Source: an uncultured Chloroflexia bacterium
GTDB lineage: Bacteria; Chloroflexota; Limnocylindria; Limnocylindrales; CSP1-4
Direction of reading: 5' to 3'
DNA length: 64,000 bases
Assembly: GCA_963806175.1 (NCBI GenBank)
Contig: CAWDXA010000011.1
Span: 199,318-263,317, forward strand
A program made the translations under genes and the position numbers. Positions 1 through 64,000 of the stretch are shown here, one piece after another. Numbering within the stretch: the stretch's first letter is position 1; each line of letters starts with the position of its first letter. The notes beneath the pieces are model-generated. The model had not been told where the DNA came from and made no database searches. It saw only the letters and a program-made list of their open reading frames with translations.

Positions 1-1
1 C

Positions 2-1183
2 GAGCAGAGCCTCGACAACCTCAAGCTCGAGCGCGACGCAATCCTCCTGTACGACGCGCTCGCCGCGATCGAGAAGGACGGACGGCGGGCGGAGGCGTTC
101 CGGAGGATCGCCTCCAACGAGCGCCGGCACGCCGGCATCTGGGCGCAGAAGCTGACCGACCTCGGAGCGAACGTGCCGCCGGCCGGCGGGCCGCGCATGC
201 GCGTCCGGTTCATCATCCTGGGCGCGCGGCTGTTCGGGACGGCCGCCGTGGCGGAACTGGTCAAGGCGCTCGAGGGCGACGAAGAGGACGCCTACGACGC
301 GCAGGGCGGGTCCCCGGAGGCCGCCGCCATCGCCGCCGACGAGCGCGAGCATGCCGAAATCTGGAAGCGGCTCAAGCGCGGGGCGGACGACGCGGGCGCT
401 GCGGGCGCTGCGGGCGTCGCCGGCGCACCACGGGACGGCGTTGCCATCGCCCGCGAGGCGGCGAGCGCCGCGGAGATCGGCCAGCGCGAGCAGTGGCACC
501 GGTCGGGCCGGTCCGGGACCCTTCGGGCGATCATCTTCGGCGTCAGCGACGGCCTGGTCAGCAACCTGTCGCTGGTCATGGGCGTCGCCGGGGCGGCGTC
601 GAGCAACCCGAGCTTCATCCTGCTGGCCGGCGTCGCCGGCCTGCTGGCGGGCGCGTTCAGCATGGCCGCCGGCGAGTACATCTCGATGCAGAGCCAGCGC
701 GAGCTGTTCGAGCGGCAGATCGCGCTCGAGCGCGCCGAGATGGAGGCCATGCCCGAGGAGGAAGAGGCCGAGCTCGCCGCGTCGTACCGGGCCAAGGGCT
801 TTGCGCCCGACGAGGCAGCCCGCATCGCCCATCGAATCTTCGAAGACCCGGACAGCGCGCTCGACATGCTCGTCCGCGAGGAGCTCGGGCTCGATCCCGA
901 CGAGCTCGGGTCGCCGTGGGGCGCGGCGGGCGGGTCGTTCGTGGCGTTCGCCATCGGCGCGGTCGTGCCGGTCATCCCGTACCTCGTCGGGGGTGGCACC
1001 GTCGCGCTGCTCGTCAGCCTCGGCCTCAGCCTGGTGGCCCTGTTCGGGGTCGGCGCCGCGGTGAGCCTGCTGACCGGACGAGGGCTCATCTTCTCGGGTG
1101 TCCGCCAGCTCGGGATCGGCCTGGCTGCAGCGATCGTGACCTACCTCATCGGCTCGCTGATCGGCGTCACGGCCGCCGCCTGA
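2..1183 (+). CDS. Ferritin-like/rubrerythrin domain fused to VIT1/CCC1 transporter (MbfA-like architecture); 5' end outside window
   Basis: The frame is open from base 2 (EQSLDNLKLERDAILLY...ASNERRHAGIW, an ExxH di-iron motif, with a second EREHAEIW). The C-terminal half has VIT1 signatures IIFGVSDGL and SMAAGEYIS plus several TM helices. Confidence 0.85.
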   Translation, partial: EQSLDNLKLERDAILLYDALAAIEKDGRRAEAFRRIASNERRHAGIWAQKLTDLGANVPPAGGPRMRVRFIILGARLFGTAAVAELVKALEGDEEDAYDAQGGSPEAAAIAADEREHAEIWKRLKRGADDAGAAGAAGVAGAPRDGVAIAREAASAAEIGQREQWHRSGRSGTLRAIIFGVSDGLVSNLSLVMGVAGAASSNPSFILLAGVAGLLAGAFSMAAGEYISMQSQRELFERQIALERAEMEAMPEEEEAELAASYRAKGFAPDEAARIAHRIFEDPDSALDMLVREELGLDPDELGSPWGAAGGSFVAFAIGAVVPVIPYLVGGGTVALLVSLGLSLVALFGVGAAVSLLTGRGLIFSGVRQLGIGLAAAIVTYLIGSLIGVTAAA

Positions 1184-1191
1184 GACAGCCG

Positions 1192-1506
1192 ATGTCGGAG
1201 GACCTGGCAGCGCGCCTCGGCCACGAGGGTCTCGACCCCGGGCGGTGGTCGAACGGCCCCGGCGACCGGTACGGGGCGCACGAGCACGGCTACGACAAGA
1301 TCATCGTCGTCGAGCGGGGCTCCATCCGGTTCGGGCTTCCGTCCGATGCCAGGGCAATCAACCTGGCCGAAGGCGATCGGCTGGAGTTGCCGGCCGGGAC
1401 GGCACACGACGCGCTGGTCGGCGAGCGCGGCGTCGCCTGCCTCGAGGCGCACCTGCCCGCGGGTTCCCTGGCCGGTCCCGCCAAACGCGGTTCAGGCACC
1501 TGGTGA
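1192..1506 (+). CDS. Cupin-domain protein
   Basis: ATG at 1192, 9 nt after the upstream stop. Cupin motifs YGAHEHGYDKIIVVERGSIRF and GDRLELPAGTAHDA. Confidence 0.8.
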   Translation: MSEDLAARLGHEGLDPGRWSNGPGDRYGAHEHGYDKIIVVERGSIRFGLPSDARAINLAEGDRLELPAGTAHDALVGERGVACLEAHLPAGSLAGPAKRGSGTW

Positions 1507-1592
1507 CGGGATCGTGATGACCGCAACCCCGAATTCGATCGAGGCCCCGTATCCGGGGCCTCGTCGGGTAGGCTAGGGTCACGCTGATGCGT

Positions 1593-1730
1593 TCAGTGGT
1601 TCCCGAACCGCATCCAGAACATGACTTCGTCCCTGGGGGTGTAACCCCGCTGGCGACCGTCGTCGGTGCCCAGCGCGAAGCTGATCAACGAAAACAGCGC
1701 CAGGAGCCCAAGGATGATCGCGACGACCAT
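1593..1730 (-). CDS. 45-aa single-TM small protein (MVVAIILGLLALFSLISFALGTDDGRQRGYTPRDEVMFWMRFGNH), absent from the supplied ORF track
   Basis: Translated by hand. GGAGG lies 8 nt upstream of the ATG, the N-terminus is a 20-aa hydrophobic helix, and the gene is divergent from the Lrp gene. Confidence 0.65.
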   Translation of the reverse strand: MVVAIILGLLALFSLISFALGTDDGRQRGYTPRDEVMFWMRFGNH

Positions 1731-1834
1731 CGGTAGTTCCTCCGCTGCGTGGCATCAACACGATGCCTCAATCGCGATGATAGCCTAACGAATCGATATT
1801 TGTCATGCCGGATGACCTAATGGAGTGTGACTAA

Positions 1835-2335
1835 GTGCCTGTTCGGGCGGGACTGGACCGGATCGACCTCCGGCTGCTGGAGCTGCTCCAGGCCGAGGGC
1901 CGCCAGCCATACGCCGAGCTCGGGGCGGCGGTCGGCATCAGCGGGCCATCGGTCCACGAGCGGGTCAAGAAGCTGGAGAGCCGGGGCGTGATCCTGCGCT
2001 ACTCGGCGGTGGTGGCCCCGGACGCGCTCGGCTACGGCGTTCTCGCATTCACCTGGCTGACCCAGGCGCCCGGAACGGGCGCCCACGACCTGACCGCGGA
2101 CTTTGCGGACATCCCCGAGATCGAGGAGTGTCACCACATCGCCGGCGAAGCCGACTACCTGCTCAAGATCCGGGTCCGCGACACCCTCGACCTCGAACGG
2201 ATCATCCATCACCTGCAGACCAACCCGCAGGTCTTCTCGACCGAGACCGACGTGGTCCTGTCGAGCGCGTTCGAACGCCGGCCGCTCCGGGCATCGGGTT
2301 CGCACCGTGAAACCGATGGACCGCCCGAGGCGTAG
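1835..2335 (+). CDS. Lrp/AsnC family transcriptional regulator
   Basis: LDRIDLRLLELLQAEGRQPYAELGAAVGISGPSVHERVKKLE HTH; C-terminal RAM domain ECHHIAGEADYLLKI. Confidence 0.93.
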   Translation: MPVRAGLDRIDLRLLELLQAEGRQPYAELGAAVGISGPSVHERVKKLESRGVILRYSAVVAPDALGYGVLAFTWLTQAPGTGAHDLTADFADIPEIEECHHIAGEADYLLKIRVRDTLDLERIIHHLQTNPQVFSTETDVVLSSAFERRPLRASGSHRETDGPPEA

Positions 2336-2338
2336 ACG

Positions 2339-3013
2339 ATGACGGAGCGTTCTTCGGGGCCCACCGACGATGCCAGCCTGGTGCGCGACCTGGCGGCAGG
2401 ATCCGAGGCGGCCCTGGGCACGCTGTACGACCGCTACGGCGACGCGATCTTCGCGGCGGCGTATCGGCTGACATCAGACCGAGGGGCTGCCGAGGAAGTC
2501 GTGCAGGAGACATTCCTCACCTTGTGGAATCGCGCCGAGCTGTTCGATCCGAATGCCGGGTCGCTGCGGGCCTGGCTCCATACGATCGGCCGGAACCGGG
2601 CCGTCGACCGGCTGCGCGCGGCCGGACGCCGGCCCCAGCTGGTCGCGCTGTCGTCGTCGACCCGGGACGAGAACGAGACACAGGCACTCGAGCGAGCGAT
2701 GGCCGGCGGTACGGTGATGGCCGGCGCGACACAGCCGCCGGGACCCGAGGAGGCGGCCGCGGCGGCCGACCTGCGCGACGCGATCCGCGGCGCGATGGCG
2801 GCCATGCCCGAGGTTGAACGCACGGTCATCCTGCTGGCCTACCAGGAAGAGCTGTCCCAGACGGAGATCGCCGATCGGCTCGATTGGCCGCTCGGCACGG
2901 TCAAGACGCGGACGCGGCGAGCGTTGCTCCGCCTGCGCGAGGCGCTGGGCGGGGAGTTCGGGCCGTCCTCCGAGCTGAAGACGACGCCGGTTCCGACCGG
3001 CCAGGATCGATAG
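2339..3013 (+). CDS. ECF RNA polymerase sigma-70 factor (SigK-like)
   Basis: Region 2 AEEVVQETFLTLW...WLHTIGRNRAVDRLR; region 4 LSQTEIADRLDWPLGTVKTRTRRALLRLR. Confidence 0.92.
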   Translation: MTERSSGPTDDASLVRDLAAGSEAALGTLYDRYGDAIFAAAYRLTSDRGAAEEVVQETFLTLWNRAELFDPNAGSLRAWLHTIGRNRAVDRLRAAGRRPQLVALSSSTRDENETQALERAMAGGTVMAGATQPPGPEEAAAAADLRDAIRGAMAAMPEVERTVILLAYQEELSQTEIADRLDWPLGTVKTRTRRALLRLREALGGEFGPSSELKTTPVPTGQDR

Positions 3014-3020
3014 GAACCCC

Positions 3021-3884
3021 ATGGATCACGAAGAAGCCCGCGAACAGCTGGAGCTGGCGGCCGTCGAGCCCGGCGGCATCGACCGCCTGGTCGCCGGCGA
3101 TACCGCCACGTCGCAGGCCGTGGCGGCACACCTGGCGGGCTGCCCCGACTGCACCGGCGAGCTCGCCCGGCTCGGGCGTGCCTCGAGACTGATCGGCGCG
3201 GCCGTCCGGGAGCTGCCGCCGCCGGACCTTCGCGAACGAACCCTCGCCTCCGTCCGGGCGCTCGGCCGCGCACGCGGTGGGGACGCCGCCAGGGCGGCGG
3301 CCGTGCCCACGCCGGCCGCCGCGCCGCTTCCCGGCAATGTCCGGCCCGCCCCCCCGTCAACGGTCGCGTCGCGTGCATGGACCGGCCGCCGGGCCGCGGT
3401 CGGCTGGATTGCCGCGATCGCCGCAGCCATCGTCCTGTCGGTCGCGACGACCTCGGTCCTGGTGGGCGGCCGGGTCGACCAGCAGCTGGCCGACCAGTCC
3501 GACACGATCCACACCCTCCAGGAGGTCACCACCGCGACGCTGCGGGTGACCGGCGAGCCGGACGCGAAGCACGTCGCCCTGACCGGCACGTCGAACCTGG
3601 ACCTGCTGGGCAGCCTGGTCTACTCGCCATCGACCTCGGAGCTCGTGGTCGTCGCCACCGGCCTGCCACAACCGCCGGCCGGTCAGGAGTACCGCTGCTG
3701 GGTGGAGCGCGGCGGTCAGCGGCAGCGGGTCGGGCGGATGTTCTTCAGCGGCGATCTCGCCTACTGGATCGGGCCCGTCCCCGCGGTCTCCGGCGTATCG
3801 GGCGACGCGCGGTTCGGCGTCTCGCTGGTCGACGCCTCCGGCGCGTCGATCGACACGCCGCCCGTGCTCGGCGGAGGGCTCTGA
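3021..3884 (+). CDS. Anti-sigma factor: N-terminal ZAS motif, TM helix, RskA-like C-terminal domain
   Basis: HLAGCPDC (HxxxCxxC), one TM (AAVGWIAAIAAAIVLSV), C-terminal LPQPPAGQEYRCW...FGVSL; directly downstream of the ECF sigma. Confidence 0.85.
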   Translation: MDHEEAREQLELAAVEPGGIDRLVAGDTATSQAVAAHLAGCPDCTGELARLGRASRLIGAAVRELPPPDLRERTLASVRALGRARGGDAARAAAVPTPAAAPLPGNVRPAPPSTVASRAWTGRRAAVGWIAAIAAAIVLSVATTSVLVGGRVDQQLADQSDTIHTLQEVTTATLRVTGEPDAKHVALTGTSNLDLLGSLVYSPSTSELVVVATGLPQPPAGQEYRCWVERGGQRQRVGRMFFSGDLAYWIGPVPAVSGVSGDARFGVSLVDASGASIDTPPVLGGGL

Positions 3885-4165
3885 GCCGGCTCGTCCTCGA
3901 CGGTCTCGTCGTCCTCCTCGATCTCGTCGGGCGGCGGCGCGCCAAGGTAGGCGCGGTGGAGGAGCAGCAGGCGTTCGGCAGCCTCGGCGCTGACGTCGAA
4001 CCCGTCCTCCGCCATCACCATGGACAGCCAGGCCGCCTCGCGCGGCCGCTCGACCGCGTCGACCTCTGATTCGCGCCGTCGCGAATCCATGACTACGAGC
4101 CAGACCAGTCCCGCTCCGAGGATCAGGCCGACAATCAGGAGCCAGACGTTGAATTCAGCGTTCAC
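3761..4165 (-). CDS. Hypothetical protein with N-terminal TM helix and acidic tail
   Basis: GTG at 4165 with TATACT 8 nt upstream (leaderless-like). Sequence begins MNAEFNVWLLIVGLILGAGLVWLVV. Its 3' end overlaps the anti-sigma 3' end. Confidence 0.65.
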   Translation of the reverse strand: MNAEFNVWLLIVGLILGAGLVWLVVMDSRRRESEVDAVERPREAAWLSMVMAEDGFDVSAEAAERLLLLHRAYLGAPPPDEIEEDDETVEDEPAQSPPPSTGGVSIDAPEASTSETPNRASPDTPETAGTGPIQ

Positions 4166-4216
4166 CGGCGGCCAGTATAGGGAGCGGACTCCGGACAGGC
4201 GGCTACACTCCACCGA

Positions 4217-5137
4217 ATGCTCGACTTCACCCCCAATCCCATCGCCCTCCAGCTGGGCCCGCTGCCCGTCTACTGGTACGGCATCGGCTACGCCCTTGGT
4301 CTCGCCGCCGTCTACCAGGTCCTGGTCCGGCTGGCGCGACGCGCCGGCGAGGACCCCGAGATCGTCGGCAACGGGATGATCGTGGTGGCGATCGCGGCCC
4401 TGATCGGCGGACGGGCCTACCACGTCATCGACAGATGGAACGACCTGTATCGGGACGATCTCATCAAGATCGTCCTGCCGCCCTACACCGGGCTCGGCGT
4501 TTACGGAGGCATCGCCTTCGGGCTCGTCGCAGTGATCATCTATGCGCGGCGGCTGCGCCAGCCGATCTGGCGCTGGGCCGACATCATCGCGCCGAGCCTG
4601 TTCGTGATGCAGGCCGTGGCGAGGTGGGGGAACTTCTTCAACCAGGAGTTGTACGGCCCGCCGACGACGCTGCCGTGGGGCATCCCCATCCAATGCGCGA
4701 ACCGCATCGCCGATTACCCCTGCGACACGTTCCCGTTCGCCACCACCAGGTTTCAGCCCCTCTTCCTGTACGAGTCCCTGTCGGGCGTTCTCGGCGCGGC
4801 GTTCCTGATCTGGCTCGGGTTCCGGTTCCGGAACCGGCTCCGACCCGGCGACCTCGCCCTGACCTTCTTCATCTGGTACGGCGTGGTGCGGTTCACCCTT
4901 GAATTGCTGCGCCATGACAACTGGACCTTCTTCGGCGTGCCGATGGCCCAGATCGTCTCGCTCCTGTTCATCCTGCCGGCCGTGGTGATCCTCTTCTGGC
5001 GGCATCGCGACCGGGATCCCATGGACGACCCGCCATCCCGTCCCGAAGCGGCGACCTGGGGCGCGCGCGGACGGGTCGACGACGCGGAGGAGGACGACGA
5101 CCTCGACGAACCGTCGCCCGGCGTCGCGGTCGCCTGA
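4217..5137 (+). CDS. lgt: Prolipoprotein diacylglyceryl transferase
   Basis: PIALQLGPLPVYWYGIGY, IGGRAYHV, ARWGNFFNQELYG, QPLFLYES, YGVVRFTLELLR. Confidence 0.93.
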   Translation: MLDFTPNPIALQLGPLPVYWYGIGYALGLAAVYQVLVRLARRAGEDPEIVGNGMIVVAIAALIGGRAYHVIDRWNDLYRDDLIKIVLPPYTGLGVYGGIAFGLVAVIIYARRLRQPIWRWADIIAPSLFVMQAVARWGNFFNQELYGPPTTLPWGIPIQCANRIADYPCDTFPFATTRFQPLFLYESLSGVLGAAFLIWLGFRFRNRLRPGDLALTFFIWYGVVRFTLELLRHDNWTFFGVPMAQIVSLLFILPAVVILFWRHRDRDPMDDPPSRPEAATWGARGRVDDAEEDDDLDEPSPGVAVA

Positions 5138-5138
5138 C

Positions 5139-6053
5139 GTGCGCGGGCCTGACGGCCCGGAGGAGGAGCGCGCGACCGGTCGCATCCCCGGGACGGGGCC
5201 TCGCCGCCCACCGCCGGCCCGCGTCTCGCCCGAGGCACTCTCCGCCGCGCGCGGGGGCGCCGTTGAAGGGCTGGCCTGGCTGGGACGCACGCCCGAGTCG
5301 TCCGCATCGCTCGTGTACCGGCTCGCTCGCCTGGGCGTGCGTTTCGTCCTGTTCGTGGTCTTCCGGTTCCGCATCGAGACGGAGGGTCAGCAGCACCTCC
5401 CAGACGGCGGCTACCTGCTGGTCGCCGCCGCGCACCGGGGCTGGATGGACCCGTTCGTCGTCCTTCATGCGATCCCGGCCGTGCCGCGGGCCTGGTTTCT
5501 GGGCAGCGGCCCGTCCACATTCACCTCGCGCTGGCGAGAGCGCCTGATCCACCGGCTCGGCGGGCTGCTGCCGGTGTGGCGCGGTGGCGTCGGGATCGAC
5601 CAGCACGTGGCATCGGCCCGGGCGGTGATCGGCAACGGCGGAATCCTGGTCCAGATGCCGGAGGGGACCGTCAGCGGCCCGGCGGGGCGGATCGGCCCGT
5701 TCCGCGTCGGCTGGGCGGTCATCGCCCTCCGTGCGGACGCCCCGATCGTGCCGGTCGCCATCGCCGGAACCGATGAGCTCTACCTCGGACACCGGATGGC
5801 GTCGCGCGTCCTGCCGGCGACCTCGGCCCGCGCGCTCGCGGGTCTGCCGGCCGGGGCGCCGCTGCCGGCCGAGGGTTCGCGCGAAGAACTCGAGATCGCG
5901 CGGCGGATGAGCGAGCACCTCGCGACGACGCTCGGTCCGGTCGTGGAGGCGCTCTACGCGACCACGCTGGACCCGCCCGGCCATCCGCGGCGTCTGCGCC
6001 GCCGGCTGACATGGCTGCTCCTGCGCCCCGGCCGGCTCGACCGGGACGGCTGA
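5139..6053 (+). CDS. Lysophospholipid acyltransferase (PlsC-like family)
   Basis: HxxxxD motif AAHRGWMD and block III MPEGT; follows lgt at 1 nt. Confidence 0.8.
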   Translation: MRGPDGPEEERATGRIPGTGPRRPPPARVSPEALSAARGGAVEGLAWLGRTPESSASLVYRLARLGVRFVLFVVFRFRIETEGQQHLPDGGYLLVAAAHRGWMDPFVVLHAIPAVPRAWFLGSGPSTFTSRWRERLIHRLGGLLPVWRGGVGIDQHVASARAVIGNGGILVQMPEGTVSGPAGRIGPFRVGWAVIALRADAPIVPVAIAGTDELYLGHRMASRVLPATSARALAGLPAGAPLPAEGSREELEIARRMSEHLATTLGPVVEALYATTLDPPGHPRRLRRRLTWLLLRPGRLDRDG

Positions 6054-6088
6054 CTCGCACCACGAGGCGGGGCGCTATCCTCCCCCGA

Positions 6089-7510
6089 ATGCAGTACGCG
6101 GACACCATCCTCGACCTCGTCGGCGGAACGCCGCTGGTCCGGATCCACCGGCTGACCCGCGACCTGGGCCCGGCCGACCGGCAGCCGCTGCTCCTGGGCA
6201 AGCTCGAGATGCTCAACCCCGGGGGCTCGGTCAAGGATCGCATCGGGTTGCCGATGATCGAGGCGGCCGAGCGCGCCGGGCTGCTCCAGCCGGGCGGCAC
6301 GATCATCGAGCCCACCTCGGGGAACACCGGACACGGCCTCGCGATCGCGGCGGCGCTCAAGGGCTATCGCTGCATCTTCGTGATGGCCGACAAGCAGTCA
6401 TCGGAGAAGCAGCAGCTGCTGCGCGCCTACGGGGCGGAGGTCGTGCTCTGCCCGACCAACGTGGCGCCTGAGTCGCCGGAGAGCTACTACTCGGTCGCGG
6501 CCCGACTGGCACGCGACATTCCCGGCGCGTTCAAGCCCGACCAGTACTGGAACGAGGAGAACCCGGCCGCCCACGAACGGACGACCGGCCCGGAAATCTG
6601 GGAGCAGACCGAGGGGCGGATCACCCACCTCGTGGCGAGCGTCGGGACGGGCGGCACGATCAACGGGGTCGCTCGTGCGCTCAAGACGCGCAACCCGCGG
6701 ATCGAGGTGATCGGCGCCGACCCCGAGGGCAGCGTGCTGTCGGGCGACGTCGCCCGACCGTACCTGACCGAGGGCGTCGGGGAGGACTTCCTGCCGGGCA
6801 CGCACGACCCGGCGGTCGTCGATCGCTGGGTGCGGGTCAGCGACCGGGACGCCTTCGCGATGGCGCGGCGCATCACGCGTGAGGAAGGGATCCTCGCCGG
6901 GGGCTCGTGCGGAACGGCGATGGTCGCGGCCCGTGCGGTCGTCCGCGACCTCACGCAGGCCGCGGCCGGGAGCGAAGCGGTCGTCGTCGTGATCCTGCCC
7001 GACACCGGGCGGAACTACCTGTCGAAGGTCTACAACGACGAGTGGATGCGGGCGAACGGGCTGCTGGCCACGACGGGCGCGACGAGCCGGGTGTCCGAGC
7101 TGCTCGCCGACCGCCACCACGCGCCGGACCTGCCGCCGGTCGTGGTCGCCCGGACGACGGATCGGGTCGGCGAGGCCATCGCCGTCCTCCAGGCTTACGG
7201 GATCAGCCAGCTCCCCGTCTCGGAGGATCCCGAGGGCGATGCGGTGGTCGGACTGGTCGGATCGATCAGCGAACGGGGATTGCTCGAGCGCGCCTTCCGC
7301 GACCCGTCGGTGGTCCATCGGACGGTCGGCGAGGTCATGGACCCACCGCTCCCGCTGGTGGAGGCCTCGGCGACCCTCGACGAGGCGTTCGACCTGCTGT
7401 CGGGCGGCGCGCAGGCCCTGGTCGCGGTCCGCGGCGATCGCCCGGCCGGCGTCGTGACGAAGCTCGACTTCCTCGAGTACCTGGCGCACCGGCCGGTACG
7501 CCCGGCCTGA
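6089..7510 (+). CDS. cbs: Cystathionine beta-synthase with C-terminal CBS domains
   Basis: NPGGSVKDRIG (PLP lysine), EPTSGNTG, GTGGT, EGVGEDF; C-terminal CBS pair. Confidence 0.9.
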   Translation: MQYADTILDLVGGTPLVRIHRLTRDLGPADRQPLLLGKLEMLNPGGSVKDRIGLPMIEAAERAGLLQPGGTIIEPTSGNTGHGLAIAAALKGYRCIFVMADKQSSEKQQLLRAYGAEVVLCPTNVAPESPESYYSVAARLARDIPGAFKPDQYWNEENPAAHERTTGPEIWEQTEGRITHLVASVGTGGTINGVARALKTRNPRIEVIGADPEGSVLSGDVARPYLTEGVGEDFLPGTHDPAVVDRWVRVSDRDAFAMARRITREEGILAGGSCGTAMVAARAVVRDLTQAAAGSEAVVVVILPDTGRNYLSKVYNDEWMRANGLLATTGATSRVSELLADRHHAPDLPPVVVARTTDRVGEAIAVLQAYGISQLPVSEDPEGDAVVGLVGSISERGLLERAFRDPSVVHRTVGEVMDPPLPLVEASATLDEAFDLLSGGAQALVAVRGDRPAGVVTKLDFLEYLAHRPVRPA

Positions 7511-7513
7511 GCC

Positions 7514-8596
7514 CTACAGCCAGGGCAGCCTGACCGGCAGCACCGCGTTGAGGATCAGCCCGAGGGTGAACAGGCCACCCGCCCGGCGCGTGTGGATGAA
7601 CGCGTAGGCGACGAACCACAGCGGCCAGCCGTGCTCCGGGTAGCCCGGCGGAGGGCCGCTCGGCTTTGGCCGGGCGAACACCTTGAGCACCGACAGGAGC
7701 CTGGGGATGCCGAGCGCGATCAGCAGAACCCAGGGCCCGACGAGCCCGATCAGCACGATCAGCGCGGTCAACGGGTAGAACAGGATCATCAGCCAGGCAC
7801 CGACGGTCCGGGCGCGTGCCTCGCCGAGGATGACCGGCAGCGTCCGCACCCCGAGCTTCGTGTCCGCCACGATCTTGTCGATGTGCTTGCCGAACAGGAC
7901 GGACGTGACGATCAGCGCGTACGGCACCGACGCGACCAGCACCCAGCCCGGGATGGTGCCCGTCGCCGCCAGGAACGTGCCGCCGACCATCAGCGGGCCC
8001 CAGACCAGGAAGACACCGGGCTCGCCAAGACCGTGGTGCTTGAGCCGGATCGGCGGGGCGACGTAGAAGACGGACACGAACAGCCCCCCGGCGGCGAACG
8101 CGATGATGAGCGGCCCGCGGATGGACGCGAGATAGAGCATCAGCAGCGCGTCGATCGTGTTCACGGCCAGGATCGCGGCTGCCAGCTGGCGTTTCGTGAC
8201 CCAGCCGGCGAGGATCGGGTGCGGGGCGTACAGCGCGCGGACGTAGTCGTCGGTGTCGATGCCCTGAGTCGTGTCGAAATAGTCGTTGATCATGTTGTTC
8301 GCCGTGTGGGCGAGGACCAGTCCGACGACCGCGATCGCGAACAGGCCCCATTCCACCGGGGCGCCGCCGGCCGAACGGGCAGCCTCGACGGCCAGCAGGC
8401 CACCGATCAGCCCCGACCAGATCGTCATCGGGAAGACGGCCGCCCGGGTGATCACGAGCCACTTGCCGACCGTGTCGAGCGGACGGGCGATCGGCGGGTT
8501 CGCCGTTTCGAGGATCTCCTTCCAGGCGAGGAGTCGCTCGCGGAACGGGATCGGTGCGGCGGCCCCGGCCTGGGTGTCCGGCGTGGCGGTTGGCAT
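7514..8596 (-). CDS. UbiA-family prenyltransferase, MenA-like (DHNA polyprenyltransferase)
   Basis: NMINDYFDTTQGID Asp-rich motif, YVAPPIRLKHHGLGE, DKIVADTKLGVRTLPVILG; multiple TMs. Confidence 0.82.
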   Translation of the reverse strand: MPTATPDTQAGAAAPIPFRERLLAWKEILETANPPIARPLDTVGKWLVITRAAVFPMTIWSGLIGGLLAVEAARSAGGAPVEWGLFAIAVVGLVLAHTANNMINDYFDTTQGIDTDDYVRALYAPHPILAGWVTKRQLAAAILAVNTIDALLMLYLASIRGPLIIAFAAGGLFVSVFYVAPPIRLKHHGLGEPGVFLVWGPLMVGGTFLAATGTIPGWVLVASVPYALIVTSVLFGKHIDKIVADTKLGVRTLPVILGEARARTVGAWLMILFYPLTALIVLIGLVGPWVLLIALGIPRLLSVLKVFARPKPSGPPPGYPEHGWPLWFVAYAFIHTRRAGGLFTLGLILNAVLPVRLPWL

Positions 8597-8674
8597 GGGG
8601 TTCCTCGACGGGTTGGTTGAAAAACGTGCGCCACGAATGTATCAGGTTATTCGGCGGTGTGCGACCATGCGCGG

Positions 8675-9223
8675 ATGCACGTGCCACCCATCCGCACCGC
8701 CAGGTTCGAGCTCGTCTCGATGTCCATGCGGTTCATGACCCTGCTGCTTGCACGCGACATCGATGCCGCCTCGGAGGAGCTGGGCGTGCGCGTCCCGGAT
8801 TCGCTGCCCGGGCAGCTCGACAACTTCCTGCACTACCGGATCGTCGACCTGGAGCTCGACCCGGAGGCACAGCCCTGGCTGGGTCGGGCGATCGTCCTGA
8901 CCGAGCCGGACGGCAGGCGGCGGTTCGCCGGTACGGCCGGGTTCCATACCCCGCCCGACGCCGACGGTCGAATCGAGGTGGGCTATCGCGTCGAGCCGCA
9001 GTACCGGCGGCAGGGCGTTGCCAGCGAGGTCGTCCGCGGCCTGTTCGACTGGGCGGCGCGCGAGCACGGGATCCAGCGGTTCCGGGCCTCGGTCGCGCCC
9101 GGCAACGTGCCATCGCGGGCGATCATCTCCCGGCTCGGCTTCCACCAGGTCGGTGTCCAGATGGACGAGATCGACGGCGCGGAGCTGGTCTTCGAGCTCG
9201 ACGGCTGGACGGCCACGTCGTGA
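8675..9223 (+). CDS. GNAT N-acetyltransferase (RimJ/RimL type)
   Basis: EVGYRVEPQYRRQGVASE acetyl-CoA motif; NVPSRAIISRLGF. Confidence 0.88.
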   Translation: MHVPPIRTARFELVSMSMRFMTLLLARDIDAASEELGVRVPDSLPGQLDNFLHYRIVDLELDPEAQPWLGRAIVLTEPDGRRRFAGTAGFHTPPDADGRIEVGYRVEPQYRRQGVASEVVRGLFDWAAREHGIQRFRASVAPGNVPSRAIISRLGFHQVGVQMDEIDGAELVFELDGWTATS

Positions 9224-9247
9224 GGCCGCGGATGCCAGAATGCCGCC

Positions 9248-10459
9248 GTGGGTGACGAGGATCGCCGGGACGCCTTCGACACGCTGGCCGTCCACGCCGG
9301 CGCCGAACCCGACGAGCTGACCGGCGCGGTCGCGCCGCCGATCTACCAGACCTCCACCTTCGCCCAGGACGGTGTCGGCAAGCCGCGGCGCGGCTACGAG
9401 TACTCGCGCTCGCAGAACCCGACACGCGAGCGGCTCGAGCGGGCCGTCGCCACGCTCGAGGGCGGCACGACCGGGATCGCGTTCGCTTCCGGTTCGGCGG
9501 CGACCGCCGCGATCGCCGATCTGGCGGGGCCGGGCGACGAGATCGTCGTCGGCGACGACGTCTACGGCGGCACCTTCCGCTATCTCGAGCGGGTGCATCG
9601 CGGGAAGGGGGTGGAGTCGCGCTACGTCGATCTCGCCTCGGGCCAGGACGCCTTGTGGGAGGCGCTGTCGGAGCGGACGAGGCTGGTCTGGTTCGAGACT
9701 CCGACCAACCCGCACCTCAAGCTGGTGGACATCGCCGCGACCGCGGAGACCGTGCGCCGGCGAGCGGCCGAGGGCGGACGACGGCCGTTGGTCGTGGTCG
9801 ACAACACGTTCGCCTCGCCGGCGCTCCAGCGGCCGCTCGGTCTGGGCGCCGACGTCGTGTTCCACTCGGCGACGAAGTACCTTGCCGGCCACTCCGACAC
9901 CATCCTGGGCGTGGCGGTCACGTCCGACCCGGCCGCGGCGGAGCGCCTGCGCTTCCTCCAGAACGCCATGGGGGCCGTGCCCGGCCCGCTCGACTGCTTC
10001 CTCGTCCTGCGCGGCCTCCGGACCCTCCACCTCCGGATGGATCGCCACGGGACCAACGCGGCCGCGCTGGCGCGCTTCCTGGCGGCGCGATCCGACATCG
10101 CGACGGTGCGCTACCCGGGCCTGGCGAGCGGTCCGCATGCCCATCCATCCGCCCGGCTCGTCGGCCGGCAGATGCGCTCGGGGGGCGGGATGGTCTCGTT
10201 CATCCCGGCCGCCGGCGGGCGCCACGGCCGCTCGGCCGCCGAACGGGCGATCGCGATCGGCGAGGGGACCCGGCTGTTCACGCTGGCCGAATCGCTCGGC
10301 GGCGTGGAGTCGCTGATCGAGCTGCCGGCGGCGATGACCCACCTGTCGGTGGCCGGGTCGCCGCTCGAGGTCGATCCGGCGCTCGTCCGCCTGTCGGTCG
10401 GCATCGAGGACGCCGCCGACCTGATCGGCGACCTGGCCCGGGCGCTTGACGAGGCCTGA
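9248..10459 (+). CDS. Cystathionine gamma-synthase/gamma-lyase family PLP enzyme
   Basis: PIYQTSTF, YSRSQNPTR, ETPTNP, VDNTFASP, HSATKYLAGHSD (PLP lysine), ESLGGVESL, RLSVGIED. Confidence 0.93.
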   Translation: MGDEDRRDAFDTLAVHAGAEPDELTGAVAPPIYQTSTFAQDGVGKPRRGYEYSRSQNPTRERLERAVATLEGGTTGIAFASGSAATAAIADLAGPGDEIVVGDDVYGGTFRYLERVHRGKGVESRYVDLASGQDALWEALSERTRLVWFETPTNPHLKLVDIAATAETVRRRAAEGGRRPLVVVDNTFASPALQRPLGLGADVVFHSATKYLAGHSDTILGVAVTSDPAAAERLRFLQNAMGAVPGPLDCFLVLRGLRTLHLRMDRHGTNAAALARFLAARSDIATVRYPGLASGPHAHPSARLVGRQMRSGGGMVSFIPAAGGRHGRSAAERAIAIGEGTRLFTLAESLGGVESLIELPAAMTHLSVAGSPLEVDPALVRLSVGIEDAADLIGDLARALDEA

Positions 10460-10675
10460 TCGAAGGGCCGGGTGAGGCCGAGCGCCCGGAGGCGTCGAGC
10501 GTCTGCAACGTGGCACCGTTCGAAACCATCTCGCAACCGTGTCGGCGACGCGTGGTAGCATCCCCGCCAACGCGACTGCGGAAGCCGACTCCCGCGGGCC
10601 TGCCTCGGCAGCGTCCCGCGCCACGCGCGGCCGGTCGATCAGACGTGATCGCCTGCGCTAGTGGAGTCCGTGTCG

Positions 10676-12265
10676 ATGGCCTCAACGAGTCCGAGCCGTG
10701 CTGGGACGCGACCCGCCCTGGGCCGCTCCGTCCGCGTGAACCTGCCGACCGCCGAGCTGTACGAGGACGCGATCCGGCGCGGCGAAGGGCTCGTCGCGGC
10801 CGAGGGCCCGCTGGTGGTCCGGACAGGGAAGCACACGGGCCGCTCGCCGGAGGACAAGTTCATCGTCCGGGAGGCGGGCTCCGAGGCCAAGGTCTGGTGG
10901 GGTCACGTCAACCGGCCCATCTCGGAGGCGCACTACGAGGCGCTCCGAGCTCGCCTCGTCGAGTACGCCGCCGATCGCGACCTGTACAGCCAGGATTGCC
11001 TGATCGGCGCCGCCCCGGCCCACCAGCGGCGCCTGCGTGTCTACACCGAGACCGCCTGGGCCAGCATCTTCGCGCGGAACCTGTTCCGCCGGCCGACGCC
11101 CCAACAGCTGGACGGCTTCGAGCCCAACTTCACGATCATCAACGTGCCGTCGTTCCAGGCCGACCCGGCGACCGAAGGGACGAGGACCGGCACGGCGATC
11201 CTGGTCCACCTGCGCCGGATGGAGGTGATCATCGTCGGCACCGAGTACGCCGGCGAGATCAAGAAGTCCGCGTTCACGGTCATGAACTACCTGATGCCCG
11301 ACGAAGGCGTGCTGCCGATGCACTCGGCGATCAACGTCGGGGCGGAGGGCGACGCGGCCGTCTTCTTCGGACTCTCGGGGACGGGCAAGACGACGCTCTC
11401 GGCGGATCCGCGGCGCAGCCTCGTCGGCGACGACGAGCACGGCTGGGGCGACGGGATCACGTTCAACTTCGAAGGTGGCTGCTACGCCAAGACAATCCGC
11501 CTGTCGCCGATGTACGAGCCGGACATCTTTCAGACGACCCGGCGGTTCGGGACCATCCTCGAGAACGTCGACCTCGACCCGCGGACGCGCGAGCTCGATC
11601 TCGATTCCGAGCGGTTCACCGAGAACACCCGGGGCGCCTATCCGCTCGAGTTCATCGGCAATGCCGACCCGACCGGTATCGCCGGGACGCCGCGTGCCGT
11701 CGTCTTCCTGACCGCGGACGCGTTCGGCGTCCTGCCGCCGATCGCGCGGCTCAGTCGCGAGCAGGCCGCCTATCACTTCATCAGCGGGTACACCGCCAAG
11801 CTGGCCGGCACGGAGGTCGGGATCAAGGAGCCCAAGGCGACGTTCTCAGCCTGCTTCGGGGCCCCGTTCATGCCCCGTCATCCGGGCGAGTACGCGCACA
11901 TGCTGGTCAGCCGGCTCGAGCATGACGACGTCCCGGTCTGGCTGGTCAACACCGGCTGGACGGGCGGGCCGTTCGGGACCGGGGAGCGGATGAACATCGC
12001 GCACACCCGCTCGATGGTGCGGGCGGCGCTCGACGGCAGCCTGGCCAGGGTCGCCAGTCGAACCGATCCGATCTTCGGCGTGGAGGTCCCGACGAGCTGT
12101 CCCGACGTGCCGGATCGCTTCCTGGATCCCCGGGCAACGTGGTCCGATCCCGACGCCTACGACCGCCAGGCCCGGCAGCTGGCACGGATGTTCGCCGACA
12201 ACTTCGTGGCCTACTCGGATGGCGTCAGCGACCTCATCCAGGCGGCCGGTCCACGGGTCGAATGA
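10676..12265 (+). CDS. pckA: Phosphoenolpyruvate carboxykinase (ATP)
   Basis: TGRSPEDKF, YAGEIKKS, kinase-1 GLSGTGKTTLS, IGDDEHGW, NFEGGCYAK, ENTRGAYP. ATG 10676 has GGAG upstream. Confidence 0.96.
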   Translation: MASTSPSRAGTRPALGRSVRVNLPTAELYEDAIRRGEGLVAAEGPLVVRTGKHTGRSPEDKFIVREAGSEAKVWWGHVNRPISEAHYEALRARLVEYAADRDLYSQDCLIGAAPAHQRRLRVYTETAWASIFARNLFRRPTPQQLDGFEPNFTIINVPSFQADPATEGTRTGTAILVHLRRMEVIIVGTEYAGEIKKSAFTVMNYLMPDEGVLPMHSAINVGAEGDAAVFFGLSGTGKTTLSADPRRSLVGDDEHGWGDGITFNFEGGCYAKTIRLSPMYEPDIFQTTRRFGTILENVDLDPRTRELDLDSERFTENTRGAYPLEFIGNADPTGIAGTPRAVVFLTADAFGVLPPIARLSREQAAYHFISGYTAKLAGTEVGIKEPKATFSACFGAPFMPRHPGEYAHMLVSRLEHDDVPVWLVNTGWTGGPFGTGERMNIAHTRSMVRAALDGSLARVASRTDPIFGVEVPTSCPDVPDRFLDPRATWSDPDAYDRQARQLARMFADNFVAYSDGVSDLIQAAGPRVE

Positions 12266-12333
12266 CCCGCCGGGTCGACTGACCCGCCGGGTCGACTGAC
12301 CCGCCGGGTCGACTGACCCGCCGGGTCGACTGA
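12263..12333 (+). repeat. Tandem repeat, 17-nt unit TGACCCGCCGGGTCGAC x4 plus TGA, starting at the pckA stop codon
   Basis: Four identical units read directly (12263, 12280, 12297, 12314); each contains a GACCC/GGGTC mini-hairpin. Confidence 0.95.
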
Positions 12334-12349
12334 GCTGATCCGAGCGGCG

Positions 12350-12502
12350 TCACGCGGCCCCGGTGAGCCCTTCGTTCGCGCGCCGGACGCCGAACGCGAG
12401 CAGGATCAGGCCGATGACCATCGGGGCCAGGCTGAAGGCCAAGGGGATCGCGACGAGGACGAGCAGCAGGCCGAGGAGCGTCAGACCGGGAGTGAGCGTC
12501 AT
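12350..12502 (-). CDS. 50-aa two-TM small membrane protein
   Basis: MTLTPGLTLLGLLLVLVAIPLAFSLAPMVIGLILLAFGVRRANEGLTGAA; GGAG upstream of the ATG at 12502. Confidence 0.6.
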   Translation of the reverse strand: MTLTPGLTLLGLLLVLVAIPLAFSLAPMVIGLILLAFGVRRANEGLTGAA

Positions 12503-12644
12503 TCGAGATGGCTCCGGGTGCGGGTGTTGCGCCACGCCCACCTTCGCCGGGGCAGCGCTCGCCGAGCCATCGCTCGGCGTCCTGCCCGGTCATGGACGGA
12601 TGTCGAGGACCATGAGCAACCCGCCTAGAATGGCCCGACCCTGA

Positions 12645-13598
<954 letters not shown>

Positions 13599-13625
13599 TC
13601 CGGCGTTGAGTACACTCGCGGGACC

Positions 13626-14489
13626 GTGTCCATCGCCGTCCTGACCTTCGGCTTCGACCCGATCGCGCACCCGTTCGGCGACGTGGCCGTCCGATGGGGG
13701 GTGATCGCGCTGGCCGGCGTGCTGATCGCCGCGCTGGTGCTGTCGGGGCTGTTGGCCAGGGCCGCCGGCCTCAGGCTGGACGACCTCGCCTTCATCGCGA
13801 TCGGCGCCGTGCCGGGTGCCGCGGTCGGCGGCCGGCTGGGGTACGTCGTCCTCCACTGGGACTGGTTCGGGTCGCGCCTGGGTGCCGTCACGGATCCCGC
13901 CGTCGGCAGCCTCGAGCTCGGGTTGGGTGTCCTGGGCGGCATCCTCACCGCCGCGTACGTCGCGCGACTGCTGGGCGCGCCGGTCGGTCGGTGGCTGCAC
14001 GCGGCGACCGGCCCGCTCCTGTTCGCCCTCGGCGCCGGCAAGCTCACGATGGTGCTGACCGGGGCCGGCCAGGGCACGCCGAGCGCGGCCGCCTGGGCTA
14101 CCGCCTACGCCGGGCCGGGACCGTGGGGATCGCTGGCGCCTGCGCTGCCCTCGCTGCCGTCGCAGGCGTTCGAAGGGATCGCCACGCTGGTCGTGCTGGC
14201 GGCCCTCAGCCTGATCCTGATGGCCGGCGTCTTCGAGCGGGGCGACGGGCGGGCCTTCTTTCTCGGCCTTGGCGCCTGGGGCCTCCTGCGCGCGGTCGTC
14301 TCGACGTCGTGGCGGGATCAGCCGGTCGTGGCGGCCCTGAACGCCGGGAGCCTGATCGCGATCCTGGTCGTGCTGGTGTCGACGGCCGGCTTCACCTGGT
14401 TGGCGGTCCTGCGACCGCGGCGGCAGGAGCGCGCGAGGCGCGCCGCCGAGGTTCGCTGGGCGGATCCGGAGGCCCAGCCAAGGTTCTGA
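13626..14489 (+). CDS. Lgt-like membrane protein (divergent paralog)
   Basis: Lgt-type layout (FDPIAHPFGDVAVRWG, VGGRLGYV, PSQAFE) but the RxGNF.NxE motif is missing. Confidence 0.7.
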   Translation: MSIAVLTFGFDPIAHPFGDVAVRWGVIALAGVLIAALVLSGLLARAAGLRLDDLAFIAIGAVPGAAVGGRLGYVVLHWDWFGSRLGAVTDPAVGSLELGLGVLGGILTAAYVARLLGAPVGRWLHAATGPLLFALGAGKLTMVLTGAGQGTPSAAAWATAYAGPGPWGSLAPALPSLPSQAFEGIATLVVLAALSLILMAGVFERGDGRAFFLGLGAWGLLRAVVSTSWRDQPVVAALNAGSLIAILVVLVSTAGFTWLAVLRPRRQERARRAAEVRWADPEAQPRF

Positions 14490-14588
14490 GCACGGCGCCG
14501 AGGACACCGTCGCGCCGGGAAGCGTATCTTGACCCCTCGTCATCGAACCGCGACCGTCCCCGTGGCGGTCATCACGGAGAGTCGTCCC

Positions 14589-16130
14589 ATGACACAGGTC
14601 GCCGAACCCGGTGCCCTCGCAACGCCGTCTCCGGCTCCCGGCCGGTTGAGCCATTGGATCGGCGGCCAGCTCGTCGCCGGCACCTCGGGGCGCGATGGGC
14701 CGGTCTACGATCCGGCCACCGGCCGGCTCGCCAGGCACGTCGACTTCGCGTCCGACGCGGAGGTGGCGGCAGCCGTCGCGGCGGCCAGGTCCGCCTTTCC
14801 GGGCTGGCGCGCGACATCGCTGTCGAAGCGGACCGACGTCATGTTCAGGATCCGCAACCTGGTCGAGGCCAACCGCAAGGAGCTGGCCGCTCACCTGACG
14901 GCGGAGCACGGCAAGGTCCCCAGCGACGCGCTCGGCGAGATCGCGCGCGGCATCGAGAACCTCGAGTTCGCGTGCTCGATCCCCAGCCTGCTCAAGGGCG
15001 GCTTCACCGAGCAGGCGAGCACCGGCGTCGATGTCTACCAGATCCGCCAGCCGCTCGGCGTGGTGGCCGGGATCACACCGTTCAACTTTCCGGCGATGGT
15101 CCCGATGTGGATGTTCGCCACGGCCATCGCCACCGGCAACACGTTCATCCTCAAGCCGTCCGAGAAGGATCCGTCGGCCGCCAACTTCCTGGCCGAGCTG
15201 CTGGCCGAGGCGGGTGTCCCGGCCGGCGTCTTCAACGTCGTCCACGGCGACAAGGTCGCCGTGGACGCGATCCTGGCCCACCCGGGCATCGCCGCGGTCT
15301 CGTTCGTGGGCTCGACCCCGATCGCGCGCTACATCTACGAGACCGGGACGAAGGCCGGCAAGCGTGTCCAGGCGCTCGGTGGGGCCAAGAACCACATGAT
15401 CGTGCTGCCCGACGCCGACATCGACATGGCCGCCGACGCGGCGATCTCGGCCGGCTTCGGCTCGGCCGGCGAGCGCTGCATGGCGATCGCCACGGTCGTC
15501 GCCGTGGGTTCCGTGGCGGACCCGCTGGTCGAGGCGATCATGGCTCGCCTGCCGCGGGTCAAGGTAGGCCCGGGCAGCGACCCGTCGTCCGAGATGGGGC
15601 CGTTGGTCACCCGTCAGCACCGCGACAAGGTCGCGTCCTACCTCGACAGCAGCGCCGCCCAGGGCGCGACCGTGGTTGCCGATGGTCGGGATCACCCGCT
15701 CTTCAGGGAATCCGACGGGTTCTTCCTGGGGGTCTCGTTGATCGACGAGGTGACGCCGGCGATGGACGCCTACAAGGACGAGATCTTCGGCCCGGTCCTG
15801 AGCGTCATGCGGGTCGACACCTACGAACAGGCAGTCAAGCTCGTCAACGACAATCCGTACGGCAACGGGACCGCGATCTTCACCCGTGACGGGGGGGCGG
15901 CCCGCCAGTTCCAGTTCGAGGTCGACGCCGGGATGGTCGGCATCAACGTGCCGATCCCGGTGCCGGTCGCCTATTACAGCTTCGGGGGCTGGAAGAGCTC
16001 GCTGTTCGGCGATCTGCACATGTACGGCCCCGAGGGGATCCAGTTCTACACGCGGGCCAAGATCGTCACCTCGCGCTGGCCGGATCCCGGCACGAGCAGG
16101 ATCGACCTCGGGTTCCCGCGTACGAGATAG
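14589..16130 (+). CDS. mmsA: CoA-acylating (methyl)malonate-semialdehyde dehydrogenase
   Basis: GITPFNFPAM, KPSEKDP, FVGSTPIA, LGGAKNH, GSAGERCMA (catalytic Cys), EIFGPV, NVPIPVP, FGGWKSSLFGD. Confidence 0.93.
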   Translation: MTQVAEPGALATPSPAPGRLSHWIGGQLVAGTSGRDGPVYDPATGRLARHVDFASDAEVAAAVAAARSAFPGWRATSLSKRTDVMFRIRNLVEANRKELAAHLTAEHGKVPSDALGEIARGIENLEFACSIPSLLKGGFTEQASTGVDVYQIRQPLGVVAGITPFNFPAMVPMWMFATAIATGNTFILKPSEKDPSAANFLAELLAEAGVPAGVFNVVHGDKVAVDAILAHPGIAAVSFVGSTPIARYIYETGTKAGKRVQALGGAKNHMIVLPDADIDMAADAAISAGFGSAGERCMAIATVVAVGSVADPLVEAIMARLPRVKVGPGSDPSSEMGPLVTRQHRDKVASYLDSSAAQGATVVADGRDHPLFRESDGFFLGVSLIDEVTPAMDAYKDEIFGPVLSVMRVDTYEQAVKLVNDNPYGNGTAIFTRDGGAARQFQFEVDAGMVGINVPIPVPVAYYSFGGWKSSLFGDLHMYGPEGIQFYTRAKIVTSRWPDPGTSRIDLGFPRTR

Positions 16131-16361
16131 CCGAGGCCCCTCATCGCGAGGCCGGGCGGATCGACTGCGGCGGCGTTGATCGCCGGGCGTTCCAACCAGC
16201 GGATGCCTGGGCCCCGGGGGCAGTCGACCGATGGTTCGATCGCGTGGCGGTCTGACCAGCCGGCCGGCCGACGGCTCGGTCGCCACGGGTTCAGGGCATC
16301 CGGTCTGACTGCCACGTGGGATCGTCCCGAGCTGGATGGACCGCCCCGCGATCAGACCGCG

Positions 16362-16490
16362 GGGCGACCGACCGAATCGTGCCGGATCGGAACGTGGGGC
16401 GACCGAACGCGGGGCGACCGACCGCGTCGCGCCCGAGCCGGGCGACCGCGTCGTGCCCGTGCCCGACGCCGGGCGACCGCGTCGCGCCCG
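16362..16490. repeat. Five copies of GGGCGACCG with irregular spacing; the last three extend into GGGCG...CGCCC hairpins
   Basis: Copies at 16362, 16397, 16412, 16440 and 16471, in the mmsA-yggT intergenic region. Confidence 0.75.
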
Positions 16491-16595
16491 AACGACGTGT
16501 CACGAGGCTGCAACAGCGCCATGCCGGACCGAAGCCAGACCGCGATCGCCGGCAGCCCACCATTCGGCCATTCCGCTCGAAGGAGGGCGACAGGC

Positions 16596-17039
16596 ATGAC
16601 CGAGTACGAACGGGCGACCACGCGCGAGACCCGTATCGTGGAACCCGCGACAACCGCCACCACGACGACCACCGACGAACCGATGACCAGGATACGGACG
16701 ACAGACCGGGCGTACATGCCGGCCGGCCCGGAAGGGCTGTCCGTCGTCGGGCGCTTCGTCGCCTTCATCTTCGGCGTCGTGCAGGCGCTGCTGATCCTTC
16801 GGCTGGTCCTGCTGGTCCTCGTGGCCAACCCCGGCAACGACGTGGTGGCGTTCATCCTGAGCGTCACCGGTCCGTTCGTGGATCCATTCCGCGGCATGTT
16901 CGCGCTCGATCGCGTCGGTGCCGCCCAGGGCTCCGTCCTCGACGTGGCCGCGCTGGTAGCCCTCGTGGGCTGGACGCTGATCGAGGCGCTGATCCTGGCC
17001 GCGCTGCGCATCTTCGCCCGCCGACCGTCCGAGATCTAG
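16596..17039 (+). CDS. YggT-family membrane protein with Thr-rich N-terminus
   Basis: SD AAGGAGG; LILRLVLLVLVANPGNDVVAFILSVTGPFVDPFRGMF is typical YggT. Confidence 0.8.
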   Translation: MTEYERATTRETRIVEPATTATTTTTDEPMTRIRTTDRAYMPAGPEGLSVVGRFVAFIFGVVQALLILRLVLLVLVANPGNDVVAFILSVTGPFVDPFRGMFALDRVGAAQGSVLDVAALVALVGWTLIEALILAALRIFARRPSEI

Positions 17040-18163
17040 CCCGGCTCGGCCGGCGCAGACCGGCCAGACCGGCGGCCCCGCCGGCTGACCGGGCGGCGTC
17101 GGCCGATCGCCACGATCGTGATGTCGTCGGCCGGCGCCATCCCCGCCTGGAACTCCGTGACCGCCGCCCGGATCGACTCGACGATCCCGGCGGCGGCGCC
17201 GTGTCCGTCTCCCGACGGGCGGCGCGCGGCCTCGATGGCCGCCAGCAGCCGGTCCTCCTCGAAGCGTTCCCCGCTCGTCGAGCGAGCGTCGGTCACGCCG
17301 TCCGTGTAGAAGAGCACGACGTCACCGCCCCCGAGCTCGACCTCGGCCTCGAACAGCCCGAGCGATGCGAACGCCCCGAGGAGCGGCCCTTCGACGTCGA
17401 CCGTCTGGACGGGGGATCCGTCGCCGGGAACGATCAGCGGCGGCTCGTGCCCCGCGTTGGCCAGCCGCAGCCGTCCGGTCGGCAGCGAGAGCGTCGCGCA
17501 CAGCGCCGTGATGAACAGGGACGACCGGCGCTCCTGGACGAGGATCTGGTTCGTACGCTCGAGCGCCTCAGCGGGGCCGCCGGTGTTGTCGATGGCGGCG
17601 TGGAGGAGTGGTCGCGAGAAGGCCATGAGGAGCGCCGCGGCGATGCCCTTGCCCGAGACGTCCGCGATCACGACACTCAGTGGGCGCCCGCGCCGGCGCA
17701 TCCGGAACAGGTCGAAGAAGTCGCCACCAACTTCGCGCGCGGCCTCGTAGTGGCTGGCCAGCTCGTAGCCCGGGACCTCCGGGGCGACCAGCGACACGAA
17801 GCTGCGCTGGAGCCGCCGGCCGTGGGCCAGCTCCTGCTCGATCCGGCGGGCGGCAACCACGTCGGCGATGCCGGTGCCGCCGACCGTGTGCGCGATCCCG
17901 ATCGCGATGGCGATCGATTCGACGCTGGCGGCGCCCAGCGCCGTTGCCGCCGAGTCGCCCCAGGCGAGGACCCGGCCGCCGGACAGGGGCCCGGCCACGA
18001 TCGGCCGGCTCAGCGCGTCCGGCGGAGGATCGTCGGGCGACGTCCCGCCGACCGGGACCCCGGCTGCATCGTGGATGGCGAGCGAGAGTGACGGCGCCAG
18101 GTCGCGAAACGGCGCCAGCATCGCCTCGACGCCCGGACTGCCGGGCGGCAACGGCTCGGACAC
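17036..18163 (-). CDS. PP2C/SpoIIE-family Ser phosphatase (RsbU-like) with short N-terminal sensor-like segment; start uncertain
   Basis: REVGGDFFD, IADVSGKG, NAGHEPP, YTDGVTDA, DDITIV metal-binding motifs. Confidence 0.88.
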   Translation of the reverse strand: MSEPLPPGSPGVEAMLAPFRDLAPSLSLAIHDAAGVPVGGTSPDDPPPDALSRPIVAGPLSGGRVLAWGDSAATALGAASVESIAIAIGIAHTVGGTGIADVVAARRIEQELAHGRRLQRSFVSLVAPEVPGYELASHYEAAREVGGDFFDLFRMRRRGRPLSVVIADVSGKGIAAALLMAFSRPLLHAAIDNTGGPAEALERTNQILVQERRSSLFITALCATLSLPTGRLRLANAGHEPPLIVPGDGSPVQTVDVEGPLLGAFASLGLFEAEVELGGGDVVLFYTDGVTDARSTSGERFEEDRLLAAIEAARRPSGDGHGAAAGIVESIRAAVTEFQAGMAPADDITIVAIGRRRPVSRRGRRSGRSAPAEPG

Positions 18164-18195
18164 GGCGACGAGCGCGGGACCGCGGGCCGGCCGGC

Positions 18196-18615
18196 TCAGA
18201 ACGCGGCGACCCCCGCCGCCCGGTCGGGGTGTGTGAGGAAGAGGCGATTGAGCCCGGTCCGCGACAGCACGCGCTCGACCGCCGGTTGCGCGCCGCACAG
18301 CTGGACCTCGGCCTGGGTCGAGCCCGCGGCCACGTCCTGACCGAGGGCGTGGAGGGCGCCCCATCCCGCATCGGGATCCGGTGGTGGCTCGCCGTGCATC
18401 AGGCGGACGATCGAGTGCAGGGCGACCAGGCCCGAGCTGGCCATGAATCGCAGGTTCGCCAGGTCGAGGAGCAGGTAGCGGGCACCCGCGTCGTACAGGC
18501 CCCGGACCTGGTCGATGAGCGCCCCGAAGTTGGACGCGTCGAGCTCGCCGTCGAGGGTCAGCACCGTGATCGGCACCCGTCCGGATGCCTGATCGACCGA
18601 CGTCTCCAGGGCCAT
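18196..18615 (-). CDS. STAS-domain anti-sigma-factor antagonist (RsbV/SpoIIAA-like)
   Basis: LDGELDASNF, LLLDLANLRFMASSGLVAL (phospho-acceptor Ser), VERVLSRTGL. Confidence 0.88.
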   Translation of the reverse strand: MALETSVDQASGRVPITVLTLDGELDASNFGALIDQVRGLYDAGARYLLLDLANLRFMASSGLVALHSIVRLMHGEPPPDPDAGWGALHALGQDVAAGSTQAEVQLCGAQPAVERVLSRTGLNRLFLTHPDRAAGVAAF

Positions 18616-19062
18616 CTAGCGATCCTCCTTCGTGCCCGGTTCCAGCCTTCGAACCAGGGTGAGTATGTTGCCGCCTCCGGGGCGCAGGCGATGGCTGATC
18701 TCGTCGACGCACAGGCGGGCGAGGTGGACCCCCATGCCGCCCGGCCGCCGCCGCTCGGGTGGGACGCTGAGGTCGGGCTCGGGCACCACCGTCGGATCAA
18801 AGGGCCGGGCGTCGTCCTCGATCGTCACGACCAGGCGGTCCCCCTCACGGGCGAGGCGGACCTCGACCCAGCCTGGCCGACCGGCATGCCCGTGGACGAT
18901 GGCGTTGGTGGCCGTCTCGTCCACGGCCTGGACGAGATCGTCGGCGAACGCCGCCTCGGCCCCGGCGGCCGTCGCCGCCGCCCGGATCATCTCGCGGACC
19001 TCGACCAGCCGGGCCACGTCCGACGGGATGCGGATCTTGCGGACCGTTGCCGCCGAGGTCAT
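18616..19062 (-). CDS. Anti-sigma-factor Ser kinase (RsbW/SpoIIAB-like HATPase_c)
   Basis: N box AVDETATNAIVHG, IEDDARPFDP, G2 box RPGGMGVHL. Confidence 0.88.
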   Translation of the reverse strand: MTSAATVRKIRIPSDVARLVEVREMIRAAATAAGAEAAFADDLVQAVDETATNAIVHGHAGRPGWVEVRLAREGDRLVVTIEDDARPFDPTVVPEPDLSVPPERRRPGGMGVHLARLCVDEISHRLRPGGGNILTLVRRLEPGTKEDR

Positions 19063-19066
19063 CGGG

Positions 19067-20464
19067 TCAGCCGAGCCGGGCGTGATCGGCGGGCGCGCGC
19101 CTGAGATAGCGGCCGTGGCCCACCCGCCCGGTGAATTGCCCGTCGCGGACGATCACCGAGCCGCGCGACATGACGATGTCGCTCGCCCCCTGGACGACCC
19201 GGCCCTCGTAGCACGAGTAGTCGACGTCCATGTGGTGCTGCGCAGCGGAGATGGTGCGCTTGCGGTTCGGGTCGTAGATGAGCAGGTCGGCGTCAGAGCC
19301 GACGGCGATCGCCCCCTTCTGCGGGTACAGGCCGAAGAGCTTCGCCGGCGCCGTGGACATGATCTCGACCCAGCGCTCCTTCGAGATCCGGCCGCCGACG
19401 ACGCCCCCGTCGTGAAGCAGGTCGACCCGGTCCTCGACGCCGGGCAGGCCGTTGGGGACCTTCCGGAAGTCGTCCCGACCGAGGTCCTTCTGGCCGTGGA
19501 AATCGAACGGGCAGTGATCGGTGGCGACCAGCTGCAGGTCGTCCTTGATGAGCCCGTTCCACAGCTCGTCCCAGTGGTCCCTGGGACGCAGCGGCGGAGA
19601 GCAGACGAACTTGGCGCCTTCGAACCCGTTGCCCAGGTCGTCGAGCGACAGGAACAGGTACTGCGGGCACGTCTCGGCAAAGGCGCGCGTCCCGCGATCG
19701 CGCGCCGCGCGGACCTCCGCCAGGGCTTCCTTCGACGAGAGGTGGACGATATAGACGGGCGCCCCGGCCGCCTCGGCCAGCCGGATGACCCGGTTGGTCG
19801 CCTCGCCCTCGAACACGGCATAACGGGCCACGCCGTGGTAGTACGGGTCGGTCTTGCCGGACTCGGCAAGCTGCCCGGCGACCACGTCGATCGCCATCCC
19901 GTTCTCGGCGTGCATCATGATCAGCCCGCCGTTCCGGGCCGTCTGCTGCATCGCCCGGAAGATCGCCCCGTCGTCGCTCAGGAAGACGCCCGGGTAGGCG
20001 GTGAACAGCTTGAAGTCGGGCACGCCCTCGGCGACCAGCTGGTCCATCTCGGCCAACGTCGCGTCGTTGACGTCGCTCATGATCATGTGGAAGCCGTAGT
20101 CGGCAACGGTGTGGCCCTCGGCCTTGGCCAGCCACGTGTCGAGCCCTTCGCGCAGGGCATGGCCCTTGACCTGGACGGCGAAGTCCAGGATGGTCGTCGT
20201 CCCGCCGAATGCCGCCGCCCGCGAGCCGGTCTCGAAGGTGTCCTTGGCGAACGTGCCGCCGAATGGCAGCTCCATGTGGGTGTGCGCGTCGATCCCGCCC
20301 GGGACCACGTACCGGCCGGTCGCGTCGATCGTCTCGTCCGCCGTCACCGAGGCACCGGCCGGGTCGCGCCCGATCTGGGCGATGGTCTCGCCGTCGATCA
20401 GGACGTCGGCCTGGTACGAGCCATCGGCCGTGACGACGGTGCCGTTGGTGATGAGCGTGCGCAT
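19067..20464 (-). CDS. hydA: Dihydropyrimidinase
   Basis: PGGIDAHTH (HxH), FKLFTAY (carbamylated Lys), MHAENG, YIVHLS, ETCPQYL, FVCSPPLR, ATDHCPF, PNGLPGVE. Confidence 0.95.
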   Translation of the reverse strand: MRTLITNGTVVTADGSYQADVLIDGETIAQIGRDPAGASVTADETIDATGRYVVPGGIDAHTHMELPFGGTFAKDTFETGSRAAAFGGTTTILDFAVQVKGHALREGLDTWLAKAEGHTVADYGFHMIMSDVNDATLAEMDQLVAEGVPDFKLFTAYPGVFLSDDGAIFRAMQQTARNGGLIMMHAENGMAIDVVAGQLAESGKTDPYYHGVARYAVFEGEATNRVIRLAEAAGAPVYIVHLSSKEALAEVRAARDRGTRAFAETCPQYLFLSLDDLGNGFEGAKFVCSPPLRPRDHWDELWNGLIKDDLQLVATDHCPFDFHGQKDLGRDDFRKVPNGLPGVEDRVDLLHDGGVVGGRISKERWVEIMSTAPAKLFGLYPQKGAIAVGSDADLLIYDPNRKRTISAAQHHMDVDYSCYEGRVVQGASDIVMSRGSVIVRDGQFTGRVGHGRYLRRAPADHARLG

Positions 20465-20546
20465 CCGTTCCTCCTCGGTGAGGCGCCAGGGATCAGGTGC
20501 GCATTGTGGCGGATCGTGCCCGGGGCGGCACCTGTCCGCAATGGAC

Positions 20547-21554
20547 TCAGGCCGATGGGGCGACGTCGCGCACGATCGGGATGACGTCCCGGCCGTACGA
20601 CTCGAGCTGCGATTCCTCGTCGCCGTTCATCAGGTACACGTTGAACTGGTCGACGCCGGCGGCCGCCAGCTCGCGGAGCTTGGCAACGTGCTCGTCGGCC
20701 GGCCCAAGGACGCAGAACCGGTCGGTCACGTCGTCGCCCACGAACGCGGCGTTGGAGGAGCCGACTTCGGCGTGGTGGAGGTAGTCGTAACCCGATCGGT
20801 CCCGGATGTAGCCGGTCAGGTTGGCCGGCAGCGCCTCGCGCGGGTACTTGTTGACCAGGTCGACCACGTGGTTCGAGACGAGCGCCGGGAACCAGCGCGT
20901 CCGCTCCCGCCCGATGTCGCGCGGCCCGATGTACGCCGCGGCTGCGGCCTGCACCTTGATCGTCGACGGATCGCGACCGGCGGCGCGAGCCGAGTCGCGC
21001 ACCTGCCCCGCGAACCAGCGGATGAGATCCGGATCGGCGAGCTGCAGGATGATCCCGTCGGCCACCCGCCCGGTCATCGCCAGCGCCATCGGCCCGTAGC
21101 CGGCGACCCAGATGGGGAGCGTCCAGGACCCGGTCCAGGGCAGGCGGAGCTCGGTGCCTTCGTAGACCGTGGTCCGCCCTTCGACGAGGTCCCGGATGAC
21201 CCGGATGGCGTCCTCGAGGGTGCGCATCGTGGTCGGCGGCTTGCCGAGGACGCGGCGAGCCGAATCGCCGCGTCCGATGCCGAGATCCATCCGGCCGCCG
21301 GACAGCTCGTCGAGGACCGCCAGCGCGGACGCCGTGACGGTGGGCTCGCGGGTCGCCGGGTTCGTCACGCAGGTGCCGAGGCGAAGACGGGTGGTCGCCT
21401 GGGCCATCATCGTGAGCAGGACGTACGGCTCGCGCCACAGCACGTGCGAGTCGAACAGCCAGCCGTAGTCGAAGCCGGCGGCCTCGGCCTGCCGGGTCAG
21501 GGCCAGGGTCTGGTCGAGCGTGTGGTCGGGCTTGAGCGTGAAGCCGAACTGCAT
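20547..21554 (-). CDS. LLM-class putative F420-dependent oxidoreductase, CPS_4043 (TIGR03842)-like
   Basis: Mer-like LLM motifs FDSHVLWREP, VTNPATR, GIGRGDSARR, RWFPALVSNHVVDLV; sits between hydA and the nitrilase, a typical context for this family. Confidence 0.82.
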   Translation of the reverse strand: MQFGFTLKPDHTLDQTLALTRQAEAAGFDYGWLFDSHVLWREPYVLLTMMAQATTRLRLGTCVTNPATREPTVTASALAVLDELSGGRMDLGIGRGDSARRVLGKPPTTMRTLEDAIRVIRDLVEGRTTVYEGTELRLPWTGSWTLPIWVAGYGPMALAMTGRVADGIILQLADPDLIRWFAGQVRDSARAAGRDPSTIKVQAAAAAYIGPRDIGRERTRWFPALVSNHVVDLVNKYPREALPANLTGYIRDRSGYDYLHHAEVGSSNAAFVGDDVTDRFCVLGPADEHVAKLRELAAAGVDQFNVYLMNGDEESQLESYGRDVIPIVRDVAPSA

Positions 21555-21582
21555 CGCCGGGGCCTCCCGCCTCGAAACGAGA

Positions 21583-21616
21583 CGGCTCGGCCGTCCTCCT
21601 CCAGACGGCCGAGCCG
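21583..21616 (-). other. Intercistronic 13-bp perfect hairpin; loop reads UGGAGGAG on the mRNA (minus) strand
   Basis: CGGCTCGGCCGTC / GACGGCCGAGCCG with an 8-nt loop, between the nitrilase and LLM genes. Confidence 0.7.
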
Positions 21617-21635
21617 GATGGGATGGTAGCGCTTC

Positions 21636-22487
21636 CTAGGGGCGGGTAAGGTCCCCGTACGCATCGGGTCGACGGTCGCGGAAGAACTGCCAGGTATTGC
21701 GGACCTCGATGATCCGATCGAGGTCGAGATCGCGCACGATCAACTCCTCGTCGTGTGCGGAGCCCACGTCGCCGACGAACTGGCCGCGCGGGTCGACGAA
21801 GTAGCTCTGGCCGTAGAAGTCGTCGTCGCCGAACTCGGACTCGACGCCGACCCGGTTGATCGTCCCGACGTAGTAGCCGTTGGCCAGCGCGTGGCTGACC
21901 TGCTCGACACGCCACAGGTACTCGGACAGCCCACGCGACGTGGCGCTCGGGATCAGGACGATCTCGGCGCCGTTGAGCCCGAGCGCCCGGGCCCCCTCGG
22001 GGAAATGGCGGTCGTAGCAGATGTACACGCCGACCTTGCCGACGGCCGTCTCGAACACCGGGTAGCCCAGGTTGCCGGGCCGGAAGTAGAACTTCTCCCA
22101 GAACCCCTTGACGTGCGGGATGTGCGTCTTGCGGTACTTCCCCAGGTACCGGCCGTCGGCGTCGATGACCGCAGCCGTGTTGTAGTAGATGCCGGAGGCC
22201 TTCTCGTCCTCTTCGTACATCGGGGCGACGACGACCATCCCGGTCTGCTTGGCGAGGTCCTGCATCCGCTTCGTGGTGGGTCCGTCGGGGATCAGCTCGG
22301 TGTAGCTGTAGTACCTGGCGTCCTGGACCTGGCAAAAGTACGGCCCGTAGAACAGCTCCTGGAAGAGGATGAACTGGGCGCCCTGCTTCGCCGCCTCGTG
22401 GGCGCGCTCCTCGTGCTTCTGGATCATCGTTTCCTTGTCGCCGGTCCAGCTGGCCTGGACGAGCGCGCCGCGGACGGTTCGGGGCAT
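21636..22487 (-). CDS. Nitrilase-family amidohydrolase, likely beta-ureidopropionase (N-carbamoyl-beta-alanine amidohydrolase)
   Basis: E-K-C triad motifs FQELF, YRKTHIP, ICYDRHFPE; EKFYFRPGN; operon context with hydA. Confidence 0.88.
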   Translation of the reverse strand: MPRTVRGALVQASWTGDKETMIQKHEERAHEAAKQGAQFILFQELFYGPYFCQVQDARYYSYTELIPDGPTTKRMQDLAKQTGMVVVAPMYEEDEKASGIYYNTAAVIDADGRYLGKYRKTHIPHVKGFWEKFYFRPGNLGYPVFETAVGKVGVYICYDRHFPEGARALGLNGAEIVLIPSATSRGLSEYLWRVEQVSHALANGYYVGTINRVGVESEFGDDDFYGQSYFVDPRGQFVGDVGSAHDEELIVRDLDLDRIIEVRNTWQFFRDRRPDAYGDLTRP

Positions 22488-22563
22488 CGGCAGGGCACCT
22501 CGCACGCTGGTTCGAACTGGGAGTCGAAGCGGGGAGAGGGTACACCGCGCGAGGCGGTCCCGA

Positions 22564-22953
22564 TCAGTCGGGCAGGGCCTCCGTCCGCCGCCGGTTGTAC
22601 CACTCGGTGAACTCGCGGCAGCGGCCCTCGGCATCGAACCGGCAGACGAAGATGTTGGCGAACTCGCGGTCGACCGCCGACTGGTCGTCGGTCAGGTATC
22701 GGGTCCGGCCGTGGGCGACGCAGACGTCGCGATCCACCGCCAGGACCTCGTAGTCGGCCTCCCATGATCCGGGCGCGTCGGGGTCCGTGAGCCACGCGGC
22801 GACGACCGCGGGACGGCCGACGACCGCTTCGCCGAAGGGATCGAAGGCGTAGCGAACGTCCAGGCTGAAGAGGTCGCCGATGGCGGTCGGGTCGGCCAGC
22901 CGCCAGGCGTCGACGTAGCGGTCGAGCCAGGCCTTGAAGGCGGCGTGGTCCAT
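22564..22953 (-). CDS. SnoaL/NTF2-like protein
   Basis: AWLDRYVDAWR...LFSLDVRY...GRCREFTEWY. Confidence 0.8.
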   Translation of the reverse strand: MDHAAFKAWLDRYVDAWRLADPTAIGDLFSLDVRYAFDPFGEAVVGRPAVVAAWLTDPDAPGSWEADYEVLAVDRDVCVAHGRTRYLTDDQSAVDREFANIFVCRFDAEGRCREFTEWYNRRRTEALPD

Positions 22954-23045
22954 GGCAGCCTCCTTATCGAAGCGCGTGCGGTCACGGTAGCATCAGCGTC
23001 CAGAGCGGTCGCGTTCCGGCCGATCGACAGCCACAGGAGACAGAC

Positions 23046-24470
23046 GTGACCGAGCGAGCGAGGCTCCTGTCCCGTTCCATGGAACTCGCGACCGCGTACC
23101 TGGACTCGCTCGACGAGCGGCGGGTCGGTGGGCCGGTCGACCTGGCGTCCCTGCGGACAGCCCTCGGCGGACCGCTGCCCGACGGACCGACCGATCCACT
23201 GACCGTGGTGGAAGCGCTGGCCGCCGCCGCGGACCCGGGGCTGGTGGCGAGCGCCGGCCCACGCTACTTCGGGTTCGTGGTCGGCGGCAGCCTGCCGGCC
23301 GCCCTCGGCGCCGACTGGCTGGCCTCGGCCTGGGACCAGAACGCGGGCCTGTATGTGCTCTCGCCGGCGGCCGCCGTGGCTGAGGAGGTCGCCGGCGGGT
23401 GGTTGGTCGAGCTCCTCGGGCTGCCCAGCGGGACGAGCGTCGGGTTCGTCACCGGCGCCACCATGGCCAACTTCACCGCCCTGGCCGCCGCCCGCCACGG
23501 CGTGCTGGCGCGAGTCGGCTGGGATGTCGAGCGGCAGGGTCTCCAGGGCGCCCCGCCGGTCACCGTGGTGACCCACGGCGGGACCCATGTGACGGTCTAC
23601 GCCTCGCTCCAGATGCTCGGGCTGGGACGCGAGGGGGCGCAGGTTCGGAAGATCGCCGCGGACGGCCAGGGTCGGATGCGCCCGGATGCCTTGCGCGAGG
23701 CTCTCGCCGGGATCGACGGACCGACCATCGTTTGCCTCCAGGCCGGCAACGTGAACACGGGCGCGTTCGATCCGTTCGCCGAGTTGATCCCGATCGCCCA
23801 CGAGCACGGCGCGTGGGTCCACATCGACGGCGCGTTCGGGATCTGGGCGGCGGCCGTGCCGTCCCTGCGCGACCGGATGCGCGGCCACGACGCAGCCGAT
23901 TCCTGGTCGACCGACGCCCACAAGTGGCTGAACGTCCCGTACGACTCCGGGCTCGTGTTCGTGCGCGACGCGGCCCCGCATCACGCCGCGATGGCGCTCG
24001 GCGCCGAGTACTACATCGAGACGGCGGGGGCCGAACGAGACCCCTACAACTGGACGCCCGAATCGTCCCGGCGGGCGCGGGGTTTCGCGGTCCTGGCGGC
24101 GCTCCGCTCGCTCGGGCGGTCTGGTCTGGTGGACCTCATCGAGCGCGACTGCGCCCACGCCCGGCGGATGGCCGAGCGGCTCGCGGCCGGCCCGCGCGTG
24201 TCGATCCTCAACGACGTCGTCCTGAACCAGGTGGTCGTCCGGTTCGACGGCCCCGCCGGCGACGGCGACGGCTCGGCCGGTGACGCGCGGACCCGGGCCG
24301 TGATCGACGCCGTCCAGCGCGACGGGACATGCTGGCTGGGCGGAACGACGTGGGCGGGCCGGGCGGCGATGCGCGTCTCCGTGTCGGGTTGGCAGACGAC
24401 GGCCGACGACATCGAAAGGTCCGCCGACGCGATCCTGCGCTGTCTCGACGGGGTCGATCACGCGGGATAG
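23046..24470 (+). CDS. Group II PLP-dependent decarboxylase (DDC/GAD family)
   Basis: PRYFGFV, HIDGAFG, STDAHKWLNVPYDSG (PLP lysine), SRRARG. Confidence 0.88.
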   Translation: MTERARLLSRSMELATAYLDSLDERRVGGPVDLASLRTALGGPLPDGPTDPLTVVEALAAAADPGLVASAGPRYFGFVVGGSLPAALGADWLASAWDQNAGLYVLSPAAAVAEEVAGGWLVELLGLPSGTSVGFVTGATMANFTALAAARHGVLARVGWDVERQGLQGAPPVTVVTHGGTHVTVYASLQMLGLGREGAQVRKIAADGQGRMRPDALREALAGIDGPTIVCLQAGNVNTGAFDPFAELIPIAHEHGAWVHIDGAFGIWAAAVPSLRDRMRGHDAADSWSTDAHKWLNVPYDSGLVFVRDAAPHHAAMALGAEYYIETAGAERDPYNWTPESSRRARGFAVLAALRSLGRSGLVDLIERDCAHARRMAERLAAGPRVSILNDVVLNQVVVRFDGPAGDGDGSAGDARTRAVIDAVQRDGTCWLGGTTWAGRAAMRVSVSGWQTTADDIERSADAILRCLDGVDHAG

Positions 24471-24594
24471 AACGTGCCGCCACGGCGGCCTTCGGTGTGC
24501 TGTAATGGCACACCAGCAGACGGGGTTTTGCCGTCGTCGTCCGTCCGGTATTCGATGAGGTCGCGGCCGTGCCGCGCCCGTCCCGAGGTGATCC

Positions 24595-25933
24595 ATGAGC
24601 ATCACGACCGCTCCAGGCTCGATGACGAGCGAGGAGATCGCCAGGCTGTCGCGGGAGCATACCTTCTTCTCCTGGTCGGTCCAGGGAGCCGTCGACCCGA
24701 TCTCGATCGACCGGGCGGAGGGCGTCTACCTGTACACGCCCGAGGGCCAGCGGATCCTCGATTTCAACAGCCAGCTGATGTCGGTCAACATCGGCCACGG
24801 CGACCGGCGGGTGATCGATGCCATCACCGCCCAGGCACTCAAGCTGCAGTACGTCCAGCCGGCGTTCGCGACCGAGATCCGCGCCCGGCTCGGCGCGAAG
24901 CTGGCCGAGATCCTGCCGGGCGACATGGACAAGGTGTTCTTCACGCTGGGTGGCGCGGAGGCGGTCGAGAACGCGATCAAGCTGGCCCGCCATTACACCG
25001 GGCGGTACAAGGTCCTCTCGCGCTACCGCTCCTATCACGGGGCGACGATGGGCGCGATGACCCTGACCGGCGACCCGCGCCGCTGGCCCAATGAGCCCGG
25101 GCTGGTCGGCGTCGTCCGCTATCCCGACACGCATCGATGGGGGGAGGCGGAGCCGCGGCCGGTTGGCCGAGAGCCTGCAGGGCCTCGAGGACGTCATCCG
25201 CTACGAGGGCCCGGCCACCATCGCCGCGATCTTCCTCGAGACGATCGTCGGCACCAACGGGATCCTGATCCCGCCGGACGGCTACATCCAGGGCGTGCGC
25301 GAGATCTGCGACCGGCACGGCATCCTGATGGTCGCCGACGAGGTGATGGCCGGCTTCGGGCGAACCGGGAAGTGGTTCGCGATCGACCACTGGGGCGTCA
25401 CGCCCGACCTGATGACGATGGCCAAGGGCCTGACCAGCTCGTACCTGCCGCTCGGCGCGGTCGCCATGACCCGTCGCGTGGCCGAGAAGTTCGACGGCAT
25501 GTACTACTCGGGCGGGCTGACCTACAGCAGCCACCCGGTCAGCCTGGCCGCCTCGCTGGCGACGATCGGCGTCTACGAGGAGGACGGCCTGATCGACAAC
25601 GCCGCCCGTCTCGACCCGGTCATGCGCGAGCACCATCGGCGCCTGGCGGCCAAGCACCCGAGCGTCGGCGCCACGCGCAACCTGGGCCTGTTCGGGATCC
25701 TCGACCTGGTCCGCCGCCGCGATCCGTGGACGCCGCTGACCCCGTTCAACGGCACGTCGGACGAGATGAAGGCGATCGGCAGGTTCTTCCGCGACAACGG
25801 CCTGTACACGATGATCGCCAACAACTCGATCCACACGAACCCGCCGCTGTGCATCACCGACGAGCAACTGGCCGAGGGCTTCGACATCCTCGACCGGGCC
25901 CTCGACATCGCCGATCAGGCGGTGACCGGATAG
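24595..25933 (+). CDS. Class III aminotransferase (probable beta-alanine/omega-amino acid transaminase); split by one extra G near 25165
   Basis: N-half LDFNSQLMSVNIGH, GAEAVENAIK, SYHGAT; C-half ADEVMAGFGRTG, MAKGLTS, GLTYSSHP. Removing one base at GTTGGCC joins the frames as ...EPRPVAESLQGLED... Confidence 0.88.
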
Positions 25934-25936
25934 CCG

Positions 25937-26890
25937 ATGACCGCCGGCCCGATCGACACCCCGTCCACGTCGACCGCGACCGAGCCGGCGGTCGAGGCCG
26001 CCCCTGGCGGCGGCGTCCATTCGCGGCGCCGGCGCGTCGCGACGCTGGCGGGGTTCGGGGTGCTCGTCCTCCTGCTGTGGGAGGTCGTCAAGGTCCTCGG
26101 CGGGGTCCCGTGGCGGTTCAAGGACGTCCTCGGCACCGGCCTGTCCATCAACTATTCGCCGCCGTTCCGCTTCCCGTTCGCCTCCGACCTCAACCTGCCG
26201 CACTGGTTCAGCATCCTCGGGGCACTCGCGGCCCCCGTGCAGCGCAGCGCACAGCAGTCGCTCGGGGAATTCCTGGTCGGAGCCGCCTTCTACACGTGGC
26301 GTGAAGCGGCCATCGGCTTTGCGGTCGGTGCGCTGCTCGGACTGGTGCTGGCGACGCTGTTCGTCCACTCGCGGCTCGCGGAGCGGGCATTCGTGCCCTA
26401 CGTGATCGCCAGCCAGACCATCCCGATCGTCGCGCTGGCGCCGATGATCGTGTATGCGTTCGGGCCCAACGTCACCTCCGTCGTGGTCATCGCGACGTAC
26501 CTGACCTTCTTCCCGGTCACGATCGCCATGATCCGCGGTCTCCGGGCCCCGGATCCACGGGCGCTCGAGCTGATGCGTTCGTACGCCGCGGGACGCTGGG
26601 CGGTCTATCGGAAGGTGCGCCTTCCCGCATCCCTGCCGTACCTGTTCACGGCCTTGAAGATCGCGGCGACCGCCTCCATCGTGGGCGCGATCATCGGCGA
26701 AGGGCCGGGCGGGATCCCCGACGGGCTGGGCCGGGCGATCATCAACTTCAACCAGCAGTACATCAGCGGCCCAGAGAAGCTGTGGGCGGCGATCCTCGCG
26801 TCCTCGCTACTGGGCATCTCGTTCTTCGTCGTGATCCGCGCGGCCGAGCTGGTGGCCCTCCGCGGACGGCCCGGAGCGGCGCAGGGATGA
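25937..26890 (+). CDS. ABC transporter permease, NitT/TauT family
   Basis: SQTIPIVALAP; EAA-like LELMRSYAAGRWAVYRKVRLPASLPYLF; GAIIGE. Confidence 0.9.
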   Translation: MTAGPIDTPSTSTATEPAVEAAPGGGVHSRRRRVATLAGFGVLVLLLWEVVKVLGGVPWRFKDVLGTGLSINYSPPFRFPFASDLNLPHWFSILGALAAPVQRSAQQSLGEFLVGAAFYTWREAAIGFAVGALLGLVLATLFVHSRLAERAFVPYVIASQTIPIVALAPMIVYAFGPNVTSVVVIATYLTFFPVTIAMIRGLRAPDPRALELMRSYAAGRWAVYRKVRLPASLPYLFTALKIAATASIVGAIIGEGPGGIPDGLGRAIINFNQQYISGPEKLWAAILASSLLGISFFVVIRAAELVALRGRPGAAQG

Positions 26891-27810
26891 GCACCATGGA
26901 TGCCGCTCGATCCACGCCGGGCTCGGCGCCGACCGACCAGGCTCCGCCCGTCGTCCGCATCGTCGCCGTCGACAAGACCTTCGTGAGCGATCGCGCGCGG
27001 GTGACCACGGCCCTCCAGGGGATCGACCTCGAGATCCGGCGTGGCGAGTTCGTGTCGCTGATCGGGCCGTCGGGCTGCGGCAAGTCCACCTTGCTCCGGC
27101 TGATCGGCGACCTGGTGGTGCCGACCGCCGGCCGGGTGACGATCAACGACAAGCCGGCCGAGCGTGCCCGTCGCGATCGTGACTACGGCATCGTTTTCCA
27201 GGCACCCGTCCTGTTCGACTGGCGCTCGGTCGAGGACAACGTCAAGCTGCCGCTCGAGCTGATGGGCTACGACGGCCCGCGCCGCACGGCGCGGGCCAGG
27301 GAGATGCTCGATCTCGTCGAGCTCGGAGACTTCCTCCACCACCATCCGTACCAGCTGTCGGGCGGCATGCAGCAGCGGGTGGCGATTGCCCGCGCGCTCG
27401 CCTTCGAGCCGTCGATCCTGCTGATGGACGAGCCGTTCGGCGCGCTCGACGAGATGACCCGCGAGCGGATGAACCAGGAGGTCCAGCGGATCTGGGAGCA
27501 GACCGGGATCACGGTCGTGTTCGTCACCCATTCGATCCCGGAGGCGGTCTTCCTGTCCTCGCGCGTCGTGGTCATGAGCGCCCGTCCGGGCCGGATCACC
27601 GACGTCATCGACATCGACCTGGCGCGGCCGCGCGGCGTCGAGACGCGCGAGCAGCGCCGCTACTTCGAGCTGGTGACTGCCGTCCGCGAGGCGCTCCGGC
27701 GGGGCGGGGCGGAGGTCGCCCTCGATTCCGACGATCCGGCCGGGGACCGGGCGGCGGCCGCCGCCGGTGGCTCCGTCGACCGGGCGGCGGCCGAGGGAGG
27801 CATCGGGTGA
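26887..27810 (+). CDS. ABC transporter ATP-binding protein, NitT/TauT family
   Basis: Walker [10 protein letters not shown], signature LSGGMQQR, Walker B LLMDEPFGALD. Confidence 0.93.
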   Translation: MSTMDAARSTPGSAPTDQAPPVVRIVAVDKTFVSDRARVTTALQGIDLEIRRGEFVSLIGPSGCGKSTLLRLIGDLVVPTAGRVTINDKPAERARRDRDYGIVFQAPVLFDWRSVEDNVKLPLELMGYDGPRRTARAREMLDLVELGDFLHHHPYQLSGGMQQRVAIARALAFEPSILLMDEPFGALDEMTRERMNQEVQRIWEQTGITVVFVTHSIPEAVFLSSRVVVMSARPGRITDVIDIDLARPRGVETREQRRYFELVTAVREALRRGGAEVALDSDDPAGDRAAAAAGGSVDRAAAEGGIG

Positions 27811-28658
27811 CGGCGGCGGTCGCCGGCCGCCCCGGACGCGCGGGCGGGCCGACGGGGCTCGCGAGTCGATCGGCGCAACGGATCGCCTACTACCTGCCGG
27901 CGATCGTCGTGTTCGTCGCCGCGATCGGCGCCTGGGAGCTGGCCGTCCGCAACATCGACCTGCGCGGCCTCCCGCTGCCGTCGCCCAGCGCGATCGGGAG
28001 GGCGCTCGTCGAGAACTGGTCGAACGGCCGCTGGCCGCTAGGCAAGGCCGCTGCCGCGACGCTGTTCGAGGCGGTCGGCGGGCTCGCGATCGGAACGGCG
28101 CTCGGGGTCGTCAACGCGCTCCTCACGGCCCGCTTCGCGACGGCGCGCGAGGTGCTCCTGCCGATCGCCGTCGGCGCCAGCGCGGTCCCGATCATCGCCT
28201 TCGCACCGCTCATGAACAACTGGTTCGGGGTGCTCAACCCGCTGTCCAAGATGATGATCGTGGCGGTGCTCGTCTTCTTCCCGGTGGCCGTCAACGTGAC
28301 CCGCGGCCTGACCCAGGTCGAGCCCTCCGCGCTCGAGCTGCTGCGCTCGTACGCCGCGTCCGAATGGACGGTCCTGCGGGTGCTGCGCCTGCCGAACGCC
28401 CTGCCGTACTTCTTTACGGCGCTCAAGATCGGGACGACGCTCAGCCTCATCGGGGCGATCATCGGCGAGTACTTCGGCGGCACCAGCGACGTGCTCGGCC
28501 GGGTCGTGGTCCAGAGCGCCAGCGCGCTGCGCTTCGACGTCAGCTGGGCGGCGATCGTGCTCGCGGCGATCGCCGGGATCCTGCTCTACCTCGTGACCGT
28601 GGCCGTCGAGCGCGCGGTCATCCCGTGGCACGCGTCAGTGCGCAGCCTGGAGCCGTAG
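27807..28658 (+). CDS. ABC transporter permease, NitT/TauT family
   Basis: VPIIAFAPL, LELLRSYAASEW...LRLPNALPYFF, GAIIGEYFG. Confidence 0.9.
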   Translation: MTAAVAGRPGRAGGPTGLASRSAQRIAYYLPAIVVFVAAIGAWELAVRNIDLRGLPLPSPSAIGRALVENWSNGRWPLGKAAAATLFEAVGGLAIGTALGVVNALLTARFATAREVLLPIAVGASAVPIIAFAPLMNNWFGVLNPLSKMMIVAVLVFFPVAVNVTRGLTQVEPSALELLRSYAASEWTVLRVLRLPNALPYFFTALKIGTTLSLIGAIIGEYFGGTSDVLGRVVVQSASALRFDVSWAAIVLAAIAGILLYLVTVAVERAVIPWHASVRSLEP

Positions 28659-28750
28659 GAGGACCTTCGCCCGGACGAGCGGCAGTGGGCGTGCCGAGCC
28701 ACCCAGCCCCCTGGTCAGCGATGTTGGCCATCTTGAACGAGGAGGAGAGG

Positions 28751-29932
28751 ATGACGAACACCCGCCGGTTCCTGGCGCTGGCCGCGTCGGCCAGCTTCCT
28801 GTTCGCCGCCTGCAGCAGCGGCGGCGCGACCACCGCGCCGTCGGCGGCCCCGAGCGAGGCGGCCCCGAGCGAGGCCGCATCGAGCGCGCCCGAGAGCGCC
28901 GCCCCGTCCCAGGTCGCAGCCCCGGCCGAGGTCCGGCTCCAGCTCCAGTGGGCGCCGCAGGCCCAGTTCGCGGGCTACTTCGCCGCGGTCGAGCAGGGCT
29001 ACTACGACGCCGCCGGGATCAAGCTGACGATCGTGCCCGGCGGCCCGGACGTCATTCCGCAGGCCGCGGGCTCGGCCGCCGACGGTCCCGAGTTCACGAT
29101 CAGCTGGGTGCCCAAGGTGCTCGAGGCGCGGATCGGCACCCCGGCGTCGGACCTGGTCGACATCGCCCAGGTCTTCCAGCGCTCGGGCACGCTGTCCGTG
29201 TCGTGGAAGAGCTCGAACATCACCAAGCCGGCCGATTTCAAGGGCAAGAAGATCGGCGTCTGGGACTTCGGCAACGAGTTCGAGGTCACGGCCGGGGCCC
29301 TCAAGGCCGGGCTGACCCAGGGTACCGACTACGAGAAGGTCATCCAGCCGTTCGACATGACGCTCCTGCTGTCGAAGCAGATCGACGTGGCCGAGGCGAT
29401 GATCTACAACGAGTACGCCCAGCTCCTCGAGGCCAAGGACCCGGAGACCGGGCAGCTCGTCCAGCCGACCGCGCTCAACGTCATCAACTGGAACGACGAG
29501 GGCACGGCGATGCTCCAGGACGCGATCTACGCTCGCGCCTCGTGGCTCGCACAGCCGGGCAACGAGGACGTGGCAGTCCGCTTCCTGAAGGCCTCGTTCC
29601 AGGGCTGGATCTACTGCCGGGCCAATCCGGCGGACTGCGTCCAGTACACGCTCAAGAACGGCTCCACGCTCGGCGCCGGGCACCAGGCCTGGCAGATGAA
29701 CGAGGTCAACGCCCTGATCTGGCCGTCGCCGAACGGGATCGGGATCATGGATCCGGCGCTCTGGCAGCAGACCGTCGACGTGTCCGTGGGCGCCGGGATC
29801 ATCAAGGAGGCGCCGCCGGCCGACGCCTACCGGACCGACCTCGCCCAGAAGGCGCTCGCCGGGATCACCGACGACACGAAGGGCACCGACTTCCAGAAGG
29901 GGGTCGTGGAGGTCACCGAAGGCGGCAACTGA
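28751..29932 (+). CDS. ABC substrate-binding lipoprotein, NMT1/THI5-like (pyrimidine-type)
   Basis: SD GGAGGAG; lipobox-like LFAAC; Ala/Pro/Ser linker; LQLQWAPQAQFAGYFAA, AQVFQRSG, AMIYNE. Confidence 0.88.
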   Translation: MTNTRRFLALAASASFLFAACSSGGATTAPSAAPSEAAPSEAASSAPESAAPSQVAAPAEVRLQLQWAPQAQFAGYFAAVEQGYYDAAGIKLTIVPGGPDVIPQAAGSAADGPEFTISWVPKVLEARIGTPASDLVDIAQVFQRSGTLSVSWKSSNITKPADFKGKKIGVWDFGNEFEVTAGALKAGLTQGTDYEKVIQPFDMTLLLSKQIDVAEAMIYNEYAQLLEAKDPETGQLVQPTALNVINWNDEGTAMLQDAIYARASWLAQPGNEDVAVRFLKASFQGWIYCRANPADCVQYTLKNGSTLGAGHQAWQMNEVNALIWPSPNGIGIMDPALWQQTVDVSVGAGIIKEAPPADAYRTDLAQKALAGITDDTKGTDFQKGVVEVTEGGN

Positions 29933-29952
29933 CCGTCGGGTTGTCGCAGACG

Positions 29953-29986
29953 CGAGAGGGCCGGCCCGTGAGGGCCGGCCCTCTCG
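29953..29986 (+). terminator. 15-bp hairpin with GTGA tetraloop after the SBP gene (terminator or stabiliser; no U-tract)
   Basis: CGAGAGGGCCGGCCC-GTGA-GGGCCGGCCCTCTCG. Confidence 0.7.
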
Positions 29987-30040
29987 ATTCGACGCGACTG
30001 TCGTGTCGTTCGATCCAACCGGCCACCCGATCCGGGCCAT

Positions 30041-31627
30041 GTGGCCGTGTCGCCGCCTCCTTCCGGGATCCACGATCAGAGCGTGAACGACCATCTGGAG
30101 GTCCTGCGCGCCATGCGCGCCAAGGCGCTCGAGGGCGGTGGCCCGGACCGGATCGCCCAGCAGCATGCCCGTGGCAAGCTGACGGCCCGCGAGCGCCTCG
30201 CGCTCCTGCTCGACGACGGCTCGTTCCAGGAAATGGGAGCGCTCGCCACCCACGACGAGACCGGCTTCGGGCTGGCCGATCAGCGCTATCCGGGCGACGG
30301 CGTGGTCGCCGGGTTCGGCAAGGTCAGCGGCCGGCGAGTGGCCGCATTTGCCCAGGACTTCACGGTCATCGGCGGCTCGTTCTCGCGGGTCCAGTCGCAC
30401 AAGATCAGCCGGATCCAGGATCTCGCCCTGGAGAGCGGCGTCCCGATCATCGGCCTCAACGACTCGGGTGGGGCGAGGATCCAGGAGGGCGTCGCGAGCC
30501 TGGCCGCCTACGGCGAGGTCTTCGTGCGCAACGTCCTGTGCTCGGGGGTCATCCCGCAGATCTCGGTCATCCTCGGGCCATGCGCCGGCGGGGCCGTCTA
30601 CTCGCCGGCCCTGACGGACTTCGTGATCATGGCCAGGGGCACCAGCTCGATGTTCCTGACCGGGCCGGATGTCGTCGAAGCCGTGACCGGCGAGGTCGTC
30701 TCGATCGAGGAGCTCGGCGGTTCGGACGTGCACGAGGCGCGCAGCGGCGTCGCCCATCTCGTCGCCGACAACGAGCTCGGGGCGATCGAGCTCGTCAAGC
30801 TCCTGCTCGGCTACCTGCCGCAGAACAACAACGAGGACCCGCCGCAGCTCGTGCCCTACGACCCGGCCGACCGGATGGCCGACGACCTGAACGCGCTCAT
30901 CCCGGATGACGAAGCCGAGACGTACGACGTGCGCGACATCCTGGGCCACGTCTTCGATCGCGACAGCTTCCTCGAGGTGCATGCCGCCTACGCGCCCAAC
31001 GCGGTCACCGGGTTCGCCCGGCTGGACGGCTTCGCGGTCGGGATCGTCGCGAACCAGCCGGCGGTCATGGCCGGCGTGCTCGACATCGACGCCAGCGACA
31101 AGATCGCCCGCTTCATCCGGATCTGCGACGTCTACAACCTCCCGGTCGTCACCTTCGTGGACTGCCCCGGCTTCCTGCCCGGCGTCGACCAGGAGTACCA
31201 GGGCGTCATCCGCCACGGTGCCAAGATCATCTACGCCTACTGCGAGGCGACCGTTCCCAAGATCTCGATCGTGACCCGTCGCGCGATGGGCGGTGCCTAC
31301 GTGGCGATGAGCTCGCGCCAGATGCGGACCGACATCGCGTTCGCGTGGCCCGGCGCCCAGATCGCGGTCATGGGAGCCGAGGCGGCCGTCCGGATCCTGT
31401 ACGCCCGCGAGGTGCGCGCCGCCGACGACCCGGCCGTGGCCACGGCGGCATACGTCCAGGCCTACCGCGATGCGTTCTTCAACCCCTACCGCGCGGCCGA
31501 TGTCGGCCAGATCGACGAGGTCATCGAGCCGCGGGAGACCCGTCCGCGCCTGATCCGGGCCCTCGAGCTGCTCCGCACCAAGGTCCAGCAGAACCCGCCC
31601 AAGAAGCACGGCCTGTTCCCGGCCTGA
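30041..31627 (+). CDS. Acyl-CoA carboxyltransferase (methylmalonyl-CoA decarboxylase alpha / PccB type); alternative start GTG 30083
   Basis: RGKLTARER, DSGGARIQEG, CAGGAVYSPALTD, DCPGFLPG, IIRHGAK, AYVAMS, IEPRETR, PKKHG. Confidence 0.92.
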   Translation: MAVSPPPSGIHDQSVNDHLEVLRAMRAKALEGGGPDRIAQQHARGKLTARERLALLLDDGSFQEMGALATHDETGFGLADQRYPGDGVVAGFGKVSGRRVAAFAQDFTVIGGSFSRVQSHKISRIQDLALESGVPIIGLNDSGGARIQEGVASLAAYGEVFVRNVLCSGVIPQISVILGPCAGGAVYSPALTDFVIMARGTSSMFLTGPDVVEAVTGEVVSIEELGGSDVHEARSGVAHLVADNELGAIELVKLLLGYLPQNNNEDPPQLVPYDPADRMADDLNALIPDDEAETYDVRDILGHVFDRDSFLEVHAAYAPNAVTGFARLDGFAVGIVANQPAVMAGVLDIDASDKIARFIRICDVYNLPVVTFVDCPGFLPGVDQEYQGVIRHGAKIIYAYCEATVPKISIVTRRAMGGAYVAMSSRQMRTDIAFAWPGAQIAVMGAEAAVRILYAREVRAADDPAVATAAYVQAYRDAFFNPYRAADVGQIDEVIEPRETRPRLIRALELLRTKVQQNPPKKHGLFPA

Positions 31628-31629
31628 CG

Positions 31630-32004
31630 ATGGACAACCTCGGCTTCGGCGTGCAGGTCACGGTGCTCGGCCTCGCCATCGTCTTCGGGCTGCTCGCGCT
31701 GCTGTGGCTGCTGCTCACGATCGCCGTCAGGCTCGATGCGCGCCGCCCGTCGCTCGAAGCCGTGCCGCCGGCCGAACCGGCGTCGCCGCGCGTCGCCATC
31801 CGGCCGCTCGACGGCGGGACCGACGTGCCGCCGCAACTGGTCGCGGCGATCGCGGTGGCGATCAAGCGCCACGCCGATCAACGACGGCGGCTGGCCGCGC
31901 CGGTCATGCGCAGCTACTGGCCCGGGAGCCTCCTCTTCGCGAGCCGATGGGTCGCCGCCGGCCGGACTCGCCAGGGTCAGTCCTGGCGTCGGAGGGGCCG
32001 ATGA
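31630..32004 (+). CDS. OadG/MmdD-family small subunit of Na+-pumping decarboxylase
   Basis: N-terminal TM (TVLGLAIVFGLLALLWLL), Pro/Ala linker, ELxAAIAVA-like QLVAAIAVAI, C-terminal WVAAGR. Confidence 0.8.
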   Translation: MDNLGFGVQVTVLGLAIVFGLLALLWLLLTIAVRLDARRPSLEAVPPAEPASPRVAIRPLDGGTDVPPQLVAAIAVAIKRHADQRRRLAAPVMRSYWPGSLLFASRWVAAGRTRQGQSWRRRGR

Positions 32005-32549
32005 GCCTGCGCCGCTACACGGTCTCCATCGACGAGCACTCGTTCACCGTCGACGTCCTGGAAACGGCCGCCGATCGCTTCGAGGTCTCGGTCGACGGAC
32101 GGACGTTCGAGGCGACGCTGCTCGACGATCACGACCTGCCCGGCGCCCCCATCTCGCCGCAAGTTCCCCCGAGCGAGCCTCGCGCCACGGGGGCCGTCAC
32201 CGCGACGGGCTCCGGCGGTGACCCGAGCGCCGTTCCGCTCGTGCACGGCCCGGATCCGGCCGCATCGCCCTCGACGACCGCGACCCGCCGGCCGCCGCCA
32301 GGCCGCCGCGACGTCGCCGGCCGTGTCGTCGCCCTGCCGTCGCCGATGCCGGGTGTCGTCCTCGAGGTCTTCGTGACACCGGGTATGAGCGTCCGTCGCG
32401 GTGACGCCATCCTGGTGCTCGAGGCGATGAAGATGCGCAACACCATCCGCAGTCCGCGCGATGCCGTCGTCGTCGAGGTCGCCGTCGCCGCGGGCCAGCC
32501 GGTCGGGCCGGGCGCGCTGCTCGTCACCCTCGGCGACGCCCCGGGATGA
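32001..32549 (+). CDS. Biotin carboxyl carrier protein (MmdC-like)
   Basis: SPMPG...LEAMKM biotinylation motif; N-terminal RYTVSIDEHSFTVDV. Confidence 0.92.
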   Translation: MSLRRYTVSIDEHSFTVDVLETAADRFEVSVDGRTFEATLLDDHDLPGAPISPQVPPSEPRATGAVTATGSGGDPSAVPLVHGPDPAASPSTTATRRPPPGRRDVAGRVVALPSPMPGVVLEVFVTPGMSVRRGDAILVLEAMKMRNTIRSPRDAVVVEVAVAAGQPVGPGALLVTLGDAPG

Positions 32550-33673
32550 GCCAGGACACGATCGACCAACTGCTGGCCGGAGTCACCGCGGTCACCTGGC
32601 AGTCGACGGTCATGATCGTCATCGCCGGCGGCCTCCTCTACCTCGCGATCGTCCGCGACTACGAACCGCTGCTGCTCCTGCCGATCGGCGCCGGGGCGAT
32701 CCTTGCCAACCTGCCGTTGTCGCCGATGGTCGGTGAGGGTGGCCTCCTGTCCATCCTCTATGACGCAGGGGTCGGGAACGAGCTGTTCCCGTTGTTGATC
32801 TTCATCGGCATCGGCGCCATGACCGACTTCGGGCCGCTGCTCGAGAACCCGAGGATGATCCTGCTCGGCGCCGCGGGCCAGTTCGGGATCTTCGGCGTCC
32901 TGCTGGTCGCCCTGCTCCTCGGCTTCACCCGGGCGGAGTCGGCCTCGATCGGGATCATCGGCGCGATCGACGGCCCCACCTCGATCTACGTCAGCGGCCT
33001 GCTCGCACCACACCTGCTCGGCCCGATCACGGTCGCCGCCTACAGCTACATGGCCCTCGTGCCGGTGATCATGCCGCCGGTCATGCGCGCCCTGACGACC
33101 CCCGAGGAGCGCCGGATCCGGATGCACCCGGGCGGACACGCCGTGAGCCGCCGGACGCGGATCCTCTTTCCGATCGCGGTGACGGTCATCGTGGGAACGC
33201 TCGTGCCGTACGCGACGCCGCTCGTCGGCTCGCTCATGCTCGGCAACCTGATGCGCGAATCGCACGCCGTGGAACGGCTGACCGGCAGCGCGTCGAACGA
33301 GCTGACCAACGTGGTGACGCTCTTCCTCGGCCTCGCCATCGGCTCGACGATGGTCGGGACCACCTTCCTGCAACCCGGCACCCTGGCGATCCTCGTGCTC
33401 GGGATCCTCGCCTTCGGCCTGGACACCGCGGCCGGCATCCTGTTCGCCAAGGTCCTCAACCGGCTGTCGGGAGGGACGTTCAACCCGCTCATCGGCGCGG
33501 CCGGGATCAGCGCCTTCCCGATGGCCGCCCGGGTCGTGCAGCGGGTGGCGCAGCGAGAGGATTTCGAGAACTTCCCGTTGATGCACGCGATGGGCGCGAA
33601 CGCGGCCGGGCAGGTCGCCAGCACCGTGGCGGGCGGCGTGCTGCTCGCACTGGTCGCGGGCGCCGGAATCTGA
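32546..33673 (+). CDS. Na+-transporting decarboxylase beta subunit (OadB/MmdB)
   Basis: EPLLLLPIG, ELFPLLIFIGIGAMTDFGPL, IIGAIDGPTSI, YSYMALVP, SAFPMAARV, HAMGANAAG. Confidence 0.93.
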   Translation: MSQDTIDQLLAGVTAVTWQSTVMIVIAGGLLYLAIVRDYEPLLLLPIGAGAILANLPLSPMVGEGGLLSILYDAGVGNELFPLLIFIGIGAMTDFGPLLENPRMILLGAAGQFGIFGVLLVALLLGFTRAESASIGIIGAIDGPTSIYVSGLLAPHLLGPITVAAYSYMALVPVIMPPVMRALTTPEERRIRMHPGGHAVSRRTRILFPIAVTVIVGTLVPYATPLVGSLMLGNLMRESHAVERLTGSASNELTNVVTLFLGLAIGSTMVGTTFLQPGTLAILVLGILAFGLDTAAGILFAKVLNRLSGGTFNPLIGAAGISAFPMAARVVQRVAQREDFENFPLMHAMGANAAGQVASTVAGGVLLALVAGAGI

Positions 33674-33675
33674 CG

Positions 33676-34332
33676 TCAGGCGGACGGCGCGGCCGTCCCT
33701 CGGCACCGATCCACGCCCGTGACGAGCTGGTCCGTGAGCCAGGCCTCGTACGCGTCCGCTGACCAGCCGTGGACACCGACCAGCTGTGCGAAGAGGTCGT
33801 ACAGCGTGAGCGCGTCGACGACCGCCGTGGCGAGCCCGACGTCGATCCCCGGGGCGACGTCCTGCTCCAGCGCCCGAACGAACCAGGCGATCCCGTCGCG
33901 GCGGCGGGCCAGGGTCGCCGACACATCGGCGCGAACGGACGGGTCGACGCGAGCGGCATCCTCGTTGACCTTGACGATATCGCCGCCGAGCGTCCATCGA
34001 AGCCGGATCGAGCGGGCGAAGCCCGCCAGCCGGCGCTCGACGGTCGGCTCGGCCGCCGCAGCGCGCAGCGCGGCGTCCGCCTCGGGCAGGCTGATGACAC
34101 TCGCGCGCAGCTCGGCCAGGATCTCGGCTTTCGAGCCGAAGACGGCGTAGACGGTCTGGATCGCCACCCCGGCCTCGGCGGCGAGGGCCTTCAAGGTCGT
34201 GGCGGCATAGCCGTCGCGAAAGAACAACCGGCGGGCGGCCTCGAGGATCCGGCCCCGAGTCACGGCCGCCCGCTCTTCCCGGAGCGTGGGACGTCGGTCG
34301 GCTGGGAACAGGTCGGAGTTGACGGGGGCCAC
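33676..34332 (-). CDS. TetR/AcrR family regulator
   Basis: RILEAARRLFFRDGYAATTLKALAAEAGVAIQTVYAVFGSK HTH. Confidence 0.92.
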   Translation of the reverse strand: MAPVNSDLFPADRRPTLREERAAVTRGRILEAARRLFFRDGYAATTLKALAAEAGVAIQTVYAVFGSKAEILAELRASVISLPEADAALRAAAAEPTVERRLAGFARSIRLRWTLGGDIVKVNEDAARVDPSVRADVSATLARRRDGIAWFVRALEQDVAPGIDVGLATAVVDALTLYDLFAQLVGVHGWSADAYEAWLTDQLVTGVDRCRGTAAPSA

Positions 34333-34335
34333 GTT

Positions 34336-34374
34336 GATAGAGTATCACTCTATCTGAATAGAGTTGAGCTCTAT
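34336..34374. promoter_or_regulatory. Two inverted repeats ATAGAG-N5-CTCTAT, 21 bp apart; probable TetR operators in the divergent promoter
   Basis: GATAGAGTATCACTCTATC (34336-54) and ATAGAGTTGAGCTCTAT (34358-74), between divergent tetR and ester-cyclase genes. Confidence 0.8.
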
Positions 34375-34402
34375 CCACACCAGCCAGACGAAAGGAATCC
34401 TG

Positions 34403-34846
34403 ATGGCCATCGACGACAACGCCGCACGCTTCCGCCGAATCGTGGAGGAGGGGATCGGCCGCGGCGACGAATCCGTGCTCGACGACCTGGTCGCCCCGGA
34501 CGTCGTGGAGCATCAGCGGGGCAACTCATCAGGACTCGACGGGGTGAAGGGCGTGTCGCGGACCCTCCATCGCTGGCTGGCCGACTTCTCGCTGACCGTC
34601 GAGGACACCGCCGTGTCGGGCGACACCGTCTGGACCCGGAATCGAGCCTGCGGAACGAGCACGGGTTCGGTCATGGGCTTCGGTCCGACCGGTCGGCTCG
34701 TCGAAGTCGACGTGATCGACGTCGGGCGGTTCGAGAACGGCAAGCTCGTCGAGCACTGGGGCATCGCAGACCAGTTGGGCCTGCTCTTCCAGCTTGGGTT
34801 CGATCCCCGCCCCGTTGCCGCCGCGGGTGCGGAGCGGGGCTCCTGA
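34403..34846 (+). CDS. SnoaL-like ester cyclase / polyketide cyclase family protein
   Basis: SD AAAGGA; LDDLVAPDVVEH, VEDTAVSGDTVW, RFENGKLVEHWGIADQLGLLFQLG. Confidence 0.85.
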   Translation: MAIDDNAARFRRIVEEGIGRGDESVLDDLVAPDVVEHQRGNSSGLDGVKGVSRTLHRWLADFSLTVEDTAVSGDTVWTRNRACGTSTGSVMGFGPTGRLVEVDVIDVGRFENGKLVEHWGIADQLGLLFQLGFDPRPVAAAGAERGS

Positions 34847-35001
34847 CCCCGAAGGCTCAGTGCGATGCGAATGAGATCCCTCCGGGTCGCTGCCGCTCTC
34901 CTCCTCGGTGCATCGATGAACAGCCCTTCCTCGCGTCGGCGGGGACATCCGTCGCTCCCGGGACCCGCGGGGACCCTCGCGATCGCCTCGCGGCGCCTGC
35001 G

Positions 35002-35200
35002 TTCCTTGCGGCAGACCTCGCATACTTCCCGGGTCCGATCCTCGCTGCGGTAGCCCGCGCCCAGGCGGTCGCCGGCGTCGGGGCCATCCTCCTCATGGCG
35101 CTGGCTCTCGCCGCGGTGATCCACGGCACCGAGACCCGGATCCGCCGTCTGGAGCCCGATCCGGTCAGCGTGCTGCTCGTCTACGTCCTGCTCTCGGTGT
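35002..35200 (+). pseudogene. C-terminal relic resembling a CaCA (Na+/Ca2+ antiporter) membrane protein
   Basis: FLAADLAYFPGPILAAV...GAILLMALALAAVIHGTETRIRRLEPDPVSVLLVYVLL has no start or N-terminal part; family call is from memory of CaCA C-termini. Confidence 0.45.
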
Positions 35201-35203
35201 GGT

Positions 35204-37948
35204 ATGGGTATCCACGTCATGAGCGATGCACCCAGGCCGACCAGCACGTTGCCGGATCCGTGGACGATCGAGGCTCACGACGTGGTATCGGCACTCATGT
35301 CGGATCCCGTCCTCGGCCTTGCGCCCGACGAGGCCCGCGTCCGACTGGAACGGCACGGCCCAAACGAGCTTCGTGCCCGCGCGGTCAAGCCTGCCTGGCG
35401 CCTCTTTGTCGAGCAGTTCACGAACGCGATGATCCTCGTCCTCATCGGGGCGGCGGTCATCACCGCGGTGATCGGCGACCTCAAGGACACGGCCGTCATC
35501 CTGGGCATCGTTGCCCTCAACGGCATCGTCGGCTTCGTCCAGGAGTACCGGGCCGAGAAGGCGATGGACGCACTCAAGCGGATGACCAGCCCCTCGACGC
35601 GCGTCATTCGTGGCGGCGAGACAACGATGGTTCCGGCGCCAGAGCTGGTGCCGGGTGACATCGTGCGGTTGGACGCCGGGGACGTAGTGACGGCTGACTT
35701 GCGCCTCCTCGAGGCCCAGTCGCTGCGGATCAACGAGGCCGCCCTGACCGGCGAGTCGGAACCCGCGAGCAAGACCATTGCACCGCTCCCGCTGGTGACT
35801 GCCGCGCTCCTCGCCGATCAGCGGAACATGGGCTTCAGCGGAACGGCGGTCACGTACGGGCGCGGCCTGGGGGTCATCGTCGCGACGGGCATGGGGACCG
35901 CTCTTGGACGCGTCGCCGAACTGCTCCAGGAGCACGGCAGCGGCCAGACTCCGCTCCAGCGGCGGCTCTCGACGCTCGGCAAGCGGCTGGCGGGCGCGGC
36001 GTTCGTCGTGTGCGTCTTCGTCTTCGCCTCGGGCGTCGCTCGTGGCGAGCCGGTGGACGTCATGTTCCTGACGGCGGTCAGCCTCGCGGTCGCGGCGATC
36101 CCGGAAGGCCTGCCGGCGGTCGTGACGATCGCCCTGGCACTGGGCGCCCGACGGATGGCCCGGCGCCGCTCGCTGATCCGCAAGCTGCCGGCGGTCGAGA
36201 CGCTCGGCTCGGTCACCGTGATCTGCAGCGACAAGACCGGGACCCTGACCGAGAACCGGATGCTCGTCGAGCGAGTCTGGACACCGAACGGGGAGTACCG
36301 GGTGACCGGTGACGGCTACGCGCCGGAGGGGCAGTTCGAGCCTCGGCCCGCCGACGACCAGGCACTCGACGGGCTCGCCCGGATCGCCGCCGCGTGTAAC
36401 GACGCGTCGCTCCGCGCACCGGCGCGGCACGGAGATCCCTGGACGATCACCGGGGATCCGACCGAGGCGGCGCTCCTTGCGCTTGCCGCCAAGCGCGGCG
36501 TCGACCCCGCCGTGCTCGTCGCGGCCTGCCCGCGAGTGGAGGAGCTGACGTTCGACGCTGCACGGCGACGGATGGCCACGCTGCACGCAGAGGATGACCA
36601 CGTCTGGGTCGCGGTCAAGGGCGCCCTCGAGTCGCTTGGGCCGTTGATCGACCCCACCGACGAGGCCGTACTGCGGCGGGCGGAGCGGGTTGCCGAGGGC
36701 TACGCCGCCGACGGCTACCGGGTCCTGGCCTTCGCTGAACGCACGATCGTTGACGTCCCGGCTCGGCTCGACGACGCCGAGTATGGACTCCATTTGGTGG
36801 GTATCGTCGGTATGGCTGATCCGCCGCGGACGGCGTCCGCCCCGTCGATCGCGGCGTGTCGCGCGGCGGGCATCACGCCGATCATGATCACCGGCGACCA
36901 CCCGCTGACGGCGGCCGCGATCGCCCGCCGGATCGGCGTCCTCCGAGAGGGCGACCGCAGCCTGAGTGGCGTCGAGCTCGAGGCGCTCGACAACGCTGCC
37001 TTCGATGTCATCGTGGCCGACGTCTCGGTGTACGCGAGGACGAACCCCGAGCAGAAGCTCCGGATCGTCGACGCGTGGCGACGGCGGGGGGCCGTCGTGG
37101 CGATGACGGGCGATGGCGTGAACGACGCACCGGCGCTCAGGCTCGCCGACATCGGCGTCGCGATGGGTATCACCGGGACCGAGGTGAGCAAGGAAGCCGC
37201 CGACATGGTCCTCGCCGATGACGACTTCGCGACCATCGTCGCGGCCATCGAGGAGGGGCGCCGGATCTACGACAATATCCGACGCTTCGTGCGCTACCTG
37301 TTGACGACGAACTCCGCGGAGATCTGGGTCATGGCGCTCGCGCCGTTCCTTGGACTCCCCTTCCCACTCATCGCCGTGCAGATCCTGTGGATCAACCTCG
37401 TAACGGACGGCTTCCCCGCGCTCGCGCTCGGGGTCGAGCCGGTCGAGGCGGGCGCCATGCGGCGGCCCCCCCGGCCTCCGACCGAGTCGATATTCGCACG
37501 AGGCCTCTGGCGTCAGGCGGTCTGGGTCGGTCTGTTCATGGCCGGCGTGACGCTCGCCGTGCAGGCGTACGCGATCGGTCAGGGTTGGCCGTGGCAGACG
37601 ATGGTGTTCACGACGCTGGCCCTGCTCCAGCTTGGCAACTCACTGGCCGTCCGCTCGGAGACGGACAGCTTCTTCCAGCTCGGGCCCCGCTCGAATCTGC
37701 CGCTGACCATCGCCTTTGCAGCCACGCTCGCCGTCCAGCTCGGGCTCGTCTTCGTCCCGGCGGTCCAGCCGATCTTCGAGACTGTTGCGCTCACCCCGGT
37801 GCAGCTCGCGGTCGTTCTCGCCGCGTCAACGCTCGGATTCCTCGCCGTGGAGATCGAGAAGTGGGTCGGACGTCGCAGGTCCGGCCGCGGCGGGCATCCA
37901 GTCGGGGTGCTGGCTGACAGCGGCTCGGCCCGGCGCGCCCCCGGCTGA
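35204..37948 (+). CDS. Cation-transporting P-type ATPase (P2A, Ca2+-like); start may be 35219
   Basis: TGES, PEGL, DKTGTLT (phospho-Asp), [33 protein letters not shown]. Confidence 0.95.
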
Positions 37949-38134
37949 ATCACGCAATCACCCCCTCGGGTGACGTCGCTGTGGTCAGCGTCGCCTACGG
38001 TGGAGCCTCGTCCGTTGCTCGGCGGTCTAGCCAGTCATCGAGGCGACGATTGGTCGGGTTGACGGGCGGCCGACGTGTCGCTGCGACCGCAGCGGTCCGG
38101 CTGAACCGTGGATTCAGTCGTGAGACAATGGCCA

Positions 38135-38513
38135 TCACCTTCGGGCGACAAGCGGGTCGACCACGAGCAGGCCGGCGGCCGACAGGCCCACGCCGGCAGC
38201 AACCGCGAGCGCCGTCGCGGCGTCGGCGAACGCGTGCACGGCCTCGGCGCGCAGGACGCGGCTGTGATGACGCGCCGCACGGCGCCCGAGGAACACCGCG
38301 AGGACGGCGTTCGCCGCCGCTGACGAGCTCATGACCGCGAGCCCGACGGTGGATGCCGCGAGGTGTTCCGGCCGCAGGAGCCGCGGCACTGCCGTCACCA
38401 CGATGAGCCCGACTGCGGCCAACAAGAGGACTCCGATCAGCAGCGACGCCACCGCCTCGTAGCGCTCGTAGCCGTAGGGATGGCGCGCGTCGGGCGGGCG
38501 CGTCGCCAGCCAC
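38135..38513 (-). pseudogene. Internal fragment of a cation diffusion facilitator (CDF) transporter
   Basis: RPPDARHPYGYERYEAVAS and LRAEAVHAFAD...VDPLVA (TM3-TM6 motifs); no N-terminal TMs or C-terminal domain; stop directly after DPLVARR. Confidence 0.75.
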
Positions 38514-38600
38514 CGCCCGCCAGTCGCGTTGGAACTGCCGCGAAGGGTAGGGTCAGGAATCAGATGGCCAGAATCGCCTCGACGGCCACCACCAAGACGC

Positions 38601-39242
38601 CTACCCGCCCAGGCCCGTCCCAAACTGCCGGTCGCCGGCGTCGCCGAGGCCAGGCTGGATGTAGCCGCGGTCGTTGAGGCTGCGGTCCAGCGCGGCACAG
38701 TGGATCTCGACGTCGGGGTGGGCCGTGCTGACCGCGTCGATCCCCTCCGGCGCCGCGATCAGGTTGACCAGCTTGATCCTGACCGCGCCCCACTTCTTGA
38801 GGACCTCGATCGCGGCCGTGGCCGAGCCGCCGGTCGCCAGCATCGGGTCGAGGATCAGGCACAGATCGACGGTCGCCGAGTTCGGCAGCTTGTTGTAGTA
38901 CTCGACCGGGCGCAGCGTCCGCTCGTCACGGAACAGGCCCAGGTGCCAGACCTGCGCGGTCGGCATCAACTCGAGCATCGCGTCGACCATGCCGAGCCCC
39001 GCTCGCAGGATCGGGACGAGCCCGATCCGGGCGTCGAGCTCGTGTGCAGTCATGGCTTCCATCGGCGTCCGGATGTCGAGCGGCCGGACCCCGACGTCGG
39101 CCAGCGCCTCGTAGCCCAGGAGCCACGACAGCTCGCGGACGAGTTCGCGGAACTTCTTCGGCTCCGTGCGCTCGTCGCGCAGGATCGCGAGCTTGTGCAG
39201 GACAGCCGGATGCTGCGAGACATGGACAGTCGCGGCGGGCAC
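38601..39242 (-). CDS. upp: Uracil phosphoribosyltransferase
   Basis: [30 protein letters not shown] (PRPP motif), [17 protein letters not shown]. Confidence 0.96.
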
Positions 39243-39404
39243 GGGTGACCTCCGGTCGACGAAGGGGAGTGGACCTCAGGTGCTGCCCATCGTACCAAGC
39301 GAGGCGCTATCCTCGCGGTCACGAGGCGCGGTCCGCGCGCCGAATCAGCGTCGGGTGCCGTTGCAGGACGGCCTCCAACACAGTCACTCGGAGACGCATC
39401 GACC

Positions 39405-40571
39405 GTGACCGTTCCGGCCAGCTCGGCCCGCCCGGCTCGTCCCACCGCGGCGAAGTCCATGCGCCCGGCCGTCCGCCCGAACCGTGGTCGCGTGATCCCT
39501 CCAGTCCTCGTGCGGCAGGTCCGGAACGGCATCGAGGAGAGCGTCCACCGCGGCGACATCGTCGAGGTTGACGCGGCCGGGCGGCTGATCCGCCAGCTGG
39601 GCGACCCGGACCGGGTGGTGACGCTTCGCTCGACGGTCAAGCCGTTCGGGTTGCTGGCCCTGATCGAGGCCGGCGGCGTCGAGGCCTTCGATCTCGAACC
39701 GACGGAGATCGCCATCCTGGCGAGTTCCCACTCGGGCGAGGACCTGCACGTCCGGACGCTGCAGGGCATCTACCGGCGGACCGGCGTCAGCCAGTCCCTG
39801 CTGGCGTGCGGTTCCGAGGGCATGCCGCTCGACGCCCTGACCGCAGCACGCCTCGCCCGCGATGGCGAAAAGGCCGGTCCGGTGCGCCATATGTGCTCGG
39901 GCCAGCACACCGTGTTTCTGCTCCTGAGTCGCCTTCGCGGCTGGGATCCGACCGAGTACTGGAAACCCGGGCATCCATCGCAGATTGCCTACCGGGCCGC
40001 GGTCGCCGCCGCCTTCGACACGCCATCGACGAAGCTGCGCACCGCGATCGACGGGTGCGGCATCGAGACGTTCGCCTTCCCGCTGCACGAGGTCGCCCGC
40101 GCCTTCGCGATGCTTGCCGATCCGGCATCCATTCCCGCGGCCGATTCCCGCGCCGCGCTGGCCCCGTCGCTCACCGTCGTCCGCGACGCGATGCTCGTCA
40201 ACCCCGAGCTGATCGGCGGCCGCCACGATCGACTCGACACCTCCATGATGAAGGCGGCGCCGGCCCGCCTGATCAGCAAGTCGGGCATGGAGGCGCTGCG
40301 CGGCGTGGCCATCCTGCCCGGACCGCGGATCGGGACGCAAAGCACGGCCGCATCCGGGCTCGCCCTCAAGATCGAGGATGGCGACGGCTACGATCGCGGC
40401 ACCTGGGCGGCGTCGGTCGAGGCGCTTCGCCAGGTCGGTGCGCTCGATGGCGGGGCCCTGCGCGACCTGGCGAGGTACCACCGGCCGGCCAGCTTGGATC
40501 CGCACGGCCGCACGGCCGCCGAGGCGGTCCCCGACTTCGAGTTGGTGCCGGTGGGCGAGCTGATCGGCTGA
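39405..40571 (+). CDS. L-asparaginase II (class 3, Rhizobium etli AnsA-like) family protein
   Basis: EESVHRG, RSTVKPF, SHSGE, CSGQH, DGCG, SKSG, ALKIEDG. Confidence 0.85.
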   Translation: MTVPASSARPARPTAAKSMRPAVRPNRGRVIPPVLVRQVRNGIEESVHRGDIVEVDAAGRLIRQLGDPDRVVTLRSTVKPFGLLALIEAGGVEAFDLEPTEIAILASSHSGEDLHVRTLQGIYRRTGVSQSLLACGSEGMPLDALTAARLARDGEKAGPVRHMCSGQHTVFLLLSRLRGWDPTEYWKPGHPSQIAYRAAVAAAFDTPSTKLRTAIDGCGIETFAFPLHEVARAFAMLADPASIPAADSRAALAPSLTVVRDAMLVNPELIGGRHDRLDTSMMKAAPARLISKSGMEALRGVAILPGPRIGTQSTAASGLALKIEDGDGYDRGTWAASVEALRQVGALDGGALRDLARYHRPASLDPHGRTAAEAVPDFELVPVGELIG

Positions 40572-40582
40572 CCGCGGCGGTC

Positions 40583-41842
40583 ATGGCATTCGACAACGAT
40601 CCATATCGAACCCTCGGGCTGGCGCGTGGCGCCACCCTGGACGAGGTCAGGCGGGCGTACCGGCGCCTGGTCAAGGCCAATCACCCGGACGCCGCCGGCA
40701 GCGGGGGATTGGCGCGGTTCCTGGCGATCCAGTCGGCCTATGAGCAGCTCGTCGAGGGATCCGGCGGTCCGGCCCGGCGGCCACGGACGACGACGAGTGG
40801 GCCGCGGCGGCCCTCGAGCGCCGATCCCGACCGGGCCGACGCCACGCGGCGCGCCTACGGCGGCCGGGCACGAGCCAGGCGACCGGCGGACGGGCCTGGG
40901 GGTCCAGGCCCGGCGAGTGGCCCGGCCCGCGGACCTGGCCCGGCGGCCCGCGAGCGGCCCGCGGCGGGCGACCAGGCGGGCGCGACCGGCGCGGCCGGAC
41001 CGGAATCGGGACGACGTCGCGGCAAGGCGACGCTCGGCTCGACCTCCTACGACGACGCGAGCGCCGGGCCGACCGAACCGGACTGGAGCGGCGCCAGCTG
41101 GTACGGGACGACCAGCGGGACGTACTGGACGATCAATCCCAAGGAGTACGCCGACCCGCGCAAGCACGGTCCGGAATACCAGGCGCGGGCGCGCCGGTCG
41201 GGGGCCAGGCCCGAACCCACCGGTGTCGCGGGCGTCGCCGGCACGGACGCCGAGGCTACGGGACCCGCCGACGGCACGGGACCCGCCGACGGCACGGGAC
41301 CCGTCGACGAGCGGCCTCCGGACCCGCGCCACGCCCCGACCGCCGGGGGCCGGGGCGACGAGCCGCCGGCCCGCGAAGCGCAGGCCCTGGATCCTGGACG
41401 GGCCATGGCCACCCTGGCGCGCGCCCTGACCGATCCTCGGGCCGGCGGTCCGCGCGGGAGGGTCGTCCGGGCGTTCGTCGGCTGGCTGCCGATCGCGCTC
41501 GGCGTCGGCTGGGCGCTTGGCGAGATCACCGGCTGCGGCCGCTTCGCGGCGACCTGCGATCCAGTCGCCAGTCCCGTGATCCTGCTGCTCCAGGGTGCGG
41601 CGCTCGTCGGCCTGGTCCTGTCGCCCGTGCTCGCCTCGCTGGCCGCCGCCGCCACCCTCGGGCTGCTCATCGCGGCCGTCGCCGCCGCGCTCATCCTGTC
41701 GGCCACCGGGACGGCGGCGGACGAGGCGTCCAGGCGAGCCACGCTGGACGTGCTGCTCGTGGCCGCCTGGCTGGCCGGCCTCGCGATCGCCATCGCGCAG
41801 CGCGTTCGGGCCGCCTCGTCGAGGACCGGTCCCGTATCCTGA
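40583..41842 (+). CDS. J-domain protein with long low-complexity linker and C-terminal TM helices
   Basis: DPYRTLGL...AYRRLVKANHPD (HPD motif); C-terminal hydrophobic segments. Confidence 0.8.
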   Translation: MAFDNDPYRTLGLARGATLDEVRRAYRRLVKANHPDAAGSGGLARFLAIQSAYEQLVEGSGGPARRPRTTTSGPRRPSSADPDRADATRRAYGGRARARRPADGPGGPGPASGPARGPGPAARERPAAGDQAGATGAAGPESGRRRGKATLGSTSYDDASAGPTEPDWSGASWYGTTSGTYWTINPKEYADPRKHGPEYQARARRSGARPEPTGVAGVAGTDAEATGPADGTGPADGTGPVDERPPDPRHAPTAGGRGDEPPAREAQALDPGRAMATLARALTDPRAGGPRGRVVRAFVGWLPIALGVGWALGEITGCGRFAATCDPVASPVILLLQGAALVGLVLSPVLASLAAAATLGLLIAAVAAALILSATGTAADEASRRATLDVLLVAAWLAGLAIAIAQRVRAASSRTGPVS

Positions 41843-41846
41843 GGGC

Positions 41847-42575
41847 ATGCCCCGAAAGCGCGACCCTCGCGACCTATCGACCGCGGCCCAGGAATACCTG
41901 CTCGCCCTGCGGGTGGCCGCCGGACCGGATGAGTCGGGCCGGGTCAGCGCGGCGCAGATCGCGCGACACCTCGGGGTCACGACCCAGGCCGCCAGCGAGA
42001 TGTTCCGGCGGCTCGTGGCCGACGGGCTCGTCGTCCACGCCGAAGGTCGCGACCTCCACCTGACCCCGCCGGGTCGAGCCGTGGCCGATGCGATCTTCCG
42101 CCGTCACGCGCTGCTCGAGTGGCTGCTCACGGCGATCGTCGGGCTCGGCTGGGCCGAATCGGACGAGGAGGCCATGCGACTGCAGGGCGCCATCTCGCCA
42201 CGGGTGGAGGCTCGCCTCGACGAGATGCTCGGCCATCCCGAGATCTGCCCGCACGGCAACCCCATCGACGCCGAGACAGCGCTACGCCGGCCGGCCGGCA
42301 CCCGCCTCAGCGAGGTCGAGGCCGGCCAGCACGCCACGGTCTACCGGATCACCGAGGAGGCCGAGGAGGACGCGGGCCTGCTGTCATACCTGGAGGCGCG
42401 CGCGCTGATCCCTGGCGCCCACGTCACCATCCTTGCCCGCAGCGAGTCGCTCGACTCGCTCACGCTCGACGGGCCCCGCGGTCGCGCGACCCTCGGGCTG
42501 CGGCCGGCCGCGCTCATCCGGGTCCTGCCCGGGGACGCGGATCCGGCACTCTTCCACGTCGTCCCGGGGCGGTGA
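41847..42575 (+). CDS. DtxR/MntR-family regulator with FeoA/SH3 C-terminal domain and altered metal ligands
   Basis: QEYLLAL, wHTH AQIARHLGVTTQAASEMFRRL, LTPPGR...RRHALLE, CPHGNPI, C-terminal SH3-like domain. Confidence 0.85.
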   Translation: MPRKRDPRDLSTAAQEYLLALRVAAGPDESGRVSAAQIARHLGVTTQAASEMFRRLVADGLVVHAEGRDLHLTPPGRAVADAIFRRHALLEWLLTAIVGLGWAESDEEAMRLQGAISPRVEARLDEMLGHPEICPHGNPIDAETALRRPAGTRLSEVEAGQHATVYRITEEAEEDAGLLSYLEARALIPGAHVTILARSESLDSLTLDGPRGRATLGLRPAALIRVLPGDADPALFHVVPGR

Positions 42576-44093
42576 GCGCCGTCGCCGACCCGATCGAGGC
42601 GACTGGGCCTCCGCGGGTCCGGATCGCGCCGAGCCCGACCGGGCCATTGCATATCGGGACGGCCCGCACGGCGCTGTACAACTTCCTGTACGCCCGGCAC
42701 ACCGGGGGGGCCTTCGTGCTCCGCCTCGAGGACACCGACCAGGCCCGCGGGTCGATTGCGTACGAGAAGGACATCCTCGACGGGCTGCATTGGCTCGGCC
42801 TGCGCTGGGACGAGGGACCGGAGGTCGCCGGCGAAGCCGCCCGCGGGCCGCACGCCCCCTATCGCCAGATGGAACGATTGCCCAACTACGCCGCGGCGGC
42901 CGAACGCCTGCTGGCCGCCGACCTGGCCTACCCGTGCTTCTGCAGTCCCGACGAGCTCGACGTCGACCGCAGGTCCCAGGAGGCCGCCAGGCTTCCGCCC
43001 AGGTATGTCGGGCGCTGCGCGAACCTGACGCCCGACGATCGAGCCGCTCGTGAGGCCGAGGGTCGCCGCGGCGCGCTCCGCTTCCGGGTCGGGACCGGCG
43101 TGGTGGCGTTCGACGACATCGTGCGCGGCCGCGTGGAAATCGACGTGACCAATCTGGGTGGCGACTTCGTCATCGTCCGGGCCGACGGCTCGCCGCTCTA
43201 CAACTTCACCGTGGTCGTCGACGACGCGGACATGCGGATCAGCCACGTCATCCGCGGCGAGGACCACATCTCCAACACCCCGAAGCAGCTGCTGATCTTC
43301 CGCGCCCTCGGCTATCCGGAGCCGCGGTTCGCCCATCTCCCGCTCATCCTCAATCCGGACCGGACCAAGATGAGCAAGCGCAAGAGCCAGACCGCGCTGT
43401 CGGACTACATCGCCCAGGGCTTCATCCGCGAGGCGCTGGTCAACTACCTGGCCCTCCTGGGCTGGGCGACCGGCACCGAGGAGGAGGTTCTGTCGATCGA
43501 CGAGATCGCCGAGCGGTTCGACCTCGCGGCCGTCCACAAGGGCGGCGCGGTCTTCGACCGGGAGCGGCTCGAGTGGCTCAACGGGCAATGGATCCGCCGC
43601 CTCGAACCGGATGACCTGATCGAGCGGTTGCGCCCGTTCGTCGAGGCCGAACAGATCAGCGGCCGGATCGACCGGATCCCGTCCGACGACGAGCTCCGGG
43701 CGTTCCTGCCGGTCGTCCGCGAGCGGCTGCCGACCCTCGGCGCCATCGGCGACCTGGCCGGCTTCCTCTGGGTGGACTCGGTGTCTGTGGATCCGGCGGT
43801 CCTCGTTCCGAAGCGCTGGGATGCGCGCCACGACCCGCGACGGGTTGACCGCCGCGCGCGCCACGATCGCCGCGGTCGGCGAGGTCACCTTCGAGGCCGA
43901 CGAGCTCGAGCCTCCGCTTCGCGATCTGGCGGAGTCTCGCGGCTGGAAGGCCGGCGACCTGTTCATGGCCATCCGCGTCGCAGTCACCGGGCGGACGGCG
44001 ACGCCGCCGTTGTTTGACACGATGGTCGCACTCGGTCGCGATCGAGTGCTGGAGCGCCTGGATCGCGCGCTCGCCGTGCTCGCGGAGTCGTGA
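42572..44093 (+). CDS. gltX: Glutamate--tRNA ligase; split by one extra C near 43826
   Basis: APSPTGPLHIGT, LRLEDTD, RGEDHISNT, KMSKR, FDRERLEWLN; the anticodon domain (FMAIRVAVTGRTATPPLF) is in the shifted frame. GTG overlaps the upstream TGA. Confidence 0.93.
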
Positions 44094-44110
44094 CCCTCGC
44101 GGAGTCGTGA
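44079..44110 (+). repeat. Direct duplication of the gltX 3' end with 17-nt period (CTCGCGGAGTCGTGA x2)
   Basis: Copies at 44079 and 44096. Confidence 0.85.
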
Positions 44111-44203
44111 TCCCCGACGCACCGTCGGAGCGGAGACCATGACAGGATCTGTCCTGGTTCGGGGGGAGGCTTCGAGCAACTCGCTGACAGGGAGGCTCCG
44201 ACC

Positions 44204-44596
44204 ATGACCCACGACGACGTCCAGGCCTGGCTCGACCGCTACACCGAGGCGTGGCGGACCTACGATCCGGCGGCCATCGGCGATTTGTTCTCGGCCGACG
44301 CCGAGTACCGATACCACCCATGGGACCAGCCGGTCCGCGGCCGGGAGTCGATCGTACGCGACTGGATCGCCCCGGACGGCGACGCGAGCAGCCGCGACGA
44401 GCCCGACAGCTGGGCGGCGCACTACGAGCCGTACGCCGTCGAGGGCGATCGCGCCGTCGCCACCGGCTGGAGCCGCTACCTGGCCAGCGCCGACGAGCCG
44501 GAGAAGCTCTACCACAACTGCTACCTGCTCGAGTTCGACGACGAGGGTCGCTGCCGCGGCTTCACCGAGTTCTTCGTCCTCGAGCAAACGGCCTAG
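44204..44596 (+). CDS. SnoaL/NTF2-like protein
   Basis: SD GGGAGG; AWLDRYTEAWR...LFSADAEY...GRCRGFTE; paralog of 22564..22953. Confidence 0.82.
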   Translation: MTHDDVQAWLDRYTEAWRTYDPAAIGDLFSADAEYRYHPWDQPVRGRESIVRDWIAPDGDASSRDEPDSWAAHYEPYAVEGDRAVATGWSRYLASADEPEKLYHNCYLLEFDDEGRCRGFTEFFVLEQTA

Positions 44597-44662
44597 CCTG
44601 CACCGTCCCCTTCGGCTCCGGCAGCCAGAGCCCGACCGGCGGGATCCCGAGCGGCGCACGCC

Positions 44663-44716
44663 CTCGTGCTCGCGCGGCGCTCGTGATCGCGCGGCGCTCG
44701 TGATCGCGCGGCGCTC
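44663..44716. repeat. Tandem repeat, 17-nt unit CTCGTG(A/C)TCGCGCGGCG x3
   Basis: Units at 44663, 44680 and 44697. Confidence 0.9.
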
Positions 44717-44999
44717 CGGGCCTTGGTCTCGGAGCGTTCCGTCCGTCGGTCGCGTCACCTGCGGCCGGGACGGTGCCGACCGATTGGTCGCCAGGAGATC
44801 CGTTCATCCGGGGAAGCGACGATCCGCTCGCCCAGCGGCCAGGATCGGGACGACGGCGCGGTCTCCGGGCCAGCCAACCGCCAGATGGACCGCTCGGCGA
44901 CCGGCGCGAACGCATGGCGAAGCTCGCCGGGGCCGCCGCGCGCGCCCGCCGCGCGCGCTGCCAATCCGGCGTTAACACGCCCGACTATCCTTGTGCCTG

Positions 45000-45696
45000 A
45001 TGGCACGCACGATCCTCGTCGTGGACGACGAGCCGACCCTGCGCGAGACCCTGGTCGACGCGCTCGAGACCGACGGATTCCGGGTCGTCTCCGCCGCGGA
45101 CGGTCGCGAGGCGCTGACCCGGTTCCGGGCCGAGCGACCGGACCTCGTCCTGCTCGACCTCATGCTCCCGGAGCTGTCCGGGATCGAGGTCTGCCGGATC
45201 ATCCGGGCTGAATCCGGCGTGCCGATCGTGATGCTGACCGCCAAGGATTTCGGAGCTCGACAAGGTGGTCGGCCTGGAGCTCGGCGCCGACGACTACGTC
45301 ACCAAGCCGTTCAGTCTGCGCGAGCTGTCGGCGCGGATCCGGGCACTCTTCCGTCGCTCAGAGCAGGCCGTCGCGATCGACGGGCCACCGGCGGTGATCG
45401 ATCTTGGCGCGGTCCAGGCCGATCTCGGCGGTCACCGCCTGTTGCGCGACGGTGAGGTCCTGCCCATCAAGCCGAAGGCCTTCGAGCTGCTCGCCTTCCT
45501 CATCCGGCATCCCGGCCAGGTCTTCACGCGCGACCAGCTCCTCGAGCACGTCTGGGGTTACGACTACGGGGGCGAGACGCGGACCGTGGACGTGCACGTC
45601 CACTGGCTGCGCAGCCGGATCGAGACGGATCCCGGCAACCCGTCGTTCATCCACACGGTGCGCGGCGTCGGTTACGTCTTCCGCCGGCCGTCGTGA
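45000..45696 (+). CDS. OmpR/PhoB-family response regulator (probable PhoB/PhoP); split by one extra T at 45248-50
   Basis: ILVVDDE, LLDLMLP, MLTAK then (shifted) GLELGADDYVTKPF, wHTH RTVDVHVHWLR...TVRGVGY. Confidence 0.9.
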
Positions 45697-45740
45697 TCGT
45701 TGACGGGGCGATAAGCCGCCGTTGATCTTGGTCGTCCATC

Positions 45741-46208
45741 GTGGCGACCATGCCGATGGTCGTTCGTGAGCCCGGGCCCCACCCGACCGTGGTCCGGCGG
45801 TCCGGCCGCGTGGCGACGATCGGTCGCTCCTCCCCGCCCGAAGGTCTCCTCCCCTCGGGCGGCACCTTCGCTCCCGCTCCAGCGCCGGCGCCCCATCGGG
45901 CGCTGGCGTTGGACGCCCTCCGCCTCCGTCGCGGGCTGCGCGATCCGCTCCGCCGGCCCGAGCCCTGGGGCGGCGCCGCCTTCTGCCGCGAGGTGGAGTT
46001 GATCCGGCATCACCTCGCACCGCTGCGAAATCGGCGGAGTCTCACCGCGTCATTCGGGCGTGAGGCGTTCCAGCGCCTCGAGCCAGAGCGTCCAGAGGCG
46101 CTCCCGCTCGGCCCGATCCGCGCCGCCTACGCCATCCGATGGCTCGAGCTCGGCAACGGGACGCGCCTGCCAGCCTGGAGCAGCCTGCTGGCAGGAGACT
46201 GCGCCTGA
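45741..46208 (+). CDS. Hypothetical protein
   Basis: Fills the gap between the response regulator and DUF47 with no competing gene. C-half looks globular (EVELIRHHLAPLRNRRSLTASFGREAF...AAYAIRWLELG). Confidence 0.5.
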   Translation: MATMPMVVREPGPHPTVVRRSGRVATIGRSSPPEGLLPSGGTFAPAPAPAPHRALALDALRLRRGLRDPLRRPEPWGGAAFCREVELIRHHLAPLRNRRSLTASFGREAFQRLEPERPEALPLGPIRAAYAIRWLELGNGTRLPAWSSLLAGDCA

Positions 46209-46225
46209 TCGAGGCCCGCCCGCCG

Positions 46226-46843
46226 TCAGGACGACTTGTGGTTCATCCGCTCGACCACCTCGGCGGCGTCCTCCGCGGCATCGATCGTCTCCTCGAGCAC
46301 GGCGTACAGGTCCCGCCACTTGATCACCTCGAGCGGATCCCAGCGCTCGCGGAAGAGCCGCCCGATCGCCGCCCTCGACAGACCGTCGGCCTCGTGCTCG
46401 AGGTCGTGGACGACCTGCAGGTGCCGGTCGAGGCCCTTCAGCCCGTCGAGCCCGTGGAGGATGGCGACCAGCTCGACCGATTGCTCGGCGATGATCGCGG
46501 TCAGTCGCCGCGCCTCGGCGGTCGGCGTGCTCACGTCGTAGATCACCAGCGTCTCGGCGATGGCCTGGATGCCGTCGAGGACGTCGTCCAGCCGGACGGT
46601 CAGCTCGTGGATGTCCTCGCGATCGAACGGGGTGATGAAGGCGTCCTCGAGGCGGCGATTGATCTCGCGATCGATCTCGTCGCCGTGGTGCTCGAGCGCC
46701 TGGATCTCGGCGACGCGCTCGTCGAGGCGGTCGAAGCGATCGACCATCTCGTGCAGCCGGCCGGCCGCGAATGCCAGGTTCTCGCCGTCTTCGACGAACA
46801 GGTCGAAGAACTTGACGTCCTTGGGGAGCAGTCGAAACGTCAT
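46226..46843 (-). CDS. DUF47 family phosphate-transport regulator (PhoU-like fold)
   Basis: LLPKDVKFFDLF, LEHHGDEI, FITPFDREDI, LEHEAD, KWRDLYAVLEETID; downstream of pit. Confidence 0.9.
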   Translation of the reverse strand: MTFRLLPKDVKFFDLFVEDGENLAFAAGRLHEMVDRFDRLDERVAEIQALEHHGDEIDREINRRLEDAFITPFDREDIHELTVRLDDVLDGIQAIAETLVIYDVSTPTAEARRLTAIIAEQSVELVAILHGLDGLKGLDRHLQVVHDLEHEADGLSRAAIGRLFRERWDPLEVIKWRDLYAVLEETIDAAEDAAEVVERMNHKSS

Positions 46844-46877
46844 CGGGGAGCCTCCGGCAGGGCGATACGGGAAGGGT

Positions 46878-47879
46878 TCATCTGAGACCCACGGCATTCA
46901 GCACGACCCAGGCGAGCGCGGCGACCAGCCCGGCCGCCGGAAGCGTCAGGACCCAGGCGACGAGGATGTCGCGAGCCACGCCCCAGCGGACGCCCCGTGC
47001 ACCGCGGCTCGTCCCGACGCCCATGATCGCGGCCGAGATGACATGGGTGGTCGAGACCGGGATCCCGAAATGGGCGGTCACGAACAGGATCGTGGCCGAG
47101 GTGGTCTCGGCGGCGAACCCGTGGACGGGCTCGAGGTCCACGACACGGCGTCCCATGGTCCGCATGATGCGCCAGCCGCCGATGGCGGTCCCGAGCGAGA
47201 TCGCCGTCGCCGACGCGAGGATCACCCAGGCCGGCACGGTCACGTCGGGGATCACCCCGGCCGTGAACAGGGCCAGGGTGATGATCCCCATCGTCTTCTG
47301 CGCGTCGTTCGAGCCGTGGGAGAAGGCCATGAAGCCGGCCGACAGGACCTGGATGCGCCGGAAGGCGCGGCCGATCGGCCGTCGCCGTGCGCGACGGAAG
47401 ATCCAGTAGATCGACAGCATCAACGCGAACGCGCCGACGAACCCGAGGACCGGGGACGCGATCATGGGAACGAGCACCTTGCCGACGATTCCGTCGACCT
47501 TGTAGGCGCCGGCCCCGGCCGCCACGAGGGTCGCCCCGAGCAGGCCGCCGATCAGCGCATGGCTGCTCGAGCTCGGCAGGCCCAGGAGCCAGGTCAGGAG
47601 GTTCCAGGCGATCGCGCCGAGCAGCGCGGCGATGACCACGGTCTGCGTGGTCGTCGCCTCCTGGACCAGCCCGGAGCCGATCGTCTTGGCCACGGCCGTC
47701 CCGGCGAAGGCCCCGATGAAGTTGAACGCCGCCGCCATGACGATGGCCTGCCGCGGGTGCAGCGCGCGGGTCGCGACGGAGGTCGCGATGGCGTTGGCGG
47801 TGTCGTGGAATCCATTGATGTAGTCGAAGAAGACGGCGAGGACGACGACCGCCACCAACAACATGGTGAGCCCTTGCAT
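46878..47879 (-). CDS. pit: Inorganic phosphate transporter (PiT family)
   Basis: Both PiT signatures: NGFHDTANAIAT and HGSNDAQKTMG; also LPSSSSHALIGG and PVSTTH. Confidence 0.93.
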   Translation of the reverse strand: MQGLTMLLVAVVVLAVFFDYINGFHDTANAIATSVATRALHPRQAIVMAAAFNFIGAFAGTAVAKTIGSGLVQEATTTQTVVIAALLGAIAWNLLTWLLGLPSSSSHALIGGLLGATLVAAGAGAYKVDGIVGKVLVPMIASPVLGFVGAFALMLSIYWIFRRARRRPIGRAFRRIQVLSAGFMAFSHGSNDAQKTMGIITLALFTAGVIPDVTVPAWVILASATAISLGTAIGGWRIMRTMGRRVVDLEPVHGFAAETTSATILFVTAHFGIPVSTTHVISAAIMGVGTSRGARGVRWGVARDILVAWVLTLPAAGLVAALAWVVLNAVGLR

Positions 47880-47970
47880 TCGCCCTCGATGGTAGCGACT
47901 GCGAGGCTGCGCCATGACGCGGCGTGGCCGAGGCGCCGTCCCCGCGGGTCGGCCCGGCTATCCTTCCCGG

Positions 47971-49669
47971 ATGCGACTTTCCAACCTGTTCTTCACGACG
48001 CTCCGCGACGATCCCGCCGAAGCGGAGATGCCGTCACACCGGCTGTTGCTTCGAGCCGGCTACGTCCGTCAGCTCGGCTCCGGGATCTACTCGCTGCTCC
48101 CGCTTGGATTCCGGGTCAACAAGCGGGTCGAGCAGGTCATCCGCGAGGAGATGGACCGGATCGGCTGCCAGGAGATGGAGATGCCGGTGGTGCACCCCGC
48201 CGACGTCTGGCGCGCAAGCGGTCGCTACGACGCGATCGGTCCCGAGCTCGGCCGCTTCAAGGATCGCAACGGCCGCGACATGGTCCTGGCGATGACCCAC
48301 GAGGAGGTCGTCGGGCTGCTGCTCGCCGACGTGGTCCGCTCGTACCGCCAGCTCCCGATGATGGTCTATCACTTCCAGACCAAGTGGCGGGACGAGCCGC
48401 GCGCCCGGGGCGGCCTGATCCGCGTTCGCGAGTTCGTGATGAAGGACGCCTACAGCATCGACCGCGACGAGGCCGGGCTGGACGTCAGCTACTGGGCGCA
48501 GCACGGCGCCTACGTGCGCATCTTCGAGCGGCTGGGCCTCGACACCATCGCCGTGTCGTCCGATGTCGGGATGATGGGCGGCTCGCAGGCCCACGAGTTC
48601 ATGGTCCTCAACCCGGCCGGTGAGGACGTCCTGGTGCTGTGCGAGGCGTGCGGCTACGCCGCGAACCGCCAGATCGCCGTCGTCCCCAAGCCGGATCCGG
48701 CGCCCGAGGCGGCCCTCCCGCTCGAGGAGGTCGCCACGCCCGGCACGACCACGATCGCATCGCTGGCGGCGTTCCTCGGCGTGGGCGCCGACCGGACGGC
48801 CAAGGCTGCGTTCTTCATGACCGGCGACGGCCGCCTGGTGACCGCCATCGTCCGTGGTGACCACGACGTCAACGAGACCAAGCTCGTCAACGCGATCAAG
48901 GCAACCGGCGGCATGCGGCCGGCCACGGTCGAGGAGATCAAGGCCGCCGGCATGGAGCCGGGCTATGGCTCGCCGATCGGCGCCCACGACACGCGTCGTG
49001 GTCGTCGACGACCTCGTGGCTCGATCGGCCAACCTGGTCGCCGGCGCCAATCGCGAGGGGTACCACTACCGCAACGTCAATCACGGGCGCGACTTCAGCG
49101 CCGACATCGTGACCGACCTGACCAACGCCCAGGAGGGCGATCGCTGCCCGAAGTGCGGGCAGCCGGTCATCCTCCGAAACGGGATCGAGGTCGGCAATAT
49201 CTTCAAGCTCGGGACCAAGTACAGCGACGCCGCCGGTGCCAGCTACCTGGGCGAGGACGGCGTCGCCCACAGGATCGTGATGGGCTCGTACGGCATCGGG
49301 GTCGGGCGCAATGTCGCCTGCATCGTCGAGGCGCACCACGACGACAAGGGGATCGTCTGGCCGGCCGAGGTCGCGCCGTACGCCGCCCACCTCGTCTCGA
49401 TCGGCGCCGCCCGCGACCCGAAGGTCGACGAGGCCGCGGAGCGGATCCATGCCTTCTCGATCGCCTCGGGTCACGAGATCCTGTGGGACGACCGGGACGA
49501 ATCGCCTGGCGTCAAGTTCACCGACGCGGAGCTCCTCGGGATGCCGTGGATCCTGACCGTCAGCCCGCGCTCGCTCGCCGCGGGCGGCGTCGAGGTCACC
49601 GAGCGGGCGACCGGCGAACGCTCGACGCGCTCGATCGAGGACGTCGAGGCGCTCCTGGCGAGCGCCTGA
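47971..49669 (+). CDS. proS: Proline--tRNA ligase (bacterial type with editing insert); split by one extra C near 48994
   Basis: SHRLLLRAGY, LAMTHEE, YHFQTKWRDEPRARGGLIRVREFVMKDAYS; shifted frame continues GIEVGNIFKLGTKYS, MGSYGIGVGR, PGVKFTDAELLG. Confidence 0.94.
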
Positions 49670-49681
49670 GGCCGCGCGGCC

Positions 49682-50758
49682 GTGGCCCCGCGGACCCCGG
49701 TTCCGGCCGACGACCTGTACGCCCAGCTCGACCTGCCCGTCGACGCCAGCGCCGAGGCGATCGAGGTCGCCTGGCGCGGACTGCTCCGCCTCCACCACCC
49801 GGATGTCGCCGGGCCGGCCGGGCTCGAGCGCGCGAAACGGATCAACGTCGCCCACGACTGGCTGAGCGATCCTGGACTTCGCGCGCGGTACGACCGGGAG
49901 CGGGGCCTGACCGCGCGCCGGGGCCGGGTCGAGGCACACGGCCGCCCGTCACCGGGTCAGGATGCGGACGCGGCGGCACGCGGGCGTCACCGGGCAGCGC
50001 GCCACGCGACCGATCCGGCCGATCCCTCCGAAGCGATCGCGAGGTTCCTCGATCGGTTGTCGTTGCTCACGGCCGACGAGCTCGATCGTCTGGCCGCGGC
50101 CGACCAGGCGCCCATCGCCTTCGGCGCGACGATCCGGCGGTTCCTCCCCGAGGATCAGCGGCTCGTGCTGGAGCAGGTGGATGCCGAGATTGGCCGGCGG
50201 CTTCCGGCCGACGTCCTGGGACGGGCCGGGACGCGTGGGGTGATCGAGGCCTATGCCGCGGAGCTCGTCCTGGGCTCGTTCCTCGACGACCTCCTGAGCG
50301 AGCCGTTCCGCGAACGGACGCGCGAGCGGCTCACCCGCGGCTGGGACGCGGCAGTCGGGCAGCCGCGCTATGGCCCCAACGGCCGGGCCGTCGAGGCGCT
50401 GATCCGGCGACTGCGCATGCTGGACCCGACCGGCGTGGCCCGCCTGGCCTCGACCGGCGCGCGTGATCGGCTGGGGGATGAGCCATGGCCGCCGGGCGTT
50501 TCCGTGGAGGATGACGAGGGGCTTCGCGTGTCGTCGGTGCTGGCCGGCCGCGACGCGGCGGCCGCGGTCGACGGGGCGAGGTCCGATGCCGCCGTTGCGG
50601 GCCGGGCACGTCGTGCGGCGACCCGGGTCGCGCACCTGCTCGTCCTCCGTCACGCGTTCGCGCCGGCCGCGTTCGGGGCCCTGACCGCGCCGTGGCGCCC
50701 GGGTCTCGTGCCCGACGATCGCCCGGCGGCCCGGGTCCGGCGGCCGGCCTCCGGCTGA
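49682..50758 (+). CDS. J-domain protein with unknown helical C-terminal region
   Basis: DLYAQLDL...AWRGLLRLHHPD...KRINVAHDWLSDPGLRARYD. Confidence 0.8.
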   Translation: MAPRTPVPADDLYAQLDLPVDASAEAIEVAWRGLLRLHHPDVAGPAGLERAKRINVAHDWLSDPGLRARYDRERGLTARRGRVEAHGRPSPGQDADAAARGRHRAARHATDPADPSEAIARFLDRLSLLTADELDRLAAADQAPIAFGATIRRFLPEDQRLVLEQVDAEIGRRLPADVLGRAGTRGVIEAYAAELVLGSFLDDLLSEPFRERTRERLTRGWDAAVGQPRYGPNGRAVEALIRRLRMLDPTGVARLASTGARDRLGDEPWPPGVSVEDDEGLRVSSVLAGRDAAAAVDGARSDAAVAGRARRAATRVAHLLVLRHAFAPAAFGALTAPWRPGLVPDDRPAARVRRPASG

Positions 50759-50797
50759 CCCTGCACGGGACGGCGCGGGCTGTGCGATGCTCGCGCC

Positions 50798-52021
50798 GTG
50801 GAGGCCTGGCTGGTCGCGATCGTGGCGTCGGCGGCGTTCGTCGCGGCCGCTCTCGGCCTGCGGAGTGCCCGCCGGACGATCACCCGGATCCGAGCTGCCG
50901 CCGGTGCTGCCGCGTCGGCCGACCCGGTCGATGCCGTCGCGTCGCTGCGTGACCAGGCCGATCGAGCCGCCGAGGAGCTGGCCGGCGAGCGCCACGATCA
51001 CGACCTGCTCGTGGAGTCGCTCCCCCAGGGGCTGATCACCATCGACCGTGACCTGCGGATCGTAGCGGCCAACGCCGCCGCCCATGCCTTCCTCGATCGC
51101 CAGCCGGGCGGCCTGATGGGCCGGACCGTGATCGAGGCGTTCCTCGACGCCCAGGTCGAATCGATCGCCCGGGCGGCGCTGGGCCAGGGCTCCGCGGTCG
51201 GCGAGGTGAGCCGCTCGGACCGCGGCATGCGCCGGCTCCTCGTCCGGGCGCGCAGGTCGGCCGCGGGCGGTGCCTGGCTGATCCTCGAGGATGTCTCCGA
51301 GCTCCGTCGACTGCAGCAGATACGGGCCGAGTTCATCGACAACCTGTCGCACGAGCTGCGGACCCCGCTGACCACGGTCAGCCTCCTGGCGGAGACGCTC
51401 ACCCGCGAGGCGGAAGCGGCTGGCGACGTCATCCCGCTCAAGATGCGGGACCGGATCGGCAAGATCGAGGTCGAGACCGGTCACCTCGTCCAGATGGTCA
51501 GCGAGCTGCTCGACCTGTCCCGGATCGAGGCCGGCGGGTCGATCGGGACGGTCGACCAGCTCGACCTCGGCCAGATCGCGAGCGACTCGATCGAGCGGCT
51601 CCGCCTCTTCGCCGACCGGCAGGGGGTCATGCTGCGCGCCGAACGGCATCCGCCGCTGCCGCCGGTCCAGGGGGACGAGGAGCGGATCGGCCAGGTGTTC
51701 GTCAACCTGCTCCACAACGCGGTCAAGTTCAGTCCGGACGGTGGCGACGTGACCGTCTCCGTGCACGCCGATGCCGGTCGCGTCGTGACCTCGATCGCCG
51801 ACCACGGGGTGGGCATCCCGCGCGCCGCCCAGGCGCGGATCTTCGAGCGGTTCTACAAGGTGGACCGGGCGCGCGTCCGGGGCGAGACGGGCGGGACCGG
51901 CCTCGGGCTGGCGATCGCCCGGCACATCATCGAGCAGCACGGCGGCACGATCTGGGTGGAGTCGACCGAGGGCGTCGGATCGACCTTCTCGTTCGGTCTG
52001 CCGATCGCCGGCGACCCATGA
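50798..52021 (+). CDS. PAS-containing sensor histidine kinase (PhoR-like)
   Basis: Single N-terminal TM, PAS, SHELRTPLT, QVFVNLLHNAVKF, DHGVGI, IFERFYKVDRAR, GTGLGLAIA. Confidence 0.9.
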   Translation: MEAWLVAIVASAAFVAAALGLRSARRTITRIRAAAGAAASADPVDAVASLRDQADRAAEELAGERHDHDLLVESLPQGLITIDRDLRIVAANAAAHAFLDRQPGGLMGRTVIEAFLDAQVESIARAALGQGSAVGEVSRSDRGMRRLLVRARRSAAGGAWLILEDVSELRRLQQIRAEFIDNLSHELRTPLTTVSLLAETLTREAEAAGDVIPLKMRDRIGKIEVETGHLVQMVSELLDLSRIEAGGSIGTVDQLDLGQIASDSIERLRLFADRQGVMLRAERHPPLPPVQGDEERIGQVFVNLLHNAVKFSPDGGDVTVSVHADAGRVVTSIADHGVGIPRAAQARIFERFYKVDRARVRGETGGTGLGLAIARHIIEQHGGTIWVESTEGVGSTFSFGLPIAGDP

Positions 52022-52038
52022 GACAGGCAGGAGCCGAG

Positions 52039-52344
52039 ATGGACGAGCTGCACCTGGCGACCCTCAACCTGCGGAACCTGGCCGACCGCTGGAGCGAGCG
52101 CGACGACCAGGCGCGGCAGCTGATCGACGGGCTGGGGGCCGGACCGGCAGCCGATGCGCAGGTCGTCATGGGCGACCCCGCCTGCCTCGACTGCATCTGG
52201 CCACGGGGCGACGTCCGCGTTGCTTCGGCCAGGCTCGCCTTCGACCGACCGGACCCCCCTGACCCGACGCTCTTCCCGAGCGATCATCTCGGGATCTCCG
52301 CGCGACTCGAGGTCGGGCGGACGGATCGGCCGCAGGCTCGATGA
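52039..52344 (+). pseudogene. Internally collapsed endonuclease/exonuclease/phosphatase (EEP) family gene (101 aa)
   Basis: Keeps the N-terminal LATLNLRN and C-terminal PSDHLG motifs but lacks the QE and GDxN catalytic motifs; SD AGGAG. Confidence 0.6.
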
Positions 52345-53009
52345 GGCGCGCCGGGACCCTGCGCCTGGCCCATCGCGGCGACTGGCGCGTCGCGCCCGAG
52401 AACACGCTCGCCGCGTTCCGGGCGGCGCTCGACCGTCCCGCCTGCGACGGTCTCGAGTTCGACGTGCGAGTCTCGGCCGACGGCGTCCCGGTCGTCTGCC
52501 ACGACGACACGCTGGACCGCGTGCAGGGACGCTCCGAGCGTGTCGAGTCCCTGACCGCCGAGGCCCTGTCGCGGTTCGACGTCCCGACGCTGGCCGAGGT
52601 GCTCCAGTTGGCAGGCCCGCGCCCGTTTCTCGACATCGAGCTCAAGGTCGAGATCGGCCACGTCCTCGTCGAGGCGCTGGCGGCCGGTCGCGGGCCCGAG
52701 TTGCACAATGCGGTGGTGTCGTCCTTCGAGCCGGCCGCGCTCGATGGCGTCGCCCGCCGGGTGCCCGGCTGGCCGCGCTGGCTCAACGTCGTGGTCCTGG
52801 ATCACGCGGCGGTCGTCTCGGCCACCGAGCTCGGCTGTCGCGGCGTGGCAGCCGAATGGCATTCCATCGATCCCGACTCGGTCGCGCTCGCGAGGGCGGC
52901 AGGGATCGAAGTGGCCGCCTGGACCGTCCGCCGCCGATCGACCTTCGGCCGGCTGGCCGACCTCGGGGTGGAGGCCGTGTGCGTGGAGGCCGCCGCCCTC
53001 GACGGCTGA
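52341..53009 (+). CDS. Glycerophosphodiester phosphodiesterase (GDPD/UgpQ-like)
   Basis: AHRG...PENTLAAF, GLEFDVRVSADGVPVVCHD, DIELK. Confidence 0.9.
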   Translation: MRRAGTLRLAHRGDWRVAPENTLAAFRAALDRPACDGLEFDVRVSADGVPVVCHDDTLDRVQGRSERVESLTAEALSRFDVPTLAEVLQLAGPRPFLDIELKVEIGHVLVEALAAGRGPELHNAVVSSFEPAALDGVARRVPGWPRWLNVVVLDHAAVVSATELGCRGVAAEWHSIDPDSVALARAAGIEVAAWTVRRRSTFGRLADLGVEAVCVEAAALDG

Positions 53010-53069
53010 CGGCCGCTGCGAGGCGCGCCGCCCGCACTGCCGGCGGCCTATGCTGCCGGTGTCGCTGCA

Positions 53070-54332
53070 GTGGAGGCGGATGTGTCGGAGCGGGCGGACC
53101 TGGTCGTCATCGGTGCCGGGACGATCGGCGGGTGGGCCTCGGTCTTCGCCAGGGCCGACGGGATCGGGCGGGTCGTCGTGCTCGAGCGTGGGCTGGTCGG
53201 GATGGGGGCGTCATCGCGTGCGGCGGGGATCGTGCGGGCCCAGGGCGGCACTCCGGCAACCGTGGCCCTCGGTCGCTGGTCGATCGACTTCTACCGCGGT
53301 CAGGCGGCCGCCTACGGGGCGGATTCGGGCTTCCGCGAGCTCGGCTACCTGATCCTGGCCGTGACCGACGACGACGAGCGGGCCGGCCGTGAGCGCGTCG
53401 CGATGCAGCAGGCGAACGGCCTCGACGTCACCTGGCTCGACGCGGCCGAGGCGGCCAGGACCGCGGTCACCCTGTCGCCCGATGGGCACCGCGGCGGCAG
53501 CTACGTCGCGACCGATGGCGCCATCGATCCACCGCGCAACGTGCGCGCCTACTCGCTCGCGATGCAGATGGGCGGCGTGGCGCTCCGCGAGCGGACCGCG
53601 TTTACGGGACTGCGAACGGAGACGGTGCACGGGGGCGGCCGGCGCGTGGTCGGTGTCGAGACCGAACATGGCGTCATCGATACGGAACGCGTGCTGCTGA
53701 CCGGCGGGCCGACCCTTCGGCCAATCGGGCGGATGGCTGGCATGCGGATCCCGGTGGGCGCCGCGCGCCACACCGTGGCGGTCCTCGAACGCCATCCGGC
53801 CTTCGACGTCCCCAGGCTGCCGATGGTCTTCGATATCGGCGCCGGCCTGTACTGGCGGCTGGAGGAAGCCGGCCTCCTGTTCGGGTGGAGCGACCCGGCC
53901 GAGGTACCCGGGGAGGCCCGCTCGATCGATTGGGCCGCCTGCGAGCGGGCGCGAGAGCGGCTCGCGCGCTTTGTGCCGCTGACGCGTGGACTCGGCCTGC
54001 GCAGGATCTGGGCGGCGACCATCGACTACACGCCCGATCACCTGCCGATCCTCGGCCCGGGGCTCACGCCCGAGGGCGCGCCGATCCACGGGCTGACCGT
54101 CGCGTCGGCCGGTGGCCACGGCATGATGTGGGGCCCGGGCGTCGCCCGCGTGGCCGCGGACCTCGCGATCCGCGGCAGGACGGGGCTGATCGACGTGAGC
54201 GAGCTCGGCCTCGACCGGTTCGACGGGGACGGCCGGAGCCGGCTGGCGACCGACCCGATCGCGCTGCCGTTCCCGGTCAGCGCCGGAGACGAGGAATCCT
54301 CAGCAGCACCCGCCCCCGCCGCAACAACCTGA
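53070..54332 (+). CDS. FAD-dependent oxidoreductase (DAO / sarcosine oxidase beta-like)
   Basis: [42 protein letters not shown]. Confidence 0.85.
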
Positions 54333-55175
54333 GTCGGCGAGCACGGGCAACCCAGCCACAGGAACCGGGAGGCTGATCGGGCGGATCGCGTCCGCACGCC
54401 AGCCGGCCGGCTTGGTGGCCCGGATGATCGCGCTGTGCAACCCGTCGGCCGCGGCGTTGGTCGGCGTCAGCTCGATGTCGACCAGCCCGACCGCGTCGAG
54501 GCCGGCCCGGTATTCGGCGAACGACAGGGCGCCGGCGATGCAGCCGGCGAAGCTGCCGCGGCTGGCACGCTCGGCGGGGGTCAGCCCATCGTCGGCCACG
54601 ACATCGCTGACGCCCATCCGTCCGCCCGGTCGGAGCACGCGTGCGATCTCGGCCAGGACGGCCGCCTTGTCGGTCGACAGGTTGATGACGCAATTGCTGA
54701 TGACCACGTCGACCGAGGCGTCCGGCAGCGGGATCGATTCGATCCGGCCCTTGAGGAACTCGACGTTCGTCGCTCCGGCCTCGACCACGTTGCGGCGCGC
54801 CAGCTCGAGCATCTCGTCGGTCATGTCCAGGCCGTAGGCGAAGCCCGTCGACCCGACGCGCCGGGCAGAGAGCAGGACATCGATCCCGCCGCCCGATCCG
54901 AGGTCGAGCACGGTCTCGCCCTCCCTGAGTTCGGCGACGGCGGTGGGATTGCCACAGCCGAGGCTGGCCAGGACCGCGGCGTCGGGGAGCGAGGCCCGTT
55001 CGAGGTCGTCGTAGCCGATCGCGCCGAAGACCTCCTGGCCCGAGGTCGAGCAACAGCTCGCGGCCGCCTCCGAGGGCTCGGGCGAGCGATCGAGGACGGC
55101 GCGGGCGGCTTCGGCGTAGTGGGCGCGGACGTCGTCGACGATCTGATCCGCGGCGAGGGGTTCGGTCGGGGTCAT
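54300..55175 (-). CDS. arsM: Arsenite S-adenosylmethionine methyltransferase
   Basis: [34 protein letters not shown] (conserved Cys set), N-terminal SCC and C-terminal GCCGGGGCC; lies in the ars cluster. Confidence 0.92.
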
Positions 55176-55191
55176 CGGGTTCCTCTCTCGA

Positions 55192-55425
55192 TCAGGCGGC
55201 TGAGCCGGCGGCCGTGCAGCCGTCGACGGTGCAGGAGTCGGTGGACCGGGCTGTCCAGTTGTCGAAGAACCTTGCGAAACGCCCAAGGAACCTGGCCGAC
55301 GCGGCCTGCTGCCGATCCTGGCGCTGCTCACTGAGCGCTCGGAGGTGGTCGAGCTCGGCCTGGCTGTGCTCGTCGTAGCGAGGCCCTCCCATGATCATCC
55401 ATGAGATCGTCGATCGGTCGTCCAT
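55192..55425 (-). CDS. 77-aa hypothetical protein with C-terminal CxxxxC; first gene of the arsM transcript
   Basis: MDDRSTISWMIMGGPRY...DSCTVDGCTAAGSAA; GGAG SD; lies just downstream of a near-consensus promoter. Confidence 0.65.
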   Translation of the reverse strand: MDDRSTISWMIMGGPRYDEHSQAELDHLRALSEQRQDRQQAASARFLGRFARFFDNWTARSTDSCTVDGCTAAGSAA

Positions 55426-55449
55426 CGGGGGTCTCCGTGCGGTTGTGGT

Positions 55450-55513
55450 ATCGATGGTTGTCAATATAGCGAGAGGATTGATCGTTGTCAATATCGAATT
55501 GTGGCGATATGCT
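55450..55513. promoter_or_regulatory. Overlapping divergent sigma70 promoters with two ArsR-type operators (ATYGA-N6-TCAAT)
   Basis: Operators at 55450-65 and 55477-92. Minus promoter TTGACA(55491-86)-17-TATATT(55468-63). Plus promoter TTGTCA(55485-90)-17-TATGCT(55508-13), 6 nt before the arsR ATG. Confidence 0.82.
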
Positions 55514-55519
55514 ACGCCC

Positions 55520-55894
55520 ATGAGCAGGGCCAGATCCACCAGCCTCGACCCCGACGTCCGGCTCCTCGCCGCCCTCGCCGATCCAACGCGCCTCGCCATC
55601 GTGCGCCAACTCGCGAGCGAGAGCGAGACCTGCGCCTGCGACTTCACCAGCTGCTGCGAGGTCGGCCAGCCGACCGTGTCGCATCACCTTCGTGTCCTGC
55701 GCGAGGCAGGGGTCGTCAGCGCCGAGCGGCGCGGCCAGTGGATCTTCTATCGCCTCGAGCCGTCCGCCTCGGAGCGGCTCGCGATCCTCGCCAGGGGTCT
55801 CGTGCCCGGTGGGCTGGTGCCGGTCGGCGAGCTGCTGGCGAGCCGCCGATCGGCCGCACCCGTCAGCACCGCAACGGAGCCCGTCGGGGCCTGA
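55520..55894 (+). CDS. arsR: ArsR/SmtB family repressor
   Basis: ALADPTRLAIV, ETCACDF (CxC As(III) site) plus SCC, QPTVSHHLRVLREAG. Confidence 0.92.
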   Translation: MSRARSTSLDPDVRLLAALADPTRLAIVRQLASESETCACDFTSCCEVGQPTVSHHLRVLREAGVVSAERRGQWIFYRLEPSASERLAILARGLVPGGLVPVGELLASRRSAAPVSTATEPVGA

Positions 55895-55916
55895 TCCGTC
55901 TCGGCCCGGCGGCGAG

Positions 55917-56153
55917 CTACTGGCTGAGCCAGACCGCGATGTCGCCGGCCGACGGGACCCGGCCGTAGCTCACGACCTTGCCGTCGATGACCAGTCCGGG
56001 CGTGCTCATGATCCCGTAGGCCATGATCTCGGCGTAGTCGGTGATCTTGGTGATCTCGGCCTCCACGCCGGCCAGCATCACCGCCTCCCGGGTGTTCTTC
56101 TCGAGCCGCTGGCAGTTGGCGCAGCCGGGCCCGAGGACCTCGATCTTCTTCAC
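55917..56153 (-). CDS. Small thioredoxin-like redox-active disulfide protein (MTH895/TM0996 type)
   Basis: IEVLGPGCANC, YGIMSTPGLVIDGKVVSYGRVP. Confidence 0.9.
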   Translation of the reverse strand: MKKIEVLGPGCANCQRLEKNTREAVMLAGVEAEITKITDYAEIMAYGIMSTPGLVIDGKVVSYGRVPSAGDIAVWLSQ

Positions 56154-56174
56154 GGAACTGACTCCTTTCCGGTG

Positions 56175-57218
56175 TCAGGCATACAGGGCGTTGAACAGGT
56201 AGCCGACGAACAGGATCCCGAGCGTGACCACGGTCACGAAGACCGCGATCAAGCGCGGCTTCATGACCCGGCGCAGGATGACCAGCTCGGGCAGCGACAG
56301 GGCGGTGATCGCCATCATGAACGCGAGCGCCGAGCCCAGCGGCAGGCCCTTGTCGATCAGGGCCTCGACGATCGGGATGGTCCCGGCGGCGTTGCTGTAG
56401 AGCGGCACGCCGAGGGCGACCAGCGCCGGCACGGCGAGCGGGTTGCCGCTGCCGCCGATCGACACGACGAGCTCGGTCGGCACGAAGCCGTGGATGGCCG
56501 CGCCGATGCCGATCCCGACCAGCACGAACGGCAGGACCTTCCAGACCAGGCTTCGGGTCGAGTCCCAGGCGTCACGAACGCGATCCTGGAGGGTGAGCTT
56601 CATGGCGATCGCCTGGTGCCCGCCCGATTGGATCTTCCAGACGTAGTCCTCGACGTAGCGCTCGAGGCGGAGACGACCGATCACGAGCCCGGCGATGACC
56701 GCGACGGTCAGCCCCGCGAGCATGTAGACGATGGCGACCGCCGGGCCGAACAGGCCCCACAGCAGGACGATGGCGATCTCGTTGACCATCGGCGAGGCGA
56801 TCAGGAAGGCGAACGTGACGCCGAGCGGCACGCCCGCCTCGACGAAGCCGATGAACAGCGGCACTGCCGAGCACGAGCAGAACGGCGTCACGACCCCGAA
56901 GCCCGCCGCCGCGAGGGTGCCGGGCAGGACGCCCCGACCGGCCAGCGCCGAACGCACCCGCTCGGGCGAGACGTAGGAGCGCAGGAACGAGACGACGGTG
57001 ACGATCCCGCCGAGGAGCAGCAGCACCTTCGGGACGTCGTACAGGAAGAACGCGACGGCGTCGCCGAACTGGGAGCCCTCCTGGAACGCGAGCAGGTCGT
57101 AGGCCGCCCAGTTGGCGAGCGGCAGGTTCACGAACCAGGCCACGAGCCAGGCGATGGCGGCCAATCCGACCGTCGGCCAGAAGGGGACGTGGACCCGGCG
57201 CATCGTCAGGCTCGTCAT
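56175..57218 (-). CDS. DUF318/ArsP-family permease
   Basis: TPFCSCSAVP, FLIASPMVNE, PLYSNAAG, ALSLPE; translationally coupled to the upstream arsR. Confidence 0.88.
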   Translation of the reverse strand: MTSLTMRRVHVPFWPTVGLAAIAWLVAWFVNLPLANWAAYDLLAFQEGSQFGDAVAFFLYDVPKVLLLLGGIVTVVSFLRSYVSPERVRSALAGRGVLPGTLAAAGFGVVTPFCSCSAVPLFIGFVEAGVPLGVTFAFLIASPMVNEIAIVLLWGLFGPAVAIVYMLAGLTVAVIAGLVIGRLRLERYVEDYVWKIQSGGHQAIAMKLTLQDRVRDAWDSTRSLVWKVLPFVLVGIGIGAAIHGFVPTELVVSIGGSGNPLAVPALVALGVPLYSNAAGTIPIVEALIDKGLPLGSALAFMMAITALSLPELVILRRVMKPRLIAVFVTVVTLGILFVGYLFNALYA

Positions 57219-57550
57219 CGGAGGAGCCCTTCGAGTGCCTTGATCGCGGTCGCGCAGGCTTCGTCGTCGCGCTCGTAGTAGACCCAGCGCGCGTCGACCA
57301 TGTGCCGGCTGGCTCGGACCAAGCCGGCGCGGCGCAGCTTGGCGAGGTGGTTGCTGACGTTGTTCTGGCGTTCGTCCATGGCGGCGGCCATCTCGCACAC
57401 GCAATGCGGGCCAGAGCCAAGGAGGGCGAGGATGCCGGCGCGGACCGGATCGCCCAGGAGTGCTGCGGTCGCCGCGACGTCGGTCACCGCCGGCGCGGTG
57501 ATGTCGAGTCGCAACTCCGGCAGCATCGGCAGCTCCATGCGCGTGGTCAT
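57215..57550 (-). CDS. Second ArsR/SmtB family repressor
   Basis: LGDPVRAGIL, PHCVCEM, VSNHLAKLRRAGLV; ATGA overlaps at both ends. Confidence 0.88.
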   Translation of the reverse strand: MTTRMELPMLPELRLDITAPAVTDVAATAALLGDPVRAGILALLGSGPHCVCEMAAAMDERQNNVSNHLAKLRRAGLVRASRHMVDARWVYYERDDEACATAIKALEGLLR

Positions 57551-58648
57551 GACACCACCGGCTCCGGGACGGTCGTGGAAGTCACGGCCGGAACTGCGTC
57601 GCCGGGCTTCACGCCGAACCAGCGCGGAGCCAGGCGCATCGCCGCCCAGACGAGGAACAGCATCACCGGGACTTCGATGAGCGGGCCCGACCACGGTCGC
57701 GAGGGCGACGGTCGGCGAGAAGGCGGTGATGGCGATGGCGATGGCGATCTCGAAGTCGCGCCCGGTGGCGCTGAACGCGACGGCGACGGCGTCGGGGTAG
57801 GCAAAGTGCAGCCGCCAGCCGACGAACAGCACGACGAAGAACATGATCACGAAGAAGAGGATCATCGGGATGGCCATCTCGATGACGATGCCCGGCCGCT
57901 GGACGATCAGGTCGCCCTTGAGGGCGAACATCACGATCAGCGTGAACAGCAGGCCCAGGATCGACAGGGCGGTCAGCCCCGGCTTGAGCCGGTCCATCGC
58001 CGCCTCACCGCCGCGGCGCGTCACGAGGTACCGGGTCAGCACGCCCAGGATCAGCGGCAGGCCGAGATACAGGACCACGCTCTCGGCGACGACCCACACG
58101 TCGAAGTCGACATTCCCGATCAGCACCCGGGCGTAGACCGGGATGAGGATCATCTGCACGACCGAGTTGAGCGCCACGAACACGAGCGCCATCGGCGCGT
58201 TCCCCTTGGCGAGGTAGGTGAAGATGATCACCATCGCGATGCACGGCGCCAGGCCGTACAGGACCAGCCCCGTGTGGAGCTCCGGGTCGCTCACGAAGAC
58301 GTTCGCCAGGGCGAGCATCACGAATGGCGCGACGAGGTAGTTGAAGCCGAGCAGGACGAGGAGCTGGCGCGGCGACCGGGCGGCCTGGCCGACCTCGGCG
58401 AGCCGGATGTTGGTCATCGCCGGGTACATCATCGCGAACAGGCCGAGCGGCACCCCGAGCGAGACGAGGTTCGGGATCGTGGCGTCGAACGTGCCGCCGG
58501 CGATCGCCTTGATCGAGTCGATCGGCGGGGTGAGCGCGAAGTCGGAGATCGACAACGCGTTCCCGATGGCGATCCCGATCGCCATGCTGAACACGACGAA
58601 GAACGGCAGCAGCCGGAAGTCCTCGAGCTTCGCGAGCAGCCGGGTCAT
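57547..58648 (-). CDS. acr3: Arsenite efflux transporter Acr3; split by one extra base near 57683-85
   Basis: GLFAMMYPAM, LGFNYLVAP, GLAPCIAMV (conserved Cys), ALNSVVQ, ATGRDFEIAIA; the shifted frame gives VVGPLIEVPVML. Confidence 0.9.
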
Positions 58649-58695
58649 CGCGCGGACCCTCGAGCGATCGGCGCATATCTCATCACCTGGTGAGT

Positions 58696-58720
58696 ATCAC
58701 ACGATCGCGTGATGTGTAAA
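58696..58720 (-). promoter_or_regulatory. Putative acr3 promoter with palindrome ATCAC-N8-GTGAT (candidate operator)
   Basis: ATCACACGATCGCGTGAT at 58696-713, next to a minus-strand TTTACA (58720-15). Confidence 0.45.
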
Positions 58721-58849
58721 GGGAGCCAATCGGCCCGAATCGAGGGCCGGTCGGCACCCTCTCCTCGGTCGTGTTCGCCGGCCGTCCGTGACGGCCCGCG
58801 ATCGTCTGCACCCGCGCGCTGCAGACCCCTGCGACCCGGAGGACGAAGG

Positions 58850-59335
58850 CTACCGCTCCGGCTTGAGCAGGTCCGGCGGGAGGAGCCAGCGCAGGGTGCC
58901 GCCGCCGGGCTCGAGCGGGCGGCCCACGTCGATCCGGGCCAGTGCGCCCTTCCGCATCGGTACCCGCGACGTGTCGCACAGGATTGTGACCAGGTCCGTG
59001 AAGTCCGGGTCGTGGCCGACGATCACCGGCCGGTCCGGGTCGCCGGCCGCGCGCAGGACGCGCTCCAGCTCATCGAGGCCGAGCGCCGCGCCGAGCCGTT
59101 CGTCGACGGTCACCGGCACGCCGAGGAGGCGCCCGACGATCTCCGCGGTCTGGGCAGCCCTGGCCTTGGGCGACGTGATCAGCGCGTCGGGTTGGAAGCC
59201 CATCGCGGCGAGGAACCGTCCGAGCCGCTCCGCCTGCTTCTGGCCCTTGTCCGACAGCGGCCGGCGGTCGTCGGGACCGTCCCAGGCAAGGGGATCGCCG
59301 GCGTCGGCATGTCGGAGGAGATGCAGCTGGGTCAC
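58850..59335 (-). CDS. SixA-like histidine phosphatase
   Basis: LHLLRHADA (RHG-like), RPLSDKG, SPKARAAQTA, VIVGHDPDF. Confidence 0.87.
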   Translation of the reverse strand: MTQLHLLRHADAGDPLAWDGPDDRRPLSDKGQKQAERLGRFLAAMGFQPDALITSPKARAAQTAEIVGRLLGVPVTVDERLGAALGLDELERVLRAAGDPDRPVIVGHDPDFTDLVTILCDTSRVPMRKGALARIDVGRPLEPGGGTLRWLLPPDLLKPER

Positions 59336-59348
59336 GGCAACGCCGAGC

Positions 59349-59819
59349 CTACCGTGGTCGGGCCCCGGTCGTCGCGCCGGCCTCGCTGCGGGCCCGGATC
59401 GCGAGCGGTACGAACTGGTTGATCCGCTCGCCGATCTGGATGAACACGCGGCGGAACACCGCCAGCCGCTCCGCCTCGGTGCCGGTCGCCTCCGCCGGGT
59501 CCTCGTAGCCCCAGTGGAGCGACTGGTGGACACCCGGGAAGACCGGGCAGGCCTGGCGGGCCTGGTCGCACACGGTGACGACATAGTCGAACCGTTGGCC
59601 GAGGTACTCGGTCACCGACTTCGAGCGGGCCCACGAGGCGTCGATGCCGGCTTCGCCCAGCGTCCTCAGCGTGAGCGGGTTGATCCCCTTCGGCTCGGTG
59701 CCGGCGGAATGGACCTCGAACCGTTCGCCGCCCTTCGTCCGCAGCAGTGCTTCCGCCATCACGCTCCGGGCGGAGTTCCCGGTGCACACGAACAGCACGC
59801 GGATCGGCGTCTCGTTCAT
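59349..59819 (-). CDS. arsC: Thioredoxin-coupled arsenate reductase (LMW-PTP fold)
   Basis: LFVCTGNSARS (CX5R), VVTVCDQARQACPVFPG (resolving Cys pair), HWGYEDP; ATG overlaps the phoU stop. Confidence 0.9.
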   Translation of the reverse strand: MNETPIRVLFVCTGNSARSVMAEALLRTKGGERFEVHSAGTEPKGINPLTLRTLGEAGIDASWARSKSVTEYLGQRFDYVVTVCDQARQACPVFPGVHQSLHWGYEDPAEATGTEAERLAVFRRVFIQIGERINQFVPLAIRARSEAGATTGARPR

Positions 59820-60536
59820 GGGTTCAGGTCCTCCACGTCGCCGGTGACCAGGTAGACGACGTCTTCGGCGATGTTGGTGGCGCGGTCGCCGATCCGTTCG
59901 AGGTAGTGCGAGGCGATGATGATCCGGGTGCCCCGTTCCACGTTCGCCGGGTCCTGCCCGCATCAGCTCGAGGACCTTGTCGAAGGTCGCGTGGTAGAGC
60001 CGATCGATCTCGTCGTCCTGGACGGCGATCTCGCGAGCCTGGACCGCGTCCGAGTCCACGAGCGCCCGCAGGATGCCGTGGATGAGCACGGCGCCTCGCT
60101 CGGCCATCTCCGGCAGGTGGATGTAGCCCTCGAGCGGCGGCTCCGGGGCGAGCTTGAGGGTCTGCTTGGCGAGCGAGGAGGCGTGATCGCCCATCCGCTC
60201 GAGCTCGTAGGTCACGTGATCCAGGGTCAGCAGGTAGCGCAGGTCGCGGGCGACGGGCTGCTGCGTGGCGATCGTGACGGAGATCAACCGCGAGACGCCG
60301 CGCTGGGCCTCGTTGATGATGGCGTCGCCGGTGATCACGTCCATGGCCAGCGCCGTGTCGTGCGTCGTCAGCGCCCGGCTCGCCTGGCGGATGGCCGCCT
60401 CGACCAGGCTGCCCATGCGCAGCACCGAATCGCGGATCAGCTGCTCCTCGCGGTCCAGCGTCTCGCGCGGTGCCGACGCATGGGGCGTCTCGGCGACGGC
60501 CGCCGGATCGATCGGATCGTTGGCCTGCGCATCCAT
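59816..60536 (-). CDS. phoU: Phosphate signalling protein PhoU; split by one extra G near 59957-59
   Basis: QQPVARDLR, ELERMGDHA, DDEIDRLY; shifted frame gives HYLERIGDRATNIAEDVVYLVTG. Confidence 0.92.
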
Positions 60537-60582
60537 CGTGCTCTCCCGCAATCGGTCCCGGTCGGTCACGGCTGGGTCCCGC

Positions 60583-61458
60583 TCAACCGAACCGACCGGA
60601 CACGTAGTCCTCGGTCAGTTGCTGCTTGGGGTTGGTGAAGATCTCGATCGTATCGGCCATCTCGACCAGGTAGCCGGCTCGATCTTCGCCCATCGTCAGG
60701 AACGCCGTCTGGTCGCTTACCCTCGATGCCTGCTGCATGTTGTGGGTGACGATCACGATGGTGTAGTCGCGCTTGAGCTCGACCATGAGGCTCTCGACCT
60801 GCAGGGTGGCGATCGGGTCGAGCGCCGAGCAGGGCTCGTCCATCAGCAGGACGTCCGGTTCGAGCGCGAGCGCCCGCGCGATGCACAGCCGCTGCTGCTG
60901 CCCGCCGGACAGGGAGGTGCCGCCGGCCCGGAGCTTGTCCTTCACCTCGTCCCACAGGGCTGCCTGCCGCAGGCACCGCTCGACGAGCTCGCCCTCGGCG
61001 GCCTTGCCGGTGACCAGCCCGTTGAAGCGCGCCGGTGCAGCGACGTTGTCGTGGATGGACATGGTCGGGAACGGGTTCGGCTGCTGGAAGACCATGCCGA
61101 TCGTGCGGCGCACGGCGACCGGGTCGATGTCGGGAGCGTACAGGTCGATCCCGCGGTACGCGACCCGTCCCTCGACACGGGCGCCCGGGGTGAGCTCGTG
61201 CATCCGGTTGATGCATCGCAGGAGCGTGGACTTCCCGCAGCCGGACGGTCCGATGATGGCCGTGATGGCGTTGGACCGGACGGGTAGCGAGACCTCGCGG
61301 ACGACCCGGCGGGCCCCGTACCAGGCGTTGACGTCGGTCAGCTCGACCGCGAAGTCTGCAGGCGCGGACACCTCCGCATTGTGGCCTGCCGTCGGCATCG
61401 ACCCGACAGGCGCCGGCTCGACGGGCGGCGGCTCGAGGCGGATCAGGGCGGCGGTCAT
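60583..61458 (-). CDS. pstB: Phosphate ABC transporter ATP-binding protein
   Basis: [56 protein letters not shown]; SD GAGGAG before ATG 61458. Confidence 0.95.
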
Positions 61459-61502
61459 GTCGGTGGCTCCTCGGCGATCTGGCTCGGCTGGCTGGTTGGC
61501 GG

Positions 61503-62377
61503 TCATCGCTGATCCGCGGGGCGGGCGCGCCGGGCGATCCAGCGACCCAGGAGGTTGAAACCCAGCACGATGACGACCAGGACGAGCGCGGTGCCCATTG
61601 CCCGGTCGCGGGCCGCCGGGAACGCGGAATTGAGCGCGTTCCGGTAGATCAGCAGCGGCATCGCCTGGACGGGTTCGTTCATGTCGAGCGTGAAGAAGTT
61701 GTTGCCCAGGGCGGTGAAGATCAGAGGGCGCGGTCTCGCCGATGGCCCGCGACACCGCGAGGAGGATCCCGGTGATGATCCCCGACAGCGCCGTCGGGAA
61801 TGAAGACCGACAGGAACGACCTCCAGCGGAGCATGCCCAGCGCCCGCGTGCCCTCGTCGATGCGCCGGTCGGTGAGCCGCAGCAGCTCGTCCGATGCGAC
61901 CACGATCACCGGCAGCTCGATGACCGCCAGGGCGACCGCGCCCGCGAATCCCGAGAAATGCCCGGTGGTGACGACGACCAGCGAGTAGACGAAGATCCCG
62001 ACCACGATCGAGGGGAGACCGGCCAGGACGTCCACGACGAAGCGGACGGCGACGGCGACGCGGCCGCCGATCTCGCGCGCGAAGACCGCCACGGCGATCC
62101 CGGCCGGCACGGCGATCAGCGTCGCGAGCCCGGTCATCATGAGGGTGCCGACGACGGCGTTCCGGATCCCCCCGCCGGTCGCACTCAGGTCGCCCGGCGG
62201 GTCCGAGCTGAAGAACTCGAGCGAGATCGACCGGACGCCCTGGCTCACCAGGAACAGCGAGATCGCGACCAGCGGGACGATCGCCACGAGAAGGGCCAGC
62301 CAGGCGCAGACCTCGAGGGCCCGATCCTTGGCGTGCCGGGAGCGCGATGTCGCGCGCAGGCGGTCGGACGCCGCCAT
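61503..62377 (-). CDS. pstA: Phosphate ABC transporter permease PstA; split by one extra base near 61796
   Basis: [20 protein letters not shown]; shifted frame gives [18 protein letters not shown]. Confidence 0.9.
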
Positions 62378-62381
62378 CGTG

Positions 62382-63350
62382 CTAGGCGACACGGCCCACG
62401 CCTCCCGCGAAGCGCTGGCGAATGAGGATCGCGGCGCCGTTGACCAGCACCGAGATCACCAGCAGGACCAGGCCAAGGGCGATCAGCGCCTCGGGGTGCA
62501 GCTCCTGGTTGGCCTCGTTGAACTCGTTGGCGATCACCGACGCCAGGGTGAACCCCGGGCTGAAGATGGACGCCCCGATCTTCGGCGCGTTGCCGATGAC
62601 CATGGTCACCGCGATCGTCTCGCCGATGGCCCGCGCAAGCCCGAGGATGATGGCGGCCAGCACGCCGCTCCGACCGAGCGGGATGACCACCGTCCGGATG
62701 ACGTCCCAGCGCGTCCCGCCGAGGGCGCTGACGGCCTCGCGCTGGAGGCGGGGCGTGGCGGCGAAGACCTCGCGACTGAGGGCGGCGATGATCGGGATGA
62801 TCATGATCGAGACGACGACACCGGCGGCGAAGTAGCTTGGCCCGGGCGTCGGTCCGGCCAGGAACGGGACGACCTTCCCGACGGTGCCCGCCACGGCCTG
62901 CTCGAACGGCCGCAGGAACGGGACCAGCACCAGCAGGCCCCACAGGCCGTAGACCACCGAGGGGATGGCGGCGAGCAGGTCGACCGTGACCGCCACGGCG
63001 CTCCGCGCGCGGGGCGGCAGGATCTCCGTGACCAGGAGCGCGATGAGGACGGCCACGGGGACCGCGATGAGCATCGCGATGGCCGACGTCAGGAGGGTCC
63101 CGTAGATGAACGGCAAGGCCCCGTAGATCGTGAACGACGGGGCCCACCGGACGCCGGTCACGAAGCCGGGGATCCCGAAGCGCTGCCAGACCGGGACGGT
63201 CTCGGCGAACGTGTCAACCATCATCCACAGGACCGGGACCACGACCAGCAGCGCAACCGCGCGGAGCCCCAGCCGGAACCATCCGTCCTGGCCGAGCCCG
63301 CGAGGCCGCCGCAACGCGTGGATGCCCTCGGGTCGCGAGGTCGTCGTCAA
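62382..63350 (-). CDS. pstC: Phosphate ABC transporter permease PstC (TTG start)
   Basis: YGALPFIYGTL, LAAIPSVVYGLWG, LARAIGETIAV, TLASVIANEFNEA. Confidence 0.93.
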   Translation of the reverse strand: MTTTSRPEGIHALRRPRGLGQDGWFRLGLRAVALLVVVPVLWMMVDTFAETVPVWQRFGIPGFVTGVRWAPSFTIYGALPFIYGTLLTSAIAMLIAVPVAVLIALLVTEILPPRARSAVAVTVDLLAAIPSVVYGLWGLLVLVPFLRPFEQAVAGTVGKVVPFLAGPTPGPSYFAAGVVVSIMIIPIIAALSREVFAATPRLQREAVSALGGTRWDVIRTVVIPLGRSGVLAAIILGLARAIGETIAVTMVIGNAPKIGASIFSPGFTLASVIANEFNEANQELHPEALIALGLVLLVISVLVNGAAILIRQRFAGGVGRVA

Positions 63351-63371
63351 CCATCCCTCCGAGAAGGCGGC

Positions 63372-63407
63372 GAAAGCCACCCGGGTTCGAGCTCCCGGGT
63401 GGCTTTC
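63372..63407 (-). terminator. 14-bp hairpin between pstS and pstC (mRNA stabiliser or partial terminator)
   Basis: GAAAGCCACCCGGG-TTCGAGCT-CCCGGGTGGCTTTC. Confidence 0.7.
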
Positions 63408-63426
63408 CCGGCCGGGAACTAGCCGA

Positions 63427-64000
63427 TCACGGGAGGAGTGGCGTGCCGGCCCAGTTCAGGGACTTCACCGCCGCCTCGTCCTGGGCGAGAAGACTAGCGG
63501 GGATCGAGCCGTAGAACAGCGGCGAGGCGTCGGCCTGGCCGTCGTGGATCGCCCACCAGAGGAAGTCGACCAGCGCGTTCGCCCGATCCTGGCTCTTGAG
63601 CACCTTCGACAGGTCCTTGTAGACGATGATCCAGGTCGTGCCGGTGATCGGGTAGCCCTGCGGCGAGTCCGTGTTGGCGAGGTCGAACCGAAGATCGCCC
63701 GGGTACGACGCGAGGTCGGCGGCTGCCTTCACCGAGTCCAGCGACGGCACGATGAAGTTGCCGGCCTTGTTCTGGAGCGTCGCGAACGGGATGTTGTTCT
63801 TGAGCGCGTAGGCGAGCTCAATGTAGCCCACGCCGCCGTCGGTCTGGTTGATCCCCTGGGTCACGCCCTCGTTGCCGGAGGCGCCGAGACCGGTCGGCCA
63901 CTCGACCTCCTTGCCGGCCGACTTGGTGGGATCGCCGCCGCCGACCGCCGTGACCCAGTCCGGGCTGACGGCCGTCAGGTAGGTGGTGAAGATGCTGGTG
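63427..64000 (-). CDS. pstS: Phosphate ABC transporter substrate-binding protein, 3' part (5' end outside window)
   Basis: IFTTYLTAVSPDW, EVEWPTGLGASGNEGV, GYIELAYA, LQNKAGNF, YPITGTTWII. Confidence 0.93.
   Translation of the reverse strand, partial: TSIFTTYLTAVSPDWVTAVGGGDPTKSAGKEVEWPTGLGASGNEGVTQGINQTDGGVGYIELAYALKNNIPFATLQNKAGNFIVPSLDSVKAAADLASYPGDLRFDLANTDSPQGYPITGTTWIIVYKDLSKVLKSQDRANALVDFLWWAIHDGQADASPLFYGSIPASLLAQDEAAVKSLNWAGTPLLP

Follow-up and report, generated by a model that had tools for sequence, protein, structure and literature searches.

A luciferase-like oxidoreductase encoded beside dihydropyrimidinase as a candidate F420H2-dependent uracil/thymine reductase in Chloroflexota

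Within a window of 64,000 nucleotides (the whole stretch of DNA analyzed) from an uncultured bacterium of the Limnocylindrales, we examined a gene encoding a luciferase-like oxidoreductase of the TIGR03842 family (hereafter LLM), the product of which is probably an F420H2-dependent uracil/thymine reductase non-homologous to PydA/PreTA. The protein was assigned to the first step of reductive pyrimidine catabolism because the cluster lacks the usual first enzyme and because the same neighbors accompany the gene in three phyla. The original prediction had proposed LLM as an alternative entry enzyme of this pathway, and the comparative tests came out mostly in favor of that reading, in which the catalytic role is predicted from sequence and genomic context. 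The genes of the cluster, in window coordinates, are as follows.

14529-16130, plus strand: mmsA, CoA-acylating (methyl)malonate-semialdehyde dehydrogenase (last step); TIGR01722, 712.9 bits (cut-off 448.5)
19067-20464, minus strand: hydA / PydB dihydropyrimidinase (step 2), 465 aa; TIGR02033, 570.4 bits (cut-off 393.25)
20547-21554, minus strand: LLM, TIGR03842-family luciferase-like F420-type oxidoreductase, 335 aa, ATG start
21636-22634, minus strand: CN-hydrolase, probable beta-ureidopropionase / PydC (step 3); PF00795, 221.7 bits
22564-22953, minus strand: SnoaL-like small protein; PF12680, 35 bits
23046-24470, plus strand: group-II PLP-dependent decarboxylase; PF00282, 132 bits
24595-25933, plus strand: class-III aminotransferase, probable beta-alanine/beta-aminoisobutyrate transaminase PydD; Aminotran_3
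25937-29932, plus strand: ABC importer (BPD_transp_1, ABC_tran and NMT1 domains), comprising a permease (25937-26890), an ATPase (about 26950-27810), a second permease (27807-28658) and an NMT1/THI5-like binding lipoprotein (28751-29932)

The window thus holds hydA, the CN-hydrolase, the aminotransferase, mmsA and an importer, step 1 being the only one without a conventional gene; the proximity of these genes, already noted in the original prediction, was recovered throughout by profile searches. In the proposed route, uracil or thymine would be imported by the NMT1-type ABC system, and F420H2 bound to LLM would deliver a hydride to ring position C6, with a proton added at C5, to yield 5,6-dihydrouracil or 5,6-dihydrothymine. 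HydA would then open the dihydropyrimidine ring, the CN-hydrolase would release beta-alanine or beta-aminoisobutyrate together with NH3 and CO2, the class-III aminotransferase would convert the beta-amino acid to the semialdehyde, and MmsA would convert the latter to acetyl- or propionyl-CoA. The substrate of LLM, the direction of its reaction and the hydride/proton chemistry are all putative parts of this scheme.

The closest solved chains to the hydA product are D-hydantoinase/dihydropyrimidinase (496 bits). For the CN-hydrolase, the top NCBIfam match was aguB (265 bits, cut-off 410) and no equivalog cut-off was reached; among its solved relatives, N-carbamoylputrescine amidohydrolase scored 206 bits and the Drosophila and human beta-ureidopropionases 167-178 bits. 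As its domain begins at residue 57, the real start of this protein probably lies downstream of the ATG at 22634. The SnoaL-like gene is kept at the same place in most Limnocylindria clusters. The PLP-dependent decarboxylase, found in many of the relatives' clusters, is distantly similar to diaminobutyrate or PanP-type aspartate decarboxylases, with all NCBIfam matches far under their cut-offs, and a link to beta-alanine is possible. The aminotransferase gene is broken as assembled by one extra base near 25162, a base that four relatives lack; its N-terminal part covers Aminotran_3 positions 10-140 and its C-terminal part, in another frame, positions 177-403. The ABC importer probably takes up pyrimidines; a transporter of this type also adjoins LLM in Actinomycetota and other Chloroflexota, and elsewhere an NCS1 nucleobase symporter stands in for it.

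The LLM reading frame is a real gene (third-position GC 0.91), and it is intact together with those of hydA and the CN-hydrolase (third-position GC 0.88-0.92 for the three). Its product matched the NCBIfam model TIGR03842 ("F420_CPS_4043") with 438.5 bits over profile positions 1-328 of 329, well above the curated cut-off of 295.45 bits, which bears out its earlier classification as a CPS_4043-like protein, and the order reported for it, between hydA and the nitrilase, was likewise seen. The only Pfam domain in the protein was Bac_luciferase (PF00296, 213.8 bits), and no DHO_dh, Fe-S or FAD/NAD(P)H domain was detected. The second-best NCBIfam family was Mer (NF002619, 156.1 bits; TIGR03555, 143.8 bits), and Mer also provided the nearest solved structures by sequence (E 1e-35, about 29% identity). 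In Foldseek searches with an AF2 model of LLM (pLDDT 82.7, pTM 0.85), Mer structures ranked at the top (TM 0.78-0.83), followed by other F420 enzymes, with FMN enzymes behind. LLM is a single-subunit, single-domain luciferase-like (beta/alpha)8 TIM barrel and, among F420-dependent luciferase-like oxidoreductases, falls in the Mer-like "reductase" branch. An identity as Mer itself was rejected, since both Mer models stayed under their cut-offs (276 bits for NF002619 and 348.7 bits for TIGR03555) and the catalytic Glu6 is replaced. Family scores and context also ruled out RutA or an FMN monooxygenase: the RutA model was absent from the best 25 of the 31 families matching LLM, and the FMN-type LLM models among those listed scored at most 55 bits. 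RutA, the pyrimidine monooxygenase of the Rut pathway, has the luciferase-like superfamily fold and acts on uracil, as proposed for LLM; however, it requires both FMN and O2 and opens the ring by cleavage, and no other Rut-type gene was recognized among the cluster genes. A second LLM copy, truncated and degenerate, is located elsewhere in the same genome.

Residue conservation was assessed over LLM sequences from three phyla (80 from Limnocylindria, 40 actinobacterial and 2 alphaproteobacterial), the window LLM being 77-93% identical to those of the 80 relatives. Where Mer has the catalytic Glu, at position 6, the window LLM has Thr; across the family the position holds T, V or C and never Glu. 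Residues R95, S98, R101, W140, Y153, W221, F222, N228, H229, R253, Y256, D257, Y258, H261 and Y307 are near-invariant, unlike in Mer; D97 and Q171 are near-invariant as well, and the window LLM carries every family-conserved residue. Cys62, situated below the predicted F420 site, was considered as a catalytic acid and discarded: it is kept in Limnocylindria, and M, C, F or L occupies the position elsewhere.

PreA was not found among the window genes, in agreement with the original prediction that the window carries no PreTA. A profile search for PreA gave no match over the cut-off in the whole assembly either, although this assembly is 76% complete (4% contamination) and absence from one such genome is weak evidence alone. 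Its only DHO_dh-type genes, both elsewhere on contig C11, encode a class-1 PyrD and a PRK07565 "DHOD-like" protein, and these two matches scored 123.7 and 74.4 bits against the PreA model (cut-off 335). As judged by PreA, the expectation that no preTA would be encoded elsewhere held for this assembly and for 18 of 20 close relatives, and did not hold for the remaining two, which gave PreA-like matches. No PreA was found in two genomes of the same genus that are 93-94% complete, nor in a complete 4.9-Mb actinobacterial genome carrying the LLM cluster. Among 301 sampled Actinomycetota, PreA exceeded the cut-off in a single genome, which lacks LLM, and all 63 LLM-positive genomes lacked PreA. On the other hand, a fused PreT-PreA was found in addition to the LLM cluster in 4 of 42 Chloroflexota carriers, corresponding to four sister genera that all belong to the window's own family; in one of them PreTA forms part of a second cluster, hydA-preTA-mmsA. 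The predicted mutual exclusion of LLM and preTA is therefore not strict, given the four sister genera that have both. In two LLM-negative Chloroflexota, PreA sits among the same kinds of genes that surround LLM elsewhere.

LLM stayed associated with hydA across Chloroflexota, Actinomycetota and Rhodobacterales, despite changes in gene order and in the types of transporter and carbamoylase. Within Limnocylindria, the CN-hydrolase was located upstream of LLM in 68 of 71 loci and hydA downstream in 56 of 60, counting loci with enough sequence on the respective side. In 31 relatives an insert of 1.5-3 kb separates LLM from hydA; a conserved extra gene at this position was discarded, as those inserts that were read, by eye, differ in content (they encode a PAS kinase, a molybdopterin oxidoreductase, a UbiA-like-looking membrane protein and others). 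In other Chloroflexota classes, hydA adjoins LLM in 16 of 18 loci, the remaining two being short stretches that show the importer or the CN-hydrolase, and an NCS1 symporter or an M20 Zn-hydrolase at times takes the place of the ABC importer or the CN-hydrolase. The predicted co-occurrence with hydA was confirmed in the 301 Actinomycetota, where every one of the 63 LLM carriers also has hydA (Fisher p = 1e-43, without correction for phylogeny), at a distance of no more than 10 kb in 39 of 42 fetched loci. These actinobacterial loci usually contain the CN-hydrolase, the aminotransferase, mmsA and the same type of ABC importer too, in varying order. Another 27 Actinomycetota possess hydA alone, and the 20 inspected carry hydA homologues without pyrimidine-pathway neighbors. 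In many clusters mmsA adjoins hydA or LLM; hydA is the most constant neighbor of LLM, ahead of the aminotransferase or mmsA.

Links to coenzyme F420 were found in several of these loci. On a Leisingera plasmid, the genes cofG-cofH-cofD-cofC-cofE-npdG-LLM are divergent from pntAB-aminotransferase-Zn hydrolase-hydA-NCS1, with no mmsA in the 25 kb read. As in Leisingera, LLM closes the cofGHDCE-npdG operon in Paracoccus, where the arrangement is cofGHDCE-npdG-LLM-ABC, and in one Chloroflexota family (f44) npdG-cofE-cofC-cofD lie within the LLM cluster. Consumption of F420H2 by LLM would fit these arrangements, given the annotation of npdG as an NADPH-dependent F420 reductase; the linkage to cof and npdG genes, together with nearest relatives that are F420 enzymes, indirectly suggests that LLM may use this coenzyme. 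The genome of the window organism contains cofD-cofC-cofE, a second F420-type LLM (TIGR03560) and a weak npdG-like gene. FO synthase (cofH/FbiC) was not found in the 76%-complete assembly, which gave no cofG either, in any of 20 relatives, or in 40 of the 42 carriers of the Chloroflexota sample. The expected F420 pathway was consequently recovered in part: cofC, cofD and cofE are present, and FO synthase is missing both here and in nearly all of the class. As FO synthase is absent, the supply of F420 hinges on a putative uptake of FO, and the coenzyme would be available to the window organism, probably by this external route.

Guilt by association has no power to separate uracil from a related ring. 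LLM might reduce a substituted pyrimidine, an alkylidene-hydantoin or another cyclic ureide, with HydA opening the product, in which case the cluster would not primarily serve uracil/thymine. The double naming of HydA's closest solved chains, as D-hydantoinase and as dihydropyrimidinase, would accommodate such a substrate, as would a CN-hydrolase under every equivalog cut-off and the presence in the cluster of SnoaL-like and PLP-decarboxylase genes with no assigned role; moreover, the coexistence of fused PreTA with the LLM cluster in four sister genera could mean different substrates. However, the downstream pair of omega-aminotransferase and CoA-acylating semialdehyde dehydrogenase is suited to beta-alanine or beta-aminoisobutyrate, some clusters include an NCS1 nucleobase symporter, LLM-negative Chloroflexota have PreA in a cluster of this kind, and PreA is missing from all 63 actinobacterial carriers, so we regard this explanation as unlikely. 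A late role in the pathway, that of an F420-dependent malonate/methylmalonate semialdehyde reductase comparable to PydE or RutE and acting at its far end, with the ring reduced by something else, appears decidedly improbable. Some described Pyd clusters do include the malonic semialdehyde reductase PydE (PMC7332683), a ketoreductase is known within the Mer-like branch (PMC6279831), and the Leisingera cluster showed no mmsA in the 25 kb read; yet such a function would be redundant in the many genomes where mmsA and LLM share a cluster, it would leave the 63 actinobacterial genomes and most of the Limnocylindria checked without a candidate for step 1, and the most constant neighbor is hydA rather than the aminotransferase or mmsA.

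We consider it very improbable that step 1 is carried out by a conventional or cryptic enzyme, either a PreTA encoded in the 24% that the assembly lacks or the PRK07565 DHOD-like protein working with a ferredoxin, LLM being an accessory and possibly FMN-using protein. The incompleteness of the assembly, the fused PreTA of the sister genera and the missing FO synthase are compatible with this, and the DHOD-like gene, which is conserved in relatives, adjoins a gene for a large Fe-S protein (C11:409.5-412 kb). Nevertheless, 190 kb separate the DHOD-like gene from the cluster, and in no locus read does it stand beside pyrimidine genes. PreA is lacking in the two same-genus genomes of 93-94% completeness and in the cluster-bearing actinobacterial genome of 4.9 Mb, which is complete; LLM clusters have cofCDE and npdG embedded in them or fused to them, and F420 enzymes outrank FMN enzymes both in sequence and in fold. 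That the cluster is decaying or idle in the window organism, leaving LLM without current function, is extremely unlikely: whereas the extra base in the aminotransferase gene, the lack of cofG or cofH as a means of deazaflavin synthesis and the truncated, degenerate second LLM copy could be taken as signs of decay, the LLM, hydA and CN-hydrolase frames are intact with high third-position GC, LLM retains 77-93% identity to the proteins of 80 relatives and every family-invariant residue, and a single-base indel is equally likely to be an assembly error (a long-read assembly is our guess from the few, long contigs).

Were LLM an F420H2-dependent uracil/thymine reductase, a luciferase-like enzyme would have replaced a non-orthologous one in a textbook pathway, pyrimidine catabolism would have its missing entry reaction accounted for in about one fifth of the sampled Actinomycetota and one seventh of the sampled Chloroflexota, and F420 would gain a concrete physiological role in Chloroflexota and Proteobacteria, a point listed as open in a review of 2021 (PMC8498797). 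Such an LLM could find use in producing dihydropyrimidines and beta-amino acids, as a reductase that is simple, tolerates oxygen and consists of a single subunit. More broadly, TIGR03842 may constitute a third class of dihydropyrimidine dehydrogenases, free of Fe-S centers and operating by direct hydride transfer from F420H2, with pyrimidine catabolism as a main physiological role for F420 beyond methanogens and mycobacteria, a proposal that we hold tentatively and with slightly more doubt than belief. If correct, it would explain the cofGHDCE-npdG-LLM cassette of Rhodobacterales, and also the occurrence of cofC, cofD, cofE and an NADPH:F420 reductase without FO synthase in Limnocylindria and other Chloroflexota, which would scavenge FO from their neighbors. 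The class-wide absence of FO synthase raises the question of whether these abundant soil and freshwater bacteria rely on the deazaflavin of others.

The literature searched contained no description of an F420-dependent dihydropyrimidine dehydrogenase and no paper on TIGR03842, most subscription journals lying outside our search, so that prior publication is possible; nor did it yield assay, knockout or expression data for any TIGR03842 member. Papers on the nitrogen regulon of M. smegmatis place dihydropyrimidinase genes under GlnR control and do not mention LLM. The dihydropyrimidine dehydrogenases described so far, whether dependent on NADPH, NADH or ferredoxin, all belong to one flavin/Fe-S family (PMC7332683). 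LLM would catalyze the same reaction as these PyrD-family enzymes (NADPH-dependent PydA/DPD, NADH-dependent PreT-PreA and the ferredoxin-dependent clostridial PydAc), and it holds the place of PydA/PreTA in a cluster with hydA, ureidopropionase, aminotransferase, semialdehyde dehydrogenase and nucleobase importer (PMC7332683). In contrast, PydA/PreTA combine an FMN-binding DHO_dh domain with [4Fe-4S] ferredoxin domains, to which LLM is unrelated in sequence and fold, and pass electrons along a flavin/Fe-S chain, whereas a direct hydride from F420H2 is proposed for LLM.

Two other systems resemble the proposed reaction or its genomic logic. SSGG-03002 / NpsU, a putative F420/FMN oxidoreductase, is needed for reduction of the uracil-ring C5=C6 bond in mureidomycins/napsamycins, according to genetics and NMR (PMC10714638). 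Likened by description, it shares with the LLM proposal the reduction of this bond and a predicted F420 or FMN site, but its substrate is a uridyl-peptide antibiotic instead of the free base, and in-vitro activity was not obtained (PMC10714638). In a variant of the uric-acid pathway in Chloroflexota, gene neighborhoods led to the proposal that an F420 luciferase-family reductase replaces a DPD-like reductase (PMC12507026); the logic is that of the LLM cluster, with YgfK/UacX missing and a PF00296 protein in the cluster instead (PMC12507026). That variant acts on a purine-derived ring with SsnA, YgeW, YgeY and YgeX, none of which was recognized among the window cluster genes, and a uricolytic (SsnA/YgeW/YgeX) identity (PMC12507026) was rejected for the window cluster, whose downstream enzymes fit beta-alanine.

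The characterized enzymes cited for the branch of LLM (Mer and the ketoreductase) work on other kinds of bond. Mer, the closest characterized homologue, shares the fold (TM about 0.8) at about 29% identity and belongs to the same F420H2-consuming branch of the family (PMC6279831). LLM keeps the GxVTNP segment, which in Mer contains the non-prolyl cis-peptide, the counterpart of Asp96 (Asp97 in LLM) and a carboxamide at Mer position 178 (Gln171 in LLM) (PMC11094777). By contrast, Glu6 at the end of strand beta-1, which is catalytic in jMer (PMC11094777), is the residue replaced in LLM, and Mer has no counterpart of the highly conserved segment around residues 243-261 of the LLM family. The two enzymes also differ in context, which is C1 metabolism for Mer and pyrimidine catabolism for LLM.

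The gene for the luciferase-like protein LLM lies between those for a dihydropyrimidinase (hydA) and a CN-hydrolase, in an assembly of 3.29 Mb (14 contigs, 71% GC, 76% complete, 4% contaminated) in which the window spans C11:199318-263317; its nearest relatives are MAGs from Limnocylindria, a class of Chloroflexota. Every item of the gene inventory in the original prediction (hydA, a nitrilase, an aminotransferase, mmsA, an NMT1-type importer, and LLM between hydA and the nitrilase) proved right, and its observation is thus confirmed.

Features of the cluster (window positions, strand)
14529-16130, +: mmsA, methylmalonate-semialdehyde dehydrogenase (TIGR01722, 713 bits)
17036-18195, -: PP2C/SpoIIE phosphatase, of a trio directly after hydA
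18196-18615, -: STAS protein, same trio
18616-19062, -: RsbW-like kinase, same trio
19067-20464, -: hydA, dihydropyrimidinase, 82 bp downstream of LLM (TIGR02033, 570 bits)
20547-21554, -: LLM, 335 aa, third-position GC 0.91 (Pfam Bac_luciferase, 213.8 bits)
21636-22634, -: CN-hydrolase, 81 bp upstream of LLM; closest solved structures N-carbamoylputrescine amidohydrolase and beta-ureidopropionases
22564-22953, -: SnoaL-like gene (PF12680)
23046-24470, +: group-II PLP decarboxylase (PF00282)
24595-25933, +: class-III aminotransferase (Aminotran_3 across two frames)
25937-29932, +: ABC importer with an NMT1/THI5-like lipoprotein binding protein

LLM scored 438.5 bits against the NCBIfam model TIGR03842 (F420_CPS_4043; cut-off 295.45), which bears out its proposed family membership, and the next models were those of Mer, the F420-dependent methylene-tetrahydromethanopterin reductase, at 156 and 144 bits, under their cut-offs. 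The hydA product matched solved D-hydantoinase/dihydropyrimidinase structures at 496 bits.

A sample of 301 Actinomycetota genomes was searched with family models at their cut-offs. TIGR03842 was over cut-off in 63 genomes, nearly always as one copy, hydA in 90, and PreA, the DHO_dh-domain component of the canonical reductase PreTA, in a single genome that does not carry LLM. In agreement with the predicted co-occurrence, all 63 LLM carriers possessed hydA (2x2 table 63/0/27/211; Fisher p = 1e-43, with genomes treated as independent and phylogeny ignored). We read about 20 kb around LLM in 40 carriers, together with two more loci; hydA was located within 10 kb of LLM in 39 of these 42, and in the remaining three it shared a contig with LLM at 12-50 kb, the usual companions being a CN-hydrolase, an aminotransferase, mmsA and the same NMT1-type importer, in at least four gene orders. 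The surroundings of hydA were read in 20 of the 27 hydA-positive, LLM-negative genomes, and none showed pathway genes near hydA, which was itself more distant in sequence (38-52% identity). Because the LLM-negative hydA genes that were read have no pathway neighbors, LLM and pyrimidine-type clusters pair one to one in Actinomycetota, where the canonical reductase is practically absent.

Among the best 80 related loci, all from close relatives (77-93% identical), a CN-hydrolase was found upstream of LLM in 68 of the 71 with enough sequence (within 900 bp in 59 of the 68) and hydA downstream in 56 of 60, at a distance of up to 900 bp in 23, and the gene content of the 1.5-3 kb spacers between LLM and hydA, read by eye, varied by genome. 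The LLM family extends well past Limnocylindria. A 45%-identical representative with the top TIGR03842 score led to Acidimicrobiia loci ordered CN-hydrolase - hydA - aldehyde dehydrogenase - LLM, with a class-III aminotransferase close by; these include the complete genome of Aquihabitans sp. G128, in which PreA was not found. Within a sample of 301 Chloroflexota, the phylum of the window, LLM was over cut-off in 42 genomes (24 of the 33 Limnocylindria plus seven other families). In the other classes hydA stood beside LLM in 16 of 18 carrier loci read, the remaining two being short stretches that showed an ABC importer, or a CN-hydrolase and NCS1; examples of gene order are NCS1 symporter - LLM - CN-hydrolase - hydA - mmsA - aminotransferase, and ABC - LLM - hydA - M20 Zn-hydrolase.

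PreA was over cut-off in only 7 of the 301 Chloroflexota. Two LLM-negative genomes carry it within the same type of cluster (hydA-PreA-NCS1-CN-hydrolase-aminotransferase-mmsA and hydA-preA-preT-NCS1...mmsA), as expected if PreA and LLM are alternatives. Four PreA-positive genomes of the window's own family (G573, G399, G541 and G565; loci L169-L172) also contain the LLM cluster; in them PreA forms the C-terminal half of a PreT-PreA fusion protein (~880-970 aa). The fusion has the single-chain architecture of eukaryote-like DPD. It belongs to a second cluster, hydA2-preTA-mmsA2, in G541 (L171) and is solitary in the other three genomes; E. coli PreTA is likewise solitary, outside any Pyd pathway (PMC7332683). 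These four genomes hold both systems, so that PreTA and LLM, though mostly complementary, do not strictly exclude each other. The anticipated anti-correlation is borne out only in part: it held for the 63 actinobacterial carriers, none of which has PreA, and failed in the four Chloroflexota.

A plasmid search located LLM family members in Rhodobacterales. In Leisingera caerulea LLM is the last gene of cofG-cofH-cofD-cofC-cofE-npdG-LLM, and divergent from this operon lie pntB-pntA - class-III aminotransferase - Zn-dependent (M20) hydrolase - hydA - NCS1 nucleobase symporter; Paracoccus alcaliphilus has the same cof-npdG-LLM operon followed by an ABC importer. In a Chloroflexota family (f44; loci L207 and L209, genomes G501 and G447) npdG-cofE-cofC-cofD is placed between hydA and LLM, and cofG/cofH do not occur in these two pyrimidine clusters. 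By annotation NpdG is an NADPH-dependent F420 reductase. A cassette for making and reducing F420 that has LLM as its last gene fits a role of LLM as an F420H2-consuming reductase; Mer and its relatives form the "reductase" branch of the luciferase-like family according to Mascotti et al. (PMC6279831).

Of the F420 genes sought in the window's genome, cofD (303 bits), cofC and cofE were recovered in a row outside the window (contig C11, 321528-323936), next to a second F420-type luciferase-like gene (TIGR03560, 277 bits), and an npdG-like gene on contig C5 was weak (101 bits, under cut-off). FO synthase, which makes the deazaflavin precursor FO, was not found there with the cofH model or by tblastn with Leisingera CofG and CofH. 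In a set of 20 Limnocylindria relatives reached via related loci, one of them a closed 3.1-Mb chromosome, cofH was absent from all 20, whereas cofD was over cut-off in 14; it was also absent from 32 of the 33 Limnocylindria and from 40 of the 42 LLM carriers in the Chloroflexota sample. This absence in Limnocylindria suggests dependence on external FO: either FO from other organisms is taken up or another biosynthetic route exists. For the window's organism it is the chief weakness of the F420 claim. No discussion of cof genes without FO synthase was found in the F420 review (PMC8498797).

The nearest solved structures to LLM are Mer of several methanogens (E ~1e-35, ~29% identity), and its AF2 model (pLDDT 82.7, pTM 0.85) matched Mer structures at TM 0.78-0.83, followed by FGD2, Adf, FGD1 and then FMN enzymes. 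LLM retains the GxVTNP segment (in Mer the bearer of a non-prolyl cis-peptide), Asp96 (Asp97 in LLM) and a carboxamide at Mer position 178 (Gln171), but has lost Mer Glu6, replaced by Thr6 in LLM and by T, V or C across its family; a Glu6 to Gln variant of Mer retains 0.4% of kcat (PMC11094777). Across 131 family sequences from three phyla, R95, S98, R101, W140, Y153, W221, F222, N228, H229, R253, Y256, D257, Y258, H261 and Y307 were near-invariant and unlike Mer, several lying in the strand-7 loop just past the position that aligns with the pterin-binding Phe of Mer, and others in a family-specific segment without Mer counterpart. Judged from sequence, a small polar heterocycle would be a fitting substrate for this set of polar and aromatic residues. 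In the mechanism that we infer, the C5 hydride of F420H2 would pass to C6 of uracil or thymine, and a conserved acid, for which His229, Tyr256, Asp257 and His261 are candidates, would protonate ring C5. The chemistry would resemble what PydA does at its FMN site, with neither Fe-S clusters nor a second flavin involved. At about -340 mV, F420 is a slightly stronger reductant than NAD(P)H, and reduction of uracil or thymine should therefore be feasible.

Context, family and fold give strong comparative support to the reading of LLM as an F420H2-dependent uracil/thymine reductase, which is probably correct. A luciferase-family F420 protein has been proposed, from neighborhoods only, to substitute for a DPD-like reductase in a Chloroflexota uric-acid pathway (PMC12507026), and genetic work shows that C5=C6 reduction in the uracil ring of mureidomycins needs the putative F420/FMN oxidoreductase SSGG-03002/NpsU (PMC10714638). 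An activity of LLM on another ring substrate seems unlikely. That LLM reduces a semialdehyde downstream in the pathway is quite improbable; across phyla the transporter swaps (ABC or NCS1), as does the carbamoylase (CN-hydrolase or M20), and only hydA and LLM are constant. It is very improbable that a conventional or cryptic enzyme performs step 1, with LLM as an accessory. All described dihydropyrimidine dehydrogenases are of the PyrD family (PMC7332683), and the two DHO_dh-domain proteins of the assembly, a class-1 PyrD and a PRK07565 "DHOD-like" protein, are both far from the cluster and far under the PreA cut-off; as foreseen, searches with this domain and the PreA model found no PreA in the 76%-complete assembly. 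PreA was over cut-off in 1 of the 20 relatives, with a 296-bit match in one more, and absent from both same-genus genomes of the phylum sample (93-94% complete). An idle cluster in the window's organism is the least credible alternative, hardly to be expected.

According to a 2021 review (PMC8498797), which raises the question of why Proteobacteria and Chloroflexi produce F420, none of the F420-dependent enzymes of these groups has been studied; no published function for TIGR03842 was found in an incomplete coverage of the literature. The present analysis adds the phylum counts, the sister genera that carry a fused PreTA alongside LLM, and the lack of FO synthase across the class.

Outside the window, at 409518-412126 of contig C11, the PRK07565 "dihydroorotate dehydrogenase-like" protein (417 bits) adjoins a ~1260-aa frame with a 4Fe-4S match, and relatives keep the two together; the protein is a low-probability alternative candidate for the ring reductase. 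A second TIGR03842-like copy on contig C3 (555627-556262; 234 bits, profile positions 116-329), also outside the window, is N-terminally truncated, has lost family-invariant residues (N228 replaced by G, YDY motif gone) and is probably a gene remnant. Near 25162 the aminotransferase gene is one base longer (GGTTGG) than in the four relatives at L004, L005, L010 and L014 (G-TGG), either an assembly error or a true frameshift. The SnoaL-like protein and the group-II PLP decarboxylase, which might make or use beta-alanine, are kept within the Limnocylindria form of the cluster, and the RsbW-like/STAS/PP2C trio (17036-19062) recurs behind hydA in some relatives, not all. Directly past the ABC importer, 30041-33673 (+) encodes a carboxyltransferase (Carboxyl_trans, 608 bits) together with the beta subunit of an OadB-type Na+-decarboxylase; the two may handle methylmalonyl- or malonyl-CoA from the end products of the pathway.
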